From an uncultured Bacilli bacterium (GTDB lineage Bacteria; Bacillota_I; Bacilli_A; RF39; UBA660), in NCBI GenBank assembly GCA_934098485.1, contig CAKOOH010000003.1, positions 1,706 to 65,705 of the forward strand: 64,000 nt of DNA. The letters are read 5' to 3'. This document shows, one piece after another, positions 1 to 64,000 of this stretch (the stretch's first letter is position 1; each line of letters starts with the position of its first letter). Under the pieces are notes generated by a model. The model ran no database searches and was not told the origin of the DNA. It worked only from the letters and a program-made list of their open reading frames with translations. The position numbers and the translations under genes are program-made.

Positions 1-1
1 C

Positions 2-313
2 ATAATAAACGCAATTAAAACTTTATCACACATACCAGATGATATGGATTTATTAAGTCCGAGCGTTTTAAATCCTATTTTAAAATTAAGAAAAAATAAT
101 AAACCATTATCCCTACAAGAAGTTTTAATCGCGTTATCTATTTGTAGTGTTACTAATCCTATAATTGAAAAAGCAATCAACAATTTAAATAAATTAGAAG
201 GCTGTGAAGCCCATTCAACATACATTGTTCAAAATGGCGATGCAAATGCCCTAAAAAGTTTAAAAATAAACTTAACATGCGAATCCGATTTTTTTACTGA
301 TGAAATAATTTAA
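2..313 (+). CDS. C-terminal end of a DUF1846/UPF0371-family protein (5' part lies outside the window)
   Basis: The frame is open from nt 2. The tail ...LIALSICSVTNPIIEKAINNLNKLEGCEAHSTYIV...LKINLTCES resembles the conserved UPF0371 C-terminus as I remember it (ILIALAI...LGNLKGSEAHST.IL...LGINVT.DP). Confidence 0.55.
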   Translation: MINAIKTLSHIPDDMDLLSPSVLNPILKLRKNNKPLSLQEVLIALSICSVTNPIIEKAINNLNKLEGCEAHSTYIVQNGDANALKSLKINLTCESDFFTDEII

Positions 314-393
314 TAAAAACAATAACTGTAAATAACCAAAGATAATATTTACAACTAATAAAATAATATTATATAATGAGAAAGGTGAGTTAT

Positions 394-846
394 ATGGAAT
401 ATAAATTTACATCTAGAAGTATAGATGACACAATGGAGTTAGCAGAAAATATCGAATCAGAAAAATTCCCGGGAATGGTTATTTGCCTAGATGGGGAACT
501 TGGAAGTGGTAAAACCGTTTTTGTTAAAGGTTTCGCTAAATCATTAGGAATAAAAGAAACTATAACAAGTCCAACATTTAATTTAATTAAAGAATATAAT
601 AATGGAGAAATGCCACTTTATCATATGGACGTATATCGCTTAGAAGGTAAATGTGATAATATTGGTTTTGATGATTATTTTAATAAAGACGCTGTATGCA
701 TTATTGAGTGGTCTGACTTAATTTGCGATTGTTTACCAAAAGAAAGATTACAAATTGACTTTAAAATAATTGATGAAAACACTAGAATACTTATCTTAAA
801 ACCATTTGGCGAAAAATATGAAGATTTATTAAATTCAGTATTATAA
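394..846 (+). CDS. tsaE: tRNA t6A37 biosynthesis ATPase TsaE
   Basis: P-loop GELGSGKT and SPTFNL motif. RBS AAAGGTGAG precedes the ATG at 394 (the ORF-track start at 376 lacks an RBS). Lies in a tsaE-tsaB-rimI-tsaD context. Confidence 0.85.
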   Translation: MEYKFTSRSIDDTMELAENIESEKFPGMVICLDGELGSGKTVFVKGFAKSLGIKETITSPTFNLIKEYNNGEMPLYHMDVYRLEGKCDNIGFDDYFNKDAVCIIEWSDLICDCLPKERLQIDFKIIDENTRILILKPFGEKYEDLLNSVL

Positions 847-926
847 CAAAATGATGCGAAGACGCATTATTTTTTTCTCTTTTATCAAAATTAGTGTATA
901 ATAATAAATGATTTGGAAGTGATAAA

Positions 927-1502
927 ATGAAAACATTATTTATAAGTACTTATAATGATTTAATAACAATTGGTTTATTATATAATGGCCAAACTAAAAC
1001 CAAAAAAGAACAAGAATCCCATCATGGGCACAGCGTATACTTAGTCCCTCTAATCGATGAAATAACCAAAGAAAACGAAATAACTGTTAACGATTTAAAT
1101 GAGATAATTGTTGTAAATGGTCCCGGAAGCTTTACAGGTATTAGATTAGGAATAACTGTAGCTAAAACTTTGGCATACACTCTAAATATACCAATTAAAA
1201 CCATTACTAGCATTGAAGCCTTAGCAGCTAGTATAAAAGAAGCAAACAAAATAATAACAATAGATGATAATAAAGGCAAATACATTGGTATCTTTACTAA
1301 TGGAAAACTAGATAAAGACATTATTTATTTAAAAGAGGATACCGCTAAAGATTTTCTAAGTCAGCAAAGTTATAAAATTTATGCTAATGAAAATTTAGAT
1401 TTAGAACGTATTTATGAATATACTAAAGACTTAAAGCCAACCAATCCACACGCTGTTAAAGCCATCTATATAAAAGAAATAGAGGCCTTAAATGGTAGAT
1501 AA
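927..1502 (+). CDS. tsaB: tRNA t6A37 biosynthesis protein TsaB
   Basis: GPGSFTGIRLG motif typical of TsaB/YeaZ; operon context. Confidence 0.8.
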   Translation: MKTLFISTYNDLITIGLLYNGQTKTKKEQESHHGHSVYLVPLIDEITKENEITVNDLNEIIVVNGPGSFTGIRLGITVAKTLAYTLNIPIKTITSIEALAASIKEANKIITIDDNKGKYIGIFTNGKLDKDIIYLKEDTAKDFLSQQSYKIYANENLDLERIYEYTKDLKPTNPHAVKAIYIKEIEALNGR

Positions 1503-1911
1503 ATTATCTCCACTTGATATTGATGAGGTTAACAAATTAGGAAGTTTATTAAATCCTAAATTTAAAAAAGCATTTCATATAGAATCTTTAAATTATAATG
1601 AGCATATTTTAGTTTACAAAGAAGATAATAAAATTTTAGGATTTATACATTATTATATAAATTATGAAATAGTTGATTTATTAAATATAATAGTAAAAGA
1701 AGAATATCGTAATAAAATGATTGGAACCATTTTAATGGATTATATGATAACATCTCTACCTAAAACGGTTCAAAAAATTATGTTAGAAGTAGATGAAACC
1801 AATTTTCCAGCTATTAAATTCTACTATAATTTCAATTTTGAAGAAATATCAAGAAGGACTCACTATTATAATGGAAATGACGCTATTATCATGGAAAGGA
1901 AATTATTATGA
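1492..1911 (+). CDS. rimI: GNAT acetyltransferase, RimI-like
   Basis: GNAT-like core (IIVKEEYRNKMIGTILM). Occupies the canonical position between tsaB and tsaD and overlaps both neighbours. Confidence 0.65.
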   Translation: MVDKLSPLDIDEVNKLGSLLNPKFKKAFHIESLNYNEHILVYKEDNKILGFIHYYINYEIVDLLNIIVKEEYRNKMIGTILMDYMITSLPKTVQKIMLEVDETNFPAIKFYYNFNFEEISRRTHYYNGNDAIIMERKLL

Positions 1912-2918
1912 AACAAAAAGACGTATATATTTTGGCTATTGAATCATCTTGTGATGAAACAAGTATGTCAATAATTAAAAATGGTTGTGTTGATATTTCA
2001 ACCACTATATTAACCCAGATGGACACTCATGCCTCATTTGGCGGAGTAGTACCAGAAATTGCTAGTCGCATGCATAGTGAAAATATAACCATGGTTTTAG
2101 AAGATGTATTTTCCAAAACCAATATTACTATGAATGAAATAGATGCTATCGCCGTAACATATGCTCCAGGTTTATTAGGAAGTTTACTTGTTGGTTTAGA
2201 ATTTGCCAAAACCCTTGCCCTTGTTTATAAAAAACCACTTATCAAGGTTCATCACATTGCAGGACACATTTATGCCAATAATTTAGTAGATAAAATGGAG
2301 TTTCCACTTCTAGCCCTTGTTGTAAGTGGAGGACATACCGAATTAGTGTTAATGGAAGGCGATTACAAATTTAAAGTATTAGGTAAAACTTTAGATGACG
2401 CTATTGGTGAAGTATATGATAAAGTTGCCCGCGTTCTAGGAATGCCTTATCCTGGTGGCCCTCAAATAGATCGTAGTGCCGCTTTAGGAAAACCTACTTA
2501 TAAATTACCTATTCCCATGAATAACGACGAATTAAACTTTTCTTTTAGTGGTTTAAAAAGTGCTGTTATAAACCTTGTTCACAATGAAGAACAAAGAGGA
2601 AATGAAATTAATAAGGAGGATTTAGCATGCTCATTTCAAACTGTTGCCGTAGATGAATTATTAAGAAAAAGTAAAAAAGCCATTATTGAAACTAAATCCA
2701 AAAGATTTATTATTGCTGGTGGCGTAAGTGCCAATAAATATTTAAGAGAGAAAATGACTAAAATGTGTGAAGAGATGAATGTTAAATTAACTATTCCTCC
2801 CATTAAATATTGTACCGATAATGCTGCTATGATTGGCTGTGCTGCTTATCCTTTGTATTTAAAAAAAGATTTTACCACTTTCGATTTAAATGCTCAAAGT
2901 ACCTTAGATTTATTTTAA
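1908..2918 (+). CDS. tsaD: tRNA N6-adenosine threonylcarbamoyltransferase TsaD
   Basis: ILAIESSCDETS, HHIAGHI and VSGGHTEL motifs of Kae1/TsaD. Confidence 0.95.
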   Translation: MKQKDVYILAIESSCDETSMSIIKNGCVDISTTILTQMDTHASFGGVVPEIASRMHSENITMVLEDVFSKTNITMNEIDAIAVTYAPGLLGSLLVGLEFAKTLALVYKKPLIKVHHIAGHIYANNLVDKMEFPLLALVVSGGHTELVLMEGDYKFKVLGKTLDDAIGEVYDKVARVLGMPYPGGPQIDRSAALGKPTYKLPIPMNNDELNFSFSGLKSAVINLVHNEEQRGNEINKEDLACSFQTVAVDELLRKSKKAIIETKSKRFIIAGGVSANKYLREKMTKMCEEMNVKLTIPPIKYCTDNAAMIGCAAYPLYLKKDFTTFDLNAQSTLDLF

Positions 2919-2920
2919 AA

Positions 2921-2948
2921 ATAACTAGAAAACATCCAGTTATTTTTA
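2921..2948 (+). terminator. Rho-independent terminator after tsaD
   Basis: ATAACTAG / CCAGTTAT stem with a 7-nt loop, followed by a T-run. Confidence 0.6.
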
Positions 2949-3010
2949 TTTTTAATTATTTAAAGATTGATATAAAAAAATTTTTATAGTAAAATAAAAA
3001 TTGATATAAT

Positions 3011-3649
3011 ATGGAAAATGAAAAAAAGATTGAATTAAATTACAAATTATTAATAGTTTTTGCCATCGCAGTTCCATTAATTTTAGGAACCGCTTATGCA
3101 TACTTTTTGCCTAAAATCGCTGGCGATGAGCCAAGTACTATTCAAGGGACAGTTATAAAAGATATCGATTTCAAATTGATAACTCCCGAAGAAAACGGCT
3201 ATATAAATGCAACTGATTTAGTACCTATTAATGATGGAAGATATAGTGAAACAAATGAAGTAGATGACAAAGCAGCAAAGGGAAGTTTTTCTATTGAAAG
3301 TTTAACAACCAATGAAAGGAATTTAAGTTATTCCATCAGTTTTACAGATATAACTATATCTGAAGCCTTAAAAACCGAAGATTTTAGATGGCGTTTAGAA
3401 AAAGTTAACTCTTCTGGTACTGTAACTGCTACTTACGAAGGAAATTTTGCCAGTATAAATAATAATACTAGCATAACTCTTAAAACAAATCTTATTTTAG
3501 CACCTGGTGCTACCGATAATTATATAATTAAACTATGGATAACTAATACTGACTTTGATCAGTGTCCAGATCCAACCAACAAGGCAACCTGTATAATTAA
3601 TACTAGTTTTAGCGGCAAAATATCCGTTGAAGCCGAGTACACTATATAA
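3011..3649 (+). CDS. Secreted or anchored protein with a SipW-type leader (orphan member of the family at 20812, 21489 and 58477)
   Basis: N-terminus MENEKKIELNYKLLIVFAIAVPLILGTAYAYF. C-terminal motif DNYIIKLWITN...TSFSGKISVEA parallels the other family members. No Shine-Dalgarno sequence is visible. Confidence 0.6.
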   Translation: MENEKKIELNYKLLIVFAIAVPLILGTAYAYFLPKIAGDEPSTIQGTVIKDIDFKLITPEENGYINATDLVPINDGRYSETNEVDDKAAKGSFSIESLTTNERNLSYSISFTDITISEALKTEDFRWRLEKVNSSGTVTATYEGNFASINNNTSITLKTNLILAPGATDNYIIKLWITNTDFDQCPDPTNKATCIINTSFSGKISVEAEYTI

Positions 3650-3667
3650 GCACAAATGTGCTTTTTT

Positions 3668-3700
3668 TATATAAAAAAAACAAACAACTAATTGTCTGTT
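3668..3700 (-). terminator. Terminator of the XRE-family gene (minus strand)
   Basis: On the minus strand: AACAGACAA-ttag-TTGTTTGTT stem (one G.U pair) followed by T8. The stop codon lies in the loop. Confidence 0.6.
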
Positions 3701-3966
3701 TCAATACCCATTTCTTTTAACTCTTTCGAAATATCATCTTTAACAAATAATTCCATCGGAACATTTAGTTTCTTCGATAGAAAATAAAGAAAGCCTAATG
3801 AAAATGATTGCTCCGTATTTGGAGATTCTATGTTGCCAATAAAACCATTTGAATATGTTGAAAGTTGTGCAAGCTCACTTTGTGTAAGTCCTCTATACTT
3901 TCTAAATAATTTTATTCTTTTAGAAACTAATTTATAAATATAATTAACATCTTCTTTTTCTTTCAT
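3688..3966 (-). CDS. XRE-family helix-turn-helix transcriptional regulator
   Basis: RGLTQSELAQLSTYSNGFIGNIE is a typical HTH_3 segment. Confidence 0.75.
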   Translation of the reverse strand: MKEKEDVNYIYKLVSKRIKLFRKYRGLTQSELAQLSTYSNGFIGNIESPNTEQSFSLGFLYFLSKKLNVPMELFVKDDISKELKEMGIETDN

Positions 3967-4032
3967 AAAACTACTCCTTAAGGTAATTTTATCAATTAAC
4001 TTTTCTACATAATTTCAGTGTATAGAAAGTAA

Positions 4033-4725
4033 TTAAAACGCTTTTTTATTTTTAATAAACTCCCTTAATATTTTGGTCATTGCTCTTTTTTCTATACGGG
4101 AAACATAACTTCTAGAGATTTTTAACTCTTTTGCAATTTCTTTTTGGGTTTGTTCTTTAGAATTATATAAACCATATCTTTTAATAATTATTTCTTTTTC
4201 TCTTAAAGACAAACACTCAATATATTTTAAAAGCAAATCGATATTACTCTGCAAATTAATTTCTTCTGAAATATCACCATTATCCGCTTTTATAACATCA
4301 ATTAAATTAATTTCATTTCCATCTTTATCAAATCCAATTGAATCATTTAAACTTACATTATTTAAATGCTTTTTATTGCTTCTAAAATACATTAGAATTT
4401 CATTTTCTATACATCTTGCTGCATATGTAGTAAGTCTTGTTTTTTTATTTTGCTTGTAAGAATCAATTCCCTTTACTAAACCAATTGTGCCAATACTAAT
4501 TAAATCATCAATGTCATAGTTTTTGCTTTCATATTTTTTAACAATATGAGCAACTAACCTTAAATTATGCTCTATCAGTTTACTTCTAGCTTCCTTATCA
4601 CCCATATACAATTTTTTTAAACAATCTTCTTCTTCCTCTTTACTAAGTTTATCCGGAAAGACATTTATAGAATATGAACCTGTAAAAAATATTAAACTTT
4701 TTATTAAAGAAATTAAATAAAACAT
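4033..4725 (-). CDS. sigK: Sporulation sigma factor pro-SigK (uninterrupted)
   Basis: LIEHNLRLVAHIVKKY, TYAARCIENEILM, DKDGNEINLIDV and EIAKELKISRSYVSRIEKRA match B. subtilis SigK much better than SigE. It has a hydrophobic pro-sequence MFYLISLIKSLIFFTGS/YSINVFP. The ATG at 4725 follows AGAGGTG; an alternative GTG lies at 4731. Confidence 0.8.
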   Translation of the reverse strand: MFYLISLIKSLIFFTGSYSINVFPDKLSKEEEEDCLKKLYMGDKEARSKLIEHNLRLVAHIVKKYESKNYDIDDLISIGTIGLVKGIDSYKQNKKTRLTTYAARCIENEILMYFRSNKKHLNNVSLNDSIGFDKDGNEINLIDVIKADNGDISEEINLQSNIDLLLKYIECLSLREKEIIIKRYGLYNSKEQTQKEIAKELKISRSYVSRIEKRAMTKILREFIKNKKAF

Positions 4726-4797
4726 AAACACCTCTAATTAAATATATGTTTCCATGATTTATTTTATTTGATATAATTTTATTAGGTGATTTAAGTT

Positions 4798-5322
4798 ATG
4801 CTTAGTAAATTTGTTCCTGATATTTATCAAAAAAGTATATATGATATCGATTATAAAAAATTAAAGAAAAATGGAATAAAATGTTTAATATTTGACTTAG
4901 ATAATACCTTAGCGCCTATCAGCTTAAAAAAACCTAATAAAAAATTAAAAGACTTAATTGAAGATTTAAAAAGTTTAGGATTTAAAATATTAATTGTAAG
5001 TAATAGTCCTAAAAAAAGAGTAGAGCCCTTTAAAAATATTTTAGGGGTTGATTCTGCTTACTTTGCATTAAAACCTTTAAAGAATAAATATAAAAAAATT
5101 CTTAATATATACTGTTTAAAAACATCTGAAGTTGCTACTATCGGGGACCAATTACTAACCGATATATGGGGATCTAACCGAATGGAATTCTTAAGTATTC
5201 TAGTTAATCCTATTGGTACTACTGATTATGCTTTAACTAAAATTAATCGTTATATTGAGCCTTTTATATATGAAAAACTAGAAAAAAAAGAATTACTAAA
5301 GAAAGGAACTTATTATGAATAA
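4798..5322 (+). CDS. yqeG: YqeG-family HAD-IIIA phosphatase
   Basis: LIFDLDNTL motif; conserved yqeG-yqeH pairing. Confidence 0.8.
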   Translation: MLSKFVPDIYQKSIYDIDYKKLKKNGIKCLIFDLDNTLAPISLKKPNKKLKDLIEDLKSLGFKILIVSNSPKKRVEPFKNILGVDSAYFALKPLKNKYKKILNIYCLKTSEVATIGDQLLTDIWGSNRMEFLSILVNPIGTTDYALTKINRYIEPFIYEKLEKKELLKKGTYYE

Positions 5323-6283
5323 AATATGTTATGGTTGTGGTGCTAAACTTCAAACAAAAGATGCTACTCTAAGAGGATACATTCCTAAAGAAAAAGAAAA
5401 TGGCAGTTACTGTCAAAGATGCTTTCGATTAATTCATTACGGTATTAATAATGAAACTAATGCTCCTAAAAGCATCACTAGCTTAATTAACTCTATTAAC
5501 AAAGAAAATAAACTAGTCATCTTTTTAATTCCTTTCTTAACCGTGCGTTCTGATATTATCGAAATCTATAAAAAGATAACATCTCCTAAAATTTTAGTTG
5601 TAAGTAAAATTGATATTGTACCTAGAAGTATAAAATATACTAACATTAAAAATTACTTAACAAGTTACTATCAAATCGCTGATGAAATTAAATTTATAAG
5701 TAGTGTAAGTAATATTGGCATTAAAAGTTTATTAAATTATTTAAGTGAAAATAAAATAAATGAAATCGTCATTGCTGGTGAATCTAACTCCGGAAAAAGC
5801 ACTTTAATTAATAAAATTCTTGAAGAAAAGAAAAGTACTTTATCAAAAGTAACTACTAGTAATACTCCTAATACTACTTTAGATTTTATTAGAATAAATG
5901 TAAGTAAAGATTTAAATATCATTGATACCCCTGGTTTTATTTTAAAAACAATTGAGTTAAAAAGTTTAAATATCTCAAAAAAATATATTAAACCTATCAC
6001 TTTCCAAATGAAAAGTGGCGAAACTTTACAGTTAGATAGCACTTATTTATTTTTTGCAGAAAACACCAATATAACTATTTATTTAAATAATGATACCCTC
6101 ATAAAAAAATATTATAAAGAAATCTTTTTTGAAGAAAGTATCGATGTACCTGCCAACAATGATTTAATAATTAAGGGACTTGGTTTTATCAATATTAAAA
6201 ACGCTACTACCATAAAACTCCACAACTTGCATAGTGATTTATTAGAGCAAAGACCAAGTATTTTTGGAGGATTAAATGAGTAA
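5315..6283 (+). CDS. yqeH: Ribosome biogenesis GTPase YqeH (circularly permuted)
   Basis: N-terminal CxGC...CQRC zinc finger, with SKIDI (G4) preceding GESNSGKST (G1). Confidence 0.8.
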   Translation: MNKICYGCGAKLQTKDATLRGYIPKEKENGSYCQRCFRLIHYGINNETNAPKSITSLINSINKENKLVIFLIPFLTVRSDIIEIYKKITSPKILVVSKIDIVPRSIKYTNIKNYLTSYYQIADEIKFISSVSNIGIKSLLNYLSENKINEIVIAGESNSGKSTLINKILEEKKSTLSKVTTSNTPNTTLDFIRINVSKDLNIIDTPGFILKTIELKSLNISKKYIKPITFQMKSGETLQLDSTYLFFAENTNITIYLNNDTLIKKYYKEIFFEESIDVPANNDLIIKGLGFINIKNATTIKLHNLHSDLLEQRPSIFGGLNE

Positions 6284-8039
6284 AATTAAAATAATGAGCG
6301 AAGACTTATCCAATAAAATAGCCGCTGGAGAAGTTGTTGAAAGAATCGCTAATGTCGTTAAAGAACTAGTTGAAAATAGTATCGATGCTGGTAGTAAAAA
6401 TATAAAAGTAGAATTAATTGATTCGGGCTTTAAAGAAATTAAAGTAACTGATGATGGCTCCGGTATGGATAAAAACGATGCTCAAAATGCTTTTCTAAGG
6501 CATGCTACCAGTAAGCTTTATAAACTAGAAGATTTATTTTTCATAAATACTTTAGGTTTTCGTGGTGAAGCTCTTCCTAGTATTGCTTCTGTTTCTAAAA
6601 TTGAACTTACCACTTCTGATGGAAACATGGGAACGCATATCACTTTAAATGGAGGTAAAATTGATTCAGTAGAAGCCTGCAGTGCTAATAAAGGAACTAT
6701 TATTAAGGTAAAAGATTTATTTTATAATACTCCCGCCAGATTAAAATATTTAAAAAGTGAAACTACTGAGTTATCGGGCGTTACCTATTATATTGAAAGA
6801 CTTGCTTTATCATATCCCGATATTTCCTTTTATTTAAGTAATAATAATAATGTTATTGTAAACACTTTAGGAAGTAATAATTTACTTAAGACTATTCATG
6901 AATTATACGGATTAGAAGTAAGTAAAAATATGATTGAAATAAACGCTTCTAATGATGATTATGATTTACATGGATACGTTTGTAAACCCGCTATATTAAA
7001 ATCAAATCGTAACTTTATGATAATAATTGTAAACGGTAGAGTAGTAAAAAATAATGAATTAAATAAAACCATTAATGATGCTTATTACACCTATAAACCA
7101 GATATTAAATTTCCCGTTGTGGTTTTAAAAATAGAAACTGATCCCACACTAATAGATGTTAATATCCATCCTACTAAACAAGATATTAAATTTAGTAAAA
7201 TGGATGCCCTAAAGGATTTAGTTTTAAATACGATTAAAAAGGCTCTATATAACTCTTTATTAATTCCTAAAGTTGAAGTAAAAACTATTAATAATGGTCA
7301 AAATGAAATACCTATTATGAGAGATAAAGAAGAATTTGTTTTACCTGAAGAAGCACCCATGATGATTAATGATAGTTTAGATATAACTTTAGAAACTAAA
7401 CCCATTCAAAATTCTTTTGACTTTACGAAAGATGAAAAAAACGAAGAAATTAAAAAATTAGAATTATATCCTTGTGGGTTAGTAATGGGAACCTACATTG
7501 TTGCGCAAAATGATGAAGCTATGTATTTAATTGATCAGCACGCCGCTCAAGAAAGAATAAATTACGAAAAAATTATCAAAGCCTTAAAGGAAGAGAAAAA
7601 CACTATTACTGATTTATTATTTCCTATAAGTATCGAGTTAAGTCCTAGTGATTATTTAACCTTTAAAGAGCATATGAATGTCTTAACTGACTTAGGATTT
7701 AATATTGAAGAATTTGGTATTAACACTATCATTGTTAAATCTCATCCTACTTGGTTAATATCAGGATATGAAGAAGAAAATATAAGAAGAATAATTGAAT
7801 ATGTAATAACTCTTCCCAAAGAATTTGATAAAGTAAAATTTAAAGATCACATTGCCAAAACTTGTGCTTGCAAAATGAGTGTTAAAGGAAATACTAATAT
7901 AACCCATGAGCAAGCCGAAAATTTGCTTAATGATTTAGTAAAATGTGATAATCCATATAATTGTCCTCATGGAAGGCCAACAATTATTACCTTTACAAAG
8001 TATGAATTAGAAAGGATGTTTAAAAGGGTGATGGACTAA
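6276..8039 (+). CDS. mutL: DNA mismatch repair protein MutL
   Basis: IAAGEVVERIANVVKELVENSIDAG, GFRGEAL, and C-terminal QHAAQERINYE...CPHGRP. Confidence 0.95.
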   Translation: MSKIKIMSEDLSNKIAAGEVVERIANVVKELVENSIDAGSKNIKVELIDSGFKEIKVTDDGSGMDKNDAQNAFLRHATSKLYKLEDLFFINTLGFRGEALPSIASVSKIELTTSDGNMGTHITLNGGKIDSVEACSANKGTIIKVKDLFYNTPARLKYLKSETTELSGVTYYIERLALSYPDISFYLSNNNNVIVNTLGSNNLLKTIHELYGLEVSKNMIEINASNDDYDLHGYVCKPAILKSNRNFMIIIVNGRVVKNNELNKTINDAYYTYKPDIKFPVVVLKIETDPTLIDVNIHPTKQDIKFSKMDALKDLVLNTIKKALYNSLLIPKVEVKTINNGQNEIPIMRDKEEFVLPEEAPMMINDSLDITLETKPIQNSFDFTKDEKNEEIKKLELYPCGLVMGTYIVAQNDEAMYLIDQHAAQERINYEKIIKALKEEKNTITDLLFPISIELSPSDYLTFKEHMNVLTDLGFNIEEFGINTIIVKSHPTWLISGYEEENIRRIIEYVITLPKEFDKVKFKDHIAKTCACKMSVKGNTNITHEQAENLLNDLVKCDNPYNCPHGRPTIITFTKYELERMFKRVMD

Positions 8040-8374
8040 TGATTCATGATATGCATGTAGATAATGATGCCTTTATGAAAATCAAAGAAGGCACTAAAAC
8101 TGTTGAATTAAGATTAAATGATGTTAAAAGAAGAAATCTTCACGTTGGAGAAATAATTATTTTAGAAAACCGTACAAGCAAAGAAAAAATTAATGTTAAA
8201 ATTGTCGGTTTAAAAAAATATCCAAGTTTTAAAGAATTATACGCTGATTTTAGCCCTATATCTTTAGGCTATAATAAAGAAGAAACCGCATCTTATCACG
8301 ACATGGAAAAATATTATTCTAAAGAAGAAATTTTAAAATATGGCGTTTTAGCCATTGAGATAGTTTTAATATGA
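8039..8374 (+). CDS. ASCH-domain protein
   Basis: About 110 aa. The pattern FMKIKEGTKTVELRLND...GEIIILEN resembles ASC-1 homology (PUA-like) domains. Translationally coupled to mutL and miaA. Confidence 0.55.
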   Translation: MIHDMHVDNDAFMKIKEGTKTVELRLNDVKRRNLHVGEIIILENRTSKEKINVKIVGLKKYPSFKELYADFSPISLGYNKEETASYHDMEKYYSKEEILKYGVLAIEIVLI

Positions 8375-9228
8375 TTATTGTAGTAACCGGTCCAACTGGT
8401 GTTGGAAAAACCAAATTAAGTGTTGAATTAGCTAAAAAGTATCATGCTATTATTGTAAATGCTGATTCGATGCAAGTATACAAAGATTTAAATATTGGCA
8501 CCGCTAAAATAACCGAAGAAGAAAAAGAAAATATCCCTCATTATTTATTTGATATTGTAAATCCTGAAGATATGTACACAGTATATGATTATCAAAAAGA
8601 TGTAAGAAATATTTTAGATCATAATAAAGATAAGAACATTATTATAGTTGGTGGCACTGGTTTATACATTAAAGCCGCTCTTTATAATTATAAATTTACT
8701 GATGAAACATCTTTTGACGAATATGAAAATTTATCAAATGAAGAACTTTTAGATCTAGTAAGGAAAAAATATCCTGATTTAAAGGTAGACATAAATAATC
8801 GTAAAAGATTAGTTAGAGCTTTAAATAAAAAAGATGATTATGATGCATCTGGCAATCAATTATTATATAATGCTATATTTATTGGCTTAACAACTAATCG
8901 TGACAATCTATACGATATTATCAATAAGAGGGTTGATAAAATGTTTGCTTTTGGCCTATTAGAAGAAGTAAAAAAATTATATGATCAAAACATTCATAGT
9001 AAAGCCATTTATACCGGGATAGGGTATAAAGAACTATATGATTACTTTGATGGCAAAATAACTTTAGAAGAAGCTAAAGACTTAATCAAAAAAAGAAGCC
9101 GTCATTACGCTAAAAGACAATATACTTGGTTTAATAATAAAATGAATATTACTTGGTTTGAAACCAATTATGAAGATTTTTCTAAAACTGTAAATGCAGT
9201 TATTAACTATATCGAAAATATTAAGTAA
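8371..9228 (+). CDS. miaA: tRNA dimethylallyltransferase MiaA
   Basis: GPTGVGKT P-loop, DSMQVYKDLNIGTAK, GGTGLY. Confidence 0.9.
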   Translation: MIIVVTGPTGVGKTKLSVELAKKYHAIIVNADSMQVYKDLNIGTAKITEEEKENIPHYLFDIVNPEDMYTVYDYQKDVRNILDHNKDKNIIIVGGTGLYIKAALYNYKFTDETSFDEYENLSNEELLDLVRKKYPDLKVDINNRKRLVRALNKKDDYDASGNQLLYNAIFIGLTTNRDNLYDIINKRVDKMFAFGLLEEVKKLYDQNIHSKAIYTGIGYKELYDYFDGKITLEEAKDLIKKRSRHYAKRQYTWFNNKMNITWFETNYEDFSKTVNAVINYIENIK

Positions 9229-9252
9229 AGAAAAGCATCTTTACTTTTTATA
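9224..9252 (+). terminator. Rho-independent terminator after miaA
   Basis: AAGTAAAG / CTTTACTT stem followed by TTTTAT. Confidence 0.6.
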
Positions 9253-9303
9253 TGTCTTTTGTTTTCTTATAAATTATTATATAATAACAAGTGGTGATAT
9301 TTT

Positions 9304-10431
9304 ATGATTTATTTAGATTACTCAGCAACTACGCCTGTACTGCCAGAAGTTTTAAACAGTTATAACAAAGTTACAATAGACTATTTTGGCAATCCTAATA
9401 GTATGCACTCTTTAGGTGTAAAATCTCATGAATTACTAACTAGTGCTACCAAACAAATTTCTAAAATTTTAAATATTAAAGAAGATGAAATTATTTATAC
9501 AAGTGGCTCTACTGAAAGTAATAACTTAGCGCTTATTGGTCTTGCAATGGCTAAAGGAAAGCCGGGAAGCCACATAATTGTCTCTAAATTTGAACACGAA
9601 TCAATTTATGGTATCTGTAAATATTTAGAAAACAATGGCTTCATTATTGATTATGTTGATAATACGATTGAAGGCGTTATAGATTTAGAAAACTTAAAAC
9701 AGTTAATAACTAAAAATACTATATTAGTAAGTATATGTGCTGTAAATAGTGAAACTGGTATTCGTCAGCCTCTAAAAATAATAAAACAAATAATTAATAA
9801 AGAAAATCCTAATACCATTTTTCATAGTGATATGACGCAGGCTGCTGGTAAAGTACCAATTAATTTAAATGATGTTGATATGGCTTCATTTTCCGGTCAT
9901 AAAATCTATGGACCTAAAGGTATTGGCATGCTATATAAAAGAAGTGGAGTAAATATAAAACCTCTATTATATGGCTCTAATAATGATATTAGACCAGGAA
10001 CGCCGCCGCTACCTCTAATCGTTGCTTTTTCTAAAGCCTTACGTATCGCGGAAGAAGATCTTACATCTAAAGAAGAAAAAATCAAAAAGTATAATGAAAA
10101 AATCTGCAAATATTTAGAAAAGTACCCAAATATAAAAATTAATAAAACTAAGTATTCAATACCTAATATTTTAAATATAAGTTTAATGAGTATTAAACCA
10201 GAAACCTTTATTCATGCTCTAGAAAAACATGACGTTTATGTAAGTTCTAACACTGCTTGTTCAAGTGGTAAAATTTCTGCCGCTGTATTAAATTTATATC
10301 GTGATAAAGTAAGAGCGCTAACAACTATTAGAATTAGTTTATCTTATTTAACCACCACCGAAGAAATTACTGAATTTTTAAAGATATTTGATAACGTTTA
10401 TACCAAATTAATGGAGCTTGCGAATGCTTGA
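9304..10431 (+). CDS. Class V aminotransferase / cysteine desulfurase (NifS/NifZ-like, ThiI partner)
   Basis: The PLP-lysine motif FSGHKIYGPKGIG is present. The near-C-terminal SSNTACSSG carries the candidate catalytic Cys. thiI lies downstream. Confidence 0.85.
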   Translation: MIYLDYSATTPVLPEVLNSYNKVTIDYFGNPNSMHSLGVKSHELLTSATKQISKILNIKEDEIIYTSGSTESNNLALIGLAMAKGKPGSHIIVSKFEHESIYGICKYLENNGFIIDYVDNTIEGVIDLENLKQLITKNTILVSICAVNSETGIRQPLKIIKQIINKENPNTIFHSDMTQAAGKVPINLNDVDMASFSGHKIYGPKGIGMLYKRSGVNIKPLLYGSNNDIRPGTPPLPLIVAFSKALRIAEEDLTSKEEKIKKYNEKICKYLEKYPNIKINKTKYSIPNILNISLMSIKPETFIHALEKHDVYVSSNTACSSGKISAAVLNLYRDKVRALTTIRISLSYLTTTEEITEFLKIFDNVYTKLMELANA

Positions 10432-10909
10432 GTTTAGTACTGAAAATTATCATTTTATGACATTTGATCCTTATCGTCTAGATCATTTAAAAGCCGAGAT
10501 GTACTTAAATACTGATCCCGACATTAGAAGATATTTAGGCGATTCAATAAAAGAATTCTTAGAATTTCCCGATCAAACATCTTTAAATGATGCTGCTTTT
10601 TTAGTATCGAGAAATGATCGAATAATTGGTTATGTGGCACTTTTTGATTACTATCGTTTTCTAGATATGCATTATGCTTTATTACGATCTGCCCGTGGCT
10701 TTGCTTTTTCTAAAACTGAAACAACTGGTTCTTCACTTATTAAAGAAACATCAAGTGCCGTCTTTAAGCGCACTCCATCTTTAGATTTTATAAAATTATA
10801 TATAGATCAAAATAATATTAATAGTATGCGCGCTGCCGAAAATGCCGGCTTTAAACTTTATGGCGAAGTCGTCGATTTTAATTTAGAGTACCGTAAATAT
10901 AGACCATAA
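10418..10909 (+). CDS. GNAT-family N-acetyltransferase (RimJ/RimL-like)
   Basis: Size and the C-terminal NINSMRAAENAGFKLYG motif are typical of GNAT domains. Confidence 0.5.
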   Translation: MRMLEFSTENYHFMTFDPYRLDHLKAEMYLNTDPDIRRYLGDSIKEFLEFPDQTSLNDAAFLVSRNDRIIGYVALFDYYRFLDMHYALLRSARGFAFSKTETTGSSLIKETSSAVFKRTPSLDFIKLYIDQNNINSMRAAENAGFKLYGEVVDFNLEYRKYRP

Positions 10910-10999
10910 AAAGGATTGTTAAACATTCCTTTTTTCGTTATAATATGAAAGAAGAAATTTTCAAAAAGCAAATATAATATCAAAGAAAAAGGTGTAAAT

Positions 11000-12181
11000 A
11001 TGAAAAAACTAATTATGATTAAATATGGAGAATTAACAACAAAACATGATAATATCAACTTCTTTATTAAAACATTAAAAGATAATATAAATGTCGCTTT
11101 AAAAGAAATTCCACATGAAATAAATTATGATATAGGACGTATGTTTATTGAAACTGAAAACTATGATGAAGTAAAAAATACTTTATTAAATATTTTTGGA
11201 ATTCATGAAATAAACATAGCCTATGAATTAGAAAATAATGACATTTTAAATATCGAAAAAAATATATTAGAATTATTAAAAAACAAAGAATTTAAAACTT
11301 TTAAAGTAGCAACTAAAAGAAGTGATAAAAATTATCCTTTAAATAGTATGGAAATATCAAAACGCCTTGGCGGGTTTGTTTTAAAAAATGTTGAAAATCT
11401 AACTGTTGATGTGAATAATCCTGAAATTACTATTAATGTGGAAATCCGTTTAAATAAAGCCTATATTTATTTTGAAAAAGAAACTGGTATTGGCGGATAC
11501 CCTGTAGGTACTTTAGGTAAAGGAATTCTAATGTTAAGTGGCGGCATTGATTCACCAGTTGCAGGATTTTTAGCCATGAAAAGAGGCATAAGATTAGAAG
11601 CCATATACTTTGACGCTCCACCACATACTAGTGAAAATGCTAAAAACAAAGTACTAGAATTAGCCGAAAAACTATCACTTTATAGTGGCTATTTAAAAGT
11701 TCACATAATTAAATTTACCGAAATAGAAGAGGCCATTTATAAAAAATGCCCTAAAGAATATATGATTACAATTATGCGCCGTCAAATGTATCGTATTGCG
11801 GAAAAAATAGCTAAAAAGAATAATGCTAAAGCCATTATCAATGGTGAATCAGTTGGCCAGGTAGCCAGTCAAACCCTAACTAGTATGGGCGCAATTAACG
11901 ACGTAACAACTATGCCTGTTTTAAGACCTGTATGTTGCTTTGATAAATTAGAAATAATTAATTTAGCCAAAAAAATCGGAACTTATGATATTAGTATTAG
12001 ACCATATGAAGACTGCTGCACTATCTTTGTTCCTAAACACCCAGTTATTAACCCTAATATTTCCTTGGCAAGAGAATATGAAAAACTATTTGACTTTGAA
12101 ACTATGATTAAGACTGCTGTTGCCACGGAAGAAATTATTAAATTACCGCTAAAAAACGAAGAATTTGAAAATATTTTATAA
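11000..12181 (+). CDS. thiI: tRNA 4-thiouridine synthase ThiI
   Basis: N-terminal ferredoxin-like/THUMP layout and PP-loop SGGIDSPVA. Confidence 0.9.
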   Translation: MKKLIMIKYGELTTKHDNINFFIKTLKDNINVALKEIPHEINYDIGRMFIETENYDEVKNTLLNIFGIHEINIAYELENNDILNIEKNILELLKNKEFKTFKVATKRSDKNYPLNSMEISKRLGGFVLKNVENLTVDVNNPEITINVEIRLNKAYIYFEKETGIGGYPVGTLGKGILMLSGGIDSPVAGFLAMKRGIRLEAIYFDAPPHTSENAKNKVLELAEKLSLYSGYLKVHIIKFTEIEEAIYKKCPKEYMITIMRRQMYRIAEKIAKKNNAKAIINGESVGQVASQTLTSMGAINDVTTMPVLRPVCCFDKLEIINLAKKIGTYDISIRPYEDCCTIFVPKHPVINPNISLAREYEKLFDFETMIKTAVATEEIIKLPLKNEEFENIL

Positions 12182-12213
12182 AATAAATCCCATAATAATA
12201 ATGGGTGATCGTA

Positions 12214-12372
12214 TTGAAAGGATACAATATAGATAAAACGTTAAAAGATAGACTTCAAAATGAATTTAATAATGAATATGGTATTGATTTGAAAAGCCCT
12301 AAAGAAAATATCAGTACTTTTCAAAAGCCAAGAAATATTATAAACTCTAACTTAAAAAATATAAAAAGATAG
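12214..12372 (+). CDS. Possible small ORF (52 aa) between thiI and ackA
   Basis: TTG start 5 nt after GGGTGA, with an open frame LKGYNIDKTLKDRLQNEFNNEYGIDLKSPKENISTFQKPRNIINSNLKNIKR. The stop codon is embedded in a terminator-like hairpin plus T-run. I recognise no family. Confidence 0.25.
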   Translation: MKGYNIDKTLKDRLQNEFNNEYGIDLKSPKENISTFQKPRNIINSNLKNIKR

Positions 12373-12392
12373 CAAAACGCTTCTTTTTTTTG
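12365..12392 (+). terminator. Terminator-like hairpin upstream of ackA
   Basis: AAGA(T)AGC-aaaac-GCTTCTT stem followed by T8. Confidence 0.5.
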
Positions 12393-12419
12393 TATAATAA
12401 CCTTAGGTGATTAGAAAAA

Positions 12420-13598
12420 ATGAAAATATTAAGTGTAAACGCTGGTTCATCTTCATTAAAGTTTACTTTATTTGAAATGCCAGAAGAAAAAGAATTAATT
12501 AGTGGGGTATTCGAAAGAATTGGTATCGAAAATTCTTTTTATACAATCAAATTAAATGGTGAAAAAATAAAAAAAGAAACAGAACTTAAAGATCATAAGG
12601 CTGCTTTTGAATTATTAGTTAAAGAATTAATTGCCAATAAAATTGTTGAAAATTTAGAAGAAATAGTTGGCATCGGTCATAGAATCGTTCAAGGTGGCGC
12701 TTATTTTGATAAAACAGTTTTAGCGACTGAAGATAATATTTCTATTGTTGAAAAGTTATCTAGTCTAGCACCATTACATAATCCAGCTGCTGTAGTCGGT
12801 GTTCGTGCTGCCCAAAGTGTTTTTCCTAAAGCAACTCAGTCTTTAGTATTTGATACTGCTTTTCATCAAACTATGGAAGAAGAAGTATATTTATACCCTG
12901 TTCCTTACGAATGGTATACTAAGTACGCTGTAAGAAGATATGGTGCTCATGGTACTAGTCATAAATATGTAAGTATGCGTGCTAATGAAATTTTAGAAAA
13001 TAATGAAGCAAAACTAATTACTTGTCATATCGGTAATGGAGCATCTATAAGTGCCGTAAAATCTGGTAAGTGTGTTGAAACTTCTATGGGATTAACTCCT
13101 AATGCTGGACTTATGATGGGTACTAGATGTGGTGATATTGATGCTACAATTTTACCTTATATAATGGAAGAAACTGGTATGAGTGCTAAAGAAATGGACA
13201 CTGCCTTAAATAAACAATCCGGCTTACTTGGTATCAGCGGAGTATCATCTGATTCAAGAGATATTGAAGATGGTATTAATAACGGCGATGAAAGATGTAT
13301 ACTTGCTCAAAAAATGTATGTAAAAAGAATTGTAGATTTTATTGCTAAATACTATGTTCTTTTAGGTGGATGTGATGCCATTATCTTTACTGCTGGTGTT
13401 GGTGAAAACTCTATTATCACTAGAAAGCAAGTTTTAGAAAAATTATCTGTTTTAGGAGTAAAACTAGATGAAGAAAGAAATAACGTTCGCGGAAAGGAAC
13501 AATTAATAACTGCTGATAATTCTAAAATTCCAGCCTATGTAATTCCAACTAATGAAGAACTTATGATAGCAATTGACACTTACAACCTAGTAAAATAA
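12420..13598 (+). CDS. ackA: Acetate kinase
   Basis: ILSVNAGSSSLKF, GHRIVQGG, CHIGNGASI and TAGVGENS motifs. Confidence 0.95.
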   Translation: MKILSVNAGSSSLKFTLFEMPEEKELISGVFERIGIENSFYTIKLNGEKIKKETELKDHKAAFELLVKELIANKIVENLEEIVGIGHRIVQGGAYFDKTVLATEDNISIVEKLSSLAPLHNPAAVVGVRAAQSVFPKATQSLVFDTAFHQTMEEEVYLYPVPYEWYTKYAVRRYGAHGTSHKYVSMRANEILENNEAKLITCHIGNGASISAVKSGKCVETSMGLTPNAGLMMGTRCGDIDATILPYIMEETGMSAKEMDTALNKQSGLLGISGVSSDSRDIEDGINNGDERCILAQKMYVKRIVDFIAKYYVLLGGCDAIIFTAGVGENSIITRKQVLEKLSVLGVKLDEERNNVRGKEQLITADNSKIPAYVIPTNEELMIAIDTYNLVK

Positions 13599-13609
13599 GG
13601 AGGTAAATT

Positions 13610-14578
13610 TTGAAAGAAAAGAACATTTATAAAACAATTGCTAAATATCAAAATATTGTTATAGCCCGTCATATTGGACCTGATCCTGACGCTGTTGCCA
13701 GCCAAATGGCTTTAAAAGATTCAATCAAACTAACATTTCCTAAAAAGAATGTCTTAGCAGCCGGTATCGGAGTAGCTCGTTTTAGATATTTAGGTGACTT
13801 AGATAAAATAGATGAAAGTAGTCTTGAAAAACCACTTTTAATTGTTTTAGATGTTCCTAATATTTCTAGAATTGACGGCATAACATTTAGTAAATATGAT
13901 AAAGTAATAAAAATCGACCATCATCCTTTTGAAGACAAAATGGGTTTAGAAATTGTCGATGAAAATGCATCTTCTGCCTCTGAAATAGTTGCTAGATTAA
14001 TATATAAAACTAGATTAAAAATGAATAAAGAAATAGCATCAAAATTATATATTGGTATTGCTTCTGACAGTGATCGATTTTTAGTACCAACTACTACTGG
14101 AAAAACACTTGAAGTGGCTTCTAAATTAATAAATGATTATCAAGTAGATTTAAATGAAATTTATACTAAATTATATGAAAGGCCAATTGCTGACATTCGT
14201 TTCCAATCATTTTTAACTCTAAATATGACCATTACCGAAAATGGTTTTGGTTATATGAAGATAACAAGTGAAATGATTAAAGAATATGGAGTTGATCCTT
14301 CCACACCATCTAACTTAGTAAACAATTTTAATTATATAAAAGAAATAATTGCTTGGGCTTTTATAACCTATGATGAAAAACAAGAAATATACAAAGTAAA
14401 TATTCGTTCAAGAGGTCCTGTTATTAATGACATAGCATCTAAATATAATGGTGGGGGACATAAATATGCATCTGGTGCTAGGATTAAAAACGAAGATGAT
14501 ATTGATAAACTAATCTATGAATTAGATGAAACTTGTAAAATATTTATGGAAAATAAAGAAACTATATTGTCAGAATAG
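13610..14578 (+). CDS. nrnA: DHH-family phosphoesterase (NrnA-like oligoribonuclease/pAp phosphatase)
   Basis: ARHIGPDPDAV, IDHHPF (DHH) and GGGHKYASG (DHHA1) motifs. TTG start after GGAGG. Confidence 0.8.
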   Translation: MKEKNIYKTIAKYQNIVIARHIGPDPDAVASQMALKDSIKLTFPKKNVLAAGIGVARFRYLGDLDKIDESSLEKPLLIVLDVPNISRIDGITFSKYDKVIKIDHHPFEDKMGLEIVDENASSASEIVARLIYKTRLKMNKEIASKLYIGIASDSDRFLVPTTTGKTLEVASKLINDYQVDLNEIYTKLYERPIADIRFQSFLTLNMTITENGFGYMKITSEMIKEYGVDPSTPSNLVNNFNYIKEIIAWAFITYDEKQEIYKVNIRSRGPVINDIASKYNGGGHKYASGARIKNEDDIDKLIYELDETCKIFMENKETILSE

Positions 14579-14618
14579 TTTCTTTTTATATATAATAAAA
14601 GAACTAAAGGAGATAAAA

Positions 14619-15347
14619 ATGAAATATAATTTAATAAACATAATTGTAGGATTATTCTTTTTAATCGGAGCACTTATTGCTTTAAAAAATAAAGAAAATA
14701 AAAAATTAACTAACTTTAGTGTAGCCTGTGGATTTATCGTTTTAATATTACTTTTAGTAATCGATATAATTCCTGAAACACTCTCTTTATTTACTAATTA
14801 TAAATATTTGTACATTATTTCTGGTACTCTTATTGGTTTAGGTTTACTATTTATATTAGAAAAGAAAGTTCCTCACCATGATCATTTTGAAGAAGTAAAA
14901 CACCATGAAAATCATTTAAATCATATAGGTATCATGACATCAGTGGCACTTATCATTCACAATATTGTTGAAGGAATGGGAATTTATGGTATCGCTCAAA
15001 ATGATTTTAAAACCGGTATTATTTATGCTATTGGCGTTGGACTTCATAATATTCCTTTTGGTATTGAAATTACCGCGATGCTAAACAAAAATAAAAATAA
15101 AAAAGTCATGTGGATATATTTAATTTTACTATCTATTTCAACCTTTATTGGTGGCATCATTTTAAATTTATTTAAAGATTTACTAACAAATACACTCTTA
15201 GGATTTCTTTTAAGCATAACTATTGGCATGATAATTTATCTAGTTATCTTTGAGCTATTTATTGAATTAAAAGAAAATTATAACAAATATAGTACCATCG
15301 GTTTAATAACTGGTATCATTTTAATGTTAGTAGGAGGACTATTATGA
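14619..15347 (+). CDS. ZIP-family metal (zinc) transporter
   Basis: Multi-TM protein with a His-rich loop HHDHFEEVKHHENHLNH and HNIVEG/HNIPFG motifs. The ATG at 14619 follows AAGGAG. Confidence 0.75.
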   Translation: MKYNLINIIVGLFFLIGALIALKNKENKKLTNFSVACGFIVLILLLVIDIIPETLSLFTNYKYLYIISGTLIGLGLLFILEKKVPHHDHFEEVKHHENHLNHIGIMTSVALIIHNIVEGMGIYGIAQNDFKTGIIYAIGVGLHNIPFGIEITAMLNKNKNKKVMWIYLILLSISTFIGGIILNLFKDLLTNTLLGFLLSITIGMIIYLVIFELFIELKENYNKYSTIGLITGIILMLVGGLL

Positions 15348-16393
15348 TTGGATTTGCTTTAGAAGGTGGCGGAGCTAAAGGTGCTTATCAAGCTGGCGCC
15401 TATATCGCGTTAGTTACTAATCATATTAAACCTGCCATAATTGCCGGAACTTCTATTGGTTCTTTGAACGCTGCTTTAATGGCCCAAGGAGATATTAAAA
15501 AATTAGTATCCTTATGGCTTAACACTACAACTGATATTTTTGATATTAACAGTAAACTAATTAAAGATTTTAAGAAGAAAAAATTCACTAAAGAAGATTT
15601 ATCCCTTGGCTATGATAACTTAAAATCTATTATTAAAAATAAAGGAATTAATACCGATAAATTTTTAAAAGTAGTAAGTGAAAATATCGATGAAAAAAAA
15701 TTAAGAAAAAGCAAAACTAAATTTGGTCTTATTACCGTAAAAGTTAAAGGAATGAAACCTCTAGAACTTACTATTGATGATATTCCTGAAGGTAAAGTTG
15801 CTGAATATATTATGGCATCTTGCTACTTACCAATATTTAATTTTAAACCTATCATCGACGATAATTATTACTTAGATGGTGGTTTTTATAATAACGTGCC
15901 CCTTTCCTTAGTTGAACACTATGGCTGTGATACCATTTATTCCATTAGAATAAAAGGAATTGGATTTTCTCATAACAAATTAAAAAAAGATACCAAAGTA
16001 ATCGAAATTAAACCTAAAGTAAACTTAGGATCTATTATTCTTTTTGATCATGAATCAAATAAAAATAATCTTATCTTAGGATATTTAGATGCTCTTAAAG
16101 TTATTAAAAAATGTGACGGCTTTGATTATTATTTTGTCCTTAAAAAAGATAAATACTATAATCGCATTGTAAGAAATGTATCTTATGAAATGATAACTAA
16201 ATTAAAAGCAAAATATAAAGTAGAAAGTAATAAGGATTTACTAATAACCGTAGTGGAAAAAATCTTAAAACAAAATAAAATAAGTAATTTAAAATTAATG
16301 AATATTAAAAACCAAATTAAGCATATTAAAAAACATTTAGAAATTAAAGATAAGACTTTAAAAGAATTTATTTTTAGTTGCAAAACTTTATAA
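15344..16393 (+). CDS. Patatin-like phospholipase
   Basis: GGGAKGAYQAG oxyanion motif, GTSIGS (GxSxG), and DGG near residue 178. Confidence 0.8.
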   Translation: MIGFALEGGGAKGAYQAGAYIALVTNHIKPAIIAGTSIGSLNAALMAQGDIKKLVSLWLNTTTDIFDINSKLIKDFKKKKFTKEDLSLGYDNLKSIIKNKGINTDKFLKVVSENIDEKKLRKSKTKFGLITVKVKGMKPLELTIDDIPEGKVAEYIMASCYLPIFNFKPIIDDNYYLDGGFYNNVPLSLVEHYGCDTIYSIRIKGIGFSHNKLKKDTKVIEIKPKVNLGSIILFDHESNKNNLILGYLDALKVIKKCDGFDYYFVLKKDKYYNRIVRNVSYEMITKLKAKYKVESNKDLLITVVEKILKQNKISNLKLMNIKNQIKHIKKHLEIKDKTLKEFIFSCKTL

Positions 16394-16432
16394 AAATTTA
16401 TATAATACCAAAAGAAATGGAAGGTGCATAAA

Positions 16433-17152
16433 ATGGGTAGAGCCTATGAAGTAAGAAAAGCAAGTATCCAAAAAAATGGCGCAGTCAAAGCCAAATTATA
16501 TAGTAATTATGCCAAAGAAATATATTTAGCTGCTAAAAAAGGATCACCTGATTTAGAGGCTAATGTAAATTTAAAAAGAATTGTTGAAAAAGCTAAAAAA
16601 GAACAAGTACCAAGTGATATTATAAAAAGAGCAATCGATAAAGCCAAAGGAGCCGGAACAGAAGATTATACTGAAGTTATTTACGAAGGCTTTGGTCCTG
16701 GTGCTTCAACTTTTATTATTAAAACATTAACTGATAATGTAAATCGTACTGTTGGTTTTGTAAGAGCCGCCTTTAACAAAGTAAATAAGAGTTTAGGAGT
16801 AACAAATTCCGTATCATATAATTATGATTATCTAGCTATCGTTAGTTTTAAATCTAATAAAGGCGAAGAAATATTTGAAAGTTTATTAAATGAAGGAATC
16901 GAATTAATCGATTTTGAAGATGATAATGAACTAATTACTATTACCGCTAATCCTACTGATATTCATAAAATTAAAGATGTTTTAGAAAAACTTATTCCTA
17001 ATATTGATTATGAATATGATGAAGTAGGAATGTATCCTAAAGAAGAAATAACTTTAACCGGTGAAGACAAAGAAGTATTTGACAAACTATATAATATGCT
17101 TGATGATATTGACGACGTAACCGCTATTTATACTAATGTCAAAATGGATTAA
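16433..17152 (+). CDS. yebC: YebC/PmpR-family transcriptional regulator
   Basis: MGRAYEVRKASIQKNG..., YEGFGPGA. The ATG at 16433 lies 8 nt after GGAAGGTG. Confidence 0.9.
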   Translation: MGRAYEVRKASIQKNGAVKAKLYSNYAKEIYLAAKKGSPDLEANVNLKRIVEKAKKEQVPSDIIKRAIDKAKGAGTEDYTEVIYEGFGPGASTFIIKTLTDNVNRTVGFVRAAFNKVNKSLGVTNSVSYNYDYLAIVSFKSNKGEEIFESLLNEGIELIDFEDDNELITITANPTDIHKIKDVLEKLIPNIDYEYDEVGMYPKEEITLTGEDKEVFDKLYNMLDDIDDVTAIYTNVKMD

Positions 17153-17200
17153 AATCATTTCATGTAATTGAAGTGATTTTTTATTAGCAAAACTATCTAA

Positions 17201-17242
17201 AAAAGTAAAGTTTTGCTAATACGCTTGCAAAACTTTACTTTT
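17201..17242. repeat. Perfect 16-bp inverted repeat (hairpin) between yebC and the AAA ATPase gene
   Basis: AAAAGTAAAGTTTTGC - taatacgctt - GCAAAACTTTACTTTT. A third partial copy, TAGCAAAACT, sits at 17185-17194. Confidence 0.8.
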
Positions 17243-17281
17243 AAAATAAAAAGGAATATAATTTAAATAGGTGATGAAAAA

Positions 17282-18487
17282 ATGATAATAAGGGATAATT
17301 ATTTAAAAAAGATGATTAACGCTAAAGATACTCCATTTATAAAAGTCATAACAGGAGTAAGAAGAAGTGGTAAGTCAACTCTATTATTAATGTTTAAAGA
17401 ATATTTATTAAATAATAATGTTAAAGAAGAAAATATAATCCATATGAATTTTGAATCAGCATTATATGATGATATTAAAAACTATAAAGACTTATATACT
17501 TATGTTAAATCAAAAATAAAAAAAGAAAAAATATATTTATTACTAGATGAAGTACAAAATGTTGAAGCATGGGAAAAAGCTATCAACTCTTTCAAAGTTG
17601 ATTTTGATGTAGATATTTATATAACTGGATCAAATGCATATCTATTATCATCTGAATTATCAACACTATTATCTGGTAGATATATTGAAATAAAAATGTA
17701 TCCTTTATCATTTAAAGAATATTTACTATTTAATAATTATGATGAAAGTAATATAAGTGATAAATTTAATGAGTATCTAAAATATGGTGGTTTGCCGGCC
17801 ATTACATTAATAAAGGATAATGACGATTTAGTTTTATCTTATTTAAATGACATTTATAATACAATTGTTAAAAAAGACATCATTGATAGAAATAATTTAA
17901 AAGATACCGCACTACTTGAAAATATTATTAAGTTTGCCGCCAGCAATATAGGAAGTCCTATCTCATCAAGTAAAATAAGTGATTACTTAAATAGTAATAA
18001 AATAGTTGTAAAGTCAAATCATCAAACTATCGATAACTATCTAAATATGCTTGAAAAATCATTTATTATGTATAAAGCAGATCGAACCGATATAAAAAAT
18101 AAATCACTATTAAAAACTTTAGGAAAATACTATATTTCTGATACCGGCATTCGCAATATAATCCTTGGCTTTAGAAATATTGATGAAGGCCATTTGCTTG
18201 AAAATGTAGTTTATTTAGAATTATTAAGAAGAGGCTTTAAAGTAAGCATTGGCAAATCTTCCGATTATAAAGTAGATTTTGTCGCTGAAAATCCGCACAC
18301 TATCAAATATTATCAGGTAACAAAAACTTTATTAAATGATGATGTAAAAGAACGTGAAATAAGAAGTTTAGAAAGTATTAATGATAATTATGAAAAAATT
18401 ATATTAACAATGGATAGATCAATAAATAATGATTTTAATGGTATTAAAGTTATAAATATTATAGACTGGTTACTAAAAGAAGAATAA
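17282..18487 (+). CDS. AAA-family ATPase with a C-terminal DUF4143 / PD-(D/E)xK-like region (COG1373 type)
   Basis: Walker A GVRRSGKST and Walker B LLLDEVQ. The C-terminal GHLLENVVYLELLRRG...YKVDFVA...YYQVTK resembles the nuclease-like tail of this family. Confidence 0.7.
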   Translation: MIIRDNYLKKMINAKDTPFIKVITGVRRSGKSTLLLMFKEYLLNNNVKEENIIHMNFESALYDDIKNYKDLYTYVKSKIKKEKIYLLLDEVQNVEAWEKAINSFKVDFDVDIYITGSNAYLLSSELSTLLSGRYIEIKMYPLSFKEYLLFNNYDESNISDKFNEYLKYGGLPAITLIKDNDDLVLSYLNDIYNTIVKKDIIDRNNLKDTALLENIIKFAASNIGSPISSSKISDYLNSNKIVVKSNHQTIDNYLNMLEKSFIMYKADRTDIKNKSLLKTLGKYYISDTGIRNIILGFRNIDEGHLLENVVYLELLRRGFKVSIGKSSDYKVDFVAENPHTIKYYQVTKTLLNDDVKEREIRSLESINDNYEKIILTMDRSINNDFNGIKVINIIDWLLKEE

Positions 18488-18542
18488 AAGTTTTATAGCT
18501 TTTTTTTCTTTTGTTAAAAAATTCATTTTAAATTCACATATT

Positions 18543-18551
18543 TGCTATAAT
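18543..18551 (+). promoter_or_regulatory. Extended -10 promoter element upstream of the response regulator
   Basis: TGCTATAAT, 21 nt upstream of the ATG at 18572. Confidence 0.45.
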
Positions 18552-18571
18552 ATACTTAAGTGGTGAAAGAA

Positions 18572-19240
18572 ATGAAGATATTAGTATGTGATGATGAAGC
18601 GCTTATCAGAAACGTTATAAAAGAATATTCTCTAAATGAAGGCTATACCGTATACGAAGCAGAAAATGGTGAAGAAGCCATCAATATTTTATTAGAAAAG
18701 GATGTTGATGTAGTAATCCTTGATATCATGATGCCTAAAAAAGACGGCATCACCGCCATTAAAGAAATCAAAGAAATTAAAGATGTTCCTGTTATAATGT
18801 TATCAGCAAGAACCATGGAATTTGATAAACTAAATAGTTTTGAACTAGGTGCTGATGACTATGTTACCAAACCTTTTAGCCCTAAAGAACTAATGGCTCG
18901 CATTAAAGCCGTTACCAAAAGAACTAATAAAGATGAAATTATTACCGTAGATGATATCGTAATAAACAAAACCACTAGAGAATGTCTAATTAAAGGAAAA
19001 ATTATTGAACTTACTCACACTCAGTTTGAACTTTTATATTTATTTTTAACTAATCTAAATATTGTTTTAACTAGAGATAAAATAATAAGTTCCATCTGGG
19101 GTTATGACTATGAAGCCGATGATCGCACCATTGATGCCCACATAAAACTATTAAGAAGTAAAATCGGCCCATACCGTGATAATATCAAAACTATTAGAAA
19201 GGTAGGTTATAAATTTGAATATAAAGAAAAACAGTCTTAG
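18572..19240 (+). CDS. OmpR/PhoB-family response regulator
   Basis: The receiver domain shows ILVCDDE...VILDIMMPKKDG...KP. A winged-helix output domain follows (RTIDAHIKLLRSKI...IKTIRKVGYKF). Confidence 0.9.
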   Translation: MKILVCDDEALIRNVIKEYSLNEGYTVYEAENGEEAINILLEKDVDVVILDIMMPKKDGITAIKEIKEIKDVPVIMLSARTMEFDKLNSFELGADDYVTKPFSPKELMARIKAVTKRTNKDEIITVDDIVINKTTRECLIKGKIIELTHTQFELLYLFLTNLNIVLTRDKIISSIWGYDYEADDRTIDAHIKLLRSKIGPYRDNIKTIRKVGYKFEYKEKQS

Positions 19241-20606
19241 TATTAAGACTTTTGCCTATCTAATTATCTTTTCTGCTTGCATCTTATTACTGCTATGGTT
19301 TTTTCAAATTGGCTTTTTAAAAGTTTTCTATGAACGTTATCAAATAAAAAAAATTGAGCAAATCGCCACTAACATCATTAATAATAAATCAGACATTTTA
19401 AATAATTTAGAAACCACTGCTTATAATAATGAAATATGTATTGACTTATATGTCGGTACCCAAAATGTTAACTATAATACTCTAAATAAAGATTGCTTAC
19501 TAACAAGTAATAATGTTAATATTAAAAAAATCAAAAATAAAATTATTACTAGTTCCAAAGAAACCGTTATTTATCGCGTAGAAAATCCTTCCAATAACTC
19601 TAAAAGTCTTATTTACGGCATTAATTTACCAAATGATGTCCACATTTTATTAAATACTAAATTAGAAGACGTTGGCTCTACCACTAATGTTTTAACTAAT
19701 CAGTTAATCTATATTACGTTAATAACTATTATTCTTTCCATTATTGTATCCTTCTTTGTTGGTAAAATGCTTAATAAACCAATTTTAAACATAACTAAAA
19801 AAGCAAAATCAATGGCTGAAGGTAATTATGAAAAAGACGATATAAAATATAATATTGCTGAATTAGATGAACTAAACGATGTTTTAAATTACGCCTGTAC
19901 TGAAATAAAAAATACGGATGAACTAAGACGAGACTTAATGGCTAATGTATCACATGATTTAAAAACGCCTCTTACTATGATTAAAGCATACGCAGAAATG
20001 GCAAGAGATATAAATAATAATAACGAAGAAAAAAGAACCGAAAATCTAAATGTTATTATTGACGAAGCGGACCGATTAAATATTTTAGTAAATGATATTC
20101 TAGATTTATCCAAACTACAAAACAATAGTAGCAATTTAAATTTAGAAGACTATGACTTAATTGAAGAAGTAAACTCTGTCTTAAATAGATATGAAATAAT
20201 TAAAGAAACGGAAAACTATAATATAATCTTAAATGCCCCCAAAATCGCCGTTGTTCACGCTGATAAAACCAAAATAAATAATGTTCTTTATAATTTAATA
20301 AACAATGCCATAAACTATACGGGTAAAGATTTAACTGTAAAAATAAATATAACTGAAAAAAAGAACACATACTTAGTAGAAATAATTGATACTGGTAAAG
20401 GAATTGACAAGGAAAATTTAAAATTAATTTGGTCAAAATACTATAAAAATGAAAAAAATCATCAAAGAAATGTTGTTGGTACTGGTCTCGGACTTTCTAT
20501 TGTTAAAGAAGTTTTAACCAAACATAAATTTAACTATGGTGTAAAATCTAAAAAGGGTAAAGGAAGTAATTTTTACTTTGAAATAGATAAAGCCAAAATT
20601 TCATAA
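19215..20606 (+). CDS. Sensor histidine kinase (two TM segments, ~130-aa extracytoplasmic loop)
   Basis: H-box SHDLKTPLT, N-box NLINNAINYT, G1 DTGKGI, G2 GTGLGLSIV. Overlaps the response regulator gene. Confidence 0.9.
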   Translation: MNIKKNSLSIKTFAYLIIFSACILLLLWFFQIGFLKVFYERYQIKKIEQIATNIINNKSDILNNLETTAYNNEICIDLYVGTQNVNYNTLNKDCLLTSNNVNIKKIKNKIITSSKETVIYRVENPSNNSKSLIYGINLPNDVHILLNTKLEDVGSTTNVLTNQLIYITLITIILSIIVSFFVGKMLNKPILNITKKAKSMAEGNYEKDDIKYNIAELDELNDVLNYACTEIKNTDELRRDLMANVSHDLKTPLTMIKAYAEMARDINNNNEEKRTENLNVIIDEADRLNILVNDILDLSKLQNNSSNLNLEDYDLIEEVNSVLNRYEIIKETENYNIILNAPKIAVVHADKTKINNVLYNLINNAINYTGKDLTVKINITEKKNTYLVEIIDTGKGIDKENLKLIWSKYYKNEKNHQRNVVGTGLGLSIVKEVLTKHKFNYGVKSKKGKGSNFYFEIDKAKIS

Positions 20607-20635
20607 TATTTTCACATTTTCTTGATAACTTATAT

Positions 20636-20715
20636 AAAGAAGAAGAGATAATTTATTAAAAATAATAAATAATATAAACTCAAACTCACACTTTTAAAAA
20701 ATTTCTTCTTCTTTT
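20636..20715. repeat. 11-bp perfect inverted repeat, 56 nt apart, after the kinase gene (possible long terminator or regulatory stem)
   Basis: AAAGAAGAAGA (20636-20646) pairs with TCTTCTTCTTT (20704-20714), followed by TTTTATT. Confidence 0.5.
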
Positions 20716-20811
20716 ATTATGGAATAAAAATTTTTGAAAATTTAATGAAAAACATATTGATTTATAAATAGCAAAATGTTATTATTGAAATATAGTAAAG
20801 GAGGATATAAA

Positions 20812-21465
20812 ATGAAGGAAGGAAGAAACAATACTATACTATTAACAGTTATTGGTATTGCAACATTATTAGTAGCCGTAGCAGGAGCAACATTTGCATA
20901 CTTCACTGCCCAAACTAGATATAATGACCAAAGTTCAACCTTGATTATTAAATCAGGAGAATCAACATCATTATCATTAACAGGATCATATGTAAAATTA
21001 GAAAACATTTATCCAAAAGCAGAAGCATGGGATACAAAAGTTATTAGTTTTAAAAACGATACTAAAACAGATGTAACTATGTCAAATGAACTTAACTATA
21101 ATTTATACATGAAAGTTCAAAACGGTTTTAGTTCTGGCGCATTAAAGTATACATTTACTCAAGTAACTGGTGAAGAAAATAAAGTATGCTTAACTAAATA
21201 TGGTGACACTGCTTGTGCTGCTGATCAAATGGTTACAACAACTGATACTAATACAGCTAACTTAGTACCAAATGTTACTGAACAAACTCCAATAACAGTT
21301 ACTGGTACTGGTGAAGTACCATTTGGTAACGGTAAATTTGTTGACGGAACACAACAAAAAGCACATGTTTATTTATTAACAATTTACTTCCCAGAAACAG
21401 GTGCTAACCAAAATGCTGATCAAGATAAAACATTTACTGGCACAGTTTCAGTAAAACAAATTTAA
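20812..21465 (+). CDS. SipW-type-leader protein, paralogue 1
   Basis: AAAGGAGG RBS. N-terminus MKEGRNNTILLTVIGIATLLVAVAGATFAYFTAQ (SipW-cognate-type ...AYF motif). Thr/Asn-rich, beta-like body. C-terminal HVYLLTIYFPETGANQNADQDKTFTGTVSV. Confidence 0.75.
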   Translation: MKEGRNNTILLTVIGIATLLVAVAGATFAYFTAQTRYNDQSSTLIIKSGESTSLSLTGSYVKLENIYPKAEAWDTKVISFKNDTKTDVTMSNELNYNLYMKVQNGFSSGALKYTFTQVTGEENKVCLTKYGDTACAADQMVTTTDTNTANLVPNVTEQTPITVTGTGEVPFGNGKFVDGTQQKAHVYLLTIYFPETGANQNADQDKTFTGTVSVKQI

Positions 21466-21488
21466 TAAAATAGAAAAGGAGGACGAAA

Positions 21489-22178
21489 ATGAAAGATAAT
21501 AGAAATAATACATTACTATTAACAGTTATAGCCATTGCTACATTATTAGTAGCCGTAATTGGTGCAACATTCGCATACTTCTCAGCAAATGCTGATGGTT
21601 CTGATCCATCTGTAGTAGAAGTCGGATCTGCATTAATCGAACTTAACTTTGATAGTGATGATGGCGCTGACTTAACAAAAACAGGTCTTCAACCAAAAGG
21701 AACAGCAACTACAATGACAACTGAAAATGCTGTTCTAACAAAAACATTCAAATTAACACAAAGTAATAATACTGATAAAGATTTTACATATGACATTTAT
21801 TTAATTGTTGATGAATCAACATTTGTAAATGATCATCCTGCAACAATTACTGGTGTTACTGGAGATCCTAAATCATTATCTGCTAAATTAATTGGTAGTG
21901 AAGCAACTGGTTCAGCATCATCAACAACTGTATACGTTCCAAGTAGTACTGACACATCTGATGTAACATTAACTGCTAACGATGGTACTACTACTGTTGT
22001 TAAAGGTGTAAAATTAGGAACTGGTACATTTACTCATGGTCAAAATAGCGTAACTCATGAATATACTTTAGAAATTTATTTCTTAGATAGTTTAGAAAAA
22101 CAAGACAATGATAGAAATAAAGATTTCAAAGGTCATATAGCAATTTCTTCAGGAGCAGCTGCAAACAAGCTACAATAG
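21489..22178 (+). CDS. SipW-type-leader protein, paralogue 2
   Basis: AAGGAGG RBS. N-terminus MKDNRNNTLLLTVIAIATLLVAVIGATFAYFSAN. C-terminal HEYTLEIYFLDSLEKQDNDRNKDFKGHIAI. Confidence 0.75.
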   Translation: MKDNRNNTLLLTVIAIATLLVAVIGATFAYFSANADGSDPSVVEVGSALIELNFDSDDGADLTKTGLQPKGTATTMTTENAVLTKTFKLTQSNNTDKDFTYDIYLIVDESTFVNDHPATITGVTGDPKSLSAKLIGSEATGSASSTTVYVPSSTDTSDVTLTANDGTTTVVKGVKLGTGTFTHGQNSVTHEYTLEIYFLDSLEKQDNDRNKDFKGHIAISSGAAANKLQ

Positions 22179-22188
22179 TAGTCGAAAT

Positions 22189-22216
22189 AAGGTCAATAAT
22201 TATGACCTTTTTTTAT
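22189..22216 (+). terminator. Rho-independent terminator between the cargo genes and the signal peptidase gene
   Basis: AAGGTCA-ataatta-TGACCTT followed by a T-run. Confidence 0.8.
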
Positions 22217-22244
22217 TGCACTTTTTTTCCCTCTATTATATAAT
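22216..22244 (+). promoter_or_regulatory. SigA-type promoter for the signal peptidase gene
   Basis: TTGCAC (22216-22221), a 17-nt spacer, then TATAAT (22239-22244). RBS GAGGGTG precedes the ATG at 22269. Confidence 0.55.
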
Positions 22245-22268
22245 ACTTATAGAATACGAGGGTGTCAT

Positions 22269-23096
22269 ATGAGCGAGAGTGCAAAACAAAGATATAAAAA
22301 AATAGCTAAAGCATTTGATTATGTTGGTAAAATCATTTCATCCGCTTTATTGGTAATATTAGTTTTAGTTGGTATATTTTTAGTTTATTATTTAGTCTCT
22401 GCTAAAAAACTAAGTACTGACCCAAATTATGAACCAAGATTATCGCTATTTACTATTGTCAGTGGTTCTATGGAACCAAATATTAAAGTTTATGATGTTG
22501 TATTAGATTCTAGTGTAAGTGATCCCGCATCTATAAAAGTAGGAGACGTTATTACCTTCAAATCAACCGCTAGTATTAGTAGAGACTTAACTGTAACCCA
22601 CAGGGTAGTTGATATTAAATTAGTTAATGGTAAATATGAATACGTAACTAAAGGTGACTGGAACCCTGCCATTGACAGTGATACGGCTAAATTTGAAAAT
22701 GTCATTGGTAAAGTTATCTTAAGATTTCCTCAGCTTGGTAGAGTTCAATTCTTCTTATCAACAAGAATGGGCTGGTTTCTAGTAGTATTACTACCGGCCA
22801 TGGGAGTTATCGTTTATGATATCATTAAACTAATAAAACTACTTGCTACTAAAAAAACTGCCGAAAAAATCCCTGATGATAAAAATAGTAACGGTGAGTT
22901 AAGTGCCAAAGAAAAAATAGCACTTGAAACCAATAAAGAATTAAATGAAACCCTAGAAAAAATAAAAAAGAATAACTATATAAATCAAATAAATGATTTA
23001 AAAGAAGATATTAAAGATAATGAAAATATTGCATCATCCGAAAAAGAAAGTAGTATAAATAACAACAAAGATAATGAAAATAAATTAGAGTGGTAA
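22269..23096 (+). CDS. sipW: ER/archaeal-type signal peptidase I (SipW-like) with a long C-terminal tail
   Basis: SGSMEPNI (catalytic Ser), VTHRVV (His in place of the Lys of P-type SPases), TKGDWNPAIDSD. TM segments lie at the N-terminus and at about residues 165-187, followed by an ~85-aa K/E/N-rich tail. Confidence 0.8.
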   Translation: MSESAKQRYKKIAKAFDYVGKIISSALLVILVLVGIFLVYYLVSAKKLSTDPNYEPRLSLFTIVSGSMEPNIKVYDVVLDSSVSDPASIKVGDVITFKSTASISRDLTVTHRVVDIKLVNGKYEYVTKGDWNPAIDSDTAKFENVIGKVILRFPQLGRVQFFLSTRMGWFLVVLLPAMGVIVYDIIKLIKLLATKKTAEKIPDDKNSNGELSAKEKIALETNKELNETLEKIKKNNYINQINDLKEDIKDNENIASSEKESSINNNKDNENKLEW

Positions 23097-23124
23097 ACAT
23101 TATTTTTAGTCAGTTTATAAAAAA

Positions 23125-23156
23125 CTTGGTTATCAATTTGGTAATCAAGTTTTTTA
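23125..23156 (+). terminator. Rho-independent terminator after the sipW-like gene
   Basis: CTTGGTTA / TAATCAAG stem (one G.U pair) flanked by an A-run and a T-run. Confidence 0.7.
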
Positions 23157-23573
23157 TGTGCATAATAAAAGTTTTAATTAACATAGCCAATACTGTGGCT
23201 ATAATCATGTGATGGTTAATACGTTAATGATTATTATTTTTATTATTTAAATATAATATGTAATTGTATTGTCAAAAAAATACTTGATAATATAATAAAT
23301 TGGTAATATCACTGAAAAATTACTCTGTATCGTAATAATGGTGAAAAACTAAATATGTTTCAAAAAAACACTTAAATCACATTCATGCTTACGGATAAAT
23401 ATTAAGCGAAGATAAGAAAGAACAAATTGTTGCTTATTTAGAAAATATTGTTTATAATATAGCATACTGTTAGATGATATAATATTAATATTGGTATATT
23501 AAAAATAGTGAAATAGATTTTATATATAAAATATAATTAATTGGTTGTTAAAATATAAAAAAGGAGGTAATAG

Positions 23574-24410
23574 ATGAACAAAATTAAAAATTATAATAAA
23601 ACGGTATTTGAAGAGATTAAACATATTGATAATAATGGTAATGAATTTTGGTATGCTAGAGAATTGCAAATTGCTTTAGAGTATAAGAGATGGGATAAGT
23701 TTATAAATGTAATAGAGAATGCAAAGATTGCATGTGAAACCAGTAATAATATAGTATTAGACCATTTTTCCCAGGTGGGAAAAATGGTCAAGATTGGTTC
23801 AGGTGCCATTAGAAAACAAGTTGATTACAAACTTTCAAGATATGCTTGTTACTTAATAATGCAAAATTCTGATCCTAGAAAGGAAGTTGTTGCTCTAGGT
23901 CAAACATACTTTGCCATTCAAACCAGAAAACAAGAACTAATCGAAAAAGAATATTCTACGTTAACCGAAGATGAAAAAAGATTTTATCAAAGAAATTTAA
24001 CCAAAAAAGGCAATTCTTCTTTAAATCAAACTGCCAAAAATTGTGGTGTTAAAAATTTTGATAAATTTCATAATGCTGGATATAAAGGATTATATAATGG
24101 TGAAACGGCAAATGATATTGCTAAAAGAAAAAACTTAAGATATCGCGAAGATATTTTAGATAACATGGGAAGTGTTGAATTAGCCGCAAACCTTTTCCGT
24201 ATAACACAAACTGAATCAAAATTAAAAAGAGACAATATTTCCAGTGAAAATGAAGCAACAATGGTTCATTTCAATATTGGAAAAAATATTAGAGAAGTAA
24301 TCGCTAAAAACGGCGGAACAATGCCCGAAGATTTACCAACACCAAAAAAATCATTAAAAGAAATAGAAAAAGAAAAGAAAACACAAATAAAATTAGAAAC
24401 AACGAAATAA
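23574..24410 (+). CDS. dinD: DNA-damage-inducible protein D (DinD-family)
   Basis: The N-terminal segment FEEIKHIDNNGNEFWYARELQIALEYKRWDKFINVIENAKIACE tracks E. coli DinD as I remember it. So does LSRYACYLIMQNSDPRKEVVALGQTYFAIQTRKQE. Strong RBS AAGGAGG. Confidence 0.8.
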   Translation: MNKIKNYNKTVFEEIKHIDNNGNEFWYARELQIALEYKRWDKFINVIENAKIACETSNNIVLDHFSQVGKMVKIGSGAIRKQVDYKLSRYACYLIMQNSDPRKEVVALGQTYFAIQTRKQELIEKEYSTLTEDEKRFYQRNLTKKGNSSLNQTAKNCGVKNFDKFHNAGYKGLYNGETANDIAKRKNLRYREDILDNMGSVELAANLFRITQTESKLKRDNISSENEATMVHFNIGKNIREVIAKNGGTMPEDLPTPKKSLKEIEKEKKTQIKLETTK

Positions 24411-24478
24411 CATTATAGGTAATAAAAAGATTTAAAGTACTTTTTGATAAAATATAAATAGAATAAGGGAGTGATAGT

Positions 24479-24719
24479 ATGTTAACTGCAAAACAAGTTG
24501 CTGAATATTCTCTTTCAAAAGATTCAGAAAGAAAACTTTTCAATTATAATGTTTTATCATATAATGGTAGAAAATTCTATGAAGGTAATGCAAGAATAAA
24601 TATTTATTTATTTTTTAGCTCGAGTTGTACACTTAGCAAGGTTCAATTTAAGGCTGTTTTCTGATGATTTTGTAGCATAAGATAATGGCCACGTTATCAA
24701 ATCAATAATGAAGCATTAA
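24479..24719 (+). pseudogene. Decayed DUF4065/Panacea (SocA-like antitoxin domain) gene: frameshift, in-frame stop and truncation
   Basis: Frame A reads MLTAKQVAEYSLSKDSERKLF...GNARINIYLFF. After the T6 run at 24611-24616 the sensible reading continues in the +1 frame as LARVVHLARFNLRLFSDDFVA*DNGHVIKSIMKH*, with TAA at 24678-24680 where Tyr/Trp is expected. The pattern (...YLxxAQ...LFxDDFxAxxxGPV...) recalls Panacea-domain N-terminal halves. Confidence 0.5.
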
Positions 24720-24790
24720 AAATATAGATTGACAGTTTATAATAACCTTTTTGTATGTCAAAATTCGTTCTTTACATATATTTATCTAAG

Positions 24791-24799
24791 TGTTATAAT
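24791..24799 (+). promoter_or_regulatory. Extended -10 promoter of the rimP-nusA-infB operon
   Basis: TGTTATAAT. Confidence 0.55.
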
Positions 24800-24813
24800 A
24801 TTTATACAGATTT

Positions 24814-24841
24814 AAGTGGGCAGATATTCCCACTTTTATTT
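24814..24841 (+). terminator. Leader hairpin plus U-tract (attenuator-like) between the promoter and the rimP RBS
   Basis: AAGTGGG-cagatatt-CCCACTT followed by TTTTATTT. It lies ~15 nt downstream of the -10 element and ~10 nt upstream of AGGAGG (24850-24855). Confidence 0.6.
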
Positions 24842-24858
24842 ATGCTAATAGGAGGTTT

Positions 24859-25113
24859 ATGCAAAAGATATTAGAAGAAATAAAAGAATTAATTGAAAAG
24901 CCAATGGCAGAGTTAGACATTACTGTTGATAGCATCGATTATGTATTAGAAAATAATTATCATTTCCTAAAAATCGTACTTGATAGAGTAAATGGTTTAG
25001 ATTTAGATGCTATAGTCGAAGCAACTAACATTATTAATCCTATATTGGATGAACATGATTTAATTGATGAAGAATATATCTTAGATATATCAAGCAAAGA
25101 AAGAGGAAATTAG
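24859..25113 (+). CDS. rimP: Ribosome maturation factor RimP, N-terminal domain only (84 aa)
   Basis: Aligns to the RimP N-domain and ends at YILDISSKERGN*, the position of the E(V)SSPG(L/I)(D/E)RPL motif. The nusA ATG follows 1 nt after the stop, leaving no room for the C-terminal beta-barrel domain. Confidence 0.7.
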   Translation: MQKILEEIKELIEKPMAELDITVDSIDYVLENNYHFLKIVLDRVNGLDLDAIVEATNIINPILDEHDLIDEEYILDISSKERGN

Positions 25114-25114
25114 T

Positions 25115-26233
25115 ATGAATGGTAAAGAATTTATTAAAGCAGTAAAAAACATAACTGCTGAAAAAGGAATAAGCGAAGATATCGTATTTGATGCGATGGA
25201 GCAAGCCCTTATAACTGCATATAAAAAGAACTTTAATTCCAAAACAAATGTTAAAGTTACAATTAATAGAGAAACTGGCGATATTAAAGTATTTTCATAT
25301 TTAGTTGTTGTTGATGATTATATTGATGGTGAAGAAGTGGTTGATGAAGAAGGAAATATAACATACACTGAACCAGAAATTCCTGAAGATGCTCAAATAT
25401 TACTTGAAGATGCAGTTGTAAAAGTTCCTGGCATTAAAGTAGGTGAAACTATTGAAGAAGAAGTTACTCCTCATGATTTTGGTAGAGTTGCCGCTTCAAC
25501 TGCTAAACAAGTTTTAACGCAAAAAATAAGAGAAGCTGAAAGAAATAGTATCATTGCTGAATTTGAAAATAAGCAAGATGAAATTATGGTTGGCTTACTT
25601 GCCATGGAAGATAATAAAAATTATTATATTGATTTAGGCCGCACCAGAGGAATATTACCTAAATCCGAAATGATTCCTGGCGAAACAGTTAAAATGGGAT
25701 CAAGTATTAAAGTATACTTACAAAAAATTGAAGCAACCACTAAAGGACCACTAATCCTTTGTTCAAGAAAAAATACCGGTTTTGTAAAAAGACTATTTGA
25801 AAGTGAAATTCCTGAACTTCAAAATGGCACTATCGTTTTATATGGTGTCGCTCGTGAGCCAGGAGTTAGAAGCAAAGTTGCTGTATATTCAACTGATGAT
25901 AGAATTGATCCTATCGGAACTTGTATCGGCGAAAAAGGTTCTCGTATTGGTGCAATTTTAAGTGAACTTAATGGCGAAAAAGTAGACTTAATAAAATATG
26001 ATGAAGATGAAAGTACCTTTATTGCTAACGCATTAAGTCCTGCTCAAAATGTTATCGTAAATATTATAGATAATACTAAAAATAGGGAAGCCCTTGCTAT
26101 TGTTAATGATGATAATCTATCACTTGCCATCGGTAAAAAAGGAATTAACATTAAACTTGCTAGTAAACTTACTAAATTTAGAATAAATGTTAAAACTTTA
26201 GAAGAGGTTAATAAAGAAGGAAATGAAAACTAA
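25115..26233 (+). CDS. nusA: Transcription termination/antitermination factor NusA
   Basis: NTD, S1 and two KH domains (GRVAASTAKQV, IGTCIGEKGSRI, LAIGKKGINIKLA). Confidence 0.95.
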   Translation: MNGKEFIKAVKNITAEKGISEDIVFDAMEQALITAYKKNFNSKTNVKVTINRETGDIKVFSYLVVVDDYIDGEEVVDEEGNITYTEPEIPEDAQILLEDAVVKVPGIKVGETIEEEVTPHDFGRVAASTAKQVLTQKIREAERNSIIAEFENKQDEIMVGLLAMEDNKNYYIDLGRTRGILPKSEMIPGETVKMGSSIKVYLQKIEATTKGPLILCSRKNTGFVKRLFESEIPELQNGTIVLYGVAREPGVRSKVAVYSTDDRIDPIGTCIGEKGSRIGAILSELNGEKVDLIKYDEDESTFIANALSPAQNVIVNIIDNTKNREALAIVNDDNLSLAIGKKGINIKLASKLTKFRINVKTLEEVNKEGNEN

Positions 26234-26477
26234 AAAAATTCCTATGCGCTCATGTGTGCTAACCCATGAAAAATTACCTAAAAAAGAATTAATTAGAATC
26301 GTTTATTATGAAGGCACTGTTAGTGTTGATCCTACAGGCAAACAAAATGGTAAAGGGTGTTATTTAAAAAAAGAAGAAAGTGTAATTAACGAAGCACGCA
26401 AGAAAAAGATTTTAAATCATATATTTGAAACAGAGATAGATGATAGTATTTACGATGAATTATTAAAAAATATATAA
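26223..26477 (+). CDS. ylxR: YlxR (DUF448) RNA-binding protein
   Basis: MRSCVLTHEKLPKKELIRIV...DPTGKQNGKGCYL; canonical position after nusA. Confidence 0.85.
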   Translation: MKTKKIPMRSCVLTHEKLPKKELIRIVYYEGTVSVDPTGKQNGKGCYLKKEESVINEARKKKILNHIFETEIDDSIYDELLKNI

Positions 26478-26495
26478 AAAGAAAGAAGGTATCTT

Positions 26496-28595
26496 ATGAG
26501 TATTAAAGAATACGCAAACGATATGAACTTTACAGTCCAAGAAGTATTAATAAAATGTAAGGAGTTAGGTATTAAAGCCACCAATTCTGATTACATTTTA
26601 AACGATGATGATATTGTAATGTTAGATAATGTAATGAATCTAATAAGTACAAATGATGAAACTAATTTTGAAGAAATGGATGCTTTAGATGATGCTGTTG
26701 ATGAAATTTTAGGAGACAGTGTTAAAATTAGTGAAAGTAAACAAAAATTAAAAAAGAAAAAAAATATTTCTAATAAGGATAATATTGACTATTTAAATAA
26801 GAAAAAAGCCATGTATAAACATAAAGATAAATTAAGCACTAATGCTGAAGATGAAAATATCATTGTTTATAATGAAGGCATGACTGTTAAAGATCTTGCT
26901 GATGAATTAAATATTAGTCCTACCGATATTATTAAAAAGTTAATGATGTTAGGTACTATGCTTAATATGAATCAAACTATCGATTTTGAAACAGCTGAGA
27001 TTGTTTCTCTTGAATATGGCAAAACTCTAAAGAAAAGTGAAACTCAAGACATAACTAATTTTGAAGAATATGAAATTGTTGATGATCCTAAAGATTTAAT
27101 TGCTAGACCTCCAGTAATAACTGTTATGGGACATGTTGACCATGGTAAAACAACTCTTTTAGATTATATTAGAAAATCTAATGTAGCCGAAGGAGAAGCC
27201 GGTGGCATTACGCAAGCTATCGGTGCTTATCAAATAGATTATAATGGTAAAAAAATTAGTTTTATTGATACACCGGGTCATGCTGCTTTTACCGAAATGA
27301 GAGCAAGAGGCGCTAGTGTAACTGATATTGTTATTATTGTAGTTGCCGCTGATGATGGAGTAATGCCACAAACTAAAGAAGCTGTTGATCATGCTTTATC
27401 AGCTGACGTTCCTATCGTTGTTGCCGTAAATAAAATGGATAAGCCAGATGCTCATCCTGATAAAATAATGGAAGAAATGGCTGCTTTAAATATTGTTCCT
27501 GAAAGTTGGGGTGGCAACATTCCATTTGTAAACATCTCTGCCAAAACTGGTATGGGTGTTGACGAACTATTAGAAACTGTTTTAGCTATTGCCGAGGTAT
27601 CTGAATTAAAAGCAAACCCTAATAGATATGCGGTTGGTACAGTTATTGAATCTCGTATCGATAAAAATATTGGCGGTGTTGCATCCTTATTAATTCAAAA
27701 TGGTACTCTTCGTTTAGGAGATCCTATTGTAGTTGGTGTTTCTTATGGTAAAGTAAGAACTCTAAAAAATGATAAAGGTGAAAATATTTTATCTGCTGGA
27801 CCAAGTACTCCCGTTGAAATTACTGGACTAAATGATAATCCATCTGCTGGTGATAAATTTATGGCCTTTGAATCAGAAAAAACTGCTCGTGAAATTGCTG
27901 AAAAACGTCTAGATCTTGCTAAAAATAAAAAGCAAATAAAAGCTGCTGTATCATTTGATGATTTATTTAATAAAATCCAAAGTGGTACTAAAGAAATTAA
28001 TGTTGTCTTAAAATGTGACGTTCGTGGTAGTGAAGAAGCCGTTAAAAATGCTTTAGAAAAAATAAATGTTGAAGGCGTCAAAATCAAAGTTATTAGAAGT
28101 GGCATCGGAACTATTACCGAAAGTGATATCGTTCTTGCTAACGCATCAAATGCTATTGTTATTGGCTTTAATGTAATTCCATCATCTATCACTAAAGATG
28201 TTGCAAAACAATATGAAGTTGAAATTAGACTATATCAAATCATATATAAGTTAGTAGAAGAAATGGAAGCCGCTATGAAAGGTATGTTAGACCCTGAATT
28301 CGAAGAAAAAGTTACCGGTAATGCTGAAGTTAGAAAATTATTTAAATTTAGTAAAGTTGGAACTATTGCCGGAGTTATGGTAACATCTGGTATTATTAAA
28401 AATAAATCTAAAGTAAGAATTATTCGTGATGGCGTTATTATCTATGACGGTATTATTTCATCACTTCAAAGAGAAAAAGATACTGTTAAAGAAGTAAAAA
28501 GTGGTTTTGAATGTGGTATCACTATTGAAAACTTTAATGATATAAAAGAAAAAGATGTTTTTGAAACTTATGAAATGGTTGAGGTTAAAAGATAA
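26496..28595 (+). CDS. infB: Translation initiation factor IF-2
   Basis: RPPVITVMGHVDHGKTTLLD, DTPGHAAF, NKMDK. Confidence 0.97.
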   Translation: MSIKEYANDMNFTVQEVLIKCKELGIKATNSDYILNDDDIVMLDNVMNLISTNDETNFEEMDALDDAVDEILGDSVKISESKQKLKKKKNISNKDNIDYLNKKKAMYKHKDKLSTNAEDENIIVYNEGMTVKDLADELNISPTDIIKKLMMLGTMLNMNQTIDFETAEIVSLEYGKTLKKSETQDITNFEEYEIVDDPKDLIARPPVITVMGHVDHGKTTLLDYIRKSNVAEGEAGGITQAIGAYQIDYNGKKISFIDTPGHAAFTEMRARGASVTDIVIIVVAADDGVMPQTKEAVDHALSADVPIVVAVNKMDKPDAHPDKIMEEMAALNIVPESWGGNIPFVNISAKTGMGVDELLETVLAIAEVSELKANPNRYAVGTVIESRIDKNIGGVASLLIQNGTLRLGDPIVVGVSYGKVRTLKNDKGENILSAGPSTPVEITGLNDNPSAGDKFMAFESEKTAREIAEKRLDLAKNKKQIKAAVSFDDLFNKIQSGTKEINVVLKCDVRGSEEAVKNALEKINVEGVKIKVIRSGIGTITESDIVLANASNAIVIGFNVIPSSITKDVAKQYEVEIRLYQIIYKLVEEMEAAMKGMLDPEFEEKVTGNAEVRKLFKFSKVGTIAGVMVTSGIIKNKSKVRIIRDGVIIYDGIISSLQREKDTVKEVKSGFECGITIENFNDIKEKDVFETYEMVEVKR

Positions 28596-28939
28596 TGAGT
28601 AATATAAAAATAGAAAGAATTTCTTCCCAAATAACTAAAGAATTATCTGAAATATTTTATGAAGAAGTTCATAACGAAATTTTAAAAAGTGTAACAATAA
28701 TTGATGCAAAAGTTACTAATGACTTATCACTTGCAAAAGTTTATTATACTTTTTTAGGGAATTATGATAAAATAACTATTCAAGAAGAGCTTAAAAATGC
28801 TAGTAGCTTCTTAAGAACTGAACTTGCAAAAAGAATGGATTTAAGAACCACACCAGAACTTAGATTTGTTTATGATGAATCTACTGAATATGGTGAGCAC
28901 ATTGATGAAATAATAGAAGAAATTCATAACGAAAAATAA
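28595..28939 (+). CDS. rbfA: Ribosome-binding factor A
   Basis: RISSQITKELSEI...AKVYY...TPELRFVYDES pattern; operon position. Confidence 0.9.
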   Translation: MSNIKIERISSQITKELSEIFYEEVHNEILKSVTIIDAKVTNDLSLAKVYYTFLGNYDKITIQEELKNASSFLRTELAKRMDLRTTPELRFVYDESTEYGEHIDEIIEEIHNEK

Positions 28940-28956
28940 TTTTAATAGGGGGATTT

Positions 28957-29502
28957 ATGAAGTTGTATTTAAAAAACATTACTGATGAAGATCATAAAGC
29001 ATTAATAACTGCTATGCTTGTTCATCATTATCAAGATATTGCGGGTCCCGATTGGGTAGAAAAAATTCCTGTAAAAAAATTAAGAGAACGCTTTAGTTAT
29101 GCCACAAATGAAGCTAAAAGAGACGTTTATGAATTATTTGAAACAAATTTATTTAATACAGTTGCGTTCGCTATTATGGGAGAAGACGGCTCATTATATG
29201 GTCTTGCCCTTTTAGATATATTAAGCATGCATTTAGAAGATGAAAGTACCGATACTTACGGTCAGTTATATCAATTATATATTAGACCCGAGTATCGTAA
29301 AAGTTTCACTTCATCTGATAGTAAAAGTTTAGGTGCTGAATTAAAAACAGCATTAGAAAACTATTTTAAAGCAAATGATGTAAATGAAGTAATTATGAAT
29401 ATTCCTAAAAGTGTAAGTTACCTACTGGAACTAGGTAAAATTTTAGAATTTGAAAGCGTCAAAGAAAATCCCAAAACAACTGAGACAATCCATAAATTTT
29501 AG
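28957..29502 (+). CDS. Hypothetical protein, weakly GNAT-like
   Basis: LYQLYIRPEYRK...LGAEL resembles the GNAT motif A region. Inserted between rbfA and truB. Confidence 0.4.
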   Translation: MKLYLKNITDEDHKALITAMLVHHYQDIAGPDWVEKIPVKKLRERFSYATNEAKRDVYELFETNLFNTVAFAIMGEDGSLYGLALLDILSMHLEDESTDTYGQLYQLYIRPEYRKSFTSSDSKSLGAELKTALENYFKANDVNEVIMNIPKSVSYLLELGKILEFESVKENPKTTETIHKF

Positions 29503-29509
29503 GTAAACT

Positions 29510-30343
29510 ATGAATGGCGCAATAATTGTAAATAAAGAAAAAGGCCTAACCAGTAGAGATGTCATTAATAAATTAAACAAAATATTACATACCAAAAAAA
29601 TCGGCCATATTGGTACTCTTGATCCTATGGCCACCGGTGTTTTAGTTTGTTTAGTTGGAAAATGTACTAAACTTTGTAACATTTTAGTTAATCATGATAA
29701 AGAATATATTGCTTCCTTTAAATTAGGCTTACTTACAGATACTCTAGATATAACCGGTCAAATTTTAAAAGAAGAAAAATATATTATTGATGAAACAAAA
29801 TTAAAAGAAGTTTTAAATAGTTTTATTAAAACTTATAAGCAAACAGTACCAGTATATTCAGCCGTAAAAAAGAACGGTAAAAAATTATACGAGTATGCAA
29901 GAAATAATATTGAAGTTACTCTTCCTGAAAAATTATGCACAATATATTCTCTTGAATTATTAAATATAACTAATGATATTATTACTATCAAAACAAAAGT
30001 ATCTAAAGGAACATATATAAGAGCGCTTATTAGAGATATTGGTTCTTCTTTAAACACATATGGAACCATGACATCTTTAGAAAGAATAAGTTTAGATAAG
30101 TTCACTATAAATGATAGCTATACTATAGATGAAATTGAAAAAGGTCATTTTAAATTACTAAAACCAGAAGATATTTTAAATTGTACAATTGTAAATATTG
30201 GTAAAGACCTTCTTTTTAAAATTCAAAATGGTCAAAGACTAAAAATGAATGACAAATTCGTATTGTTCAAATACTTAGGAAAAGACATCGCGATTTATCA
30301 AAAATATAAAGATAATGAAATTAAACCATTAATTATATTTTAA
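29510..30343 (+). CDS. truB: tRNA pseudouridine-55 synthase TruB
   Basis: KIGHIGTLDPMATGVLV motif containing the catalytic Asp. Confidence 0.9.
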   Translation: MNGAIIVNKEKGLTSRDVINKLNKILHTKKIGHIGTLDPMATGVLVCLVGKCTKLCNILVNHDKEYIASFKLGLLTDTLDITGQILKEEKYIIDETKLKEVLNSFIKTYKQTVPVYSAVKKNGKKLYEYARNNIEVTLPEKLCTIYSLELLNITNDIITIKTKVSKGTYIRALIRDIGSSLNTYGTMTSLERISLDKFTINDSYTIDEIEKGHFKLLKPEDILNCTIVNIGKDLLFKIQNGQRLKMNDKFVLFKYLGKDIAIYQKYKDNEIKPLIIF

Positions 30344-30366
30344 AAGCCAATTTTAGGCTTTTTCTT
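30343..30366 (+). terminator. Terminator after truB
   Basis: AAGCC-aatttta-GGCTT followed by TTTC TTTT. Confidence 0.55.
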
Positions 30367-30400
30367 TTGTGACATTTTTCGCACTATTTTTTAAAAGATG

Positions 30401-30409
30401 TGTTATAAT
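30401..30409 (+). promoter_or_regulatory. Extended -10 promoter very close to the ATG at 30418
   Basis: TGTTATAAT ends 8 nt before the start codon. No Shine-Dalgarno sequence lies between them. Confidence 0.45.
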
Positions 30410-30417
30410 ATAAAACC

Positions 30418-31062
30418 ATGAAAACAAATTTAAAAGAATTAATTAAAATTATAACAGTTATAATTGTCTTATTTAGTTTTATGACAATTTATATTATTAA
30501 TGATTATCAAAGTGGTAAAAAACTAGAAGAAATTGCCTTTTTTGATGAAGAAAATCTTCCTGATTACATTGAAGAAAAAACAGAAAAAACTTCTGCTACC
30601 ATGACCACCACTAAAGAAACAACAACTACTACTGTGCCTGTAAAACAAATCGTTTGGGATAATTTAACATTAGAAGAATTAACTAGTAAATTGGATGCCA
30701 ATTTATATGATACTCTAAAAGGAACTGGAATTCATTTTGCTTCTTTTACTAGAGATTATGGGTTAGATCCTTATTTAGCTGTATCCATCGTCAATTTAGA
30801 AACGGGCTGTAAATGGGGATGTTCTACATTAGTGAAAAAATGTAATAACATAGGTGGTTTAAAAGGAAGACCTTCTTGTGGTGGTGCTTATATGAAATAT
30901 GATACTCTTGAAGAAGGAATTTATGGATACCTTAATATTGTTTATAAATACTACTGGTTAAAGGGTTTAACTACTGCTCAATTAATGAATCCTAAATATG
31001 CAGAAGACCCTCTATGGGCTCAAAAAGTTAATGCTTATTATGAAACAATTAAAGCCACTTAA
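30418..31062 (+). CDS. Membrane-anchored glucosaminidase-domain (LytD/FlgJ-type muramidase-like) protein
   Basis: N-terminal TM segment and a Thr-rich linker. LAVSIVNLETGCKWGCSTLVKKCNNIGGLKG...YDTLEEGIYGY resembles the PF01832 core (..ES.wG.S.la...NN.FGiK). Confidence 0.6.
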   Translation: MKTNLKELIKIITVIIVLFSFMTIYIINDYQSGKKLEEIAFFDEENLPDYIEEKTEKTSATMTTTKETTTTTVPVKQIVWDNLTLEELTSKLDANLYDTLKGTGIHFASFTRDYGLDPYLAVSIVNLETGCKWGCSTLVKKCNNIGGLKGRPSCGGAYMKYDTLEEGIYGYLNIVYKYYWLKGLTTAQLMNPKYAEDPLWAQKVNAYYETIKAT

Positions 31063-31108
31063 TTGTTTTTTTGTGTATCTTTTGTTATCATTGTTATAGG
31101 TGGAAAAT

Positions 31109-32503
31109 ATGAAATATAAATGTGAAAATTGTGGCTTTATTCACGAAGGTGAGTTATTTGATGGTTACATTTGTCCCTTTTGTAGATCACCTCTTCAATC
31201 ATTTAAATTAATAAGTAAAGAAGAGAAAGTATACAACCGGGTAAATATAAAAAGTGATAATAAGTGTATAAATAGAGTTTTAGAAAAATGTATAAACTGT
31301 GGAGTTTGCTCTAAAACCTGTGAAAATATTGTGGGAATTAAATATGATTCTAAAAAATGTGATGGTATTTGTATAGGTTGTGGTCAGTGTCTTTTAACCT
31401 GTCCGACTGGCGCTATAACGCCTAAATACTGTTACCGAGATGTTTTAAACTACATTAATGATAAAGAATATAAAGTTATTGCCATGACTAGTCCTGCTGT
31501 AAGAGTTTCTTTAGGCGATGCCTTTAATTTTCCTAAAGGATCTTTCGTTGAAGGAAAAATGGTTAGCAGTTTAAAACGCCTTGGTTTTGATTATGTTTTT
31601 GATACCTCTTTTGGTGCTGATTTAACTAGCATTGAAGAAGCCCACGAATTATATGAAAGAATTAAACAAAATAAAAAGGGCATGTTTACTAGTTGTTGTC
31701 CATCTTGGGTTAAATATGCCTCAATATATCATCCGGAGTTAATATCTAATTTATCAACTTGTAAAAGTCCTATCGGAATGGAAAGTTCAATTATTAAAGA
31801 ATATTTTGCTCCCTTAGAAAATATTTCTAAAGAAAAATTAATTATTGTTGCCATTGTCCCTTGTACAAGTAAAAAAGAAGAAATCATTAATTCTGACTGT
31901 GATTATGCTCTTACAACTAGTGAACTTGCTTTAATGATTAGAGAATATAATATTGATTTTAATAACTTAAAAGATGAAGAATTTGATAATATTAAAGGCT
32001 CATCTTCTGGTAAAATATTTGGTGCTTCTTCCGGCGTTGCCTTATCAGTATTAAGAAGCCTTTACCATGAGATAACCAATAAAGATTTAAAAGAAGAAGA
32101 AATCAGTATTAAAGAAAAAGATACTTACAAAGAAATTAAAATCAAAATGAGTAAATATATAGTTAAAGCCATATCTGTATCAACAATGAAAAATTTAGAA
32201 AGCATTCTTCCTATTATAAATGAATATGATTTAATAGAAGTTATGAACTGTGATGGAGGATGCATCAGTGGTGGTGGGCAAATTATAATGCCGATTGTCG
32301 AAAAACAAGAAATCAAAAAAGAAAGAAAAAACAGTTTATTTAAACAAGATAAAAAACCTGCTATAAAGTATGCTTATAAAAACAATGAAATTATTTCTCT
32401 TTATGACGATTATTTAAAAGACAATAAGGACATTAGAGAAAAACTTTTGCACACAACTCATAAAGACCTATCACATTTATTAACTAAGAAAGAAGAAAAA
32501 TAA
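31109..32503 (+). CDS. [FeFe]-hydrogenase-family protein with an N-terminal rubredoxin-like zinc ribbon and two 4Fe-4S motifs
   Basis: The N-terminal zinc ribbon is CENCG...CPFC. Two 4Fe-4S motifs follow (CINCGVCSKTCE, CIGCGQCLLTCP). The H-cluster motifs are FTSCCPSW, VPCTSKKEE and EVMNCDGGCISGGGQ. Confidence 0.8.
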   Translation: MKYKCENCGFIHEGELFDGYICPFCRSPLQSFKLISKEEKVYNRVNIKSDNKCINRVLEKCINCGVCSKTCENIVGIKYDSKKCDGICIGCGQCLLTCPTGAITPKYCYRDVLNYINDKEYKVIAMTSPAVRVSLGDAFNFPKGSFVEGKMVSSLKRLGFDYVFDTSFGADLTSIEEAHELYERIKQNKKGMFTSCCPSWVKYASIYHPELISNLSTCKSPIGMESSIIKEYFAPLENISKEKLIIVAIVPCTSKKEEIINSDCDYALTTSELALMIREYNIDFNNLKDEEFDNIKGSSSGKIFGASSGVALSVLRSLYHEITNKDLKEEEISIKEKDTYKEIKIKMSKYIVKAISVSTMKNLESILPIINEYDLIEVMNCDGGCISGGGQIIMPIVEKQEIKKERKNSLFKQDKKPAIKYAYKNNEIISLYDDYLKDNKDIREKLLHTTHKDLSHLLTKKEEK

Positions 32504-32504
32504 C

Positions 32505-34037
32505 ATGTATGATCCTAAACTTTTAAAATTGAATTTTAGCAATTTATTCGGTCAAGACCTAGATAATTTTTTAAGTGACGAAAATTTTATAAAAGCACTA
32601 TACGAAAAAAGTTATAGTGTTCTTACCGCTAAATGTTCTTACGATGGCAAAAATGAATTAAAATTAAAAATTTTAGAAAACTATTTTTTGTATTTATCTT
32701 CACAAAGTAAGTTAAATTCTAAAAATCAAGAACATTTAGATTTTCTTAAAGAATTTTATTTTAAATTATTTATTTCCCATCCAATTATATTTTTTAAAAG
32801 TAGTCTTTATAAATATCCCGATTTAATATTTCCTGAAATGCCAGAAAGCATTTATAATGAACTTGAAAATTTAAAAAATACGGCTACTAAAAATGCCAAG
32901 AAATACTTACGAAAAGATAATCTTTCTCAAAGTGATATTAATTACCTATTACTATTTTATAAAGATAGAAAAAACTCTAAAACTAAAGAAAAAATTATTA
33001 CATATATCATTAATAATTTTAAAGAATGTTCGCTTCCAGAAAAGAGTTTTTTATTAGAAGCAATAGGAAAGGAGATTAATTTAGAAACTCCTGCTTATCT
33101 TTGCATTACTGATGCCCTTTCAACTAGTGATATTAACTTTTTCTTACCTCGTTCTTGTTTAATTGGTATTAACCCAGAATTTTTAAAGAAAGACGTTGTT
33201 ACTGTATTATATAAACTTATAACTCAAATTAAACATTCTATCGACATTAAAGTACCATTAAGCATGGAATTTTCATCTAATAGTTTTTCTACTTTAAATG
33301 CTTTACTGCCTGGTGAATCAGATGATGAATATAATTTAGCATCTCAAAAATTTGCCATAGAAAAACTAGATACCATCTTTAGTAAATATGATGCTCAAAA
33401 TAATTTGTTATCTAAAGTATCTAGAGAAAATAAGAAATTATCTAAAAAAGAGCCTATCAAAAGAATTAGTAAACCTTATGAAAATATCGTAACATCAGTT
33501 AGAAATAATCCTTATTTATTAAATGAATATCCTGAATTAAAACTTATTTTTAATCCTGATGGGACTTTAAAAGACATTTCGGAATTAGTTAAATTATATG
33601 CTCTTTTAGATTCTAATTTAGAAAAGATTATGGCAAGTACCCCCATCAAAGAATTAACCCCTATAATATACTTTATTGATCATGAACTTTTAAGTAGAAA
33701 GAAAGTTACATTAACTGGTCAGAGTAAAGAATACTTACACACTTTTTTTGATATTATTATTTGCTTAATAAATAAAAGATGTAGTGAAATAGAAGATTTA
33801 ATAAAAATGATTATCAATAATCCTCGAAAAAAAGAAGAAATTAGTAGTCTAATTGAAAGTCATTTTATTATAATAGACGAGTATTTAAAAACTTTAAATT
33901 ATTATCGTTTAAATCAAAAGGGCGATTCTTACATTAATAATGGTTTTATTTCTTTAGAAGCCACCATTTTAAAAACAAAAGATGATTATTCTTACATTTT
34001 AAGATGTAGTACTTTAAGACTATTAACTTTAAAATAA
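32505..34037 (+). CDS. Hypothetical 510-aa protein, tightly coupled to the hydrogenase-like gene
   Basis: Long ORF whose ATG starts 1 nt after the upstream stop. I recognise no motifs. Confidence 0.5.
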   Translation: MYDPKLLKLNFSNLFGQDLDNFLSDENFIKALYEKSYSVLTAKCSYDGKNELKLKILENYFLYLSSQSKLNSKNQEHLDFLKEFYFKLFISHPIIFFKSSLYKYPDLIFPEMPESIYNELENLKNTATKNAKKYLRKDNLSQSDINYLLLFYKDRKNSKTKEKIITYIINNFKECSLPEKSFLLEAIGKEINLETPAYLCITDALSTSDINFFLPRSCLIGINPEFLKKDVVTVLYKLITQIKHSIDIKVPLSMEFSSNSFSTLNALLPGESDDEYNLASQKFAIEKLDTIFSKYDAQNNLLSKVSRENKKLSKKEPIKRISKPYENIVTSVRNNPYLLNEYPELKLIFNPDGTLKDISELVKLYALLDSNLEKIMASTPIKELTPIIYFIDHELLSRKKVTLTGQSKEYLHTFFDIIICLINKRCSEIEDLIKMIINNPRKKEEISSLIESHFIIIDEYLKTLNYYRLNQKGDSYINNGFISLEATILKTKDDYSYILRCSTLRLLTLK

Positions 34038-34066
34038 AAAAGTTGACTCAACAAAAGTCAGCTTTT

Positions 34067-35008
34067 TTATAATACATCATCATCAAAACCTAAAGTGTTT
34101 TTTGCCACATAAATAGGTCTTCTTTTAATTTCTAGATACATCTTAGAAATATATTCACCAAGTATTCCTACTGCAAGTAGATTAAGGCCACCAAATAAAA
34201 GAACTACACAAATTAAAGAAGGATATCCCGGAACATCAGCCCCCGTAATTAATGTTTTAATTAAAATAACTAATAAATAAATAAAGGCAAATCCCGATGA
34301 TAAAATTCCTCCAACAGTTGCTAGTTTTAATGGCTTAACACTAAAATTAACAATTCCATACCACGCATACTTAAATGATTTTATTAAATTAAAGTTAGAT
34401 TTACCCGAATGTCTATCTTCAACTTCATAATTTAAATATTTAGTTTTAAAACCTACCCAAGAAAATATTCCTTTAGAAAAACGATTATTTTCTCCTAGGC
34501 TAACAATAGCGTCAACAACATTTTTTCTAAACATTCTAAAATCAGAAGCACCATTATGAAATTTAGTATCACTTAATTGATTCATAAATTTATAAAAAGC
34601 ACCTTTTAAAAACCTTGCTAAAAAACTTTCATTTGGTCTTTTTTCATTAACCATAGCCACTGCATCATAGTCTTCGTTTTCTTCTAAAAAATTCATCATT
34701 TCTAAAATATACTTAGGATTTTGTTGTAAATCACCATCTACAATAGAAGTGTACTTAGCCTTAGCGTGAGAAAGCCCCGCATATATTGCCGCATCTTTTC
34801 CAAAATTACGACTAAAATTTATCACTTTAACATGTTTTTTATCACTTTCATAAACTTCTCTTAATTTTAAGTATGTATTATCTTTAGATCCATCATTAAC
34901 AAATATAAGTTCATAGTCTACATCCCTTAATGCTTCCGTTAATTTATCGTGCATTAATAATACATTTCCTTCTTCATTATAGCAAGGTATAATTATATTT
35001 AACTTCAT
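34067..35008 (-). CDS. GT2-family polyprenyl-phosphate glycosyltransferase (GtrB/CsbB-like)
   Basis: IIIPCYNEEGN, NDGSKDNT and DGDLQQ motifs plus two C-terminal TM helices. The ATG at 35008 follows GAGGTG. Confidence 0.8.
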   Translation of the reverse strand: MKLNIIIPCYNEEGNVLLMHDKLTEALRDVDYELIFVNDGSKDNTYLKLREVYESDKKHVKVINFSRNFGKDAAIYAGLSHAKAKYTSIVDGDLQQNPKYILEMMNFLEENEDYDAVAMVNEKRPNESFLARFLKGAFYKFMNQLSDTKFHNGASDFRMFRKNVVDAIVSLGENNRFSKGIFSWVGFKTKYLNYEVEDRHSGKSNFNLIKSFKYAWYGIVNFSVKPLKLATVGGILSSGFAFIYLLVILIKTLITGADVPGYPSLICVVLLFGGLNLLAVGILGEYISKMYLEIKRRPIYVAKNTLGFDDDVL

Positions 35009-35127
35009 TTTGCACCTCAAATAGATTATAACATGTAAAAGGTAGATAGTAAATTAGAGATATTATTTCTAAAAAAAAATCATATTTTAAAGATTATAAA
35101 AAATTTTTTTGCACTTTTATAAAAATG

Positions 35128-35136
35128 TGTTATAAT
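35128..35136 (+). promoter_or_regulatory. Extended -10 promoter
   Basis: TGTTATAAT upstream of RBS AAAGGTGG and the ATG at 35162. Confidence 0.5.
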
Positions 35137-35161
35137 TACAATAATAAAGGTGGTTAGCAAA

Positions 35162-36046
35162 ATGGATACGATTTTAAAAAATGATACTCTAAATACAGTT
35201 ATGAGTTTTATCAAGAGTAATATTTGGATTATAGGATTACTTCTAGCAATTGTTGTTGTAATTATTTTAATTATTATCTTTTCAAAGAAAAGACCTGTCG
35301 AAATAGAAAGTACTAGTAATGACAATGTCGGCGATTTAATGAATGTAAATCCGTCTTTAGAAAATAGTACTAATATAATAAATACGGATGAAGTAAATGC
35401 ACCAGCCCCGGTAAATGCCCCTGAGTCTTTAAATGAAGAAAATTTAGAAACTCCCATAATGCCGGTAACTGAAGAAGTTGAAATGAATGTAAATACTGCC
35501 GTAACACCAGCCCCTGTAAATTTAGAAACCACACCAGTTAGTGTACCAGAAGAAACAAGTGCTATAAATGCAGAACCTATTTCTTTAGAACCAGAAATTC
35601 CCGAAGTTGCAAGTGCGGCACCTACTTATGAAGAAATAAAAGAAACATCAAATTTAAATATAGTAGATGATAATGTTTTAAATAATAACTTAATGAATAA
35701 TGATGCTAGTGCTAATGTCGTAGTAAATAATCCTATTAATAATGCACCGGCAGAAAAAGAAGATTTAAATGCTTTTGATCTTCCTATGCCAGCCCAAAAT
35801 ACTGAAGTAGTAAATAATTCTGCATCTGCACCTAAAGAAACCGAAACTTTAGAAGAAGAACCTGTAAAAACTGAAAACTTTACTGCACCTGAAGTAACTA
35901 ACTTAGAAGACACCTTAGAGCTTCCTAAAATGGCAAACGAAGCTATCAATGAAAATATAACTGCTACTAAAAAATGCCCTAACTGTGGACATGATAACCC
36001 ATACTCATATAAAGTGTGTGTTAAATGTGGTACTATTTTAGAATAA
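35162..36046 (+). CDS. Single-pass membrane protein with a low-complexity N/P/E/V-rich region and a C-terminal zinc ribbon
   Basis: TM segment IWIIGLLLAIVVVIILIIIF and C-terminal CPNCGHDN...CVKCG. Confidence 0.6.
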   Translation: MDTILKNDTLNTVMSFIKSNIWIIGLLLAIVVVIILIIIFSKKRPVEIESTSNDNVGDLMNVNPSLENSTNIINTDEVNAPAPVNAPESLNEENLETPIMPVTEEVEMNVNTAVTPAPVNLETTPVSVPEETSAINAEPISLEPEIPEVASAAPTYEEIKETSNLNIVDDNVLNNNLMNNDASANVVVNNPINNAPAEKEDLNAFDLPMPAQNTEVVNNSASAPKETETLEEEPVKTENFTAPEVTNLEDTLELPKMANEAINENITATKKCPNCGHDNPYSYKVCVKCGTILE

Positions 36047-36139
36047 TAACTATGGTAAAACATAGTTTTTTTCATGTCTAAATTTTTTACATATAAAAGT
36101 ATGACGTGTTATAATAAATAAAGAAAGAAAGTGAGTTCT

Positions 36140-37213
36140 ATGAAAAAGAAAATCATTATTATTATTTTAATTAGCCTTGTTATTTTATTACTATTTCTTT
36201 ATATTATTTTTAATCATCAAAAAGAAAAACCAATTCTAATTAATAATCCCTCTACATTTGAAATAATAGATGAACATGGCAAAGAAGAATATAAAACTTT
36301 GTTAAAATTAGTAGAGCATGATGGTGAAACTAGCACACTGGGTGATTTATCAGCTAAATATGAAACGATGACCTGTGAATATAAAGTAGATATAAATAAA
36401 CTAAAAGAAACGATTCCATATGTTACTTATAATAATGATAATACTAATGAAGAACTTAAAAATATTGTTGCTATCATTAAAGAAAAATTTAATATTACTA
36501 TTGATGACTCATGGAAATATATTATTCATTATCCCGCATCAGATTTATCTTTTGGATATATAATTTTTATTTATTATATTAATGATAATATCGCTACTGA
36601 TAGGTACATATCTTTTGATATTAAAAATGGTGTAATAGACGAAATTGCCTATGCCTATTTAGATAGAGATCTTAATGAAAATGAAATTTTATATAAGTAT
36701 AATTATTTTATTAATCATTATAGGCAAGAAAAAGGATTTGTCAAAGATTATGAAAAGTGGTACACAATAGCAGGTGATGAAACATCTATTGTTTATCATT
36801 TTAATAGAAATAAAATAGCTTATGGCTATGTGATATTTTATAAATATAAAGATTTAGGAGCTATTAACAATGATTGGGGCATCGAAATGTTTATTGAACC
36901 CGAATTAATTGAAAATTTTATTAATACTAAAAAAATCATTGTAAAAGATAATAATGATAAGGAAATTAAAACCATTGAAAATAAAAAAACTATTACTAAA
37001 ATAACTTCATTAATGGCAAGAACAATACCTGCTTTAAATAATAATCAAAAAAGTGATAAATCTAATGAACTAAAACTATTTTTATATGATAAAGATGAAA
37101 AATTAATAAATAGTCTAGACCTTAATGAAAATGGTATTTTAGAACTTAATAACGCTCAAAATGAATATTTAAAAGAAACATATTTAAATGAATTATTAAA
37201 AATAATAAAGTAG
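36140..37213 (+). CDS. Hypothetical membrane-anchored protein
   Basis: N-terminal TM segment KKIIIIILISLVILLLFLYIIF. No recognisable domain. Confidence 0.5.
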   Translation: MKKKIIIIILISLVILLLFLYIIFNHQKEKPILINNPSTFEIIDEHGKEEYKTLLKLVEHDGETSTLGDLSAKYETMTCEYKVDINKLKETIPYVTYNNDNTNEELKNIVAIIKEKFNITIDDSWKYIIHYPASDLSFGYIIFIYYINDNIATDRYISFDIKNGVIDEIAYAYLDRDLNENEILYKYNYFINHYRQEKGFVKDYEKWYTIAGDETSIVYHFNRNKIAYGYVIFYKYKDLGAINNDWGIEMFIEPELIENFINTKKIIVKDNNDKEIKTIENKKTITKITSLMARTIPALNNNQKSDKSNELKLFLYDKDEKLINSLDLNENGILELNNAQNEYLKETYLNELLKIIK

Positions 37214-37287
37214 GGTAGTATCTATTTAAACGGATACCTCTTATTGACTAAAAACAAAATTAAGTATAATATTAAATTAGGTGGTAA

Positions 37288-37825
37288 TATGATAAAAGTT
37301 TTTACAGGACCCATGTTTAGTGGTAAATCAGATGAATTATTAAAGGAATATGATCGTAAATATCATAAGAGTAAAATACTTTTATTTAAACCCCAAATTG
37401 ATACTCGTGATTTTGGAGTAGTTAAAACTCGTAATGGTAAAGAAATATCAGCGATTTTAATTAAAGACATTAAAGATATTAAAAAACATATAACCGATAA
37501 AATAACAACCATTTTTATCGATGAAGCAAACTTTTTAAAAGGCGACGTTAACATTTTAACTGAATTATCTATTAATGAAGATTTAGATATCTTTTTAGCC
37601 GGTTTAAACATGACTAGTGAGCAGCAACCCTTTGGTTTAATGCCAGAAATACTTGCTATCGCTGATGAAATTGTTATAATGCACGCATCATGTAACGACT
37701 GTAATCGTGATGCCTTTTATACCTATTACGATGGAAAAAAGACCGGCGATATTTTAGTAGGAAATGATAATTATCTTGCTTTATGTCCTAGATGTTTAAG
37801 GAAAAGATTAAATGAAAAAAGGTAA
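37288..37825 (+). CDS. tdk: Thymidine kinase
   Basis: GPMFSGKS P-loop, FIDEANF, and zinc-binding CNDC...CPRC. The ATG at 37288 follows AGGTGG. Confidence 0.9.
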
Positions 37826-38462
37826 ATTAATAGTAATTGAAGGAACCAATTCTTCTGGTAAAGAAACGCAAAGTAATTTATTAGTCGCTAAATTAAAAGA
37901 AAAGGGCATTCCGGCTATCAAAATGCGTTTTCCCGATTATGAAAGCCCTACTGGTAAAATCATTGGTGAATGCATTTTAGGTAAGCACAGCCCATCATTT
38001 TTTAAAGAGGGAATTAATGAAATTCCTCCCAAAGTTGCTGCTTTATACTATGCTGCCGACCGTGTTTATAATATTGAAAAAATAAATAAATTATTAGAAT
38101 CTGGTACCAATGTTATTTTAGATCGTTACGTCGAATCAAATATGGCTTATCAAGCCGCTAAATTTGATGATTTAAAGGACCGTATCAACATGCTATTATG
38201 GATGGAACAATTAGAATTTAACTTGCTAGATTTACCTAGACCCGATAAAGTAGTATGCTTATATTTACCATATGAATATCGCACCGATCAGTGTGATGAT
38301 AATAAGCATTTAAAAAATACCGAAAGTGTTTATGGCCTTTTAGCCGAAAGATATAACTTTGCTATTATAAACTGCGTTAAAGAAGATAAAATTCGCAATC
38401 GTAATGAAATAAGTGAAGAAATATATCATATAATCAAAGAGTTTTTGACAGCCGAATGTTAA
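37812..38462 (+). CDS. Thymidylate-kinase-family protein with an atypical P-loop
   Basis: IVIEGTNSSGKET... and DRYVESNMAYQ fit the Tmk fold. The Walker A motif reads GKE(T) instead of GK(T/S)T. Confidence 0.65.
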   Translation: MKKGKLIVIEGTNSSGKETQSNLLVAKLKEKGIPAIKMRFPDYESPTGKIIGECILGKHSPSFFKEGINEIPPKVAALYYAADRVYNIEKINKLLESGTNVILDRYVESNMAYQAAKFDDLKDRINMLLWMEQLEFNLLDLPRPDKVVCLYLPYEYRTDQCDDNKHLKNTESVYGLLAERYNFAIINCVKEDKIRNRNEISEEIYHIIKEFLTAEC

Positions 38463-38573
38463 GTAAATGCTAAAAATTATCTAAATAAGTAAATATCCTG
38501 TATAATATACATATATTTTAATTCGACAATTTCCTCAGTTTTTAAGGTATAAAATAAATAAAAAGGAGGGAAT

Positions 38574-38756
38574 ATGTTAGTTAAAGTATTTGATGAATCA
38601 CACGAAAAAGATTTAGAAAGAAGTGTAAACTCATTTTTAATGACTGTTGATGATTTAATAGATATCAAATATAGTGTTGCCATCACCGCTTGCGGAGAAG
38701 AGCAAATCTATTGTTTCACAGCCATGATAATATATAGAAATGTAAGTGATGAGTAA
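38574..38756 (+). CDS. cse60: Cse60-like small sporulation protein
   Basis: 60 aa. VKVFDESHEKDLERSVNSFL...IDIKYSV...EEQIYCFTAMIIY matches my memory of the Cse60 family. RBS AAAAGGAGGG. Confidence 0.55.
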   Translation: MLVKVFDESHEKDLERSVNSFLMTVDDLIDIKYSVAITACGEEQIYCFTAMIIYRNVSDE

Positions 38757-40412
38757 TTGAAAAAAAATAGTTTTATGGTAGGTACATTTATATCTACCGC
38801 CTCAGTTATCTTTGTAAAAATCTTAGGAATGCTTTACGTTATTCCTTTTTATCATATCGTCGGCTCTAAAGGCGGCGCATTATATAGTTACGCTTACAAT
38901 GTTTACCTTATCTTTTTAGGTATCTCTTCTGCCGGCATTCCTAGTGCTATTAGTAAAATCATTAGTGAATATAATGCCTTAGGTTACCTCGAAGCTAAAA
39001 CAAGAGTATTTTCTTTAGGAAAAAAGATTATTGGCTATATATCTATCGCTATGTTTATTTTATTATTTGTTTTTGCCGAAGAATTTGCCACTTTAATAAT
39101 TGGCGATTTAACAGGTGGTAATACTATTGAAGATGTCTGTTTTGTTATAAGATGTGTATCATTTGCCGTTTTAATAATCCCTCATTTAAGTGTTACCAAA
39201 GGCTACTTTCAAGGACATAAATATTTTACTCCTTCTTCAGTAAGTAATTTAATTGAACAAGTTGTAAGAATATTTGTGATTTTAGCCGGTTCCTTTTTGG
39301 CCTATAAAGTTTTTAATTCCAGCTTAACTCTAGCCGTTGGGATTGCCGTTTCCGGTGCCTTTTTTGGCGGCCTTGTTGCTTATTTATATTTAAAAAGAAA
39401 CATGAATAAATATAAAAGCGATTTAAATCTAGATAAAGAATACCAAAAAGATAATGTTACCAATAAAGAAATAGTTAAAAAAATTGCTAAATATGCCATA
39501 CCATTTATTATTATTAATATCGTCAATAACATCTATAGTTTTACCGATATGGTTTTAGTTTTAAGAACTTTAAATAAATTAGGTTTTAGCGCTAGCGATG
39601 TCGAATTTATTACTAGTGTTATCTCCACATGGAGTGGTAAAATTGCCATGGTTGTAAATTCTATCGCGATGGGGATGACTGTAACCTTAATACCAACTAT
39701 TGTTGAATCATTTACCAAAAAAGATCATCAAAGTTTAAATCACAACTTAAATAAAGCCCTCCAAATTGTGACTTACACCTCACTACCACTTGCGATTGGT
39801 ATTTCCATCTTGGCAACACCTATCTGGACTATGTTTTATAATACCAATGCTTATGGTGGAGCTATCTTAAAAGTTATAATCTTTAATGCCTTAATTGGCA
39901 ATATCTCTATGATTGTAAGTGCTACTTTACAAAGCTGTAACCGTTTTAAAGCTGTATATCTAACTAACATAATTGGCCTTCTTACTAATGCTTTATTAGA
40001 CGTTCCTTTAATGCTTTTATGTCATAGAATTGGAATCGGCCCTTATTACGGCGCTATAATTTCTTCAACCATCGGCTTTATTATTTCTATTACCCTAGGT
40101 TTAAAACTAGTTGGTAATAATGAATTTAGCTTAAACTACAAAGATACATTTATATGGATAGGTAAATCCTTAGTGCCAGCTTCTTTCATGGTTATCGTTC
40201 TTTTACCACTAAATAAAATATTACCATTTAATGTATATCAAAAAGGTGGAGCGCTTCTAACAATTATTATAAACGCCATTATTGGTGGTATTATATTTAT
40301 CTATATAAGCTATAAACTAGGTATTTTAGACCATATATTTGGAATAGATGCCATTAATAAACTATTAAAAAAACTCACCCGTGGTAAGTTTCAATTAAAA
40401 GAAAAAAAATAA
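38757..40412 (+). CDS. MOP-superfamily flippase (SpoVB / MurJ / polysaccharide biosynthesis protein-like)
   Basis: About 14 predicted TM helices and an N-terminal SVIFVKILGMLYVIPFY...GGALYSYAYNVY pattern, as in SpoVB/YtgP. Confidence 0.75.
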   Translation: MKKNSFMVGTFISTASVIFVKILGMLYVIPFYHIVGSKGGALYSYAYNVYLIFLGISSAGIPSAISKIISEYNALGYLEAKTRVFSLGKKIIGYISIAMFILLFVFAEEFATLIIGDLTGGNTIEDVCFVIRCVSFAVLIIPHLSVTKGYFQGHKYFTPSSVSNLIEQVVRIFVILAGSFLAYKVFNSSLTLAVGIAVSGAFFGGLVAYLYLKRNMNKYKSDLNLDKEYQKDNVTNKEIVKKIAKYAIPFIIINIVNNIYSFTDMVLVLRTLNKLGFSASDVEFITSVISTWSGKIAMVVNSIAMGMTVTLIPTIVESFTKKDHQSLNHNLNKALQIVTYTSLPLAIGISILATPIWTMFYNTNAYGGAILKVIIFNALIGNISMIVSATLQSCNRFKAVYLTNIIGLLTNALLDVPLMLLCHRIGIGPYYGAIISSTIGFIISITLGLKLVGNNEFSLNYKDTFIWIGKSLVPASFMVIVLLPLNKILPFNVYQKGGALLTIIINAIIGGIIFIYISYKLGILDHIFGIDAINKLLKKLTRGKFQLKEKK

Positions 40413-40413
40413 A

Positions 40414-40731
40414 TTAAACCATATACATATTTGTATTATAATTTACTTCATCACCAGATGTTTTTCCGCCTTCTTCAAGTCTAGATACGCGCGATTCCAG
40501 TCTATTAATTTCTCTTTCAATTTTCGCCATTCTAGCATCAATATCACTATACATGTTTTGATTCATGTAAGCATTATTATTATTTAAAGAAGGCCCTGCA
40601 TAAAATTGGGAATTTGCACTAACTGTTTGATTTGGAACCATTCCCATTTGGTTCATGTTCATATTCGGTATGTATCCAGTCGACTGATTAAACCCATATT
40701 CAGAAAAGAAAGAATTACGATCTTTTTTCAT
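40414..40731 (-). CDS. Hypothetical N/Q/M-rich protein with a C-terminal coiled coil
   Basis: Low-complexity N-terminal half (NMNMNQMGMVPNQ..., NNNNAYMNQNMY) followed by RMAKIEREINRLESRVSRLEE. Confidence 0.5.
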   Translation of the reverse strand: MKKDRNSFFSEYGFNQSTGYIPNMNMNQMGMVPNQTVSANSQFYAGPSLNNNNAYMNQNMYSDIDARMAKIEREINRLESRVSRLEEGGKTSGDEVNYNTNMYMV

Positions 40732-40789
40732 ATTTCACCTCTACCATAATATATGTGAAAATAAGAAAAAAGTTTATAAAGGAGTAACT

Positions 40790-41380
40790 ATGAGATTAAG
40801 AAATGTTAAAAATGCGAGAGAAATAGTATCGAATCATCCCTTAATAATTAAGGAAAATATATTTGATAATTCTAAAAAACTACATATTGAAATTGGCTGT
40901 GGAAAAGGTTCATTTATTATTGAAATGGCCAAAAGAAACCCTGATATTAATTTTATTGGTATTGAAAAATATGAATCAGTTTTAATTAGAGCCTTAGAAA
41001 AAATAGAGGACATTCCTAGTAACCTAAGATTTATGTGTTTTGATGCGGGAAATATAGATGCGATATTTTCTAAAAATGTCGACACTATTTATTTAAATTT
41101 TTCTGATCCTTGGCCTAAAACTAGACACGCTAAAAGAAGACTTACTAGTCCTATCTTTTTAGACCTTTACGATAAAATTTCTAGTGGTAAAACTCATATT
41201 ATTATGAAAACTGATAACAAAGGCTTATTTGCGTATTCCCTTGAAACGTTAAATAATGCTGGTTTTCATTTTAATCGTGTCTCTTTAGATTTTCCCTTAA
41301 TTGAGTCAGTTCCCACCGAGTACGAAATGAAATTTAGAAATAGTGGCGAAACTATCAACTATTTAGATGCCATAAAATGA
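40790..41380 (+). CDS. trmB: tRNA (guanine46-N7)-methyltransferase TrmB
   Basis: IEIGCGKGSF, GIEKY, NFSDPWPKTRHAKRRL. Confidence 0.9.
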   Translation: MRLRNVKNAREIVSNHPLIIKENIFDNSKKLHIEIGCGKGSFIIEMAKRNPDINFIGIEKYESVLIRALEKIEDIPSNLRFMCFDAGNIDAIFSKNVDTIYLNFSDPWPKTRHAKRRLTSPIFLDLYDKISSGKTHIIMKTDNKGLFAYSLETLNNAGFHFNRVSLDFPLIESVPTEYEMKFRNSGETINYLDAIK

Positions 41381-41426
41381 TTTTACAATCAATTTTATAA
41401 ATGGTATAATTACTCTAGGAGAAAAT

Positions 41427-42065
41427 ATGAAAAAAATAATATTATTAACTATTTTATTAATATCTCTAACTGGCTGTGTAAATATAAATAGTACTAGCAT
41501 AGAAAATCTTATTAGTACTATAAAGCGAAGTAAGTTATCCTTAACAAATGAATACCGTAATGGCTTTACTTATTATTTACCTGTCAATATGAATGTTTTA
41601 TCATCTGATAAAGCCAATGAAGTATTAACTGATGGGAACTATAATTACTATTTATACGCTGATATGATTAGTTTTTATAATAAAACTAGTTTTGATTATA
41701 AGGAAAATAAGACTAGCTATAAAAGTTTAAATCTAAAAGATGATAAAGCATCTGGATATTTAGAAATAAATCAAAAAAACGACAAATATCTAATTGAAAT
41801 AATGTATAATTATGCTAAAATAGAAGTGATGGTAGATAAAGATAAAATTAATGAAGCTATATCTAATTCATTAATCGTTATTAGTTCCATCAAATTTAAT
41901 AAAGATATCATTGAAAATATGCTAGGAAAAAACGTTCTTAGTTTTAGTGAAGAAGAATTTAATATATTTGAAACTAACTCAAATACAAGTAATTTCCTAG
42001 AAATAGAAAAAGAATTTGGTACATATGAAGGCGATGATATCCCGGATTATGATTTAGTAAATTAA
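41427..42065 (+). CDS. Lipoprotein of unknown function
   Basis: Signal peptide with lipobox LISLTGC. Confidence 0.6.
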   Translation: MKKIILLTILLISLTGCVNINSTSIENLISTIKRSKLSLTNEYRNGFTYYLPVNMNVLSSDKANEVLTDGNYNYYLYADMISFYNKTSFDYKENKTSYKSLNLKDDKASGYLEINQKNDKYLIEIMYNYAKIEVMVDKDKINEAISNSLIVISSIKFNKDIIENMLGKNVLSFSEEEFNIFETNSNTSNFLEIEKEFGTYEGDDIPDYDLVN

Positions 42066-42077
42066 GGAGAGATTTTA

Positions 42078-42911
42078 ATGGGAGTATTTAAAAAATTAAA
42101 AGACGTCTTATTTGATGTCGAAGATGATGAATTACCTGTTATTCAAAAAACACCAAAAAAAGAAGAGGTCAAAGAAGAAAATCCTATTAAGGAAATAAAG
42201 ATACCTAAAGAAGACTACAGTGCTCCAGAAGTAAAAGAGCCACGGAAAGAAAGTTTTAACTTCCCAATTGATTTTGATGAGCCTGTGCCATCTAGAACTG
42301 CTAAAAAAGATTATTTATTTGATGATGATTTTGATGTTAAACCAGCATCACACAAAGAACCTGTAAGAGATTATAGAGAACCAAGAAGATATGATGAACC
42401 AGCACCTAAAAGAAAAGATGCTCCTGATTATTCAAAAATACTAACTAGAGAAACTAAAAAAGAAGCATTCAAGCCATCACCCGTTATATCACCAGTTTAT
42501 GGAATATTAGATCAAAATTATACTAAAGACGATGTTATTATTAAAACTGATGTTGGTATTAAAAATCCTACTTTAGATGATGCTTTAAAAAAGGCTCATG
42601 GCATTAAAAAGAAAGAAGAAAAAATCTTCGATGAAAATTTTGAAGAACCACCACTAAAAACTTTAGATGAAATATTAATTGCTAAAGATAAAAAAGTGGA
42701 AGTAAAAAAAGAAGAAAAAGAAGAAGAAGAATTACCAATTGTTAAAAAAGAAAGTATGCTTGTTTCTAAAGCCGAAACTGAAAATATTAAATTAGAAGAT
42801 GATAGTCTTCCCGATGAACCATATGCTGATGAAAAGAAAGAAACAACTTTAGAAGATGATTTATTTAATTTAATAGATTCAATGTATGAAGAAAAAGAAG
42901 AGGAGGAATAA
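42078..42911 (+). CDS. Hypothetical K/E/D-rich protein with an N-terminal amphipathic helix
   Basis: MGVFKKLKDVLFDV, long charged low-complexity stretches, and a central PSPVISPVYGIL motif. Confidence 0.5.
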   Translation: MGVFKKLKDVLFDVEDDELPVIQKTPKKEEVKEENPIKEIKIPKEDYSAPEVKEPRKESFNFPIDFDEPVPSRTAKKDYLFDDDFDVKPASHKEPVRDYREPRRYDEPAPKRKDAPDYSKILTRETKKEAFKPSPVISPVYGILDQNYTKDDVIIKTDVGIKNPTLDDALKKAHGIKKKEEKIFDENFEEPPLKTLDEILIAKDKKVEVKKEEKEEEELPIVKKESMLVSKAETENIKLEDDSLPDEPYADEKKETTLEDDLFNLIDSMYEEKEEEE

Positions 42912-42914
42912 AAA

Positions 42915-43211
42915 ATGGAATTTATGGCAGAAGTATTACCAATAATTATTTATATTTTATTAATTATTTTACTAGTAATTGGAATTATTTTAGGAATAAA
43001 ACTTATAATAACTATAGATAAAGTTAATTATGTAGTTGATGATATTACCGAAAAAGTTGAGTCATTAGATGGATTTTTCAAAATAATCAATATGGCCAAC
43101 AATAAATTTAATTTAATTACAACAAAAATAAGTGATTGGATTATGACTCTAATTGGGAAAATCCCACTATTTAATAAAAAAGGAAAGGAAGAAGAGGAAG
43201 ATTATGAGTAA
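42915..43211 (+). CDS. DUF948-like (YtxG-type) membrane protein
   Basis: N-terminal TM segment followed by a coiled segment IDKVNYVVDDITEKVESLDG, adjacent to a YtxH-like gene. Confidence 0.55.
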   Translation: MEFMAEVLPIIIYILLIILLVIGIILGIKLIITIDKVNYVVDDITEKVESLDGFFKIINMANNKFNLITTKISDWIMTLIGKIPLFNKKGKEEEEDYE

Positions 43212-43623
43212 AAAAGGTTGTGCATTATTTACTGGTTTAGCAGTAGGAGCAGGATTAGGAATTCTATTTGCTCCAAAGAAAGGAACTGAAACTAGAAAAG
43301 ACATTTCTAAAAAATTAGATGAATTATGGGGAAAAGTTAAAGAGTTAGATTACGGTGAAGTAAAAAGTACTCTTGAAGTTAAAATTAAAGAATTAAAAAA
43401 AGAATTAGCTGATCTAGACAAAGAAAAAGTTGCTAGCATCGCTAAGGAAAAAGCTTTAGTAATTAAAGATAAAGCTGAAGATTTATATAACTTAGCTGTT
43501 GAAAAAAGTTCTCCAGTTTTAGAAAAAGCTGCTAAAGAAGTAAAAGATAAAGCTGCTGAATTATTAAGTAGCACTGCTAAATCATTAGAAAAAACTAGTA
43601 AAAACTTAAAAAAAGCAAACTAG
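43204..43623 (+). CDS. ytxH: YtxH-domain protein
   Basis: GCALFTGLAVGAGLGILFAPKKGTETRKD followed by a K/E-rich helical region. The ATG at 43204 follows GGAAGAAGAGGAAG. Confidence 0.7.
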   Translation: MSKKGCALFTGLAVGAGLGILFAPKKGTETRKDISKKLDELWGKVKELDYGEVKSTLEVKIKELKKELADLDKEKVASIAKEKALVIKDKAEDLYNLAVEKSSPVLEKAAKEVKDKAAELLSSTAKSLEKTSKNLKKAN

Positions 43624-43633
43624 TTTTTTTTTC

Positions 43634-43662
43634 TTGACTATCTTTTAGGCATTTGTTATACT
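43634..43662 (+). promoter_or_regulatory. SigA-type promoter of the T-box leader
   Basis: TTGACT (43634-43639), a 17-nt spacer, then TGT-TATACT (43654-43662). Confidence 0.6.
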
Positions 43663-43797
43663 TATCTCGTTAACGAAGACGGAAACTTACAACTTCCAGA
43701 GTTAAATCGTATATCACGTTAAGATATTAAAGAGCATGAAAATCATGAAATAAGGTGGTACCGCGGCATTAGTCGTCCTTAGATTAATGATTTTTTT
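43663..43797 (+). promoter_or_regulatory. T-box riboswitch leader (probable tRNA-Tyr specificity)
   Basis: The T-box sequence is AAGGTGGTACCGCG (43752-43765). The antiterminator pairs UAAGG (43751-55) with CCUUA (43777-81), with a UGGUACC bulge and a GCG/CGU helix. The competing terminator pairs CAUUAGUC (43767-74) with GAUUAAUG (43782-89), followed by A and U7. A Stem III hairpin is CATGA-aaa-TCATG (43735-47). Candidate specifier UAC-A lies at 43688-43691, and tyrS is downstream. Confidence 0.8.
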
Positions 43798-43816
43798 ATT
43801 TTGTAAAGGAGTATTT

Positions 43817-44302
43817 ATGAGAAAATTTGAAAAAATAAGTTTTGAACAATTTAAAAAAGATGTCAAAGATGATAAGAGCTTATATGAAAATTTTAGTTTA
43901 CCTAAAAGAAGTACTAAACACTCAGCCGGTTATGATATATGTAGTTTAGAAGAATATACTATTAAACCTCATGAAGCTAAAGCCTTTGGAACCGGTTTAA
44001 AAGTCGCAATGAATCCTGATGAAGTACTATATTTATATACTAGAAGTTCTTTTGGATATAAATATTGTGCCACTCTTGCCAATAGTGTCGGCGTTATTGA
44101 TTCAGATTATTATAATAATGAGGATAATGAAGGACACTTTAGAGTTAAAATAATTAATCATGGTGAAAAAGATTTAGAAGTAAAAGTTGGCGACCGTATT
44201 GCTCAAGGTATTTTCATGAAATACTTAACTGTTGATGACGAAGATGAAATAACAAGTGTTAGAACTGGTGGAATAGGTTCTACCAATAAGGAGGGAAAAT
44301 AA
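43817..44302 (+). CDS. dut: dUTP diphosphatase (trimeric dUTPase family)
   Basis: All five motifs are present: SAGYDI, TRSSFG, GVIDSDYYN, GDRIAQG, RTGGIGSTN. The ATG at 43817 follows AAAGGAG; the ORF-track start at 43787 lies inside the terminator U-run. Confidence 0.85.
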   Translation: MRKFEKISFEQFKKDVKDDKSLYENFSLPKRSTKHSAGYDICSLEEYTIKPHEAKAFGTGLKVAMNPDEVLYLYTRSSFGYKYCATLANSVGVIDSDYYNNEDNEGHFRVKIINHGEKDLEVKVGDRIAQGIFMKYLTVDDEDEITSVRTGGIGSTNKEGK

Positions 44303-44303
44303 T

Positions 44304-45482
44304 ATGACATTTTTTGAAGAATTAAAATGGAGAGGCGTTGTAAAAGATATCAGTAGTCCTGATTTAGAAAATAAACTTAACAATGAGTCTTTAACATTCT
44401 ATCTAGGAACCGATCCTACTGCCGACTCTCTACATATTGGCCATTATGCATCATTTGTTACTGCCAAAAGATTAGCCCGTCATGGACATCATCCTATTAT
44501 TTTAGTAGGTGGTGCCACTGGTTTAATCGGTGATCCAAGACCAACTGCGGAAAGAGAAATAATCTCTAAAGAAACTGTTGCTAAAAACATTGAAGGATTA
44601 AAAAAACAAGTTGACATGCTTTTAGAAGGCAAAGCTCAAATAGTTAATAATTATGACTGGACTAAAGATGTTACTTTCTTAGATTTCTTAAGAGATATTG
44701 GAAAATATATCAATGTTAATTACATGCTTGGAAAAGATATTATTTCCAGAAGACTAGAAACTGGTATTACTTATGCAGAATTTTCATACACCTTATTACA
44801 AGGATTTGATTTTCTTCATTTATTTAATAATTATAACTGCACTCTTCAAGCCGCTGGATCAGATCAGTGGGGAAACATTACAACTGGTATCGAATTAATA
44901 AGAAAAATTGAAAATAAAGAAGCATATGGATTTACAATGCCATTAATTTTAGATGCAACGGGCAAGAAATTTGGTAAAAGTGAAGGAAATGCTTTATGGC
45001 TTGATAAAGAAAAAACATCACCATTTAAAATATATCAATACTTAATTAATTCTGATGATTCAAAAGTTATTGAATACTTAAAAGTATTTACCTTTTTAAC
45101 CAAAGAAGAAATTGAAAGAGTTGAAGCTGAATTTAAAAAACATCCTGAAGAAAGATTAGCACAAAAAACTCTTGCTTATGAAGTTGTTAAAGACTTACAT
45201 GGTAAAGAAGAAGCCGATAAAGCTAAAGAAACTAGTGAAAAAATCTTTAATGGTAAAGTAACTGATGAAATGCCTAAAGTGGAAGTAACAAGTAATAACA
45301 TCTTAGACATTTTAGTTGATAGTAAATTAGCACCATCAAAAAGTGAAGCGAGAAGACTAGTTACTCAAGGCGGAATAAGCATTGATGAAGATAAAATAGT
45401 TGATCCTAACTATGTAAGTGAAAAAACCGATTTTGTATTACACAAAGGAAAGAAAACCATTATTAGAATTATAATAAAATAG
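44304..45482 (+). CDS. tyrS: Tyrosine--tRNA ligase
   Basis: HIGH-type motif (DSLHIGHY), KFGKS (KMSKS), and a C-terminal S4 domain (SKSEARRLVTQGGISI). Confidence 0.95.
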   Translation: MTFFEELKWRGVVKDISSPDLENKLNNESLTFYLGTDPTADSLHIGHYASFVTAKRLARHGHHPIILVGGATGLIGDPRPTAEREIISKETVAKNIEGLKKQVDMLLEGKAQIVNNYDWTKDVTFLDFLRDIGKYINVNYMLGKDIISRRLETGITYAEFSYTLLQGFDFLHLFNNYNCTLQAAGSDQWGNITTGIELIRKIENKEAYGFTMPLILDATGKKFGKSEGNALWLDKEKTSPFKIYQYLINSDDSKVIEYLKVFTFLTKEEIERVEAEFKKHPEERLAQKTLAYEVVKDLHGKEEADKAKETSEKIFNGKVTDEMPKVEVTSNNILDILVDSKLAPSKSEARRLVTQGGISIDEDKIVDPNYVSEKTDFVLHKGKKTIIRIIIK

Positions 45483-45511
45483 ATTGTGGCTCCATAAAAC
45501 CACAATTTTTC
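45483..45511 (+). terminator. Rho-independent terminator after tyrS
   Basis: ATTGTGG - 10-nt loop - CCACAAT followed by TTTTT. Confidence 0.75.
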
Positions 45512-45559
45512 TATATAAAATTATATAATTATGTTATAATTACTATAGGTGATTAGTAT

Positions 45560-45787
45560 ATGTTAGATAATTATTTGGAAGTAGACGGAAAAAAATTAGA
45601 AGTATTATTTTTATTTAATTACAAAGAAAGAGACTTCGTTGTTTATGAATGCCCTGATGGAGAAATAAGTGCCTCAATTATAAATAATAAAGGAACTCTA
45701 ACTTTAGAGAAAATTACATCAGATGAAGATTGGGACTATGTAGACAAGAAATTAGAAGAGTATTTACACAGCGATGACGAAAATTGA
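45560..45787 (+). CDS. DUF1292-like small acidic protein
   Basis: VDGKKLEVLFLFNYKERDFVVYE...ITSDEDWDYVDKKLEEYL resembles the YrzB/DUF1292 pattern. Confidence 0.5.
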   Translation: MLDNYLEVDGKKLEVLFLFNYKERDFVVYECPDGEISASIINNKGTLTLEKITSDEDWDYVDKKLEEYLHSDDEN

Positions 45788-47186
45788 ATTAAGATATAGT
45801 GAAGAAAACGGCTATTATGCTTTAATGTATCGTGATGATAAATTAATAAAAAAAGCCATCGGTGACGATTTTACCTATAATATTGAAAAGTTAAGTTCGT
45901 TTGATAAAATTCTAAAAAATGCTGACATCTCTAATGATGTCTTTAAAGCGGAACTTTACGATGGTGTTATAGAATTTTATAATTTAGAAAAATACGATGA
46001 ATTACTAACCAAATATTTTCCTAAATCTTATACTTATGCTAAAAATAAATTAGCCGTTAAACAAAAAAAAGAAGAAACGGTCAAAAATAAAGCCCTTGCT
46101 AAAGAAGATAAAGAAAATGAGCGTATTTTAAAGCAAAAAGCCGCATCCGAAGCCGAAGAAATTAGAGAAAAAGAAATCACTCGTAAAAAACTAATCAAAG
46201 ATTACGAAGCATCTAATAAAAAAGCCTCAAAAGAAGAAAATCAAAAACAAAGTGATCTTGAAGATGCTATCAAAAGGAACCAAAAAGAAAAAAAGGCTCA
46301 ATTAAGACTTCGCAAAATAGAAAAAGTTAATAGAGCAGCCACTATTGCGGGAAACGTAATCGTTTGGGCTTCCTTAATCGCATCAGTATATTTTTTAGGT
46401 TACAAAGAAGTAATTTCTAAAATTAATAGATATGCTGAAAATAATAAACATCAGACTGAAGTGGTCATGATTAATGAAGAAGAACCAAAATCAGCCATCG
46501 ATGACGTTATTATTCATAGTATTGACATTCCCATAACAACTAGTGAAGAAAAATCTAATGCCTATCTTTTAGCCGAAGAAAAATATAAAGATATAATTTC
46601 TGAATTATCAGAAAATTATGGAATTGATGCTTCTTTACTTACCGCTATATGTGCATCAAATATTAATGATAAAGGGGAGTTAGTTAATTCTGGTGGCCGG
46701 ATCGGACCTATGAACATATCAAATTACGAATTAGAGGGAAGAGTATTTCGCGTTTATAATTATAAACAAAAAACTTGGGATACTATAGTAGTTAAACAAG
46801 AAAAATTAAAAAATGATTATCAAAATATTCGCATTGGTTGTGCTATCTTGCAAATGGCTTACCGTGATGCCAATGGAAATTTAGTTGCGGCTCTTGAAAG
46901 TAGTGGACTAGGCACATATAGTTTTAATAAACTTAAAGATAAATTAATAAATTATACTAGTAATACAACATTAAATTATGATAACATTTTAGCAAACAAA
47001 GATAATTATGCCTGGTTTAATGCCATTTTTAATGATGTTGATAGTACTTATTTTGGTAAAGTAGCAAGTTACTTGCCTCCGAATCAGATAATATCAATGA
47101 GGTTAATTAAATTTTCTGGCGCTATGAGTACTGACTTTTATACCATAGAAAAACCAATCGAAAAAGAATTAGAAAATACATATTAA
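45774..47186 (+). CDS. Bitopic membrane protein with a K/E-rich cytoplasmic coiled coil and an extracytoplasmic degenerate lytic-transglycosylase-like domain
   Basis: The TM segment is AATIAGNVIVWASLIASVYFLGY. The C-terminal region parallels the SLT-like domain of the next gene (LLTAICASN...GRIGPMNIS...RIGCAILQMAY) but has no Glu at the catalytic position. Confidence 0.5.
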   Translation: MTKIELRYSEENGYYALMYRDDKLIKKAIGDDFTYNIEKLSSFDKILKNADISNDVFKAELYDGVIEFYNLEKYDELLTKYFPKSYTYAKNKLAVKQKKEETVKNKALAKEDKENERILKQKAASEAEEIREKEITRKKLIKDYEASNKKASKEENQKQSDLEDAIKRNQKEKKAQLRLRKIEKVNRAATIAGNVIVWASLIASVYFLGYKEVISKINRYAENNKHQTEVVMINEEEPKSAIDDVIIHSIDIPITTSEEKSNAYLLAEEKYKDIISELSENYGIDASLLTAICASNINDKGELVNSGGRIGPMNISNYELEGRVFRVYNYKQKTWDTIVVKQEKLKNDYQNIRIGCAILQMAYRDANGNLVAALESSGLGTYSFNKLKDKLINYTSNTTLNYDNILANKDNYAWFNAIFNDVDSTYFGKVASYLPPNQIISMRLIKFSGAMSTDFYTIEKPIEKELENTY

Positions 47187-47195
47187 GAGGTGAAT

Positions 47196-48770
47196 ATGAC
47201 AAAGTATTATTTAAATATAAATAAAGAAAATCAACTTATTTTATCAGGTGGTAACTTAACTGGTCCTACCACTGATTTAGCAGTAATTAATAGATTTCTA
47301 GGTAACATAGCAAAATATGCGGAAACAAAAGAATATCTTAGAGAAACAGAAGAAACTGTTGATTATTTAGTCGACGATGTAGAAATATCTGTTAATAAAC
47401 AAGTTTTAGAAGTATTTAAAAGTTATTTAGCAGCCTATAGAATTTTAACTATTCTTCCTAAAACAGTAGCAGCTGCTAAAGAAAAAGCCCCATTAAAAAA
47501 TGAAGAATTAGAAATGATTGATATTATTTCAGATGATTTAAAAAAGGCTTTAGAAACTGGAAACATTAATAAAATTAAAGAATTAACAACTGCCTTAAAA
47601 AAGAAAAATCATCAATTAATAACAGAATATAATATTACTATTAAGGTTGATCGCCGCAAAACAATTAGCGGTAAACTTATTACCACTGGCATTATTTTAG
47701 TTATTGTCGGACTTGTTACAGTTGTGGTAGCGGATATTATAGAGCATAATCAAAAAAATAACAAAGGAGAAGTCATCATCAAAACTCCTTCACCATATGT
47801 ATCTATAATGCCTAGTCCAACACCAAGTCCAACAGTTGATGACCTTATCAAAATTCCTGAAGATTTAAAACCATATTATGATGGTAATGAGGATTATAAT
47901 CCATACGAATATGTAAAACCAACTCCAGAACCGTATGATCCTAGTACCAACGAAAATGTTACTCCAACTCCAGAACCTACGCCTGCACCAACTGAACCCC
48001 CAACCGAAATTGTAACACCACCTCCATATGTACCACCTGTTATAGATGGGGGAATATCTTATATAACTTTACCAGGACTACAAGATGAATCATGGACTGA
48101 TAAATATGCCTTTGTAAGAGATAATTATAGTAGCACTTTTGAAAAATATGCTGCCATAACTGGTAATAGTAGTTCAGTAATGATGGCCTTAGCCACGGAA
48201 GAAAAAGGTTATCACGATGCTAGTGCAAATGCAAATGGTGATATAGGTATTTGCCAAATTAATTCTAATATTTGGTTACAAAAAGATTCACAAGGGAATT
48301 ATTATATAAGTGAAGACTATTATGACTTTACCGAAAACAGATGGAAAAATTTCTTATTTGATGAAAGTATTTATAATGAAGAAGAAAACATTCTTGCTGG
48401 CAATATCATTTTTCATAAATATTTAAGTGAATTTAAAGGTAATCTAGTTGCTGCTCTTTATGCATATAACTGGGGATCTACAGCCACAAGAGAAAAGATA
48501 ACCAGCATAGCTTCAGAATATAATATGGATTATGATACCTTTTTAACAAATACACCTGATTATAAATGGATAGATGCCTTTAACGAAGAGGTTATAGGTG
48601 AAGATGGCACAACATTAACTTCTAACTATGCTTTATCAGTATTAAGATATCTTCCTTCAGATATTCCTGTAACTTGTAATATTGTAGGAGACGATGGTAA
48701 TATTTATACTAAAGTATACTCAGTCGCACCTGCTTTAACTAAAGATAGTGAAGGATTTGTTTTTAACTAA
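47196..48770 (+). CDS. Bitopic membrane protein with a Pro/Thr linker and a lytic transglycosylase (SLT/goose-lysozyme-like) domain
   Basis: The TM segment is TTGIILVIVGLVTVVVADII and the linker reads PSPTPSPT...TPTPEPTPAPTEPPTE. The SLT-like motifs are ALATEEKG (catalytic Glu), GDIGICQIN and AALYAYNWG. Confidence 0.6.
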   Translation: MTKYYLNINKENQLILSGGNLTGPTTDLAVINRFLGNIAKYAETKEYLRETEETVDYLVDDVEISVNKQVLEVFKSYLAAYRILTILPKTVAAAKEKAPLKNEELEMIDIISDDLKKALETGNINKIKELTTALKKKNHQLITEYNITIKVDRRKTISGKLITTGIILVIVGLVTVVVADIIEHNQKNNKGEVIIKTPSPYVSIMPSPTPSPTVDDLIKIPEDLKPYYDGNEDYNPYEYVKPTPEPYDPSTNENVTPTPEPTPAPTEPPTEIVTPPPYVPPVIDGGISYITLPGLQDESWTDKYAFVRDNYSSTFEKYAAITGNSSSVMMALATEEKGYHDASANANGDIGICQINSNIWLQKDSQGNYYISEDYYDFTENRWKNFLFDESIYNEEENILAGNIIFHKYLSEFKGNLVAALYAYNWGSTATREKITSIASEYNMDYDTFLTNTPDYKWIDAFNEEVIGEDGTTLTSNYALSVLRYLPSDIPVTCNIVGDDGNIYTKVYSVAPALTKDSEGFVFN

Positions 48771-48784
48771 AAAAAATACATAAG

Positions 48785-49096
48785 TTATTTCATTTCACTT
48801 ATGTATTTTTTTAATGCCTTAGCATTAGGCCCAAATATTATTTTTAATTGATTATCAATTTCTACAATTCCCTTAGCGCCCAATCTTTGAATGGCTTCTT
48901 TATCAACTAAAGTAATATCTTTCAAAGTAACTTTAAGTCTTGATACATTAACTTCCGTATCTAAGATATTATCTTTTCCTCCTAAATACTGAACTAACTT
49001 ATTAATTTCAAAAGTAAAGTTCTTTTTATTTAACTTAACTATTACCAAACTAATTAAAAATAATACAAAAAATATAATTAAATATTGCCACCACAT
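48785..49096 (-). CDS. Membrane-anchored PTS-EIIB-like domain protein lacking the phospho-acceptor Cys
   Basis: The N-terminal TM segment is followed by YLGGKDNILDTEVNVSRLKVTLKDITLVDKEAIQRLGAKGIVE...KIIFG. This follows the PTS_EIIB pattern (GG.eNI....hC.TRLR..l.D). Val occupies the Cys position. Confidence 0.5.
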   Translation of the reverse strand: MWWQYLIIFFVLFLISLVIVKLNKKNFTFEINKLVQYLGGKDNILDTEVNVSRLKVTLKDITLVDKEAIQRLGAKGIVEIDNQLKIIFGPNAKALKKYISEMK

Positions 49097-49195
49097 AATT
49101 TATCACCCACAAACATTTTATCAAATTTTTAAAAAAAATACACTATTTTTTATATTCCACATAAAATATATTGAGTAAATGAAAGGGTGAATAAA

Positions 49196-49651
49196 ATGTG
49201 TAATAATCAAAACGAAGGTAATTGTATCAGTGAAACTTTAAAAGTTATCTGCATATTGCAACAAAATGCTTGTCCTGAAAATTGTTTAGACTCTTGTGAT
49301 AGACCAATGCTTGGTGGTGGAAACAATTGCTTAATTTGTAATACAAGACCAGTTATGCTATACACTTGCTGTGGTAATGGCGTTCCTCTAAGTATGCCAA
49401 CTAGCAAAGATTCAAGTGCTACATGTTCAACACCATCAGTAGATAGTTCATGTGAAGGCTGCTCAAATGTCTTTAGAGTTGAAAAAATAGAAGGTAATTG
49501 TTGTACATTTAGAGTACTTGCTTTAAATCCAGATCAAACATGTTGCAATAATGTGCCATATATATCTACTAATAGTTTCTTCACAATGAATTTAGATTGC
49601 TGCTGCATTGTAAGATGCTTAAATGATTGTTATGTAGATTGTGTATGTTAA
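49196..49651 (+). CDS. CotY/CotZ-family cysteine-rich spore coat/exosporium protein
   Basis: VFRVEKIEGNCCTFRVL and FFTMNLDCCCIVRCL parallel B. subtilis CotY/Z (FFRVEKL.DCCATLSIL, CIEVDLGCFCAIQCL). The N-terminal C-x-SETLKVICILQ also matches. The sequence contains 28 Cys. Confidence 0.7.
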   Translation: MCNNQNEGNCISETLKVICILQQNACPENCLDSCDRPMLGGGNNCLICNTRPVMLYTCCGNGVPLSMPTSKDSSATCSTPSVDSSCEGCSNVFRVEKIEGNCCTFRVLALNPDQTCCNNVPYISTNSFFTMNLDCCCIVRCLNDCYVDCVC

Positions 49652-49691
49652 ATAAATAATAATTTTTACTAATTAAAATTACTTTATTTAT

Positions 49692-49722
49692 AAAGGGCCA
49701 AACATGGTTCTTTTTTTGTTAG
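49692..49722 (+). terminator. Terminator after the cotY/Z-like gene
   Basis: AAGGGCCA-aaca-TGGTTCTT (two G.U pairs) followed by a T-run. Confidence 0.5.
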
Positions 49723-49791
49723 AATTTACAAAACTAAAAAAATAATATATAATTTATATGTAGTATTTATTCTAATTTAAAGGAATTGTTT

Positions 49792-50730
49792 ATGAAAAAA
49801 ATAAAAACCAAACCAATTATATTTTTTTACTTAATTATAATTTTGTACTACGTTTTTTGCTGGTATAATTATAGAATCTTAGAAAATGGCAAAGAAAATA
49901 ATTATCTTTTAAATATGCAATATAATGAGTGTGAGAAATATATTAAAGTAGGTTCAGAAACTCAAAAAGAAATTTATGAAAAATATAAAGATAAATTTAT
50001 TGTAGACGAAAATTGTAAAGATTTAGTCATAGAAGGAGAAAAGCCAAATAGTATTTATTCTATCTATCAGGGATTTTTAAGTTCTGAAAAATTTATTATA
50101 CCTTTTTTCATGCCTTTACTGGTACTTATTCCTTTTATGTATGCTTTATCAAAAGAATATAATGGTAAAATAGTAAAACAATTTTGTTTAAGAAGTAAAT
50201 ATAGTAATTATATTAAACATATTTATAAAAATGCATATAAAAACATTTATATTATTCCCTTATTTATAGTTATTACATTAATAATTTGCTTCTTAATTTC
50301 TAAAGGAAATTTAAATCCTGTTGTAGATGAAAATTTAAATTCCCTTTTACCAAACATATCCTTATTGAAGCCTAATTTATTAAGTTTATTTTTCTTTTTG
50401 TTAGTAATAACTCTAAATGCAGGAATTTATATTAATATTGGTTTATTTATATTAAATCATAATAAAAAATTTATAATATCTCTTATTGAAAGTGTAATTT
50501 GCATATTTTTGGTATGGGCATTTAGTGAAATAATAATCGGCTTAATGTTTAATAATTTATTAAATATTAATAGTGGTAATTTTAATATTTTAAATATATA
50601 TGATTGGGCTGGAGTAACAAATAAATACATTTATTTATCATATAATTTTATATTATTTGTTATTACAGGTTTAATTAGTTACTTATCTTATAAAAATAAA
50701 GAAAAGTTTATAATAATGTGTGAAAAATAG
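49792..50730 (+). CDS. Multi-pass membrane protein (ABC-2-type permease-like)
   Basis: An N-terminal TM segment, an ~70-aa loop, then about 5 further TM segments. Precedes an ABC ATPase gene. Confidence 0.55.
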   Translation: MKKIKTKPIIFFYLIIILYYVFCWYNYRILENGKENNYLLNMQYNECEKYIKVGSETQKEIYEKYKDKFIVDENCKDLVIEGEKPNSIYSIYQGFLSSEKFIIPFFMPLLVLIPFMYALSKEYNGKIVKQFCLRSKYSNYIKHIYKNAYKNIYIIPLFIVITLIICFLISKGNLNPVVDENLNSLLPNISLLKPNLLSLFFFLLVITLNAGIYINIGLFILNHNKKFIISLIESVICIFLVWAFSEIIIGLMFNNLLNINSGNFNILNIYDWAGVTNKYIYLSYNFILFVITGLISYLSYKNKEKFIIMCEK

Positions 50731-50748
50731 CAAGGAAGTGAAAATGAA

Positions 50749-51384
50749 ATGAAACTAGAAGTTAAAAATTTGCAAAAAAGTTTTAAAAAAAATAAAGTAA
50801 TTAACAACATTTCAATAACATTTGAATCAGGAAAAATTTATGGTCTGTCTGGTAGAAATGGCTCTGGAAAAAGTGTTTTTTTAAAACTTATTTGTTCTTT
50901 TTATATTCCTGACGAAGGGGAAATTTTACTAGATGGATATAATTATATAAGCAATAATGATTTTTTGCCAAATGCAAGAGCATTAATAGAAAATCCTGAT
51001 TTTATATCTGATATTACTGGTTTTGAGAATCTTAAACTACTTGCATCAATACAAGGAAAAATAAATGATGATGTAATAATAGATTTTCTAAAAAAATTTT
51101 CATTATATGATCAAAAAGATAAAAAGTACAGTGAATATTCCGTAGGAATGAAACAAAAATTAGGTATTATTCAAGTATTAATGGAAAACCCAGATATAAT
51201 CATTTTAGACGAACCATTTAACGGCGTCGATGAAAGTAGTGTAAACAAAATAAAAAAATATATATTAAACTTAAAAAAACAAAACAAACTTATTATAATA
51301 AGCAGCCATATAAAAAATGATCTTAAGGAATTATGCGATGAAATCTATAACTTTGATAATGGAAGTATTAAAAAAGAAAAGTAA
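50749..51384 (+). CDS. ABC transporter ATP-binding protein
   Basis: Walker A GRNGSGKS, signature-like YSVGMKQKLG, Walker B IIILDEPFNG, H-loop SSH. Confidence 0.85.
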   Translation: MKLEVKNLQKSFKKNKVINNISITFESGKIYGLSGRNGSGKSVFLKLICSFYIPDEGEILLDGYNYISNNDFLPNARALIENPDFISDITGFENLKLLASIQGKINDDVIIDFLKKFSLYDQKDKKYSEYSVGMKQKLGIIQVLMENPDIIILDEPFNGVDESSVNKIKKYILNLKKQNKLIIISSHIKNDLKELCDEIYNFDNGSIKKEK

Positions 51385-52108
51385 ATATTTTAAAATAATA
51401 ACAGATGCAAATAATTATGGACTATATATAATTATAGTAATATTAACTACTTTCTTAAACTCTTATAATTTAGGATCTTCACTAAGTTTTGATAAAGCAT
51501 TTTCTTTATTTATAACAACAAGATTTTATGTAATTATTTTAATGCTTTTTATGTTTTTTAGTACAAATCAGATTATTAATTATTTTGAAAAAAATTATTC
51601 ATTTTCTATTAGACTAAGTAACAAAAATAAATATATTAAAGAAATAGTCAAATTTTCTACTCTATCAAATTTAATCTTTTTTGTTATTTATATTTTAATA
51701 AGTGTTTCCTTTGTAATACTAAAAAGTGGAAGTTTTAATAGCTTTAATTATATAGAAACATATAAAATACCACTTTATTTATACAATATAATTTTATTAA
51801 TTAAGTACTTTGTTATTATTAATTATTTATCAATTTTTGGAATACTTATATATAAAAGTAATTTTAAAATAGTTTCTTATATTTATTATATTATTTTGAT
51901 TATTATTTACTATAATAGTTCCTTAAATACAAATATAATTAATGGTTTTTCAATTAAGGATTTATTATTTTATACATATTTAAGTCCTTTAGAGTATACA
52001 AGTTTAATAAATGAAATAAACAATTTTATAATAGTAAGTATTATTTATTATTTAATATTTAATATTATGTCATATTTATTATTAAAATTTAGGAAAGTAA
52101 AGGTTTAA
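51359..52108 (+). CDS. Multi-pass membrane protein (putative permease component)
   Basis: Six or so hydrophobic segments and extreme I/N/Y/F/K composition. The start is ambiguous (51317, 51338 or 51359). Confidence 0.5.
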   Translation: MEVLKKKSKYFKIITDANNYGLYIIIVILTTFLNSYNLGSSLSFDKAFSLFITTRFYVIILMLFMFFSTNQIINYFEKNYSFSIRLSNKNKYIKEIVKFSTLSNLIFFVIYILISVSFVILKSGSFNSFNYIETYKIPLYLYNIILLIKYFVIINYLSIFGILIYKSNFKIVSYIYYIILIIIYYNSSLNTNIINGFSIKDLLFYTYLSPLEYTSLINEINNFIIVSIIYYLIFNIMSYLLLKFRKVKV

Positions 52109-52109
52109 T

Positions 52110-52778
52110 ATGAAATTTTTATCTAAAAATATTATTAATCAAGCATTTAAAAAGTCATATTTTTATTTATTGTTTCTTTTTGTAGTGTTTATCTACTTTC
52201 TTATAAATTTAAAAGTAATTCCTTTTCTTGATATTAACTTTTTTAAATGTGTACTAGGAGTTGGAAAATATGAAAGTGGGTTATATATAAATAATTTAAT
52301 TTTATTATCCATATATGTGATAATAATATATTATACAGTTTATTTATATTTAACAAGTACTTTTTATAATATTCAAAATGTCTTACTTAGAATAAAAAAG
52401 AGTAAATTTGTTTTAATTAATAATTTGGTAATTACTTTTATAATTATAATGTTAAGCGTATTTCCATTTTTAATATCTATTATTTTTAAATTGCTTTTTG
52501 ATTTAGATTTTAATCTACTTAATTATATTAGCTTTTATAAATATAGTTTATTAATTTATCTTTTTATATCACAAACAACTATTTTTATGATTAATTTAAC
52601 AACTCGGAGTAAATACATGTATATCTTAATATTATTTAATATATACATTATTTATAAAACAGTAGTAGTAGATATAACCACCATGAATAGTTATATATTA
52701 TTACTTGCAAATATAATACTTTATATTATAAATATAATAATTTATAATCCAATAAAAATATATAATAAATATCATTAA
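52110..52778 (+). CDS. Multi-pass membrane protein (putative permease component)
   Basis: Hydrophobic segments throughout. The ATG starts 1 nt after the upstream stop. Confidence 0.5.
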   Translation: MKFLSKNIINQAFKKSYFYLLFLFVVFIYFLINLKVIPFLDINFFKCVLGVGKYESGLYINNLILLSIYVIIIYYTVYLYLTSTFYNIQNVLLRIKKSKFVLINNLVITFIIIMLSVFPFLISIIFKLLFDLDFNLLNYISFYKYSLLIYLFISQTTIFMINLTTRSKYMYILILFNIYIIYKTVVVDITTMNSYILLLANIILYIINIIIYNPIKIYNKYH

Positions 52779-52858
52779 TATCATTACAGTACAAAAACTA
52801 TCAAAAAATAGCAAGTTTTTGTACTACAATACAAAAACTTTAAGATAATAAAAAACTT

Positions 52859-53572
52859 TTATGGTTCTTCATAAAAGTTTTTTAAATATTCATTATATGC
52901 TTTATATGCTGGGGTAACATTATCCTCATGAAACTTAAGACCCTTCTTATCCAAGATATCTTTTACAAACTTATCAGTAAGAAAGGGGTTTCTAATTAAT
53001 AATGGGCCAATTAAATGTGTACCATAAAAATGTTTATAATTAAATCCTTCAAAACTAGATTTTTCATTATCTGCACTTCCCCCTAAGACAGAAAATAGGT
53101 GATTATCATTATTTTGTACTAAGAAAGCACGATTTTGAAACCCTATAACGGGATTATTTTCTTCCTTCATTTTGACAAACGAATGACATACAATTCTTTT
53201 ATTTGCTTTTTTTGCATAGTAATCAAATATATTTAATCCGGGAATAACCTCACCATTATCATAAGTAATAGATTTACCAAATAATAAATAAGAAGATCCC
53301 GTGGCGATTAAATATTTATCACTTTCAATATAGTTTTTAATTTTACGGGCAAATCTCTTAATATCTTTCGCCGCAATTTTTAGACTCTCTAGTGATCCAG
53401 AACCTATATAAACAATATCATAATTCTTAAAATCAACTTCATCGCCCACTGAATATAAATCTACACTTACTTCCACATTTTGATTTTTAAAAGCATTTTT
53501 TAAAGCAAGTATATTTCCTTGTTCACCATACAAATTTAATAAATCATAATACAAATGAGCAATCTTAATCAT
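52859..53572 (-). CDS. gatD: GatD-like CobQ-type glutamine amidotransferase (lipid II isoglutaminyl synthase subunit) with a substituted nucleophile position
   Basis: Collinear with S. aureus GatD as I remember it (LNLYGEQGNILAL, YIGSGS, FYGTHLIGPLL). It overlaps murT by 8 nt. The CGGYQ nucleophile motif reads GSSYL here. Confidence 0.75.
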   Translation of the reverse strand: MIKIAHLYYDLLNLYGEQGNILALKNAFKNQNVEVSVDLYSVGDEVDFKNYDIVYIGSGSLESLKIAAKDIKRFARKIKNYIESDKYLIATGSSYLLFGKSITYDNGEVIPGLNIFDYYAKKANKRIVCHSFVKMKEENNPVIGFQNRAFLVQNNDNHLFSVLGGSADNEKSSFEGFNYKHFYGTHLIGPLLIRNPFLTDKFVKDILDKKGLKFHEDNVTPAYKAYNEYLKNFYEEP

Positions 53573-54896
53573 TGTTATCCTCCATAATTAATTTCTTTAA
53601 TACCGCTGTCATATCAAAACAAACCATTGTAAATATCATTCCCGTAGATTTTTCCTTAACTAAAGAAATAATCGATTTAATATCATCAACTAAAATTAAT
53701 TTATCCTCTTTAATTCCCGCTAAAATAAGTCTGTTATAAACATCATATCTAAATCTGCCAATACAAAATATCTTATCAATATTATCCATATCTAATATTT
53801 CAAAATCTACATCATAAAGCCATGAAATATCATTAAATTTATATCTTCTAGAAACATTATCAAATCCTAAAATAATAGTTTTCTTACCCTTATAATTATT
53901 TATATAATTAAGTGATTGTAAATAACTAAGATTATTTTCATTTTTAGATTCTAACATTTCCACATCGCGATTATCCAAATGAAGAACTTTTAGTCTCTTA
54001 GATTCCATAACATCTTCATTTAACGCTTTAATTATTCCCTCATCAGATATTCCTATTACTTTGCATAAAGTATAAGCAGCTAGAGTATAATATACAGCAA
54101 AAAATGCATCCTTATTTAAATGAATAACTTGATCATTTATTTTAAAACTTAAATTTTCTAAATCTACATCTGTTGCTAAATATTGAATCTCCCTTTTAAA
54201 ATCCTTATTTACACAACTATAACCACCTAAATGTCCATAATGATAAAAACTATACTTTAACTTATTTTTACAAATAGGGCAGTAAGCCGCATCAACATTC
54301 ATACTATACGGCTTTTTTAGACTATATTTATTTTTATCAATTCCATAACTAGTTTTTTCATTATTAGATAGACTTACTCTATTAACAAAAGGATCATCAG
54401 CATTATATATTAAATGAGCATTACCCATACTATTCATAATCTTTTGTAATATAATTTCTGGTTCTCCATTACGAGAAGGCTGATCTCTAGTAATATTAGT
54501 TAAAACTAAATGAGTTAAAGTATTTCCTTTAAAAGTTTCTTTAATATAAGATTCATCCATCTCCAAAAGTAAAACATCACAGTCCATTTGATGGGAAAAA
54601 GTTTTCGTATTATTTAAAATAAGAGTAGTAGTACCATTAACAACATTTGAGCCCGTTTTGTTCCATACTACTTTTATCCCATTATCTTCTAATATATGGG
54701 CTATCATAGAAGTTGTACTTCCTTTCCCTGAAGAACCTGTTACCCCAATAACATATTTAGGATATTTAACCTTTTCTAAAATATCTTTATCTAGCGGTCT
54801 AACCAAACTAGCTGGAAAAACACTACCATCTCTTCCAAATAAATTACAAACAGCAGTTACCGCTTTATTTAATAATATTAAAAATGTTGTTTTCAA
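53565..54896 (-). CDS. murT: MurT (Mur-ligase-family lipid II isoglutaminyl synthase subunit)
   Basis: GVTGSSGKGSTT P-loop, LTNITRDQPSRNGE, NADDPFV, Cys4 ribbon CPICKNKL...HYGHLGGYSC, and a DUF1727-like NDISWLYDVDFE. Confidence 0.85.
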   Translation of the reverse strand: MKTTFLILLNKAVTAVCNLFGRDGSVFPASLVRPLDKDILEKVKYPKYVIGVTGSSGKGSTTSMIAHILEDNGIKVVWNKTGSNVVNGTTTLILNNTKTFSHQMDCDVLLLEMDESYIKETFKGNTLTHLVLTNITRDQPSRNGEPEIILQKIMNSMGNAHLIYNADDPFVNRVSLSNNEKTSYGIDKNKYSLKKPYSMNVDAAYCPICKNKLKYSFYHYGHLGGYSCVNKDFKREIQYLATDVDLENLSFKINDQVIHLNKDAFFAVYYTLAAYTLCKVIGISDEGIIKALNEDVMESKRLKVLHLDNRDVEMLESKNENNLSYLQSLNYINNYKGKKTIILGFDNVSRRYKFNDISWLYDVDFEILDMDNIDKIFCIGRFRYDVYNRLILAGIKEDKLILVDDIKSIISLVKEKSTGMIFTMVCFDMTAVLKKLIMEDNND

Positions 54897-54961
54897 ATTC
54901 TATCACCTAAAAATAGTATACCATGGATTAAACATAAAGTACTCTTTAAATTAAAAAAGTC

Positions 54962-55909
54962 TTACACTAATTTGCCATAAGACTTTCCGATAATTTGCAG
55001 TAAAGCATCATTATTTTCAGCTTCTAAAATATCTCTATTGTCTAGAAAATAATTTATTCTTTCTAATATTTCATAAAGATTATTATCTATTTCAAAACTT
55101 TTTCTACCTAATTTTCTTTTTACCATTTTATAGGCCTTTTTAAAATTATTACTATATATTAAACTTTCTAATGAGTTTGAACTACTTACTGAAGTTTCCA
55201 ATTTTTTAGTTTTTAAAAATTTAATAATTTGTGTTGTTATATATAAAATTAATTTATCACTTTTTCGTAAATTCCCACATTTACTTTCCTCATTTTCTAA
55301 ATAATTTTTAAGCAGTAAAAAATCATTATTATTTAAAAGCCTACTTATATCTTTATCTCTCTTACTAAATAATAATTTTTTTGCATCTCTTACCTTATCA
55401 TTAATATCACTTAGCAAAATGCAAGTTTTTTTCTCCTTTTTATAATTAGCAATTTGTTCATTTAAAAGGGGAGGAATTTTTGTAATAAAAGAAAGTTCAT
55501 ATAATAAAGTAGTAATTTCTTCTTTTATTTCTGCATTTTCTTTATACATATCTTTAATTTTAAATAATACCTCAAAAAGAAAATCATAATCTCTCTTTTT
55601 AAAAGCCATCATCAGAAGTTCTAAACAAAGAGGTAAGGTAATAAAACCATTTAAAAATAAGTATCGATTTATTATTTCTTTAATCTTATAATCATCTATC
55701 TTTAAACATGTTTCGTATAATTTATTTAAATCTCCCATAATGTAAATCGGATTTATAACTCTACTATTACTTGATATATCTATCATATGTAAATTTAACA
55801 TCTCTTTAACAATTTTTTTATCAATTTTCTTTTCTTTTAAATCTCTAAAAGAAACTTCATGCTTATTAATAATTTCTAGATAAATTGTCATAATACTATT
55901 TAATTCCAT
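54962..55909 (-). CDS. Hypothetical helical protein upstream of murT-gatD
   Basis: 315-aa ORF on the same strand, 65 nt upstream of murT. RBS GGAGGGG is present. I recognise no motifs. Confidence 0.5.
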   Translation of the reverse strand: MELNSIMTIYLEIINKHEVSFRDLKEKKIDKKIVKEMLNLHMIDISSNSRVINPIYIMGDLNKLYETCLKIDDYKIKEIINRYLFLNGFITLPLCLELLMMAFKKRDYDFLFEVLFKIKDMYKENAEIKEEITTLLYELSFITKIPPLLNEQIANYKKEKKTCILLSDINDKVRDAKKLLFSKRDKDISRLLNNNDFLLLKNYLENEESKCGNLRKSDKLILYITTQIIKFLKTKKLETSVSSSNSLESLIYSNNFKKAYKMVKRKLGRKSFEIDNNLYEILERINYFLDNRDILEAENNDALLQIIGKSYGKLV

Positions 55910-56038
55910 TATAACCCCTCCTTAACTAAAATCGTCTTATTTATAATATGTATAATAACGTAAAAAATCAAGTCTTATCTTTTATTTGAAAAAATATATG
56001 TATTATAGTATAATTTCCTTAAAGTAAAGGTTGATTGT

Positions 56039-57280
56039 ATGAGAAAAATATTTAGTGCTTTAGACATTGGTTCTAGTAGTATCAAATTAGTTGTAGCTGA
56101 ATTTATTAAAAATAAAATTCATATTTTACTTGCTTTAAAAAAGACATCCTTCGGTTTTAAACATAATACTATAACCGATAAAGAAAGTTTAAAAACATGT
56201 ATAAATTTACTTTTAGATGAAGCCGAAAGTAAACTTAATTTTCGTCCTTCCAAGATGATTTTAAATATACCTACTGATTATAATAGTTTTAAAATGATTG
56301 ATTATAGCATTAACATTGATAGAGAAGATCATATTATTAATAGTAATGATATTTTAAAAGTTCTAAAAGAATCTACAATTAATAATGCTAGTTCTAACGA
56401 AGAAATGATTGCAAATATTCCGGTTATTTTTAAAGTCGGGGACACGGAAACCGATAAACCTTTTGGTAAAGAGGGAAACACCTTATCCGTTAAAAGCGTT
56501 ATTGTAAGTGCCGATAAAAGAAAAATATATGAACTAATTAATTTTTTAAGCGGATTAAAATTAGAAATTATAGATATAACAACGACTGGCTTAGTAGATT
56601 ATTTGAATTTTAAAACGCCCGAACTTGACAATAAAAATGTAGTAGTTGTAAATCTAGGTGACACAAGTACTAATATTAGTGTTTTTAGTAAAGGAGTTTA
56701 TATAAATAATCAAACTTTAGATATTGGTGGTATCGATATTGACAGAGAAATTGCTTTAACTTTTAATTTACGTAAAAAAGAAGCAACTTATTTAAAAGAA
56801 CATTTAAGTTTAGCCGTTATGCAAAGAGCAGACGTTAAAGAAAAGTGTGAAGTAGAAACTAAAGATGGTGAAGTAATAAAGATAAATCAGTATGAATTAT
56901 CTAAAGTTAGTAGTAAAAAACTAGAAGAAACGCTAAAAATAGTGAAAAATTCTATTAACCACTTAACAAAAAAGGAAATTAGTTATATAATTATAACAGG
57001 AGGACTAGCGGAAATTAGAGATTTTCCTCATGCCGTTAATATGGTTTTTGGCAAAACCGCCAAAGTAGGTAATATTAATAATATTGGCGCGAGGGATAAT
57101 TCTTATAGTGTAGCAGTTGGTATGCTCATTTATTTTAATGAAAAGTTAAGTCTTAGAAATAGAGATTTTAGTGCAATTACGGGTGAAGAAGTTGAAGCTA
57201 TGATGCAGACAGGTAAAAAGAATGTTATTGCGGAAGACTCTATATTAGGAAAAGTAGTAAGTTACTTTTTTGACAATTAA
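56039..57280 (+). CDS. ftsA: Cell division protein FtsA
   Basis: ALDIGSSSIKLVVAE and an actin-like fold pattern (VVNLGDTSTNISVF, ITGGLAEI). Directly upstream of ftsZ. Confidence 0.9.
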   Translation: MRKIFSALDIGSSSIKLVVAEFIKNKIHILLALKKTSFGFKHNTITDKESLKTCINLLLDEAESKLNFRPSKMILNIPTDYNSFKMIDYSINIDREDHIINSNDILKVLKESTINNASSNEEMIANIPVIFKVGDTETDKPFGKEGNTLSVKSVIVSADKRKIYELINFLSGLKLEIIDITTTGLVDYLNFKTPELDNKNVVVVNLGDTSTNISVFSKGVYINNQTLDIGGIDIDREIALTFNLRKKEATYLKEHLSLAVMQRADVKEKCEVETKDGEVIKINQYELSKVSSKKLEETLKIVKNSINHLTKKEISYIIITGGLAEIRDFPHAVNMVFGKTAKVGNINNIGARDNSYSVAVGMLIYFNEKLSLRNRDFSAITGEEVEAMMQTGKKNVIAEDSILGKVVSYFFDN

Positions 57281-57295
57281 GAAAGAGGAGATTTT

Positions 57296-58348
57296 ATGTT
57301 TGGACTAGAGATGGATCAAATTGCAAAAATAAAAGTAATTGGTTGTGGCGGCGGAGGCTGCAACGCTGTAAATAGAATGATTGAATCAGGAGTTAAAGGT
57401 GTTGAATTTATTGTTGCTAATACCGATTTACAAGTATTAAACGTATCTAAAGCATCTAATAAACTTCAAATTGGTGCTAATATTACTAATGGTCTAGGAG
57501 CTGGTGCTAACCCAGAGGTTGGTCGCGCTGCTGCCTTAGAAAGTAAAGAAGAAATAAAAGAAGCCCTAAAAGGTGCCGATATGATATTTGTAACTTGCGG
57601 TATGGGTGGTGGAACTGGAACTGGTGCTGCTCCTGTTATTGCCGAAATTGCTGCTGATTTAGGTGCCCTTACTGTTGGCATTGTAACAAAACCATTTAGA
57701 TTCGAAGGTAAACGTCGTATGGAGCAAGCAATTTTAGGTATTGAAGAATTAAAGAAACATGTAGATACTTTAATTGTTATTCCAAATGATCGACTAAGAG
57801 ATATTATTGATAAATCTACACCAATGATTGATGCCTTTAAAGAAGTTGATAATGTATTACATCGTGGTGTTCAATCAATCAGTGATCTTATAGCTGTATC
57901 TGGTTTAGTAAACTTAGATTTTGCTGACGTAAAAACTGTTATGGAAAAAAGAGGCTCTGCTCTAATCGGTATCGGTCTAGGCGTTGGTGAAAATAGAGCC
58001 ATTGAAGCTGCTAAACAAGCAGTATCAAGCCCACTTCTTGAAACAAGTATTGATGGCGCAACTGATGCTATTATTAATGTAACTGGTGGTACAAGCTTAA
58101 CCTTATTTGAAGCAGAAGATGCTGCTGAAGTAGTAAGACAATCATCTAATAATGATATTAATATTATCTTCGGTGCGGTAATTAACGAGAACTTAAATGA
58201 TGAAGTAATCGTAACTGTTATCGCAACTGGATTTGAAGATGAACAAAGAGCATCAGAAACAAAACAAGATAACCCATCAAACAAAATGACCCAAGATGAT
58301 AGTGACTTTGATATTCCACCATTTTTAAGAGATAGAGATAATTTTTAA
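57296..58348 (+). CDS. ftsZ: Cell division protein FtsZ
   Basis: [17 protein letters not shown], the [13 protein letters not shown] tubulin signature, and a C-terminal DIPPFLR peptide. Confidence 0.97.
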
Positions 58349-58372
58349 AAAAGCCAAATTATAATATAATAG

Positions 58373-58400
58373 AGTCTATGGTTAATACCATAGACTTTTT
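58373..58400 (+). terminator. Rho-independent terminator after ftsZ
   Basis: AGTCTATGGT-taat-ACCATAGACT followed by TTTTT. Confidence 0.85.
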
Positions 58401-58476
58401 ACGTATGCAATATTAACTTGACGTGGGTGGGGGATTATTAGTACAATTATATAGAAAATAACAGGTGATGTTAGGT

Positions 58477-60207
58477 ATGAAAGATGTAAAGAAAAATAAC
58501 GTAACAGTAGTAGTATTAATTGTGATATTAACAATGATAATTGGAATGAGTTTATCGTATGCATTCTTTTCTGCTAGAATAAGTGGAACAGAAAGTGAAT
58601 CAACAATAGTAATGGAAGCAGGAAGTTTATCTATAGAATATACAGATTTATCAAATGTAATAAGTGTATCAAAAGTATATCCAAGAGAAGAAGCTTGGGT
58701 AACCAAAGAATTTAAAGTAACTGGGACAAATACAACAAATTTAGTATTATTTTATAAATTAAAAATAGTTTTAGATAATAATGAGTTTGAAGGCTTAGGT
58801 TTAAGTTACAGTTTAGAAAGTGAAAACACTGGAAATAATGGAAATATAATTCCAAGTATAAGTAAAGAATACATAGGAAAAGATGATATTAATTTAGGTC
58901 AAGGATATTTTATAAATACAGGAACAACACCAAAAGAACATAAATATACATTAAAAATATATTTAAAAGAAAATGGAGAAGATCAAAACTATTTACAAGG
59001 AGCCAAATTTGCTGCTCATATAGAAATAGAGGCAGGAGATAAAGCGGTAGAAGTAACACCAAAAGGATGGGATGAAGCAGGAAGTGGCACCTTACTAGCC
59101 GGAATAAAAGCAAATTATCCCACAGTAATGCAGCCGTTAACCAATCCAGGAAAAGAAGGATCAGCAGATAATGAAGCAGTATTAGCGGGTGCAGTTGATG
59201 ACTATGGGATGAGTTATTACTTTAGAGGAAATGTAACCAATAACTATGTCCAGTTTGCAAACAAATGCTGGAGAATTGTGCGTGTAACTGGCGATGGCTC
59301 AATTAAATTAGTACTTCATAATGACAATGTAAATAATGTAGCAAGTCCATGTGCATCATCAAATAATAGTACGTCAGCAGCCTTTGCAAGATATAGTGGA
59401 ACAACATATGAAACTAAATATAATGAACAAAAAAATGATAATACATATGTAGGATTTATGTATGGAACAGCCGGATCAAGTAAATATGCCGAAACTCATG
59501 CAAATATAAATAAAAGTACCATTTTACAAAACTTAGAAACATGGTATAAAAATAATTTAGCAACATATGAAAGCAAACTAGCAGATACCATCTGGTGTAA
59601 TGATAAAAGTACAAAAACTAATCAAACTATAATATATACAATTTTAAATACCAAAACTAATAAATTAAGTAAAGGTAGAAGCAATTATCCAGGACTCGGA
59701 TATGGAACAAATAACACATTATATAGTGGAGTACAAAGAACAGGAGCAAACTATCATTCTATAAATACTTCAGGCAAACAATATGGACCAGTAGGAACGG
59801 GACCAACATTAATATGTCCATTAGATAATGCTGGCGGAAAGTTATCCAAGTTAACAGTTTCAGATACAATTAATGGTAATGGAACATTAGATTATAAAGT
59901 TGGGTTACTTACAGTGGACGAAGTGTTATATGCTGGAAGTATTGATTGGTCTGGATATCAAGCATTAAATTATTCTGACTCATCAATAAATAGTTATTTA
60001 AAAGAAAATGCAAGCGATGGGTATTGGACCATTTCGCCTAGTTACTTCGATGGTGATGCCCGCGTGCTTAACGTGGGGGGCAGTGGCAGTGTCGGCAATA
60101 ATTGGGTGAAGAGCACGCTCGGTCTTCGTCCGGCAGTTTCTCTTACGAGCACAACGACGATATCTGGAGGAAATGGCACCTCATCAAATCCGTTTGTAAT
60201 TAATTAA
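58477..60207 (+). CDS. Large (576-aa) multidomain surface protein with a SipW-type leader and a family-specific N-terminal domain
   Basis: The ATG at 58477 lies 8 nt after AGGTGA. The leader is MKDVKKNNVTVVVLIVILTMIIGMSLSYAFFSA. Residues ~35-190 are paralogous to 20812 and 21489 (KVYPREEAWVTKEF..., HKYTLKIYLKENGEDQNYLQGAKFAAHIEIEA). Further regions follow with YYFRGNVTNNYVQFANKCWRIVRV and a C-terminal GYWTISP...LGLRPAVSL module. Confidence 0.75.
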   Translation: MKDVKKNNVTVVVLIVILTMIIGMSLSYAFFSARISGTESESTIVMEAGSLSIEYTDLSNVISVSKVYPREEAWVTKEFKVTGTNTTNLVLFYKLKIVLDNNEFEGLGLSYSLESENTGNNGNIIPSISKEYIGKDDINLGQGYFINTGTTPKEHKYTLKIYLKENGEDQNYLQGAKFAAHIEIEAGDKAVEVTPKGWDEAGSGTLLAGIKANYPTVMQPLTNPGKEGSADNEAVLAGAVDDYGMSYYFRGNVTNNYVQFANKCWRIVRVTGDGSIKLVLHNDNVNNVASPCASSNNSTSAAFARYSGTTYETKYNEQKNDNTYVGFMYGTAGSSKYAETHANINKSTILQNLETWYKNNLATYESKLADTIWCNDKSTKTNQTIIYTILNTKTNKLSKGRSNYPGLGYGTNNTLYSGVQRTGANYHSINTSGKQYGPVGTGPTLICPLDNAGGKLSKLTVSDTINGNGTLDYKVGLLTVDEVLYAGSIDWSGYQALNYSDSSINSYLKENASDGYWTISPSYFDGDARVLNVGGSGSVGNNWVKSTLGLRPAVSLTSTTTISGGNGTSSNPFVIN

Positions 60208-60247
60208 AAACATAGTTCATTATAAAATAAACTATGTTTTTTTTCTT
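60208..60247. terminator. Bidirectional terminator between convergent genes
   Basis: AAACATAGTT - 12-nt loop - AACTATGTTT, flanked by an A-run and a T-run. The 3' arm overlaps the stop codon of the minus-strand gerB-type gene. Confidence 0.75.
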
Positions 60248-61215
60248 TTTCTAAATAACTTACTAAGAATAAACAATACCATAACTCCTAAAAGCATATA
60301 TGTATAATATTTCAAATAAAAATCGGTAACTTTATAAGTATTAAGTGCATATTTATTTAATGCCCAAATCATAACAATTATAATAATAAGTAAAAACTTA
60401 CTACAAGTAATTTCTTTAATATTAACACATGATAATCCCGTAAGAACAAAAATATTAATAATCCATAAGGTAAATAATATATTTTCGATATTTTCAATAA
60501 AATTTAAAATAGAAATTCTTTTAAACACCATATATTCAGGATATCTATAAAGTTTAGATACTTCAATTCCTAAGTTACCAATTGTACAAAGTAATATAAT
60601 TAATAATAAAAAGGCTGAAGCAAGATAAACTTTATAATCATATTTTTCTTTAAAATCATCAACTAATATCATAGGGCTCGTACTAATTAATGCAAAATCT
60701 AAAGCCGACCATAATATCTTACTAATGCTACTAGTCATAACTGGCAAAAAGAAATCAACTTTAATTGTTGGAACTAATGTAAAAGCCGCACATAGATACA
60801 AAAAGATATGTAAATAAACTAATATGCCCGCACTTTTATATAAAGTTTCTCGTCCTTTTAAAGCTGTATAATAAATTAGATAGCCACCAGGAATAAGTAC
60901 AATATAAGTAGGTGTTCTAGATAAATATATTGAAGAAACTAGTTTTCCAATTAGCATCGTTCCAATTACTAAAAAGCAGATACTATAAAGAAGTTTAAAA
61001 AATTTATTATCTTCCCTCGGTATCGATTTAATAATAAAATTTATTCCCAGTCCCATAATTGTTCCTATTAAAATTGATATCCAAGCATCTGAACCTACAT
61101 TTTTAATAATCTTCGAAAAACCAACTCCCATAAATAGGGGAAATGTTAATAAATAAATTAAACTAACGCTTTCTAACTTAGTTATTTTTTTCATGTTCTT
61201 CACCAATTGGTCCAA
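60232..61215 (-). CDS. Spore germinant receptor subunit B (GerAB/GerKB-type permease)
   Basis: About 10 TM helices; last gene of a gerA-type operon. Confidence 0.75.
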   Translation of the reverse strand: MDQLVKNMKKITKLESVSLIYLLTFPLFMGVGFSKIIKNVGSDAWISILIGTIMGLGINFIIKSIPREDNKFFKLLYSICFLVIGTMLIGKLVSSIYLSRTPTYIVLIPGGYLIYYTALKGRETLYKSAGILVYLHIFLYLCAAFTLVPTIKVDFFLPVMTSSISKILWSALDFALISTSPMILVDDFKEKYDYKVYLASAFLLLIILLCTIGNLGIEVSKLYRYPEYMVFKRISILNFIENIENILFTLWIINIFVLTGLSCVNIKEITCSKFLLIIIIVMIWALNKYALNTYKVTDFYLKYYTYMLLGVMVLFILSKLFRKRKKT

Positions 61216-62245
61216 AAATTAGACCCTTTCTATCCAATTTAACTTGAACATTTACTTCATAATTAATATCTTTAATATCATTAATCTTATCTCTTTTTGC
61301 GTTGTAATATTTCTTTTTAAAACCAAGTACATCGGCATTATTATCTATTAAAATCGTTATAAATTCTTTCGTATCTTCTTTTATCTTATCTTTAACTAAA
61401 CTAATAATTTTTTTAACATTTTCCTTATTATTTAAATTAAGCGCTTCTGTTTCATTAAATATTCCTAAAATTTTTAAGTTAATTTTAAATTTATCATCTT
61501 CATAAGTAATGTCACTGCTAGAATTAATCACTTTAAAAACAAATTCTTTATCTTCATAATTTACAGGAAATAAAGTAAGTTTATTATCACCATTAATCAT
61601 ATTATAAATTTGAATCATTTGAATATTAATTTCATTTACCATCTTTTCTTTAGAAAAAATAACCGCTTCACTTACTTTAATATCAGTTTTATCATCGCTT
61701 ATCTTCGGTAAAATAATATTATAATATCCCGATATATAATTTTCCAGAAAATCATTAAATTTTATATTTATCGTATTATTAAATTTACTTTCTATAATAT
61801 CTTTAATATAATTACCTACAATTTTTTCCTTCTTTTTTACTATTTCTATAGTTTTTTCAATATCATTATCTATTACAATATTAAAATTAACACCCACATT
61901 ATTTTCTCTCGTTAAATAGTCCATTATAAAGTCTAATTTACTATTAGCAGCCACTTCGCTTAAAACAACTGTATCTAAATCAATAAAATATAAGGCCTTA
62001 TTTACCGAAAAAGATATATTCTTTAAAGCACCAATTAAAGAGTCACCACTTCCTTTATATATTAAAGAAGCATTTTCATTTTCCTTTTTATTTTCTCTAA
62101 TTTCTACAATTACATTATATTTATCATCACTATAATCAACCCCAATTAGTGAAACCATTGCCATTTTATTTAGTTCCATATGATTATAACAGCCTGATAA
62201 AAATAAACACATTATAATTAATAATATCTTTTTTATAAATATCAC
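61178..62245 (-). CDS. Spore germinant receptor subunit C (Ger(x)C lipoprotein)
   Basis: Lipobox LFLSGC followed by YNHMELNKMAMVSLIGVD, typical of GerAC-family N-termini. Confidence 0.8.
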   Translation of the reverse strand: MIFIKKILLIIMCLFLSGCYNHMELNKMAMVSLIGVDYSDDKYNVIVEIRENKKENENASLIYKGSGDSLIGALKNISFSVNKALYFIDLDTVVLSEVAANSKLDFIMDYLTRENNVGVNFNIVIDNDIEKTIEIVKKKEKIVGNYIKDIIESKFNNTINIKFNDFLENYISGYYNIILPKISDDKTDIKVSEAVIFSKEKMVNEINIQMIQIYNMINGDNKLTLFPVNYEDKEFVFKVINSSSDITYEDDKFKINLKILGIFNETEALNLNNKENVKKIISLVKDKIKEDTKEFITILIDNNADVLGFKKKYYNAKRDKINDIKDINYEVNVQVKLDRKGLIFGPIGEEHEKNN

Positions 62246-63660
62246 CTTTGCTTTCTTATATTATTTGTTAAATATTTACTTCTTGTTAAATCGTTTTTCT
62301 TCTTACTTTTTATAAGTGTATCTTTTAAATAAGATAAATCAAATGGTGCGACAGGGAATGTATAGGGAAGAGTAAATGAATAATAAGATGATATACTAAC
62401 AATTAATAAAATAAAGGAAATAGATACTCCGTATAATCCGTAAAATGATGCAAATAATAGAGCAATAAATCTCCAGCATCTAAACGCTCCGGTTAACTCA
62501 ACATTACTAAATATCATTGATGATATAAATGTTAACGATATTATTATTATCATAATGGGGCTTACAATATTAGCACTTACTGCAGCATCACCTAAAATAA
62601 GTGCTCCTAAAATAGAGATAGATGCAGAAAAGGATGAAGGAAATCGTAAATCACTTTCTCTTAACATTTCACAAATAAATAACATAAAAAATGCTTCAAT
62701 CGTAGCCGGAAAGGGGACACCTGCACTTTGCGTTATAAATGATGTAAGTAACGTTGCCGGTATTGTTTCCTGATTAAAATTAACCACCGCTATATAAATT
62801 GCGGGTGTAAAAATAGTTATAAAAAGGCAAATAAAACGTAACGCTTTTAAAATATTAGCGTTAAAACTCGTCAGATAATTATCAGAAATAGGGTTAATAA
62901 AATCAACTAGAACTACTGGTAAAATAATTGCAAAAGGGCATGTATCAACAATTATTACAATTTTGCCTTCCAAAAGAGCCCTCACAATGGCATCTGGTCT
63001 TTCGGTAAGTTTTACTGATGGAAAAAAACTTTTACCTTCCTTAATTAAAAATTGCTTAAGTTCACCTGCATCAATAATTGCCTCAGTATCTATTTTTCTT
63101 AAAAGTTTATCACACTCAATAACTAGTTTATTTTTACAAATATTATCTATATACACCATACCCGTATTAGTACTAGTATATCTTCCTATTTTATATTCTT
63201 TTATTTTTAAATTGTTCGATTTAATTCTTCTTTTAATAAGACCAATATTTTTTTGATAGTTTTCAACAAATGCATCCTTAGCACCATATAAATCTTGTTC
63301 AATTTCCGGTGAAGAAATCGCTCTATCTAAATCTGCTCTTGTTTCTAAAGCATATAATTTATTAAAGTAAACAATTATTGAGTAGCCATTAAAAATATAT
63401 TTTTCAAATTCTGTAATTTTAATCTTTTTTAAATTGGGTCCCGCTAAAATATTATCAATACTAGGTTTATTTACTGGATTAGTTAAATTATCTAAAATAA
63501 AACTATTAACTCTATCACTACTACTAATAGTTTCAATATAATAAATATATACATACCCAAGTTTATACTTTATCTTTCTTACAATTAAATCGGGTGTATC
63601 TTTAAAATTAGATAATACTTTATTTATCGTTTTCATATAATCACATTTTATTATGAGCAT
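62242..63660 (-). CDS. Spore germinant receptor subunit A (GerAA-type)
   Basis: TERPDAIVRALLEGKIVIIVDTCPFAIILP and a C-terminal block of TM helices. Confidence 0.85.
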   Translation of the reverse strand: MLIIKCDYMKTINKVLSNFKDTPDLIVRKIKYKLGYVYIYYIETISSSDRVNSFILDNLTNPVNKPSIDNILAGPNLKKIKITEFEKYIFNGYSIIVYFNKLYALETRADLDRAISSPEIEQDLYGAKDAFVENYQKNIGLIKRRIKSNNLKIKEYKIGRYTSTNTGMVYIDNICKNKLVIECDKLLRKIDTEAIIDAGELKQFLIKEGKSFFPSVKLTERPDAIVRALLEGKIVIIVDTCPFAIILPVVLVDFINPISDNYLTSFNANILKALRFICLFITIFTPAIYIAVVNFNQETIPATLLTSFITQSAGVPFPATIEAFFMLFICEMLRESDLRFPSSFSASISILGALILGDAAVSANIVSPIMIIIISLTFISSMIFSNVELTGAFRCWRFIALLFASFYGLYGVSISFILLIVSISSYYSFTLPYTFPVAPFDLSYLKDTLIKSKKKNDLTRSKYLTNNIRKQR

Positions 63661-63683
63661 TATTTTTGATATTATTTACTCCA

Positions 63684-63709
63684 TAAAAAAATTGCTATTA
63701 AATAGCAAT
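63684..63709 (-). terminator. Terminator of the ABC-F gene (minus strand)
   Basis: On the minus strand: ATTGCTA-tttaa-TAGCAAT followed by T7, starting at the stop codon. Confidence 0.65.
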
Positions 63710-64000
63710 CATTTACTGGTTTCCTCATTTATCATCTCATAATGCATTACAATTTCTCTATCATAATAAACAATTTTCCCACTAGGAAGAAGTAACATTC
63801 TATCAATCTTTAAATTATCTACAAAATCTAAATTATGTGATACTACAAGCATTGTTCCCTCATAATCACTAAAAGTATCTGCAATTATCGATTGTGTCAT
63901 TGGATCTAAATGGTTTGTAGGTTCATCTAATATTAAAGTATTGGCTCCGCTCAAAGAAATCTTAGCAAGTGCCACGCGGCTTCTTTCACCAGGCGATAAT
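63709..64000 (-). CDS. ABC-F-type ATP-binding protein, C-terminal part (continues beyond the window)
   Basis: LSPGERSRVALAKI signature and LILDEPTNHLD Walker B. The frame is open to the window edge. Confidence 0.7.
   Translation of the reverse strand, partial: LSPGERSRVALAKISLSGANTLILDEPTNHLDPMTQSIIADTFSDYEGTMLVVSHNLDFVDNLKIDRMLLLPSGKIVYYDREIVMHYEMINEETSK

Follow-up and report, generated by a model that had tools for sequence, protein, structure and literature searches.

Described systems and the layout of the locus

The closest precedent for the locus considered here is the sipW-bsaABCRSD operon of C. perfringens, where a SipW peptidase, two TasA-like paralogues and a two-component system (TCS) have already been described together (sipW-bsaA-bsaB-bsaC-bsaR-bsaS-bsaD; PMC7395162; PMC11580942). 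In monomer models of BsaA the donor segment is disordered (PMC11580942). Sequences within the BsaA/TasA family diverge strongly, and a single operon often carries several paralogues. The Bacillus counterparts are tapA-sipW-tasA in B. subtilis and sipW-tasA/calY in B. cereus (PDB 8aur; PMC9674648; PMC10151520); the archaeal bundling pili AbpA are TasA-like donor-strand filaments (PDB 7ueg; PMC9245690).

The window (the whole stretch analysed, 64,000 nt from an uncultured gut bacterium of the Bacilli) carries on its + strand the genes of a response regulator (RR), a histidine kinase (HK), two cargo proteins and a SipW-like peptidase. On re-reading, the genes, motifs, gap, terminator and promoter-like sites all stand where a first-pass annotation of this DNA had placed them. 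The annotation proposed an uncharacterised fibre or surface-matrix system; this kind of system is known from C. perfringens, and we consider the fibre part of the proposal somewhat probable. The new points are a hypervariable cassette and the association of the TCS with a candidate small RNA.

Cargo 1 (20812..21465, 217 aa) and cargo 2 (21489..22178, 229 aa) each begin with a leader of residues 1-29 (20812-20898 and 21489-21575). Since AAAGGAGG precedes the ATG at 20812, the longer open reading frame from 20776 is not the cargo 1 gene. The products share the N-terminus MK(E/D)xRNNT(I/L)LLTVI.IATLLVAV.GATFAYF(T/S)A and are paralogues, as annotated (33% identity, E 9e-25); the 23-nt gap between the genes has no terminator and no fold at all (0 kcal/mol). 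The cargo promoter (20757..20785, + strand) consists of the -35 element TTGATT, 17 nt, and TGt + TATTAT as an extended -10; it is followed by the conserved leader ATATAGTAAAGGAGGATATAAA-ATG and is conserved in distant lineages (L007, L015, L017, L019, L020, L021, L024, L031).

Cargo 2 is followed by an intrinsic terminator (22184..22214, + strand; -9.2 kcal/mol, z -3.8). It was annotated as strong; it is present, but of moderate strength (a 7-bp core stem with 3 GC pairs), and a hairpin with a T-run occupies its position in all 11 lineages compared. The sipW promoter (22216..22244, + strand) comes next, with TTGCAC (22216-22221), 17 nt, and TATAAT (22239-22244), as had been read, though its -35 agrees with the consensus at only 3 of 6 positions. 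The form TTG(C/T)A(C/T/A)-17-TATAAT is conserved across lineages, a conserved leader ATAGAATAcGAGGGTG lies 3' of it, and the terminator-promoter arrangement is kept in 11/11 lineages examined. The peptidase (22269..23096, 275 aa) is indeed of the ER/archaeal signal peptidase I type: it scores 102.8 bits against TIGR02228 (cutoff 51.85), has SGSMEP at residue 65, THRV at 110 and GDWNP at 129, and its S67, H111, D130 and D136 do not vary among 55 distinct homologues. Its C-terminal tail of about 85 aa is rich in Asn, Lys and Glu.

The locus shares with the C. perfringens operon the SipW-type peptidase, a tandem pair of TasA-like paralogues whose leaders are of the SipW type, an adjacent OmpR-class TCS on the same strand, a cargo sequence remote from Bacillus TasA, and, in monomer models, an N-terminal segment that is disordered and proposed as the donor strand. 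It differs in that the gene order is reversed (the TCS first, the peptidase last on its own promoter behind a terminator), the vWA protein BsaC and BsaD are absent, mapping of the N-E-K isopeptide triad onto the cargos did not succeed, the cargos form a separate sequence family that is hypervariable between strains, and the window shows no cis sign of the TCS driving the module.

The two-component system and a candidate small RNA

The RR (18560..19240, + strand) is of the OmpR/PhoB class (Pfam Response_reg 3.4e-31, Trans_reg_C 1.1e-22); its true start is probably the ATG at 18572, behind a GGTGA ribosome-binding site. Its best NCBIfam match, PhoB, reaches 201.5 bits against a cutoff of 296, so no equivalog is assigned. 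The HK (19215..20606, + strand, 463 aa; HisKA 4.6e-19, HATPase_c 3.7e-21) is laid out as a transmembrane segment, an extracytoplasmic stretch of about 130 aa, a second transmembrane segment, HAMP, HisKA and HATPase; the domain search found no PAS domain, and the scores against the WalK, PnpS and PhoR models were all below their cutoffs.

Upstream of the RR, 18522..18551 (+ strand) carries direct repeats TTCATT-N5-TTCACA (18522-18538) and TGc + TATAAT (18546-18551), which we read as a putative autoregulatory RR box with an extended -10; 39 of the 61 distinct orthologous loci share this geometry. A second promoter of the same type (20600..20631, + strand) overlaps the HK stop codon (20604-20606). 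It comprises TTCATA (20600-20605), N5, TTCACA (20611-20616) and TGa + TAACTT (20626-20631), with a third in-phase half-site TTGATA (20622-20627). Across 23 distinct loci the second repeat is followed by 9 nt, TAnnnT, 6-8 nt and the first purine of the 5' arm of an RNA.

This RNA is an unannotated, conserved candidate of about 85 nt (20636..20722, + strand; -13.6 kcal/mol, z -2.95), with a 5' purine arm (20636-20649), a 3' pyrimidine arm (20701-20714) and a U-rich tail. The arms covary between lineages, and the loop motif CATATAAACTCAAACTCACAC is invariant; an exact 18-mer (20674-20691) is present in 16 loci, once in each, between the HK gene and the one that follows it. Rfam gave no match, and a search for targets within the window found none. 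In metagenome contigs the candidate RNA trails the orthologous TCS genes with or without cargo, often with a canonical terminator 3' of it; as judged by folding, it has no strong terminator of its own in the window's lineage.

A comparable arrangement is that of PhoS, a small RNA in the phoR 3' UTR of Bacillus that raises matrix (tasA, eps) expression indirectly (PMC11522486). Both RNAs lie directly downstream of an OmpR-class kinase gene, have their own extended -10 promoter, apparently dependent on the regulator of that TCS, and contain an invariant C/A-rich stretch of some 17-21 nt and a terminator. The comparison is one of position and layout, not of sequence; furthermore, the window's TCS is not assigned to PhoPR at equivalog level, and its HK lacks a PAS domain.

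The annotation suggested dedicated control. On this reading the TCS would activate the cargo and sipW promoters, as BsaR/BsaS act on the sipW promoter in C. perfringens. Apart from this precedent, the gene order speaks for it: of 90 cargo loci, 37 have RR-HK-cargo(-cargo)-SipW, and their HKs are clearly orthologous (E 1e-120 to 1e-293), although these loci were selected through cargo and the order may reflect the shared synteny of one clade. Read-through from the RR-box promoter into cargo is also possible because the candidate RNA lacks a strong terminator in this lineage. Against it, the conserved repeats TTCAYA-N5-TTCAYA occur only at the RR and small-RNA promoters and are absent from those of cargo and sipW, the cargo promoter having a good -35 and an extended -10 of its own. 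Moreover, the TCS with the same RNA stands beside unrelated downstream genes in many contigs, and some cargo-SipW modules have no TCS. We therefore regard dedicated activation as unlikely and the TCS as probably not dedicated to cargo, which is a new point. Judging from these sequence patterns, we most probably have here a general TCS of the PhoPR/WalRK kind that is autoregulated and whose direct neighbouring target is the candidate small RNA; the fibre genes would be affected, if at all, indirectly or through read-through.

Cargo and SipW adjoin in 63 of the same 90 loci, and 57 of the 90 have at least two cargo genes. This co-occurrence across lineages supports the annotated pairing of a SipW-type peptidase with two cargo genes bearing cognate leaders.

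The cargo family, its predicted fold and proposed assembly

At 50% identity the cargo family falls into at least 4,798 clusters, and it is confined almost wholly to uncultured gut Bacilli; cargo 2 has 517 homologues, and cargo 1 matches the family profile at E 7.8e-58. The annotation could not recognise the cargos and suggested a profile search. The window's own cargos do stay below threshold: no Pfam model matched either of them, cargo 1 scores 17.8 bits against TIGR04088, just below the cutoff of 19 (46 of 56 relatives match this model at E<=1), and a profile-profile comparison (hhalign) with Bacillus TasA fell short of significance (E 0.013, or 0.088 once the leader was left out). Close relatives, however, are recognisable. 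Peptidase_M73 (camelysin/TasA, PF12389) is the commonest Pfam match among family representatives (19/129), and its gathering cutoff of 22.5 is exceeded by P0200 (27.6 bits, limited to residues 18-94) and P0217 (23.0 bits, full length), the latter aligning end to end with cargo 2 (E 2e-25); the leader contributes part of this signal. Because such close relatives pass the threshold, we assign the cargos, by sequence, to a divergent TasA branch and not to a new fold class. The match to a characterised family, which the annotation held to be contrary to its proposal, is thus found in part, in the relatives.

AlphaFold models of cargo 2 have pLDDT 84.8 and 86.2; the best is a 10-strand beta-sandwich (pLDDT 86, pTM 0.82). 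A Foldseek search of the PDB gave no match at E<=1e-3. Of the top-ranked matches, the TasA fibre 8aur_A is the most probable (0.97, 0.89), and its TM is the highest in the list at only 0.36-0.37. The monomer prediction that the annotation had suggested yields a beta-sandwich with TasA as its most probable, yet weak, match (TM 0.37). The other matches are generic beta-sandwiches (CBM22, CBM3, the EphA4 ligand-binding domain) and the archaeal bundling pilus (rank 26, probability 0.47). The latter, a weak match, is like the cargos a divergent member of the same structural class and likewise processed by an ER/archaeal-type signal peptidase (predicted for the window); the link is structural, not by sequence, and crosses into another domain of life.

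Common to the locus and the Bacillus systems are the ER/archaeal-type peptidase, the leader motif G-[GA]-T-[FW]-A-x-F, a mature all-beta domain of about 200 aa (a predicted model in our case), the collinear order ..TLDL.. / ..P.. / TKxF.., two related subunits side by side, and PF12389, which the window's relatives pass. The differences are the sub-threshold Pfam and hhalign scores and low TM given above, the helical insertions of TasA, which are not predicted in the cargos, the peptidase gene, which does not lie between the cargo genes, and regulation, which in Bacillus is via SinR/SlrR and not an adjacent TCS.

The annotation placed leader cleavage after AYF. Alignment with TasA, whose mature end GGGTWA|AFND was verified against PDB 8aur, pairs GATFAYF with GGTWAAF and puts the predicted cut before YF, at GATFA|YF(S/T)A (A29|Y30). 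The N-terminal helix is invariant at L11, T12, I14, A17, T18, L19 and G25-F31 in 56 sequences. The first 18 or so mature residues are conserved as well, and are disordered in the model (pLDDT 44-64).

Our preferred reading, held with modest confidence, is that the cargos are two secreted structural proteins of a divergent TasA/camelysin (Peptidase_M73) branch with a dedicated SipW, and that they form fibres. A strong promoter of its own, with an extended -10 and a consensus ribosome-binding site, would drive the cargo pair; sipW would be transcribed at a lower level from its separate promoter. The precursors would be inserted through Sec and cut by SipW at the predicted site. The freed N-terminus of about 18 residues, unstructured in the monomer, may then serve as the donor strand in the beta-sandwich of the next subunit, so that fibres of the TasA and BsaA kind are built outside the cell; cargo 2 would presumably be the major and cargo 1 the minor subunit (or nucleator). 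Longer paralogues with C-terminal adhesin-type domains (BspA-LRR, DUF285, Flg_new, DUF6273) could join the fibre via the shared N-terminal domain. Within the module there was no sign of a TapA-like anchor, a sortase or an LPXTG motif.

It is also conceivable, with a rather low probability, that the cargos follow the SipW route and do not polymerise, serving for example as adhesins in monomeric form, as a coat on the cell surface or in association with the spore. TasA itself was originally described as spore coat-associated protein N, a gerA operon (60232-63660) and a sigma factor gene (4033-4731) mark the source organism as a spore former, the solved structures offer no confident match and the hits are generic sandwiches, and the adhesin-type fusions of the relatives would suit such a role. 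What this does not account for is a mature N-terminus conserved in the family but lying outside the monomer fold, as expected of a donor strand. In addition, two cargo paralogue classes are both retained across lineages, with up to ten tandem copies (in L067), which resembles sets of pilin or fibre subunits, and the strong promoter and ribosome-binding site suggest an abundant structural product.

Still less probable, in our opinion, is that the N-terminal hydrophobic segment is kept as a membrane anchor or is a pilin-like helix cut by a prepilin peptidase. The helix is unusually conserved, but the leader of the TasA family is conserved to an equal degree, and the motif is of the TasA/CalY type G-[GA]-T-x-A-x-F rather than the prepilin G|F-T-L-x-E. 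Secretion of the C. perfringens Bsa proteins does depend on type IV pilus genes, and T2SSF and a peptidase A24 gene come after the module in L007; these two were seen in that one lineage only, whereas SipW is the constant neighbour. That the cargos are camelysin-type metalloproteases is hardly credible: only the name of PF12389, which relatives match, suggests it, CalY was probably misidentified as a protease (PMC11580942), and the conserved cargo positions (P69, K85, F87, Y101, Y192, L194, F198, Q205) include no metal-binding or catalytic motif.

Variation between strains and further family members

The mature parts of both cargos constitute a strain-level hypervariable cassette, which is a new point. 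They are 44-45% identical between strains, compared with 96-100% for RR, HK and SipW; DNA identity to the L001 strain drops from 95% to 58% at 20899, at the end of the cargo 1 leader, and the breakpoints of the cassette are the leader end and the terminator. Strains with an identical HK carry identical cargo alleles, so the variation is between strain lineages rather than a result of rapid switching. We propose that a fibre surface exposed to selection by phage or host antibody could explain a difference of about 55% in the mature domains despite such flanks; hypervariability is equally expected of any exposed protein, including a non-polymerising one.

The window contains two further members of the family. 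The third (58465..60207, + strand, 580 aa; family profile E 2.6e-40) has a leader of the same type (..SLSYAFFSA), an N-terminal cargo-like domain, matched to cargo 2 by BLASTP at E 9e-14 over residues 5-194, and a C-terminal DUF6273 (26.8 bits). The fourth is distant (3011..3649, + strand, 212 aa; family profile E 4.9e-07), with the leader ..LGTAYAYFLP; it lies beside tsaD, and this position is kept in relatives (syntenic matches in L009, L020, L024, L093 and L099).

Module layout and signal peptidase

Every feature named in the first-pass annotation is present, according to the ORF list and the raw sequence. The gene of the OmpR-class response regulator (RR, 18560-19240) has its probable start at ATG 18572 and is followed by the histidine kinase gene (HK, 19215-20606 in the ORF list). 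Next are two genes of secreted proteins, cargo1 (20812-21465) and cargo2 (21489-22178), each with a AAAGGAGG ribosome-binding site upstream; no fold is predicted in the 23-nt gap between them. Then come a terminator (22184-22214; -9.2 kcal/mol, z -3.8), the sipW promoter TTGCAC-17-TATAAT (22216-22244) and the gene of a 275-aa SipW-like signal peptidase (22269-23096). The terminator and the sipW promoter are kept across distant lineages, and the cargo promoter TTGATT-17-TGtTATTAT and the leader that follows it are conserved there as well.

For 90 retrieved loci, ORFs were predicted and compared with the family profile and the proteins of the window. Close relatives keep the gene order yebC / RR / HK / cargo / cargo / SipW / rimP-nusA-infB. 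At least two tandem cargo genes occur in 57 of the 90 loci and RR-HK orthologues lie directly upstream of the cargo in 37; a SipW-like gene adjoins the cargo in 63, and this genomic linkage bears out the expected co-occurrence of cargo and peptidase.

The assignment of the peptidase to the ER/archaeal type is confirmed: it scores 102.8 bits against TIGR02228 (archaeal/ER-type signal peptidase I; cutoff 51.85), only 18.5 against the bacterial P-type model TIGR02227 (cutoff 47), and has catalytic Ser and His without a Lys general base. Across 55 distinct homologues, S67 (SGSMEP), H111 (THRV), D130 and D136 (both in GDWNPxxD) each show a conservation of 95% or more. Considering that its score with the Bacillus SipW equivalog NF046067 (86.8 bits) does not reach the cutoff of 190, we regard the protein as an enzyme of the SipW type without demonstrated orthology to Bacillus SipW. 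A search of PDB with its sequence returned nothing relevant. Residues ~190-275 (22836-23096) make up a long cytoplasmic tail rich in Asn, Lys and Glu; the homologues vary from 208 to 479 aa, and the spread comes mostly from this C-terminal tail. In B. subtilis, the C-terminal region of SipW has a second, regulatory role.

The cargo family and its relation to TasA

Cargo1 and cargo2 are related as paralogues (33% identity, E 9e-25) and have a common leader, MK(E/D)xRNNT(I/L)LLTVI.IATLLVAV.GATFAYF(T/S)A, and the two paralogue classes predate the lineage splits. Both score 17.8 bits against TIGR04088 (the SipW-cognate leader), just below its cutoff of 19, and 46 of 56 members of the cargo family match this model at E≤1. 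In the alignment, GATFAYF corresponds to GGTWAAF of TasA; by analogy with TasA, which is cut in GGGTWA/AFND, the cargo should be cleaved in GATFA/YF, between A29 and Y30. A weak match to the TapA model TIGR04087 (E 1.8e-4; 21 bits against a cutoff of 80) was not counted as evidence. The literature on TIGR04088 and SipW-dependent leaders yielded nothing about the cargo family.

The first-pass annotation treated the mature parts as unrecognised, and direct comparison does leave them so. Neither cargo has a Pfam match, PF12389 (Peptidase_M73) being absent at E≤0.1, and none of the 517 homologues in the 90%-identity collection carries a precomputed Pfam domain. TasA was represented by a reference sequence identical to PDB 8aur and 5of1 and by a 35-member TasA alignment. 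The hhalign comparison of the cargo family with this alignment gave a probability of 3.4% (E 0.013) with the leaders included; it was not significant for the mature parts only (E 0.088), nor against TasA alone. An HMM built from Bacillus TasA alone produced only weak collinear matches in the family, and the cargo-family profile found nothing relevant among PDB sequences.

The relatives of the cargos are more informative. Six of 56 close relatives weakly match Peptidase_M73, which is also the commonest Pfam match among the 129 family representatives tested (all at E≤1e-35 to the family profile; 19 match at E≤0.01, best E 3e-6). Two representatives exceed its gathering score of 22.5 bits, P0200 with 27.6 and P0217 with 23.0, the latter aligning residues 15-191 to positions 12-181 of the 196 in the model. 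Each of them matches the cargo-family profile at about 1e-37, and cargo2 aligns with P0217 from end to end (29% identity, E 2e-25). Since relatives pass Peptidase_M73 and the direct TasA tests are negative, we consider the cargo family to be a divergent branch of the camelysin/TasA superfamily. The profile check against TasA/camelysin is thus negative for the cargos themselves and positive via their relatives, and the proposal of an unrecognised new class has to be withdrawn: the class is already known. This reading agrees with the BsaA/TasA relatives, which retain the structure while their sequences have strongly diverged (PMC11580942).

At 50% identity, the family has 4,798 representatives at E≤1e-3 (2,040 at E≤1e-10), and species-representative genomes contain at least 495 loci, nearly all of them in gut MAGs of human or animal origin that go under the labels uncultured Bacilli, "Tenericutes", Erysipelotrichaceae, CAG:582 or Candidatus Onthocola. 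The biofilms of Bacillus and Clostridium have TasA-type fibres as their protein scaffold, and the numbers of genomic loci and protein clusters indicate that the same kind of system is widespread in gut Bacilli available only as MAGs. The cargo genes are annotated as hypothetical because current domain models mostly miss the family.

The AlphaFold model of the precursor (pLDDT 84.8, pTM 0.71) has a leader helix followed by a 10-strand beta-sandwich; that of the mature protein reaches pLDDT 86.2 and pTM 0.82, so the gain in pTM came with the removal of the leader helix, and the TasA match became no better. In Foldseek searches of PDB, neither the complete precursor nor the mature domain gave a match at E≤1e-3. 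The TasA fibre 8aur_A had the highest probability among the top-ranked matches (0.97 and 0.89) and the best TM of the list, but this was 0.36-0.37 only (E 0.009-0.012); the archaeal bundling pilus 7ueg is found further down, and the remaining matches are generic sandwiches. The modelled fold is suggestive only as regards TasA likeness.

The first ~18 mature residues have a pLDDT of 44-64 in the monomer model. Although unstructured there, the mature N-terminus is conserved in the family (consensus YFTAxxxGxExxSTxxV), in which K85 and Q205 are nearly invariant as well; in monomer models of BsaA the donor strand is a loose loop, too (PMC11580942). The most likely mechanism would be the assembly of mature cargo subunits into fibres by donor-strand exchange of the mature N-terminus, a view towards which we lean slightly.

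The closest described system is sipW-bsaABCRSD of C. perfringens, which includes SipW, two TasA-like paralogues and a two-component system (TCS); BsaA forms SDS-stable polymers via donor-strand exchange (PMC11580942). A cluster of the same composition, with SipW, two or more TasA-like paralogues and a TCS, is found in the window and recurs in relatives. The module differs from the bsa operon in its gene order, in the separate promoters with a terminator before sipW, in the distinct and hypervariable cargo subfamily, and in having no cis evidence for TCS control; no vWA-domain gene (BsaC-like) was found within 18500-24500. With tapA-sipW-tasA of B. subtilis it has in common the enzyme type, the leader motif and, via relatives, the Pfam family. 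We retain the interpretation as a TasA-like module that probably depends on SipW and give up the novelty of cargo class and architecture, both of which are already known. What goes beyond the known systems is the size of the family together with its poor annotation, the strain-level cassette, and the RNA candidate linked to the TCS.

Family members also occur in other arrangements. Tandem arrays include ten members in locus L067 (2909-12460) and four in each of L054, L074 and L084. In longer relatives, the N-terminal family domain is fused to BspA-type LRR, DUF285, Flg_new or DUF6273. The window itself contains a third member of 580 aa (58465-60207) just after ftsA-ftsZ. This protein, possibly a subunit that carries an adhesin, has a variant leader (SLSYAFFSA), and its cargo-like domain at the N-terminus is combined with DUF6273 at the C-terminus. 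A distant member of 212 aa with the leader ..LGTAYAYFLP lies beside tsaD (3011-3649), a position also occupied in five relatives (L009, L020, L024, L093 and L099). In one lineage (L007, 5530-8007), T2SSF (PilC-like) and prepilin peptidase A24 genes directly follow the TCS-cargo-cargo-SipW block, an arrangement reminiscent of C. perfringens, where the secretion of Bsa proteins depends on type IV pili.

Strain-level cassette and gene neighbourhood

The window was compared with L001, a locus of the same species. The amino-acid identity is 99% for RR, 100% for HK and 96% for SipW; for cargo1 and cargo2 it is 45% and 44%. The DNA identity is 95-100% up to ~20899, the codon after the predicted cleavage site, then 41-73% across mature cargo1, 70-81% in the cargo2 leader, 30-70% across mature cargo2, and 100% from the terminator on. 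The breakpoints of the cassette are the leader end and the terminator; the mature parts correspond to 20899-21465 and 21576-22178 in the window and to 5420-5977 and 6088-6714 in L001. A third allele class is found in the related locus L004 (83% and 79% identical). The identity of mature domains between these strains (37-38%) is as low as in pairs from distant lineages.

In the strains compared, an identical HK is accompanied by identical cargo alleles; a look-up of the exact HK sequence for more cargo alleles returned only the strain type of the window. The cargo variation is thus a matter of alleles replaced between strain lineages, as opposed to fast switching. The cassette pattern is as expected for an abundant, exposed surface structure, and this swap of exposed domains marks the cargos as likely targets of phages or host antibodies. 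Since the domains are swapped between near-identical strains, the cargos can be useful as strain markers and as candidates for colonisation studies.

An AAA_14/DUF4143 ATPase gene (17282-18487) lies on one side of the module and dinD (Bro-N; 23574-24410) on the other. Both are missing at the corresponding positions in L001, L004 and L012, and for this reason the variable cassette seems to have a strain-specific insertion on each side.

The organism belongs to a gut lineage available only as MAGs, for which the label "Tenericutes" is sometimes used. It seems to form spores, considering the gerA-type operon for spore germination (GerA, GerAC and spore permease; 60232-63660) and a sporulation-type sigma-70-family factor (4033-4731). 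The GC content of the window is 27%. An Rfam search of both strands of the 64 kb found no family at gathering score, hence no tRNA, rRNA or known riboswitch.

Two-component system and candidate small RNA

It was proposed initially that the TCS is dedicated to the control of the cargo. A box of direct repeats, TTCATT-N5-TTCACA, followed by TGc-TATAAT, is located upstream of the RR gene (18522-18551), and of 61 distinct orthologous loci, 39 have the same repeats with TGnTATAAT in front of this gene, which points to autoregulation of the TCS. The second such box, TTCATA-N5-TTCACA(-N5-TTGATA) (20600-20627; consensus TTCAYA-N5-TTCAYA), is followed by an extended -10 and by a candidate small RNA between the HK stop codon and the cargo promoter (20636-20722). 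The PhoP box of B. subtilis is TT(A/T/C)ACA with 11-bp phasing, and the TTCAYA-type repeat of the two promoters fits it; no equivalog-level assignment was obtained for the TCS. At the cargo and sipW promoters, no repeat resembling the RR box was found. TGAAAA-N5-TGAAAA just upstream of the cargo -35 was considered as an inverted RR box and rejected, as it is not conserved in relatives. With repeats at the RR and small-RNA promoters and none at those of the cargo and sipW, dedicated TCS control is doubtful, and direct control of the cargo is unproven.

In the candidate RNA, the stem is formed by a purine-rich arm (20636-20649) and a pyrimidine-rich one (20701-20714), the latter followed by a U-rich end, and the two arms enclose the invariant motif CATATAAACTCAAACTCACAC. 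Several features speak for a functional element. The spacing is constant: the repeat, 9 nt, TAnnnT and 6-8 nt before the arm begins. Covariation of the two arms is seen between lineages: GAAGAAGA/TCTTCTTC, GAAAAAGG/CCTTTTTC, TAGGGAAAA/TTTTCCCTA and GGGAAG/CTTCCC. RNAalifold, run on a MAFFT alignment in which the arms are out of register, detected no pairs; the pairing was assessed by duplex folding of each sequence against shuffled controls. The arm duplexes were better than nearly all of the 200 controls in most loci, the exceptions being L043 and L063 with the shortest arms. In many lineages, a canonical terminator is present behind the motif. The candidate matches no Rfam family.

A metagenome scan with the 17-mer returned at least 120 stretches, many of them chance matches in marine and soil contigs; RR/HK-like or cargo-family ORFs occur in 43 of the stretches listed. 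In 17 contigs studied in detail, the motif is closely preceded by an RR-HK orthologue pair in the same orientation, and in most of these contigs the candidate RNA is followed by unrelated genes instead of the cargo.

Targets of the RNA motif were sought in the RR, cargo1, cargo2 and sipW leaders and in the whole window, and none was convincing. The best leader match, with sipW, is weak (-12.5 kcal/mol; 7 of 300 shuffles reach this value). The top match in the window was rejected as a target because it is antisense to the RR gene.

We conclude that the TCS is probably autoregulated and that its clearest local target is the candidate small RNA. A similar case is PhoS, a PhoP-stimulated small RNA encoded 3' of phoR, which promotes the expression of matrix genes indirectly (PMC11522486). 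The candidate described here is likewise located 3' of the kinase gene and has a putative regulator-dependent promoter, a conserved motif and terminators.

It is tempting to propose a joint reading for this clade of uncultured spore-forming gut Bacilli, which we consider rather unlikely to hold in its entirety. The main fibre exposed at the cell surface would belong to an unrecognised and very large TasA branch; the genes of its two subunits would form an antigenic cassette, which strains exchange by recombination anchored at the conserved leader and the terminator; and the autoregulated TCS would link an environmental signal to the production of the matrix or surface structure via a new conserved small RNA comparable to PhoS. 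The candidate RNA and the repeat boxes present a testable regulon of a conserved TCS in uncultured organisms.

In one related locus, L140, the orthologous kinase gene is followed by two tandem copies of the candidate RNA (minus strand; motifs at 5859-5875 and 6081-6097), both of which have a terminator of their own.
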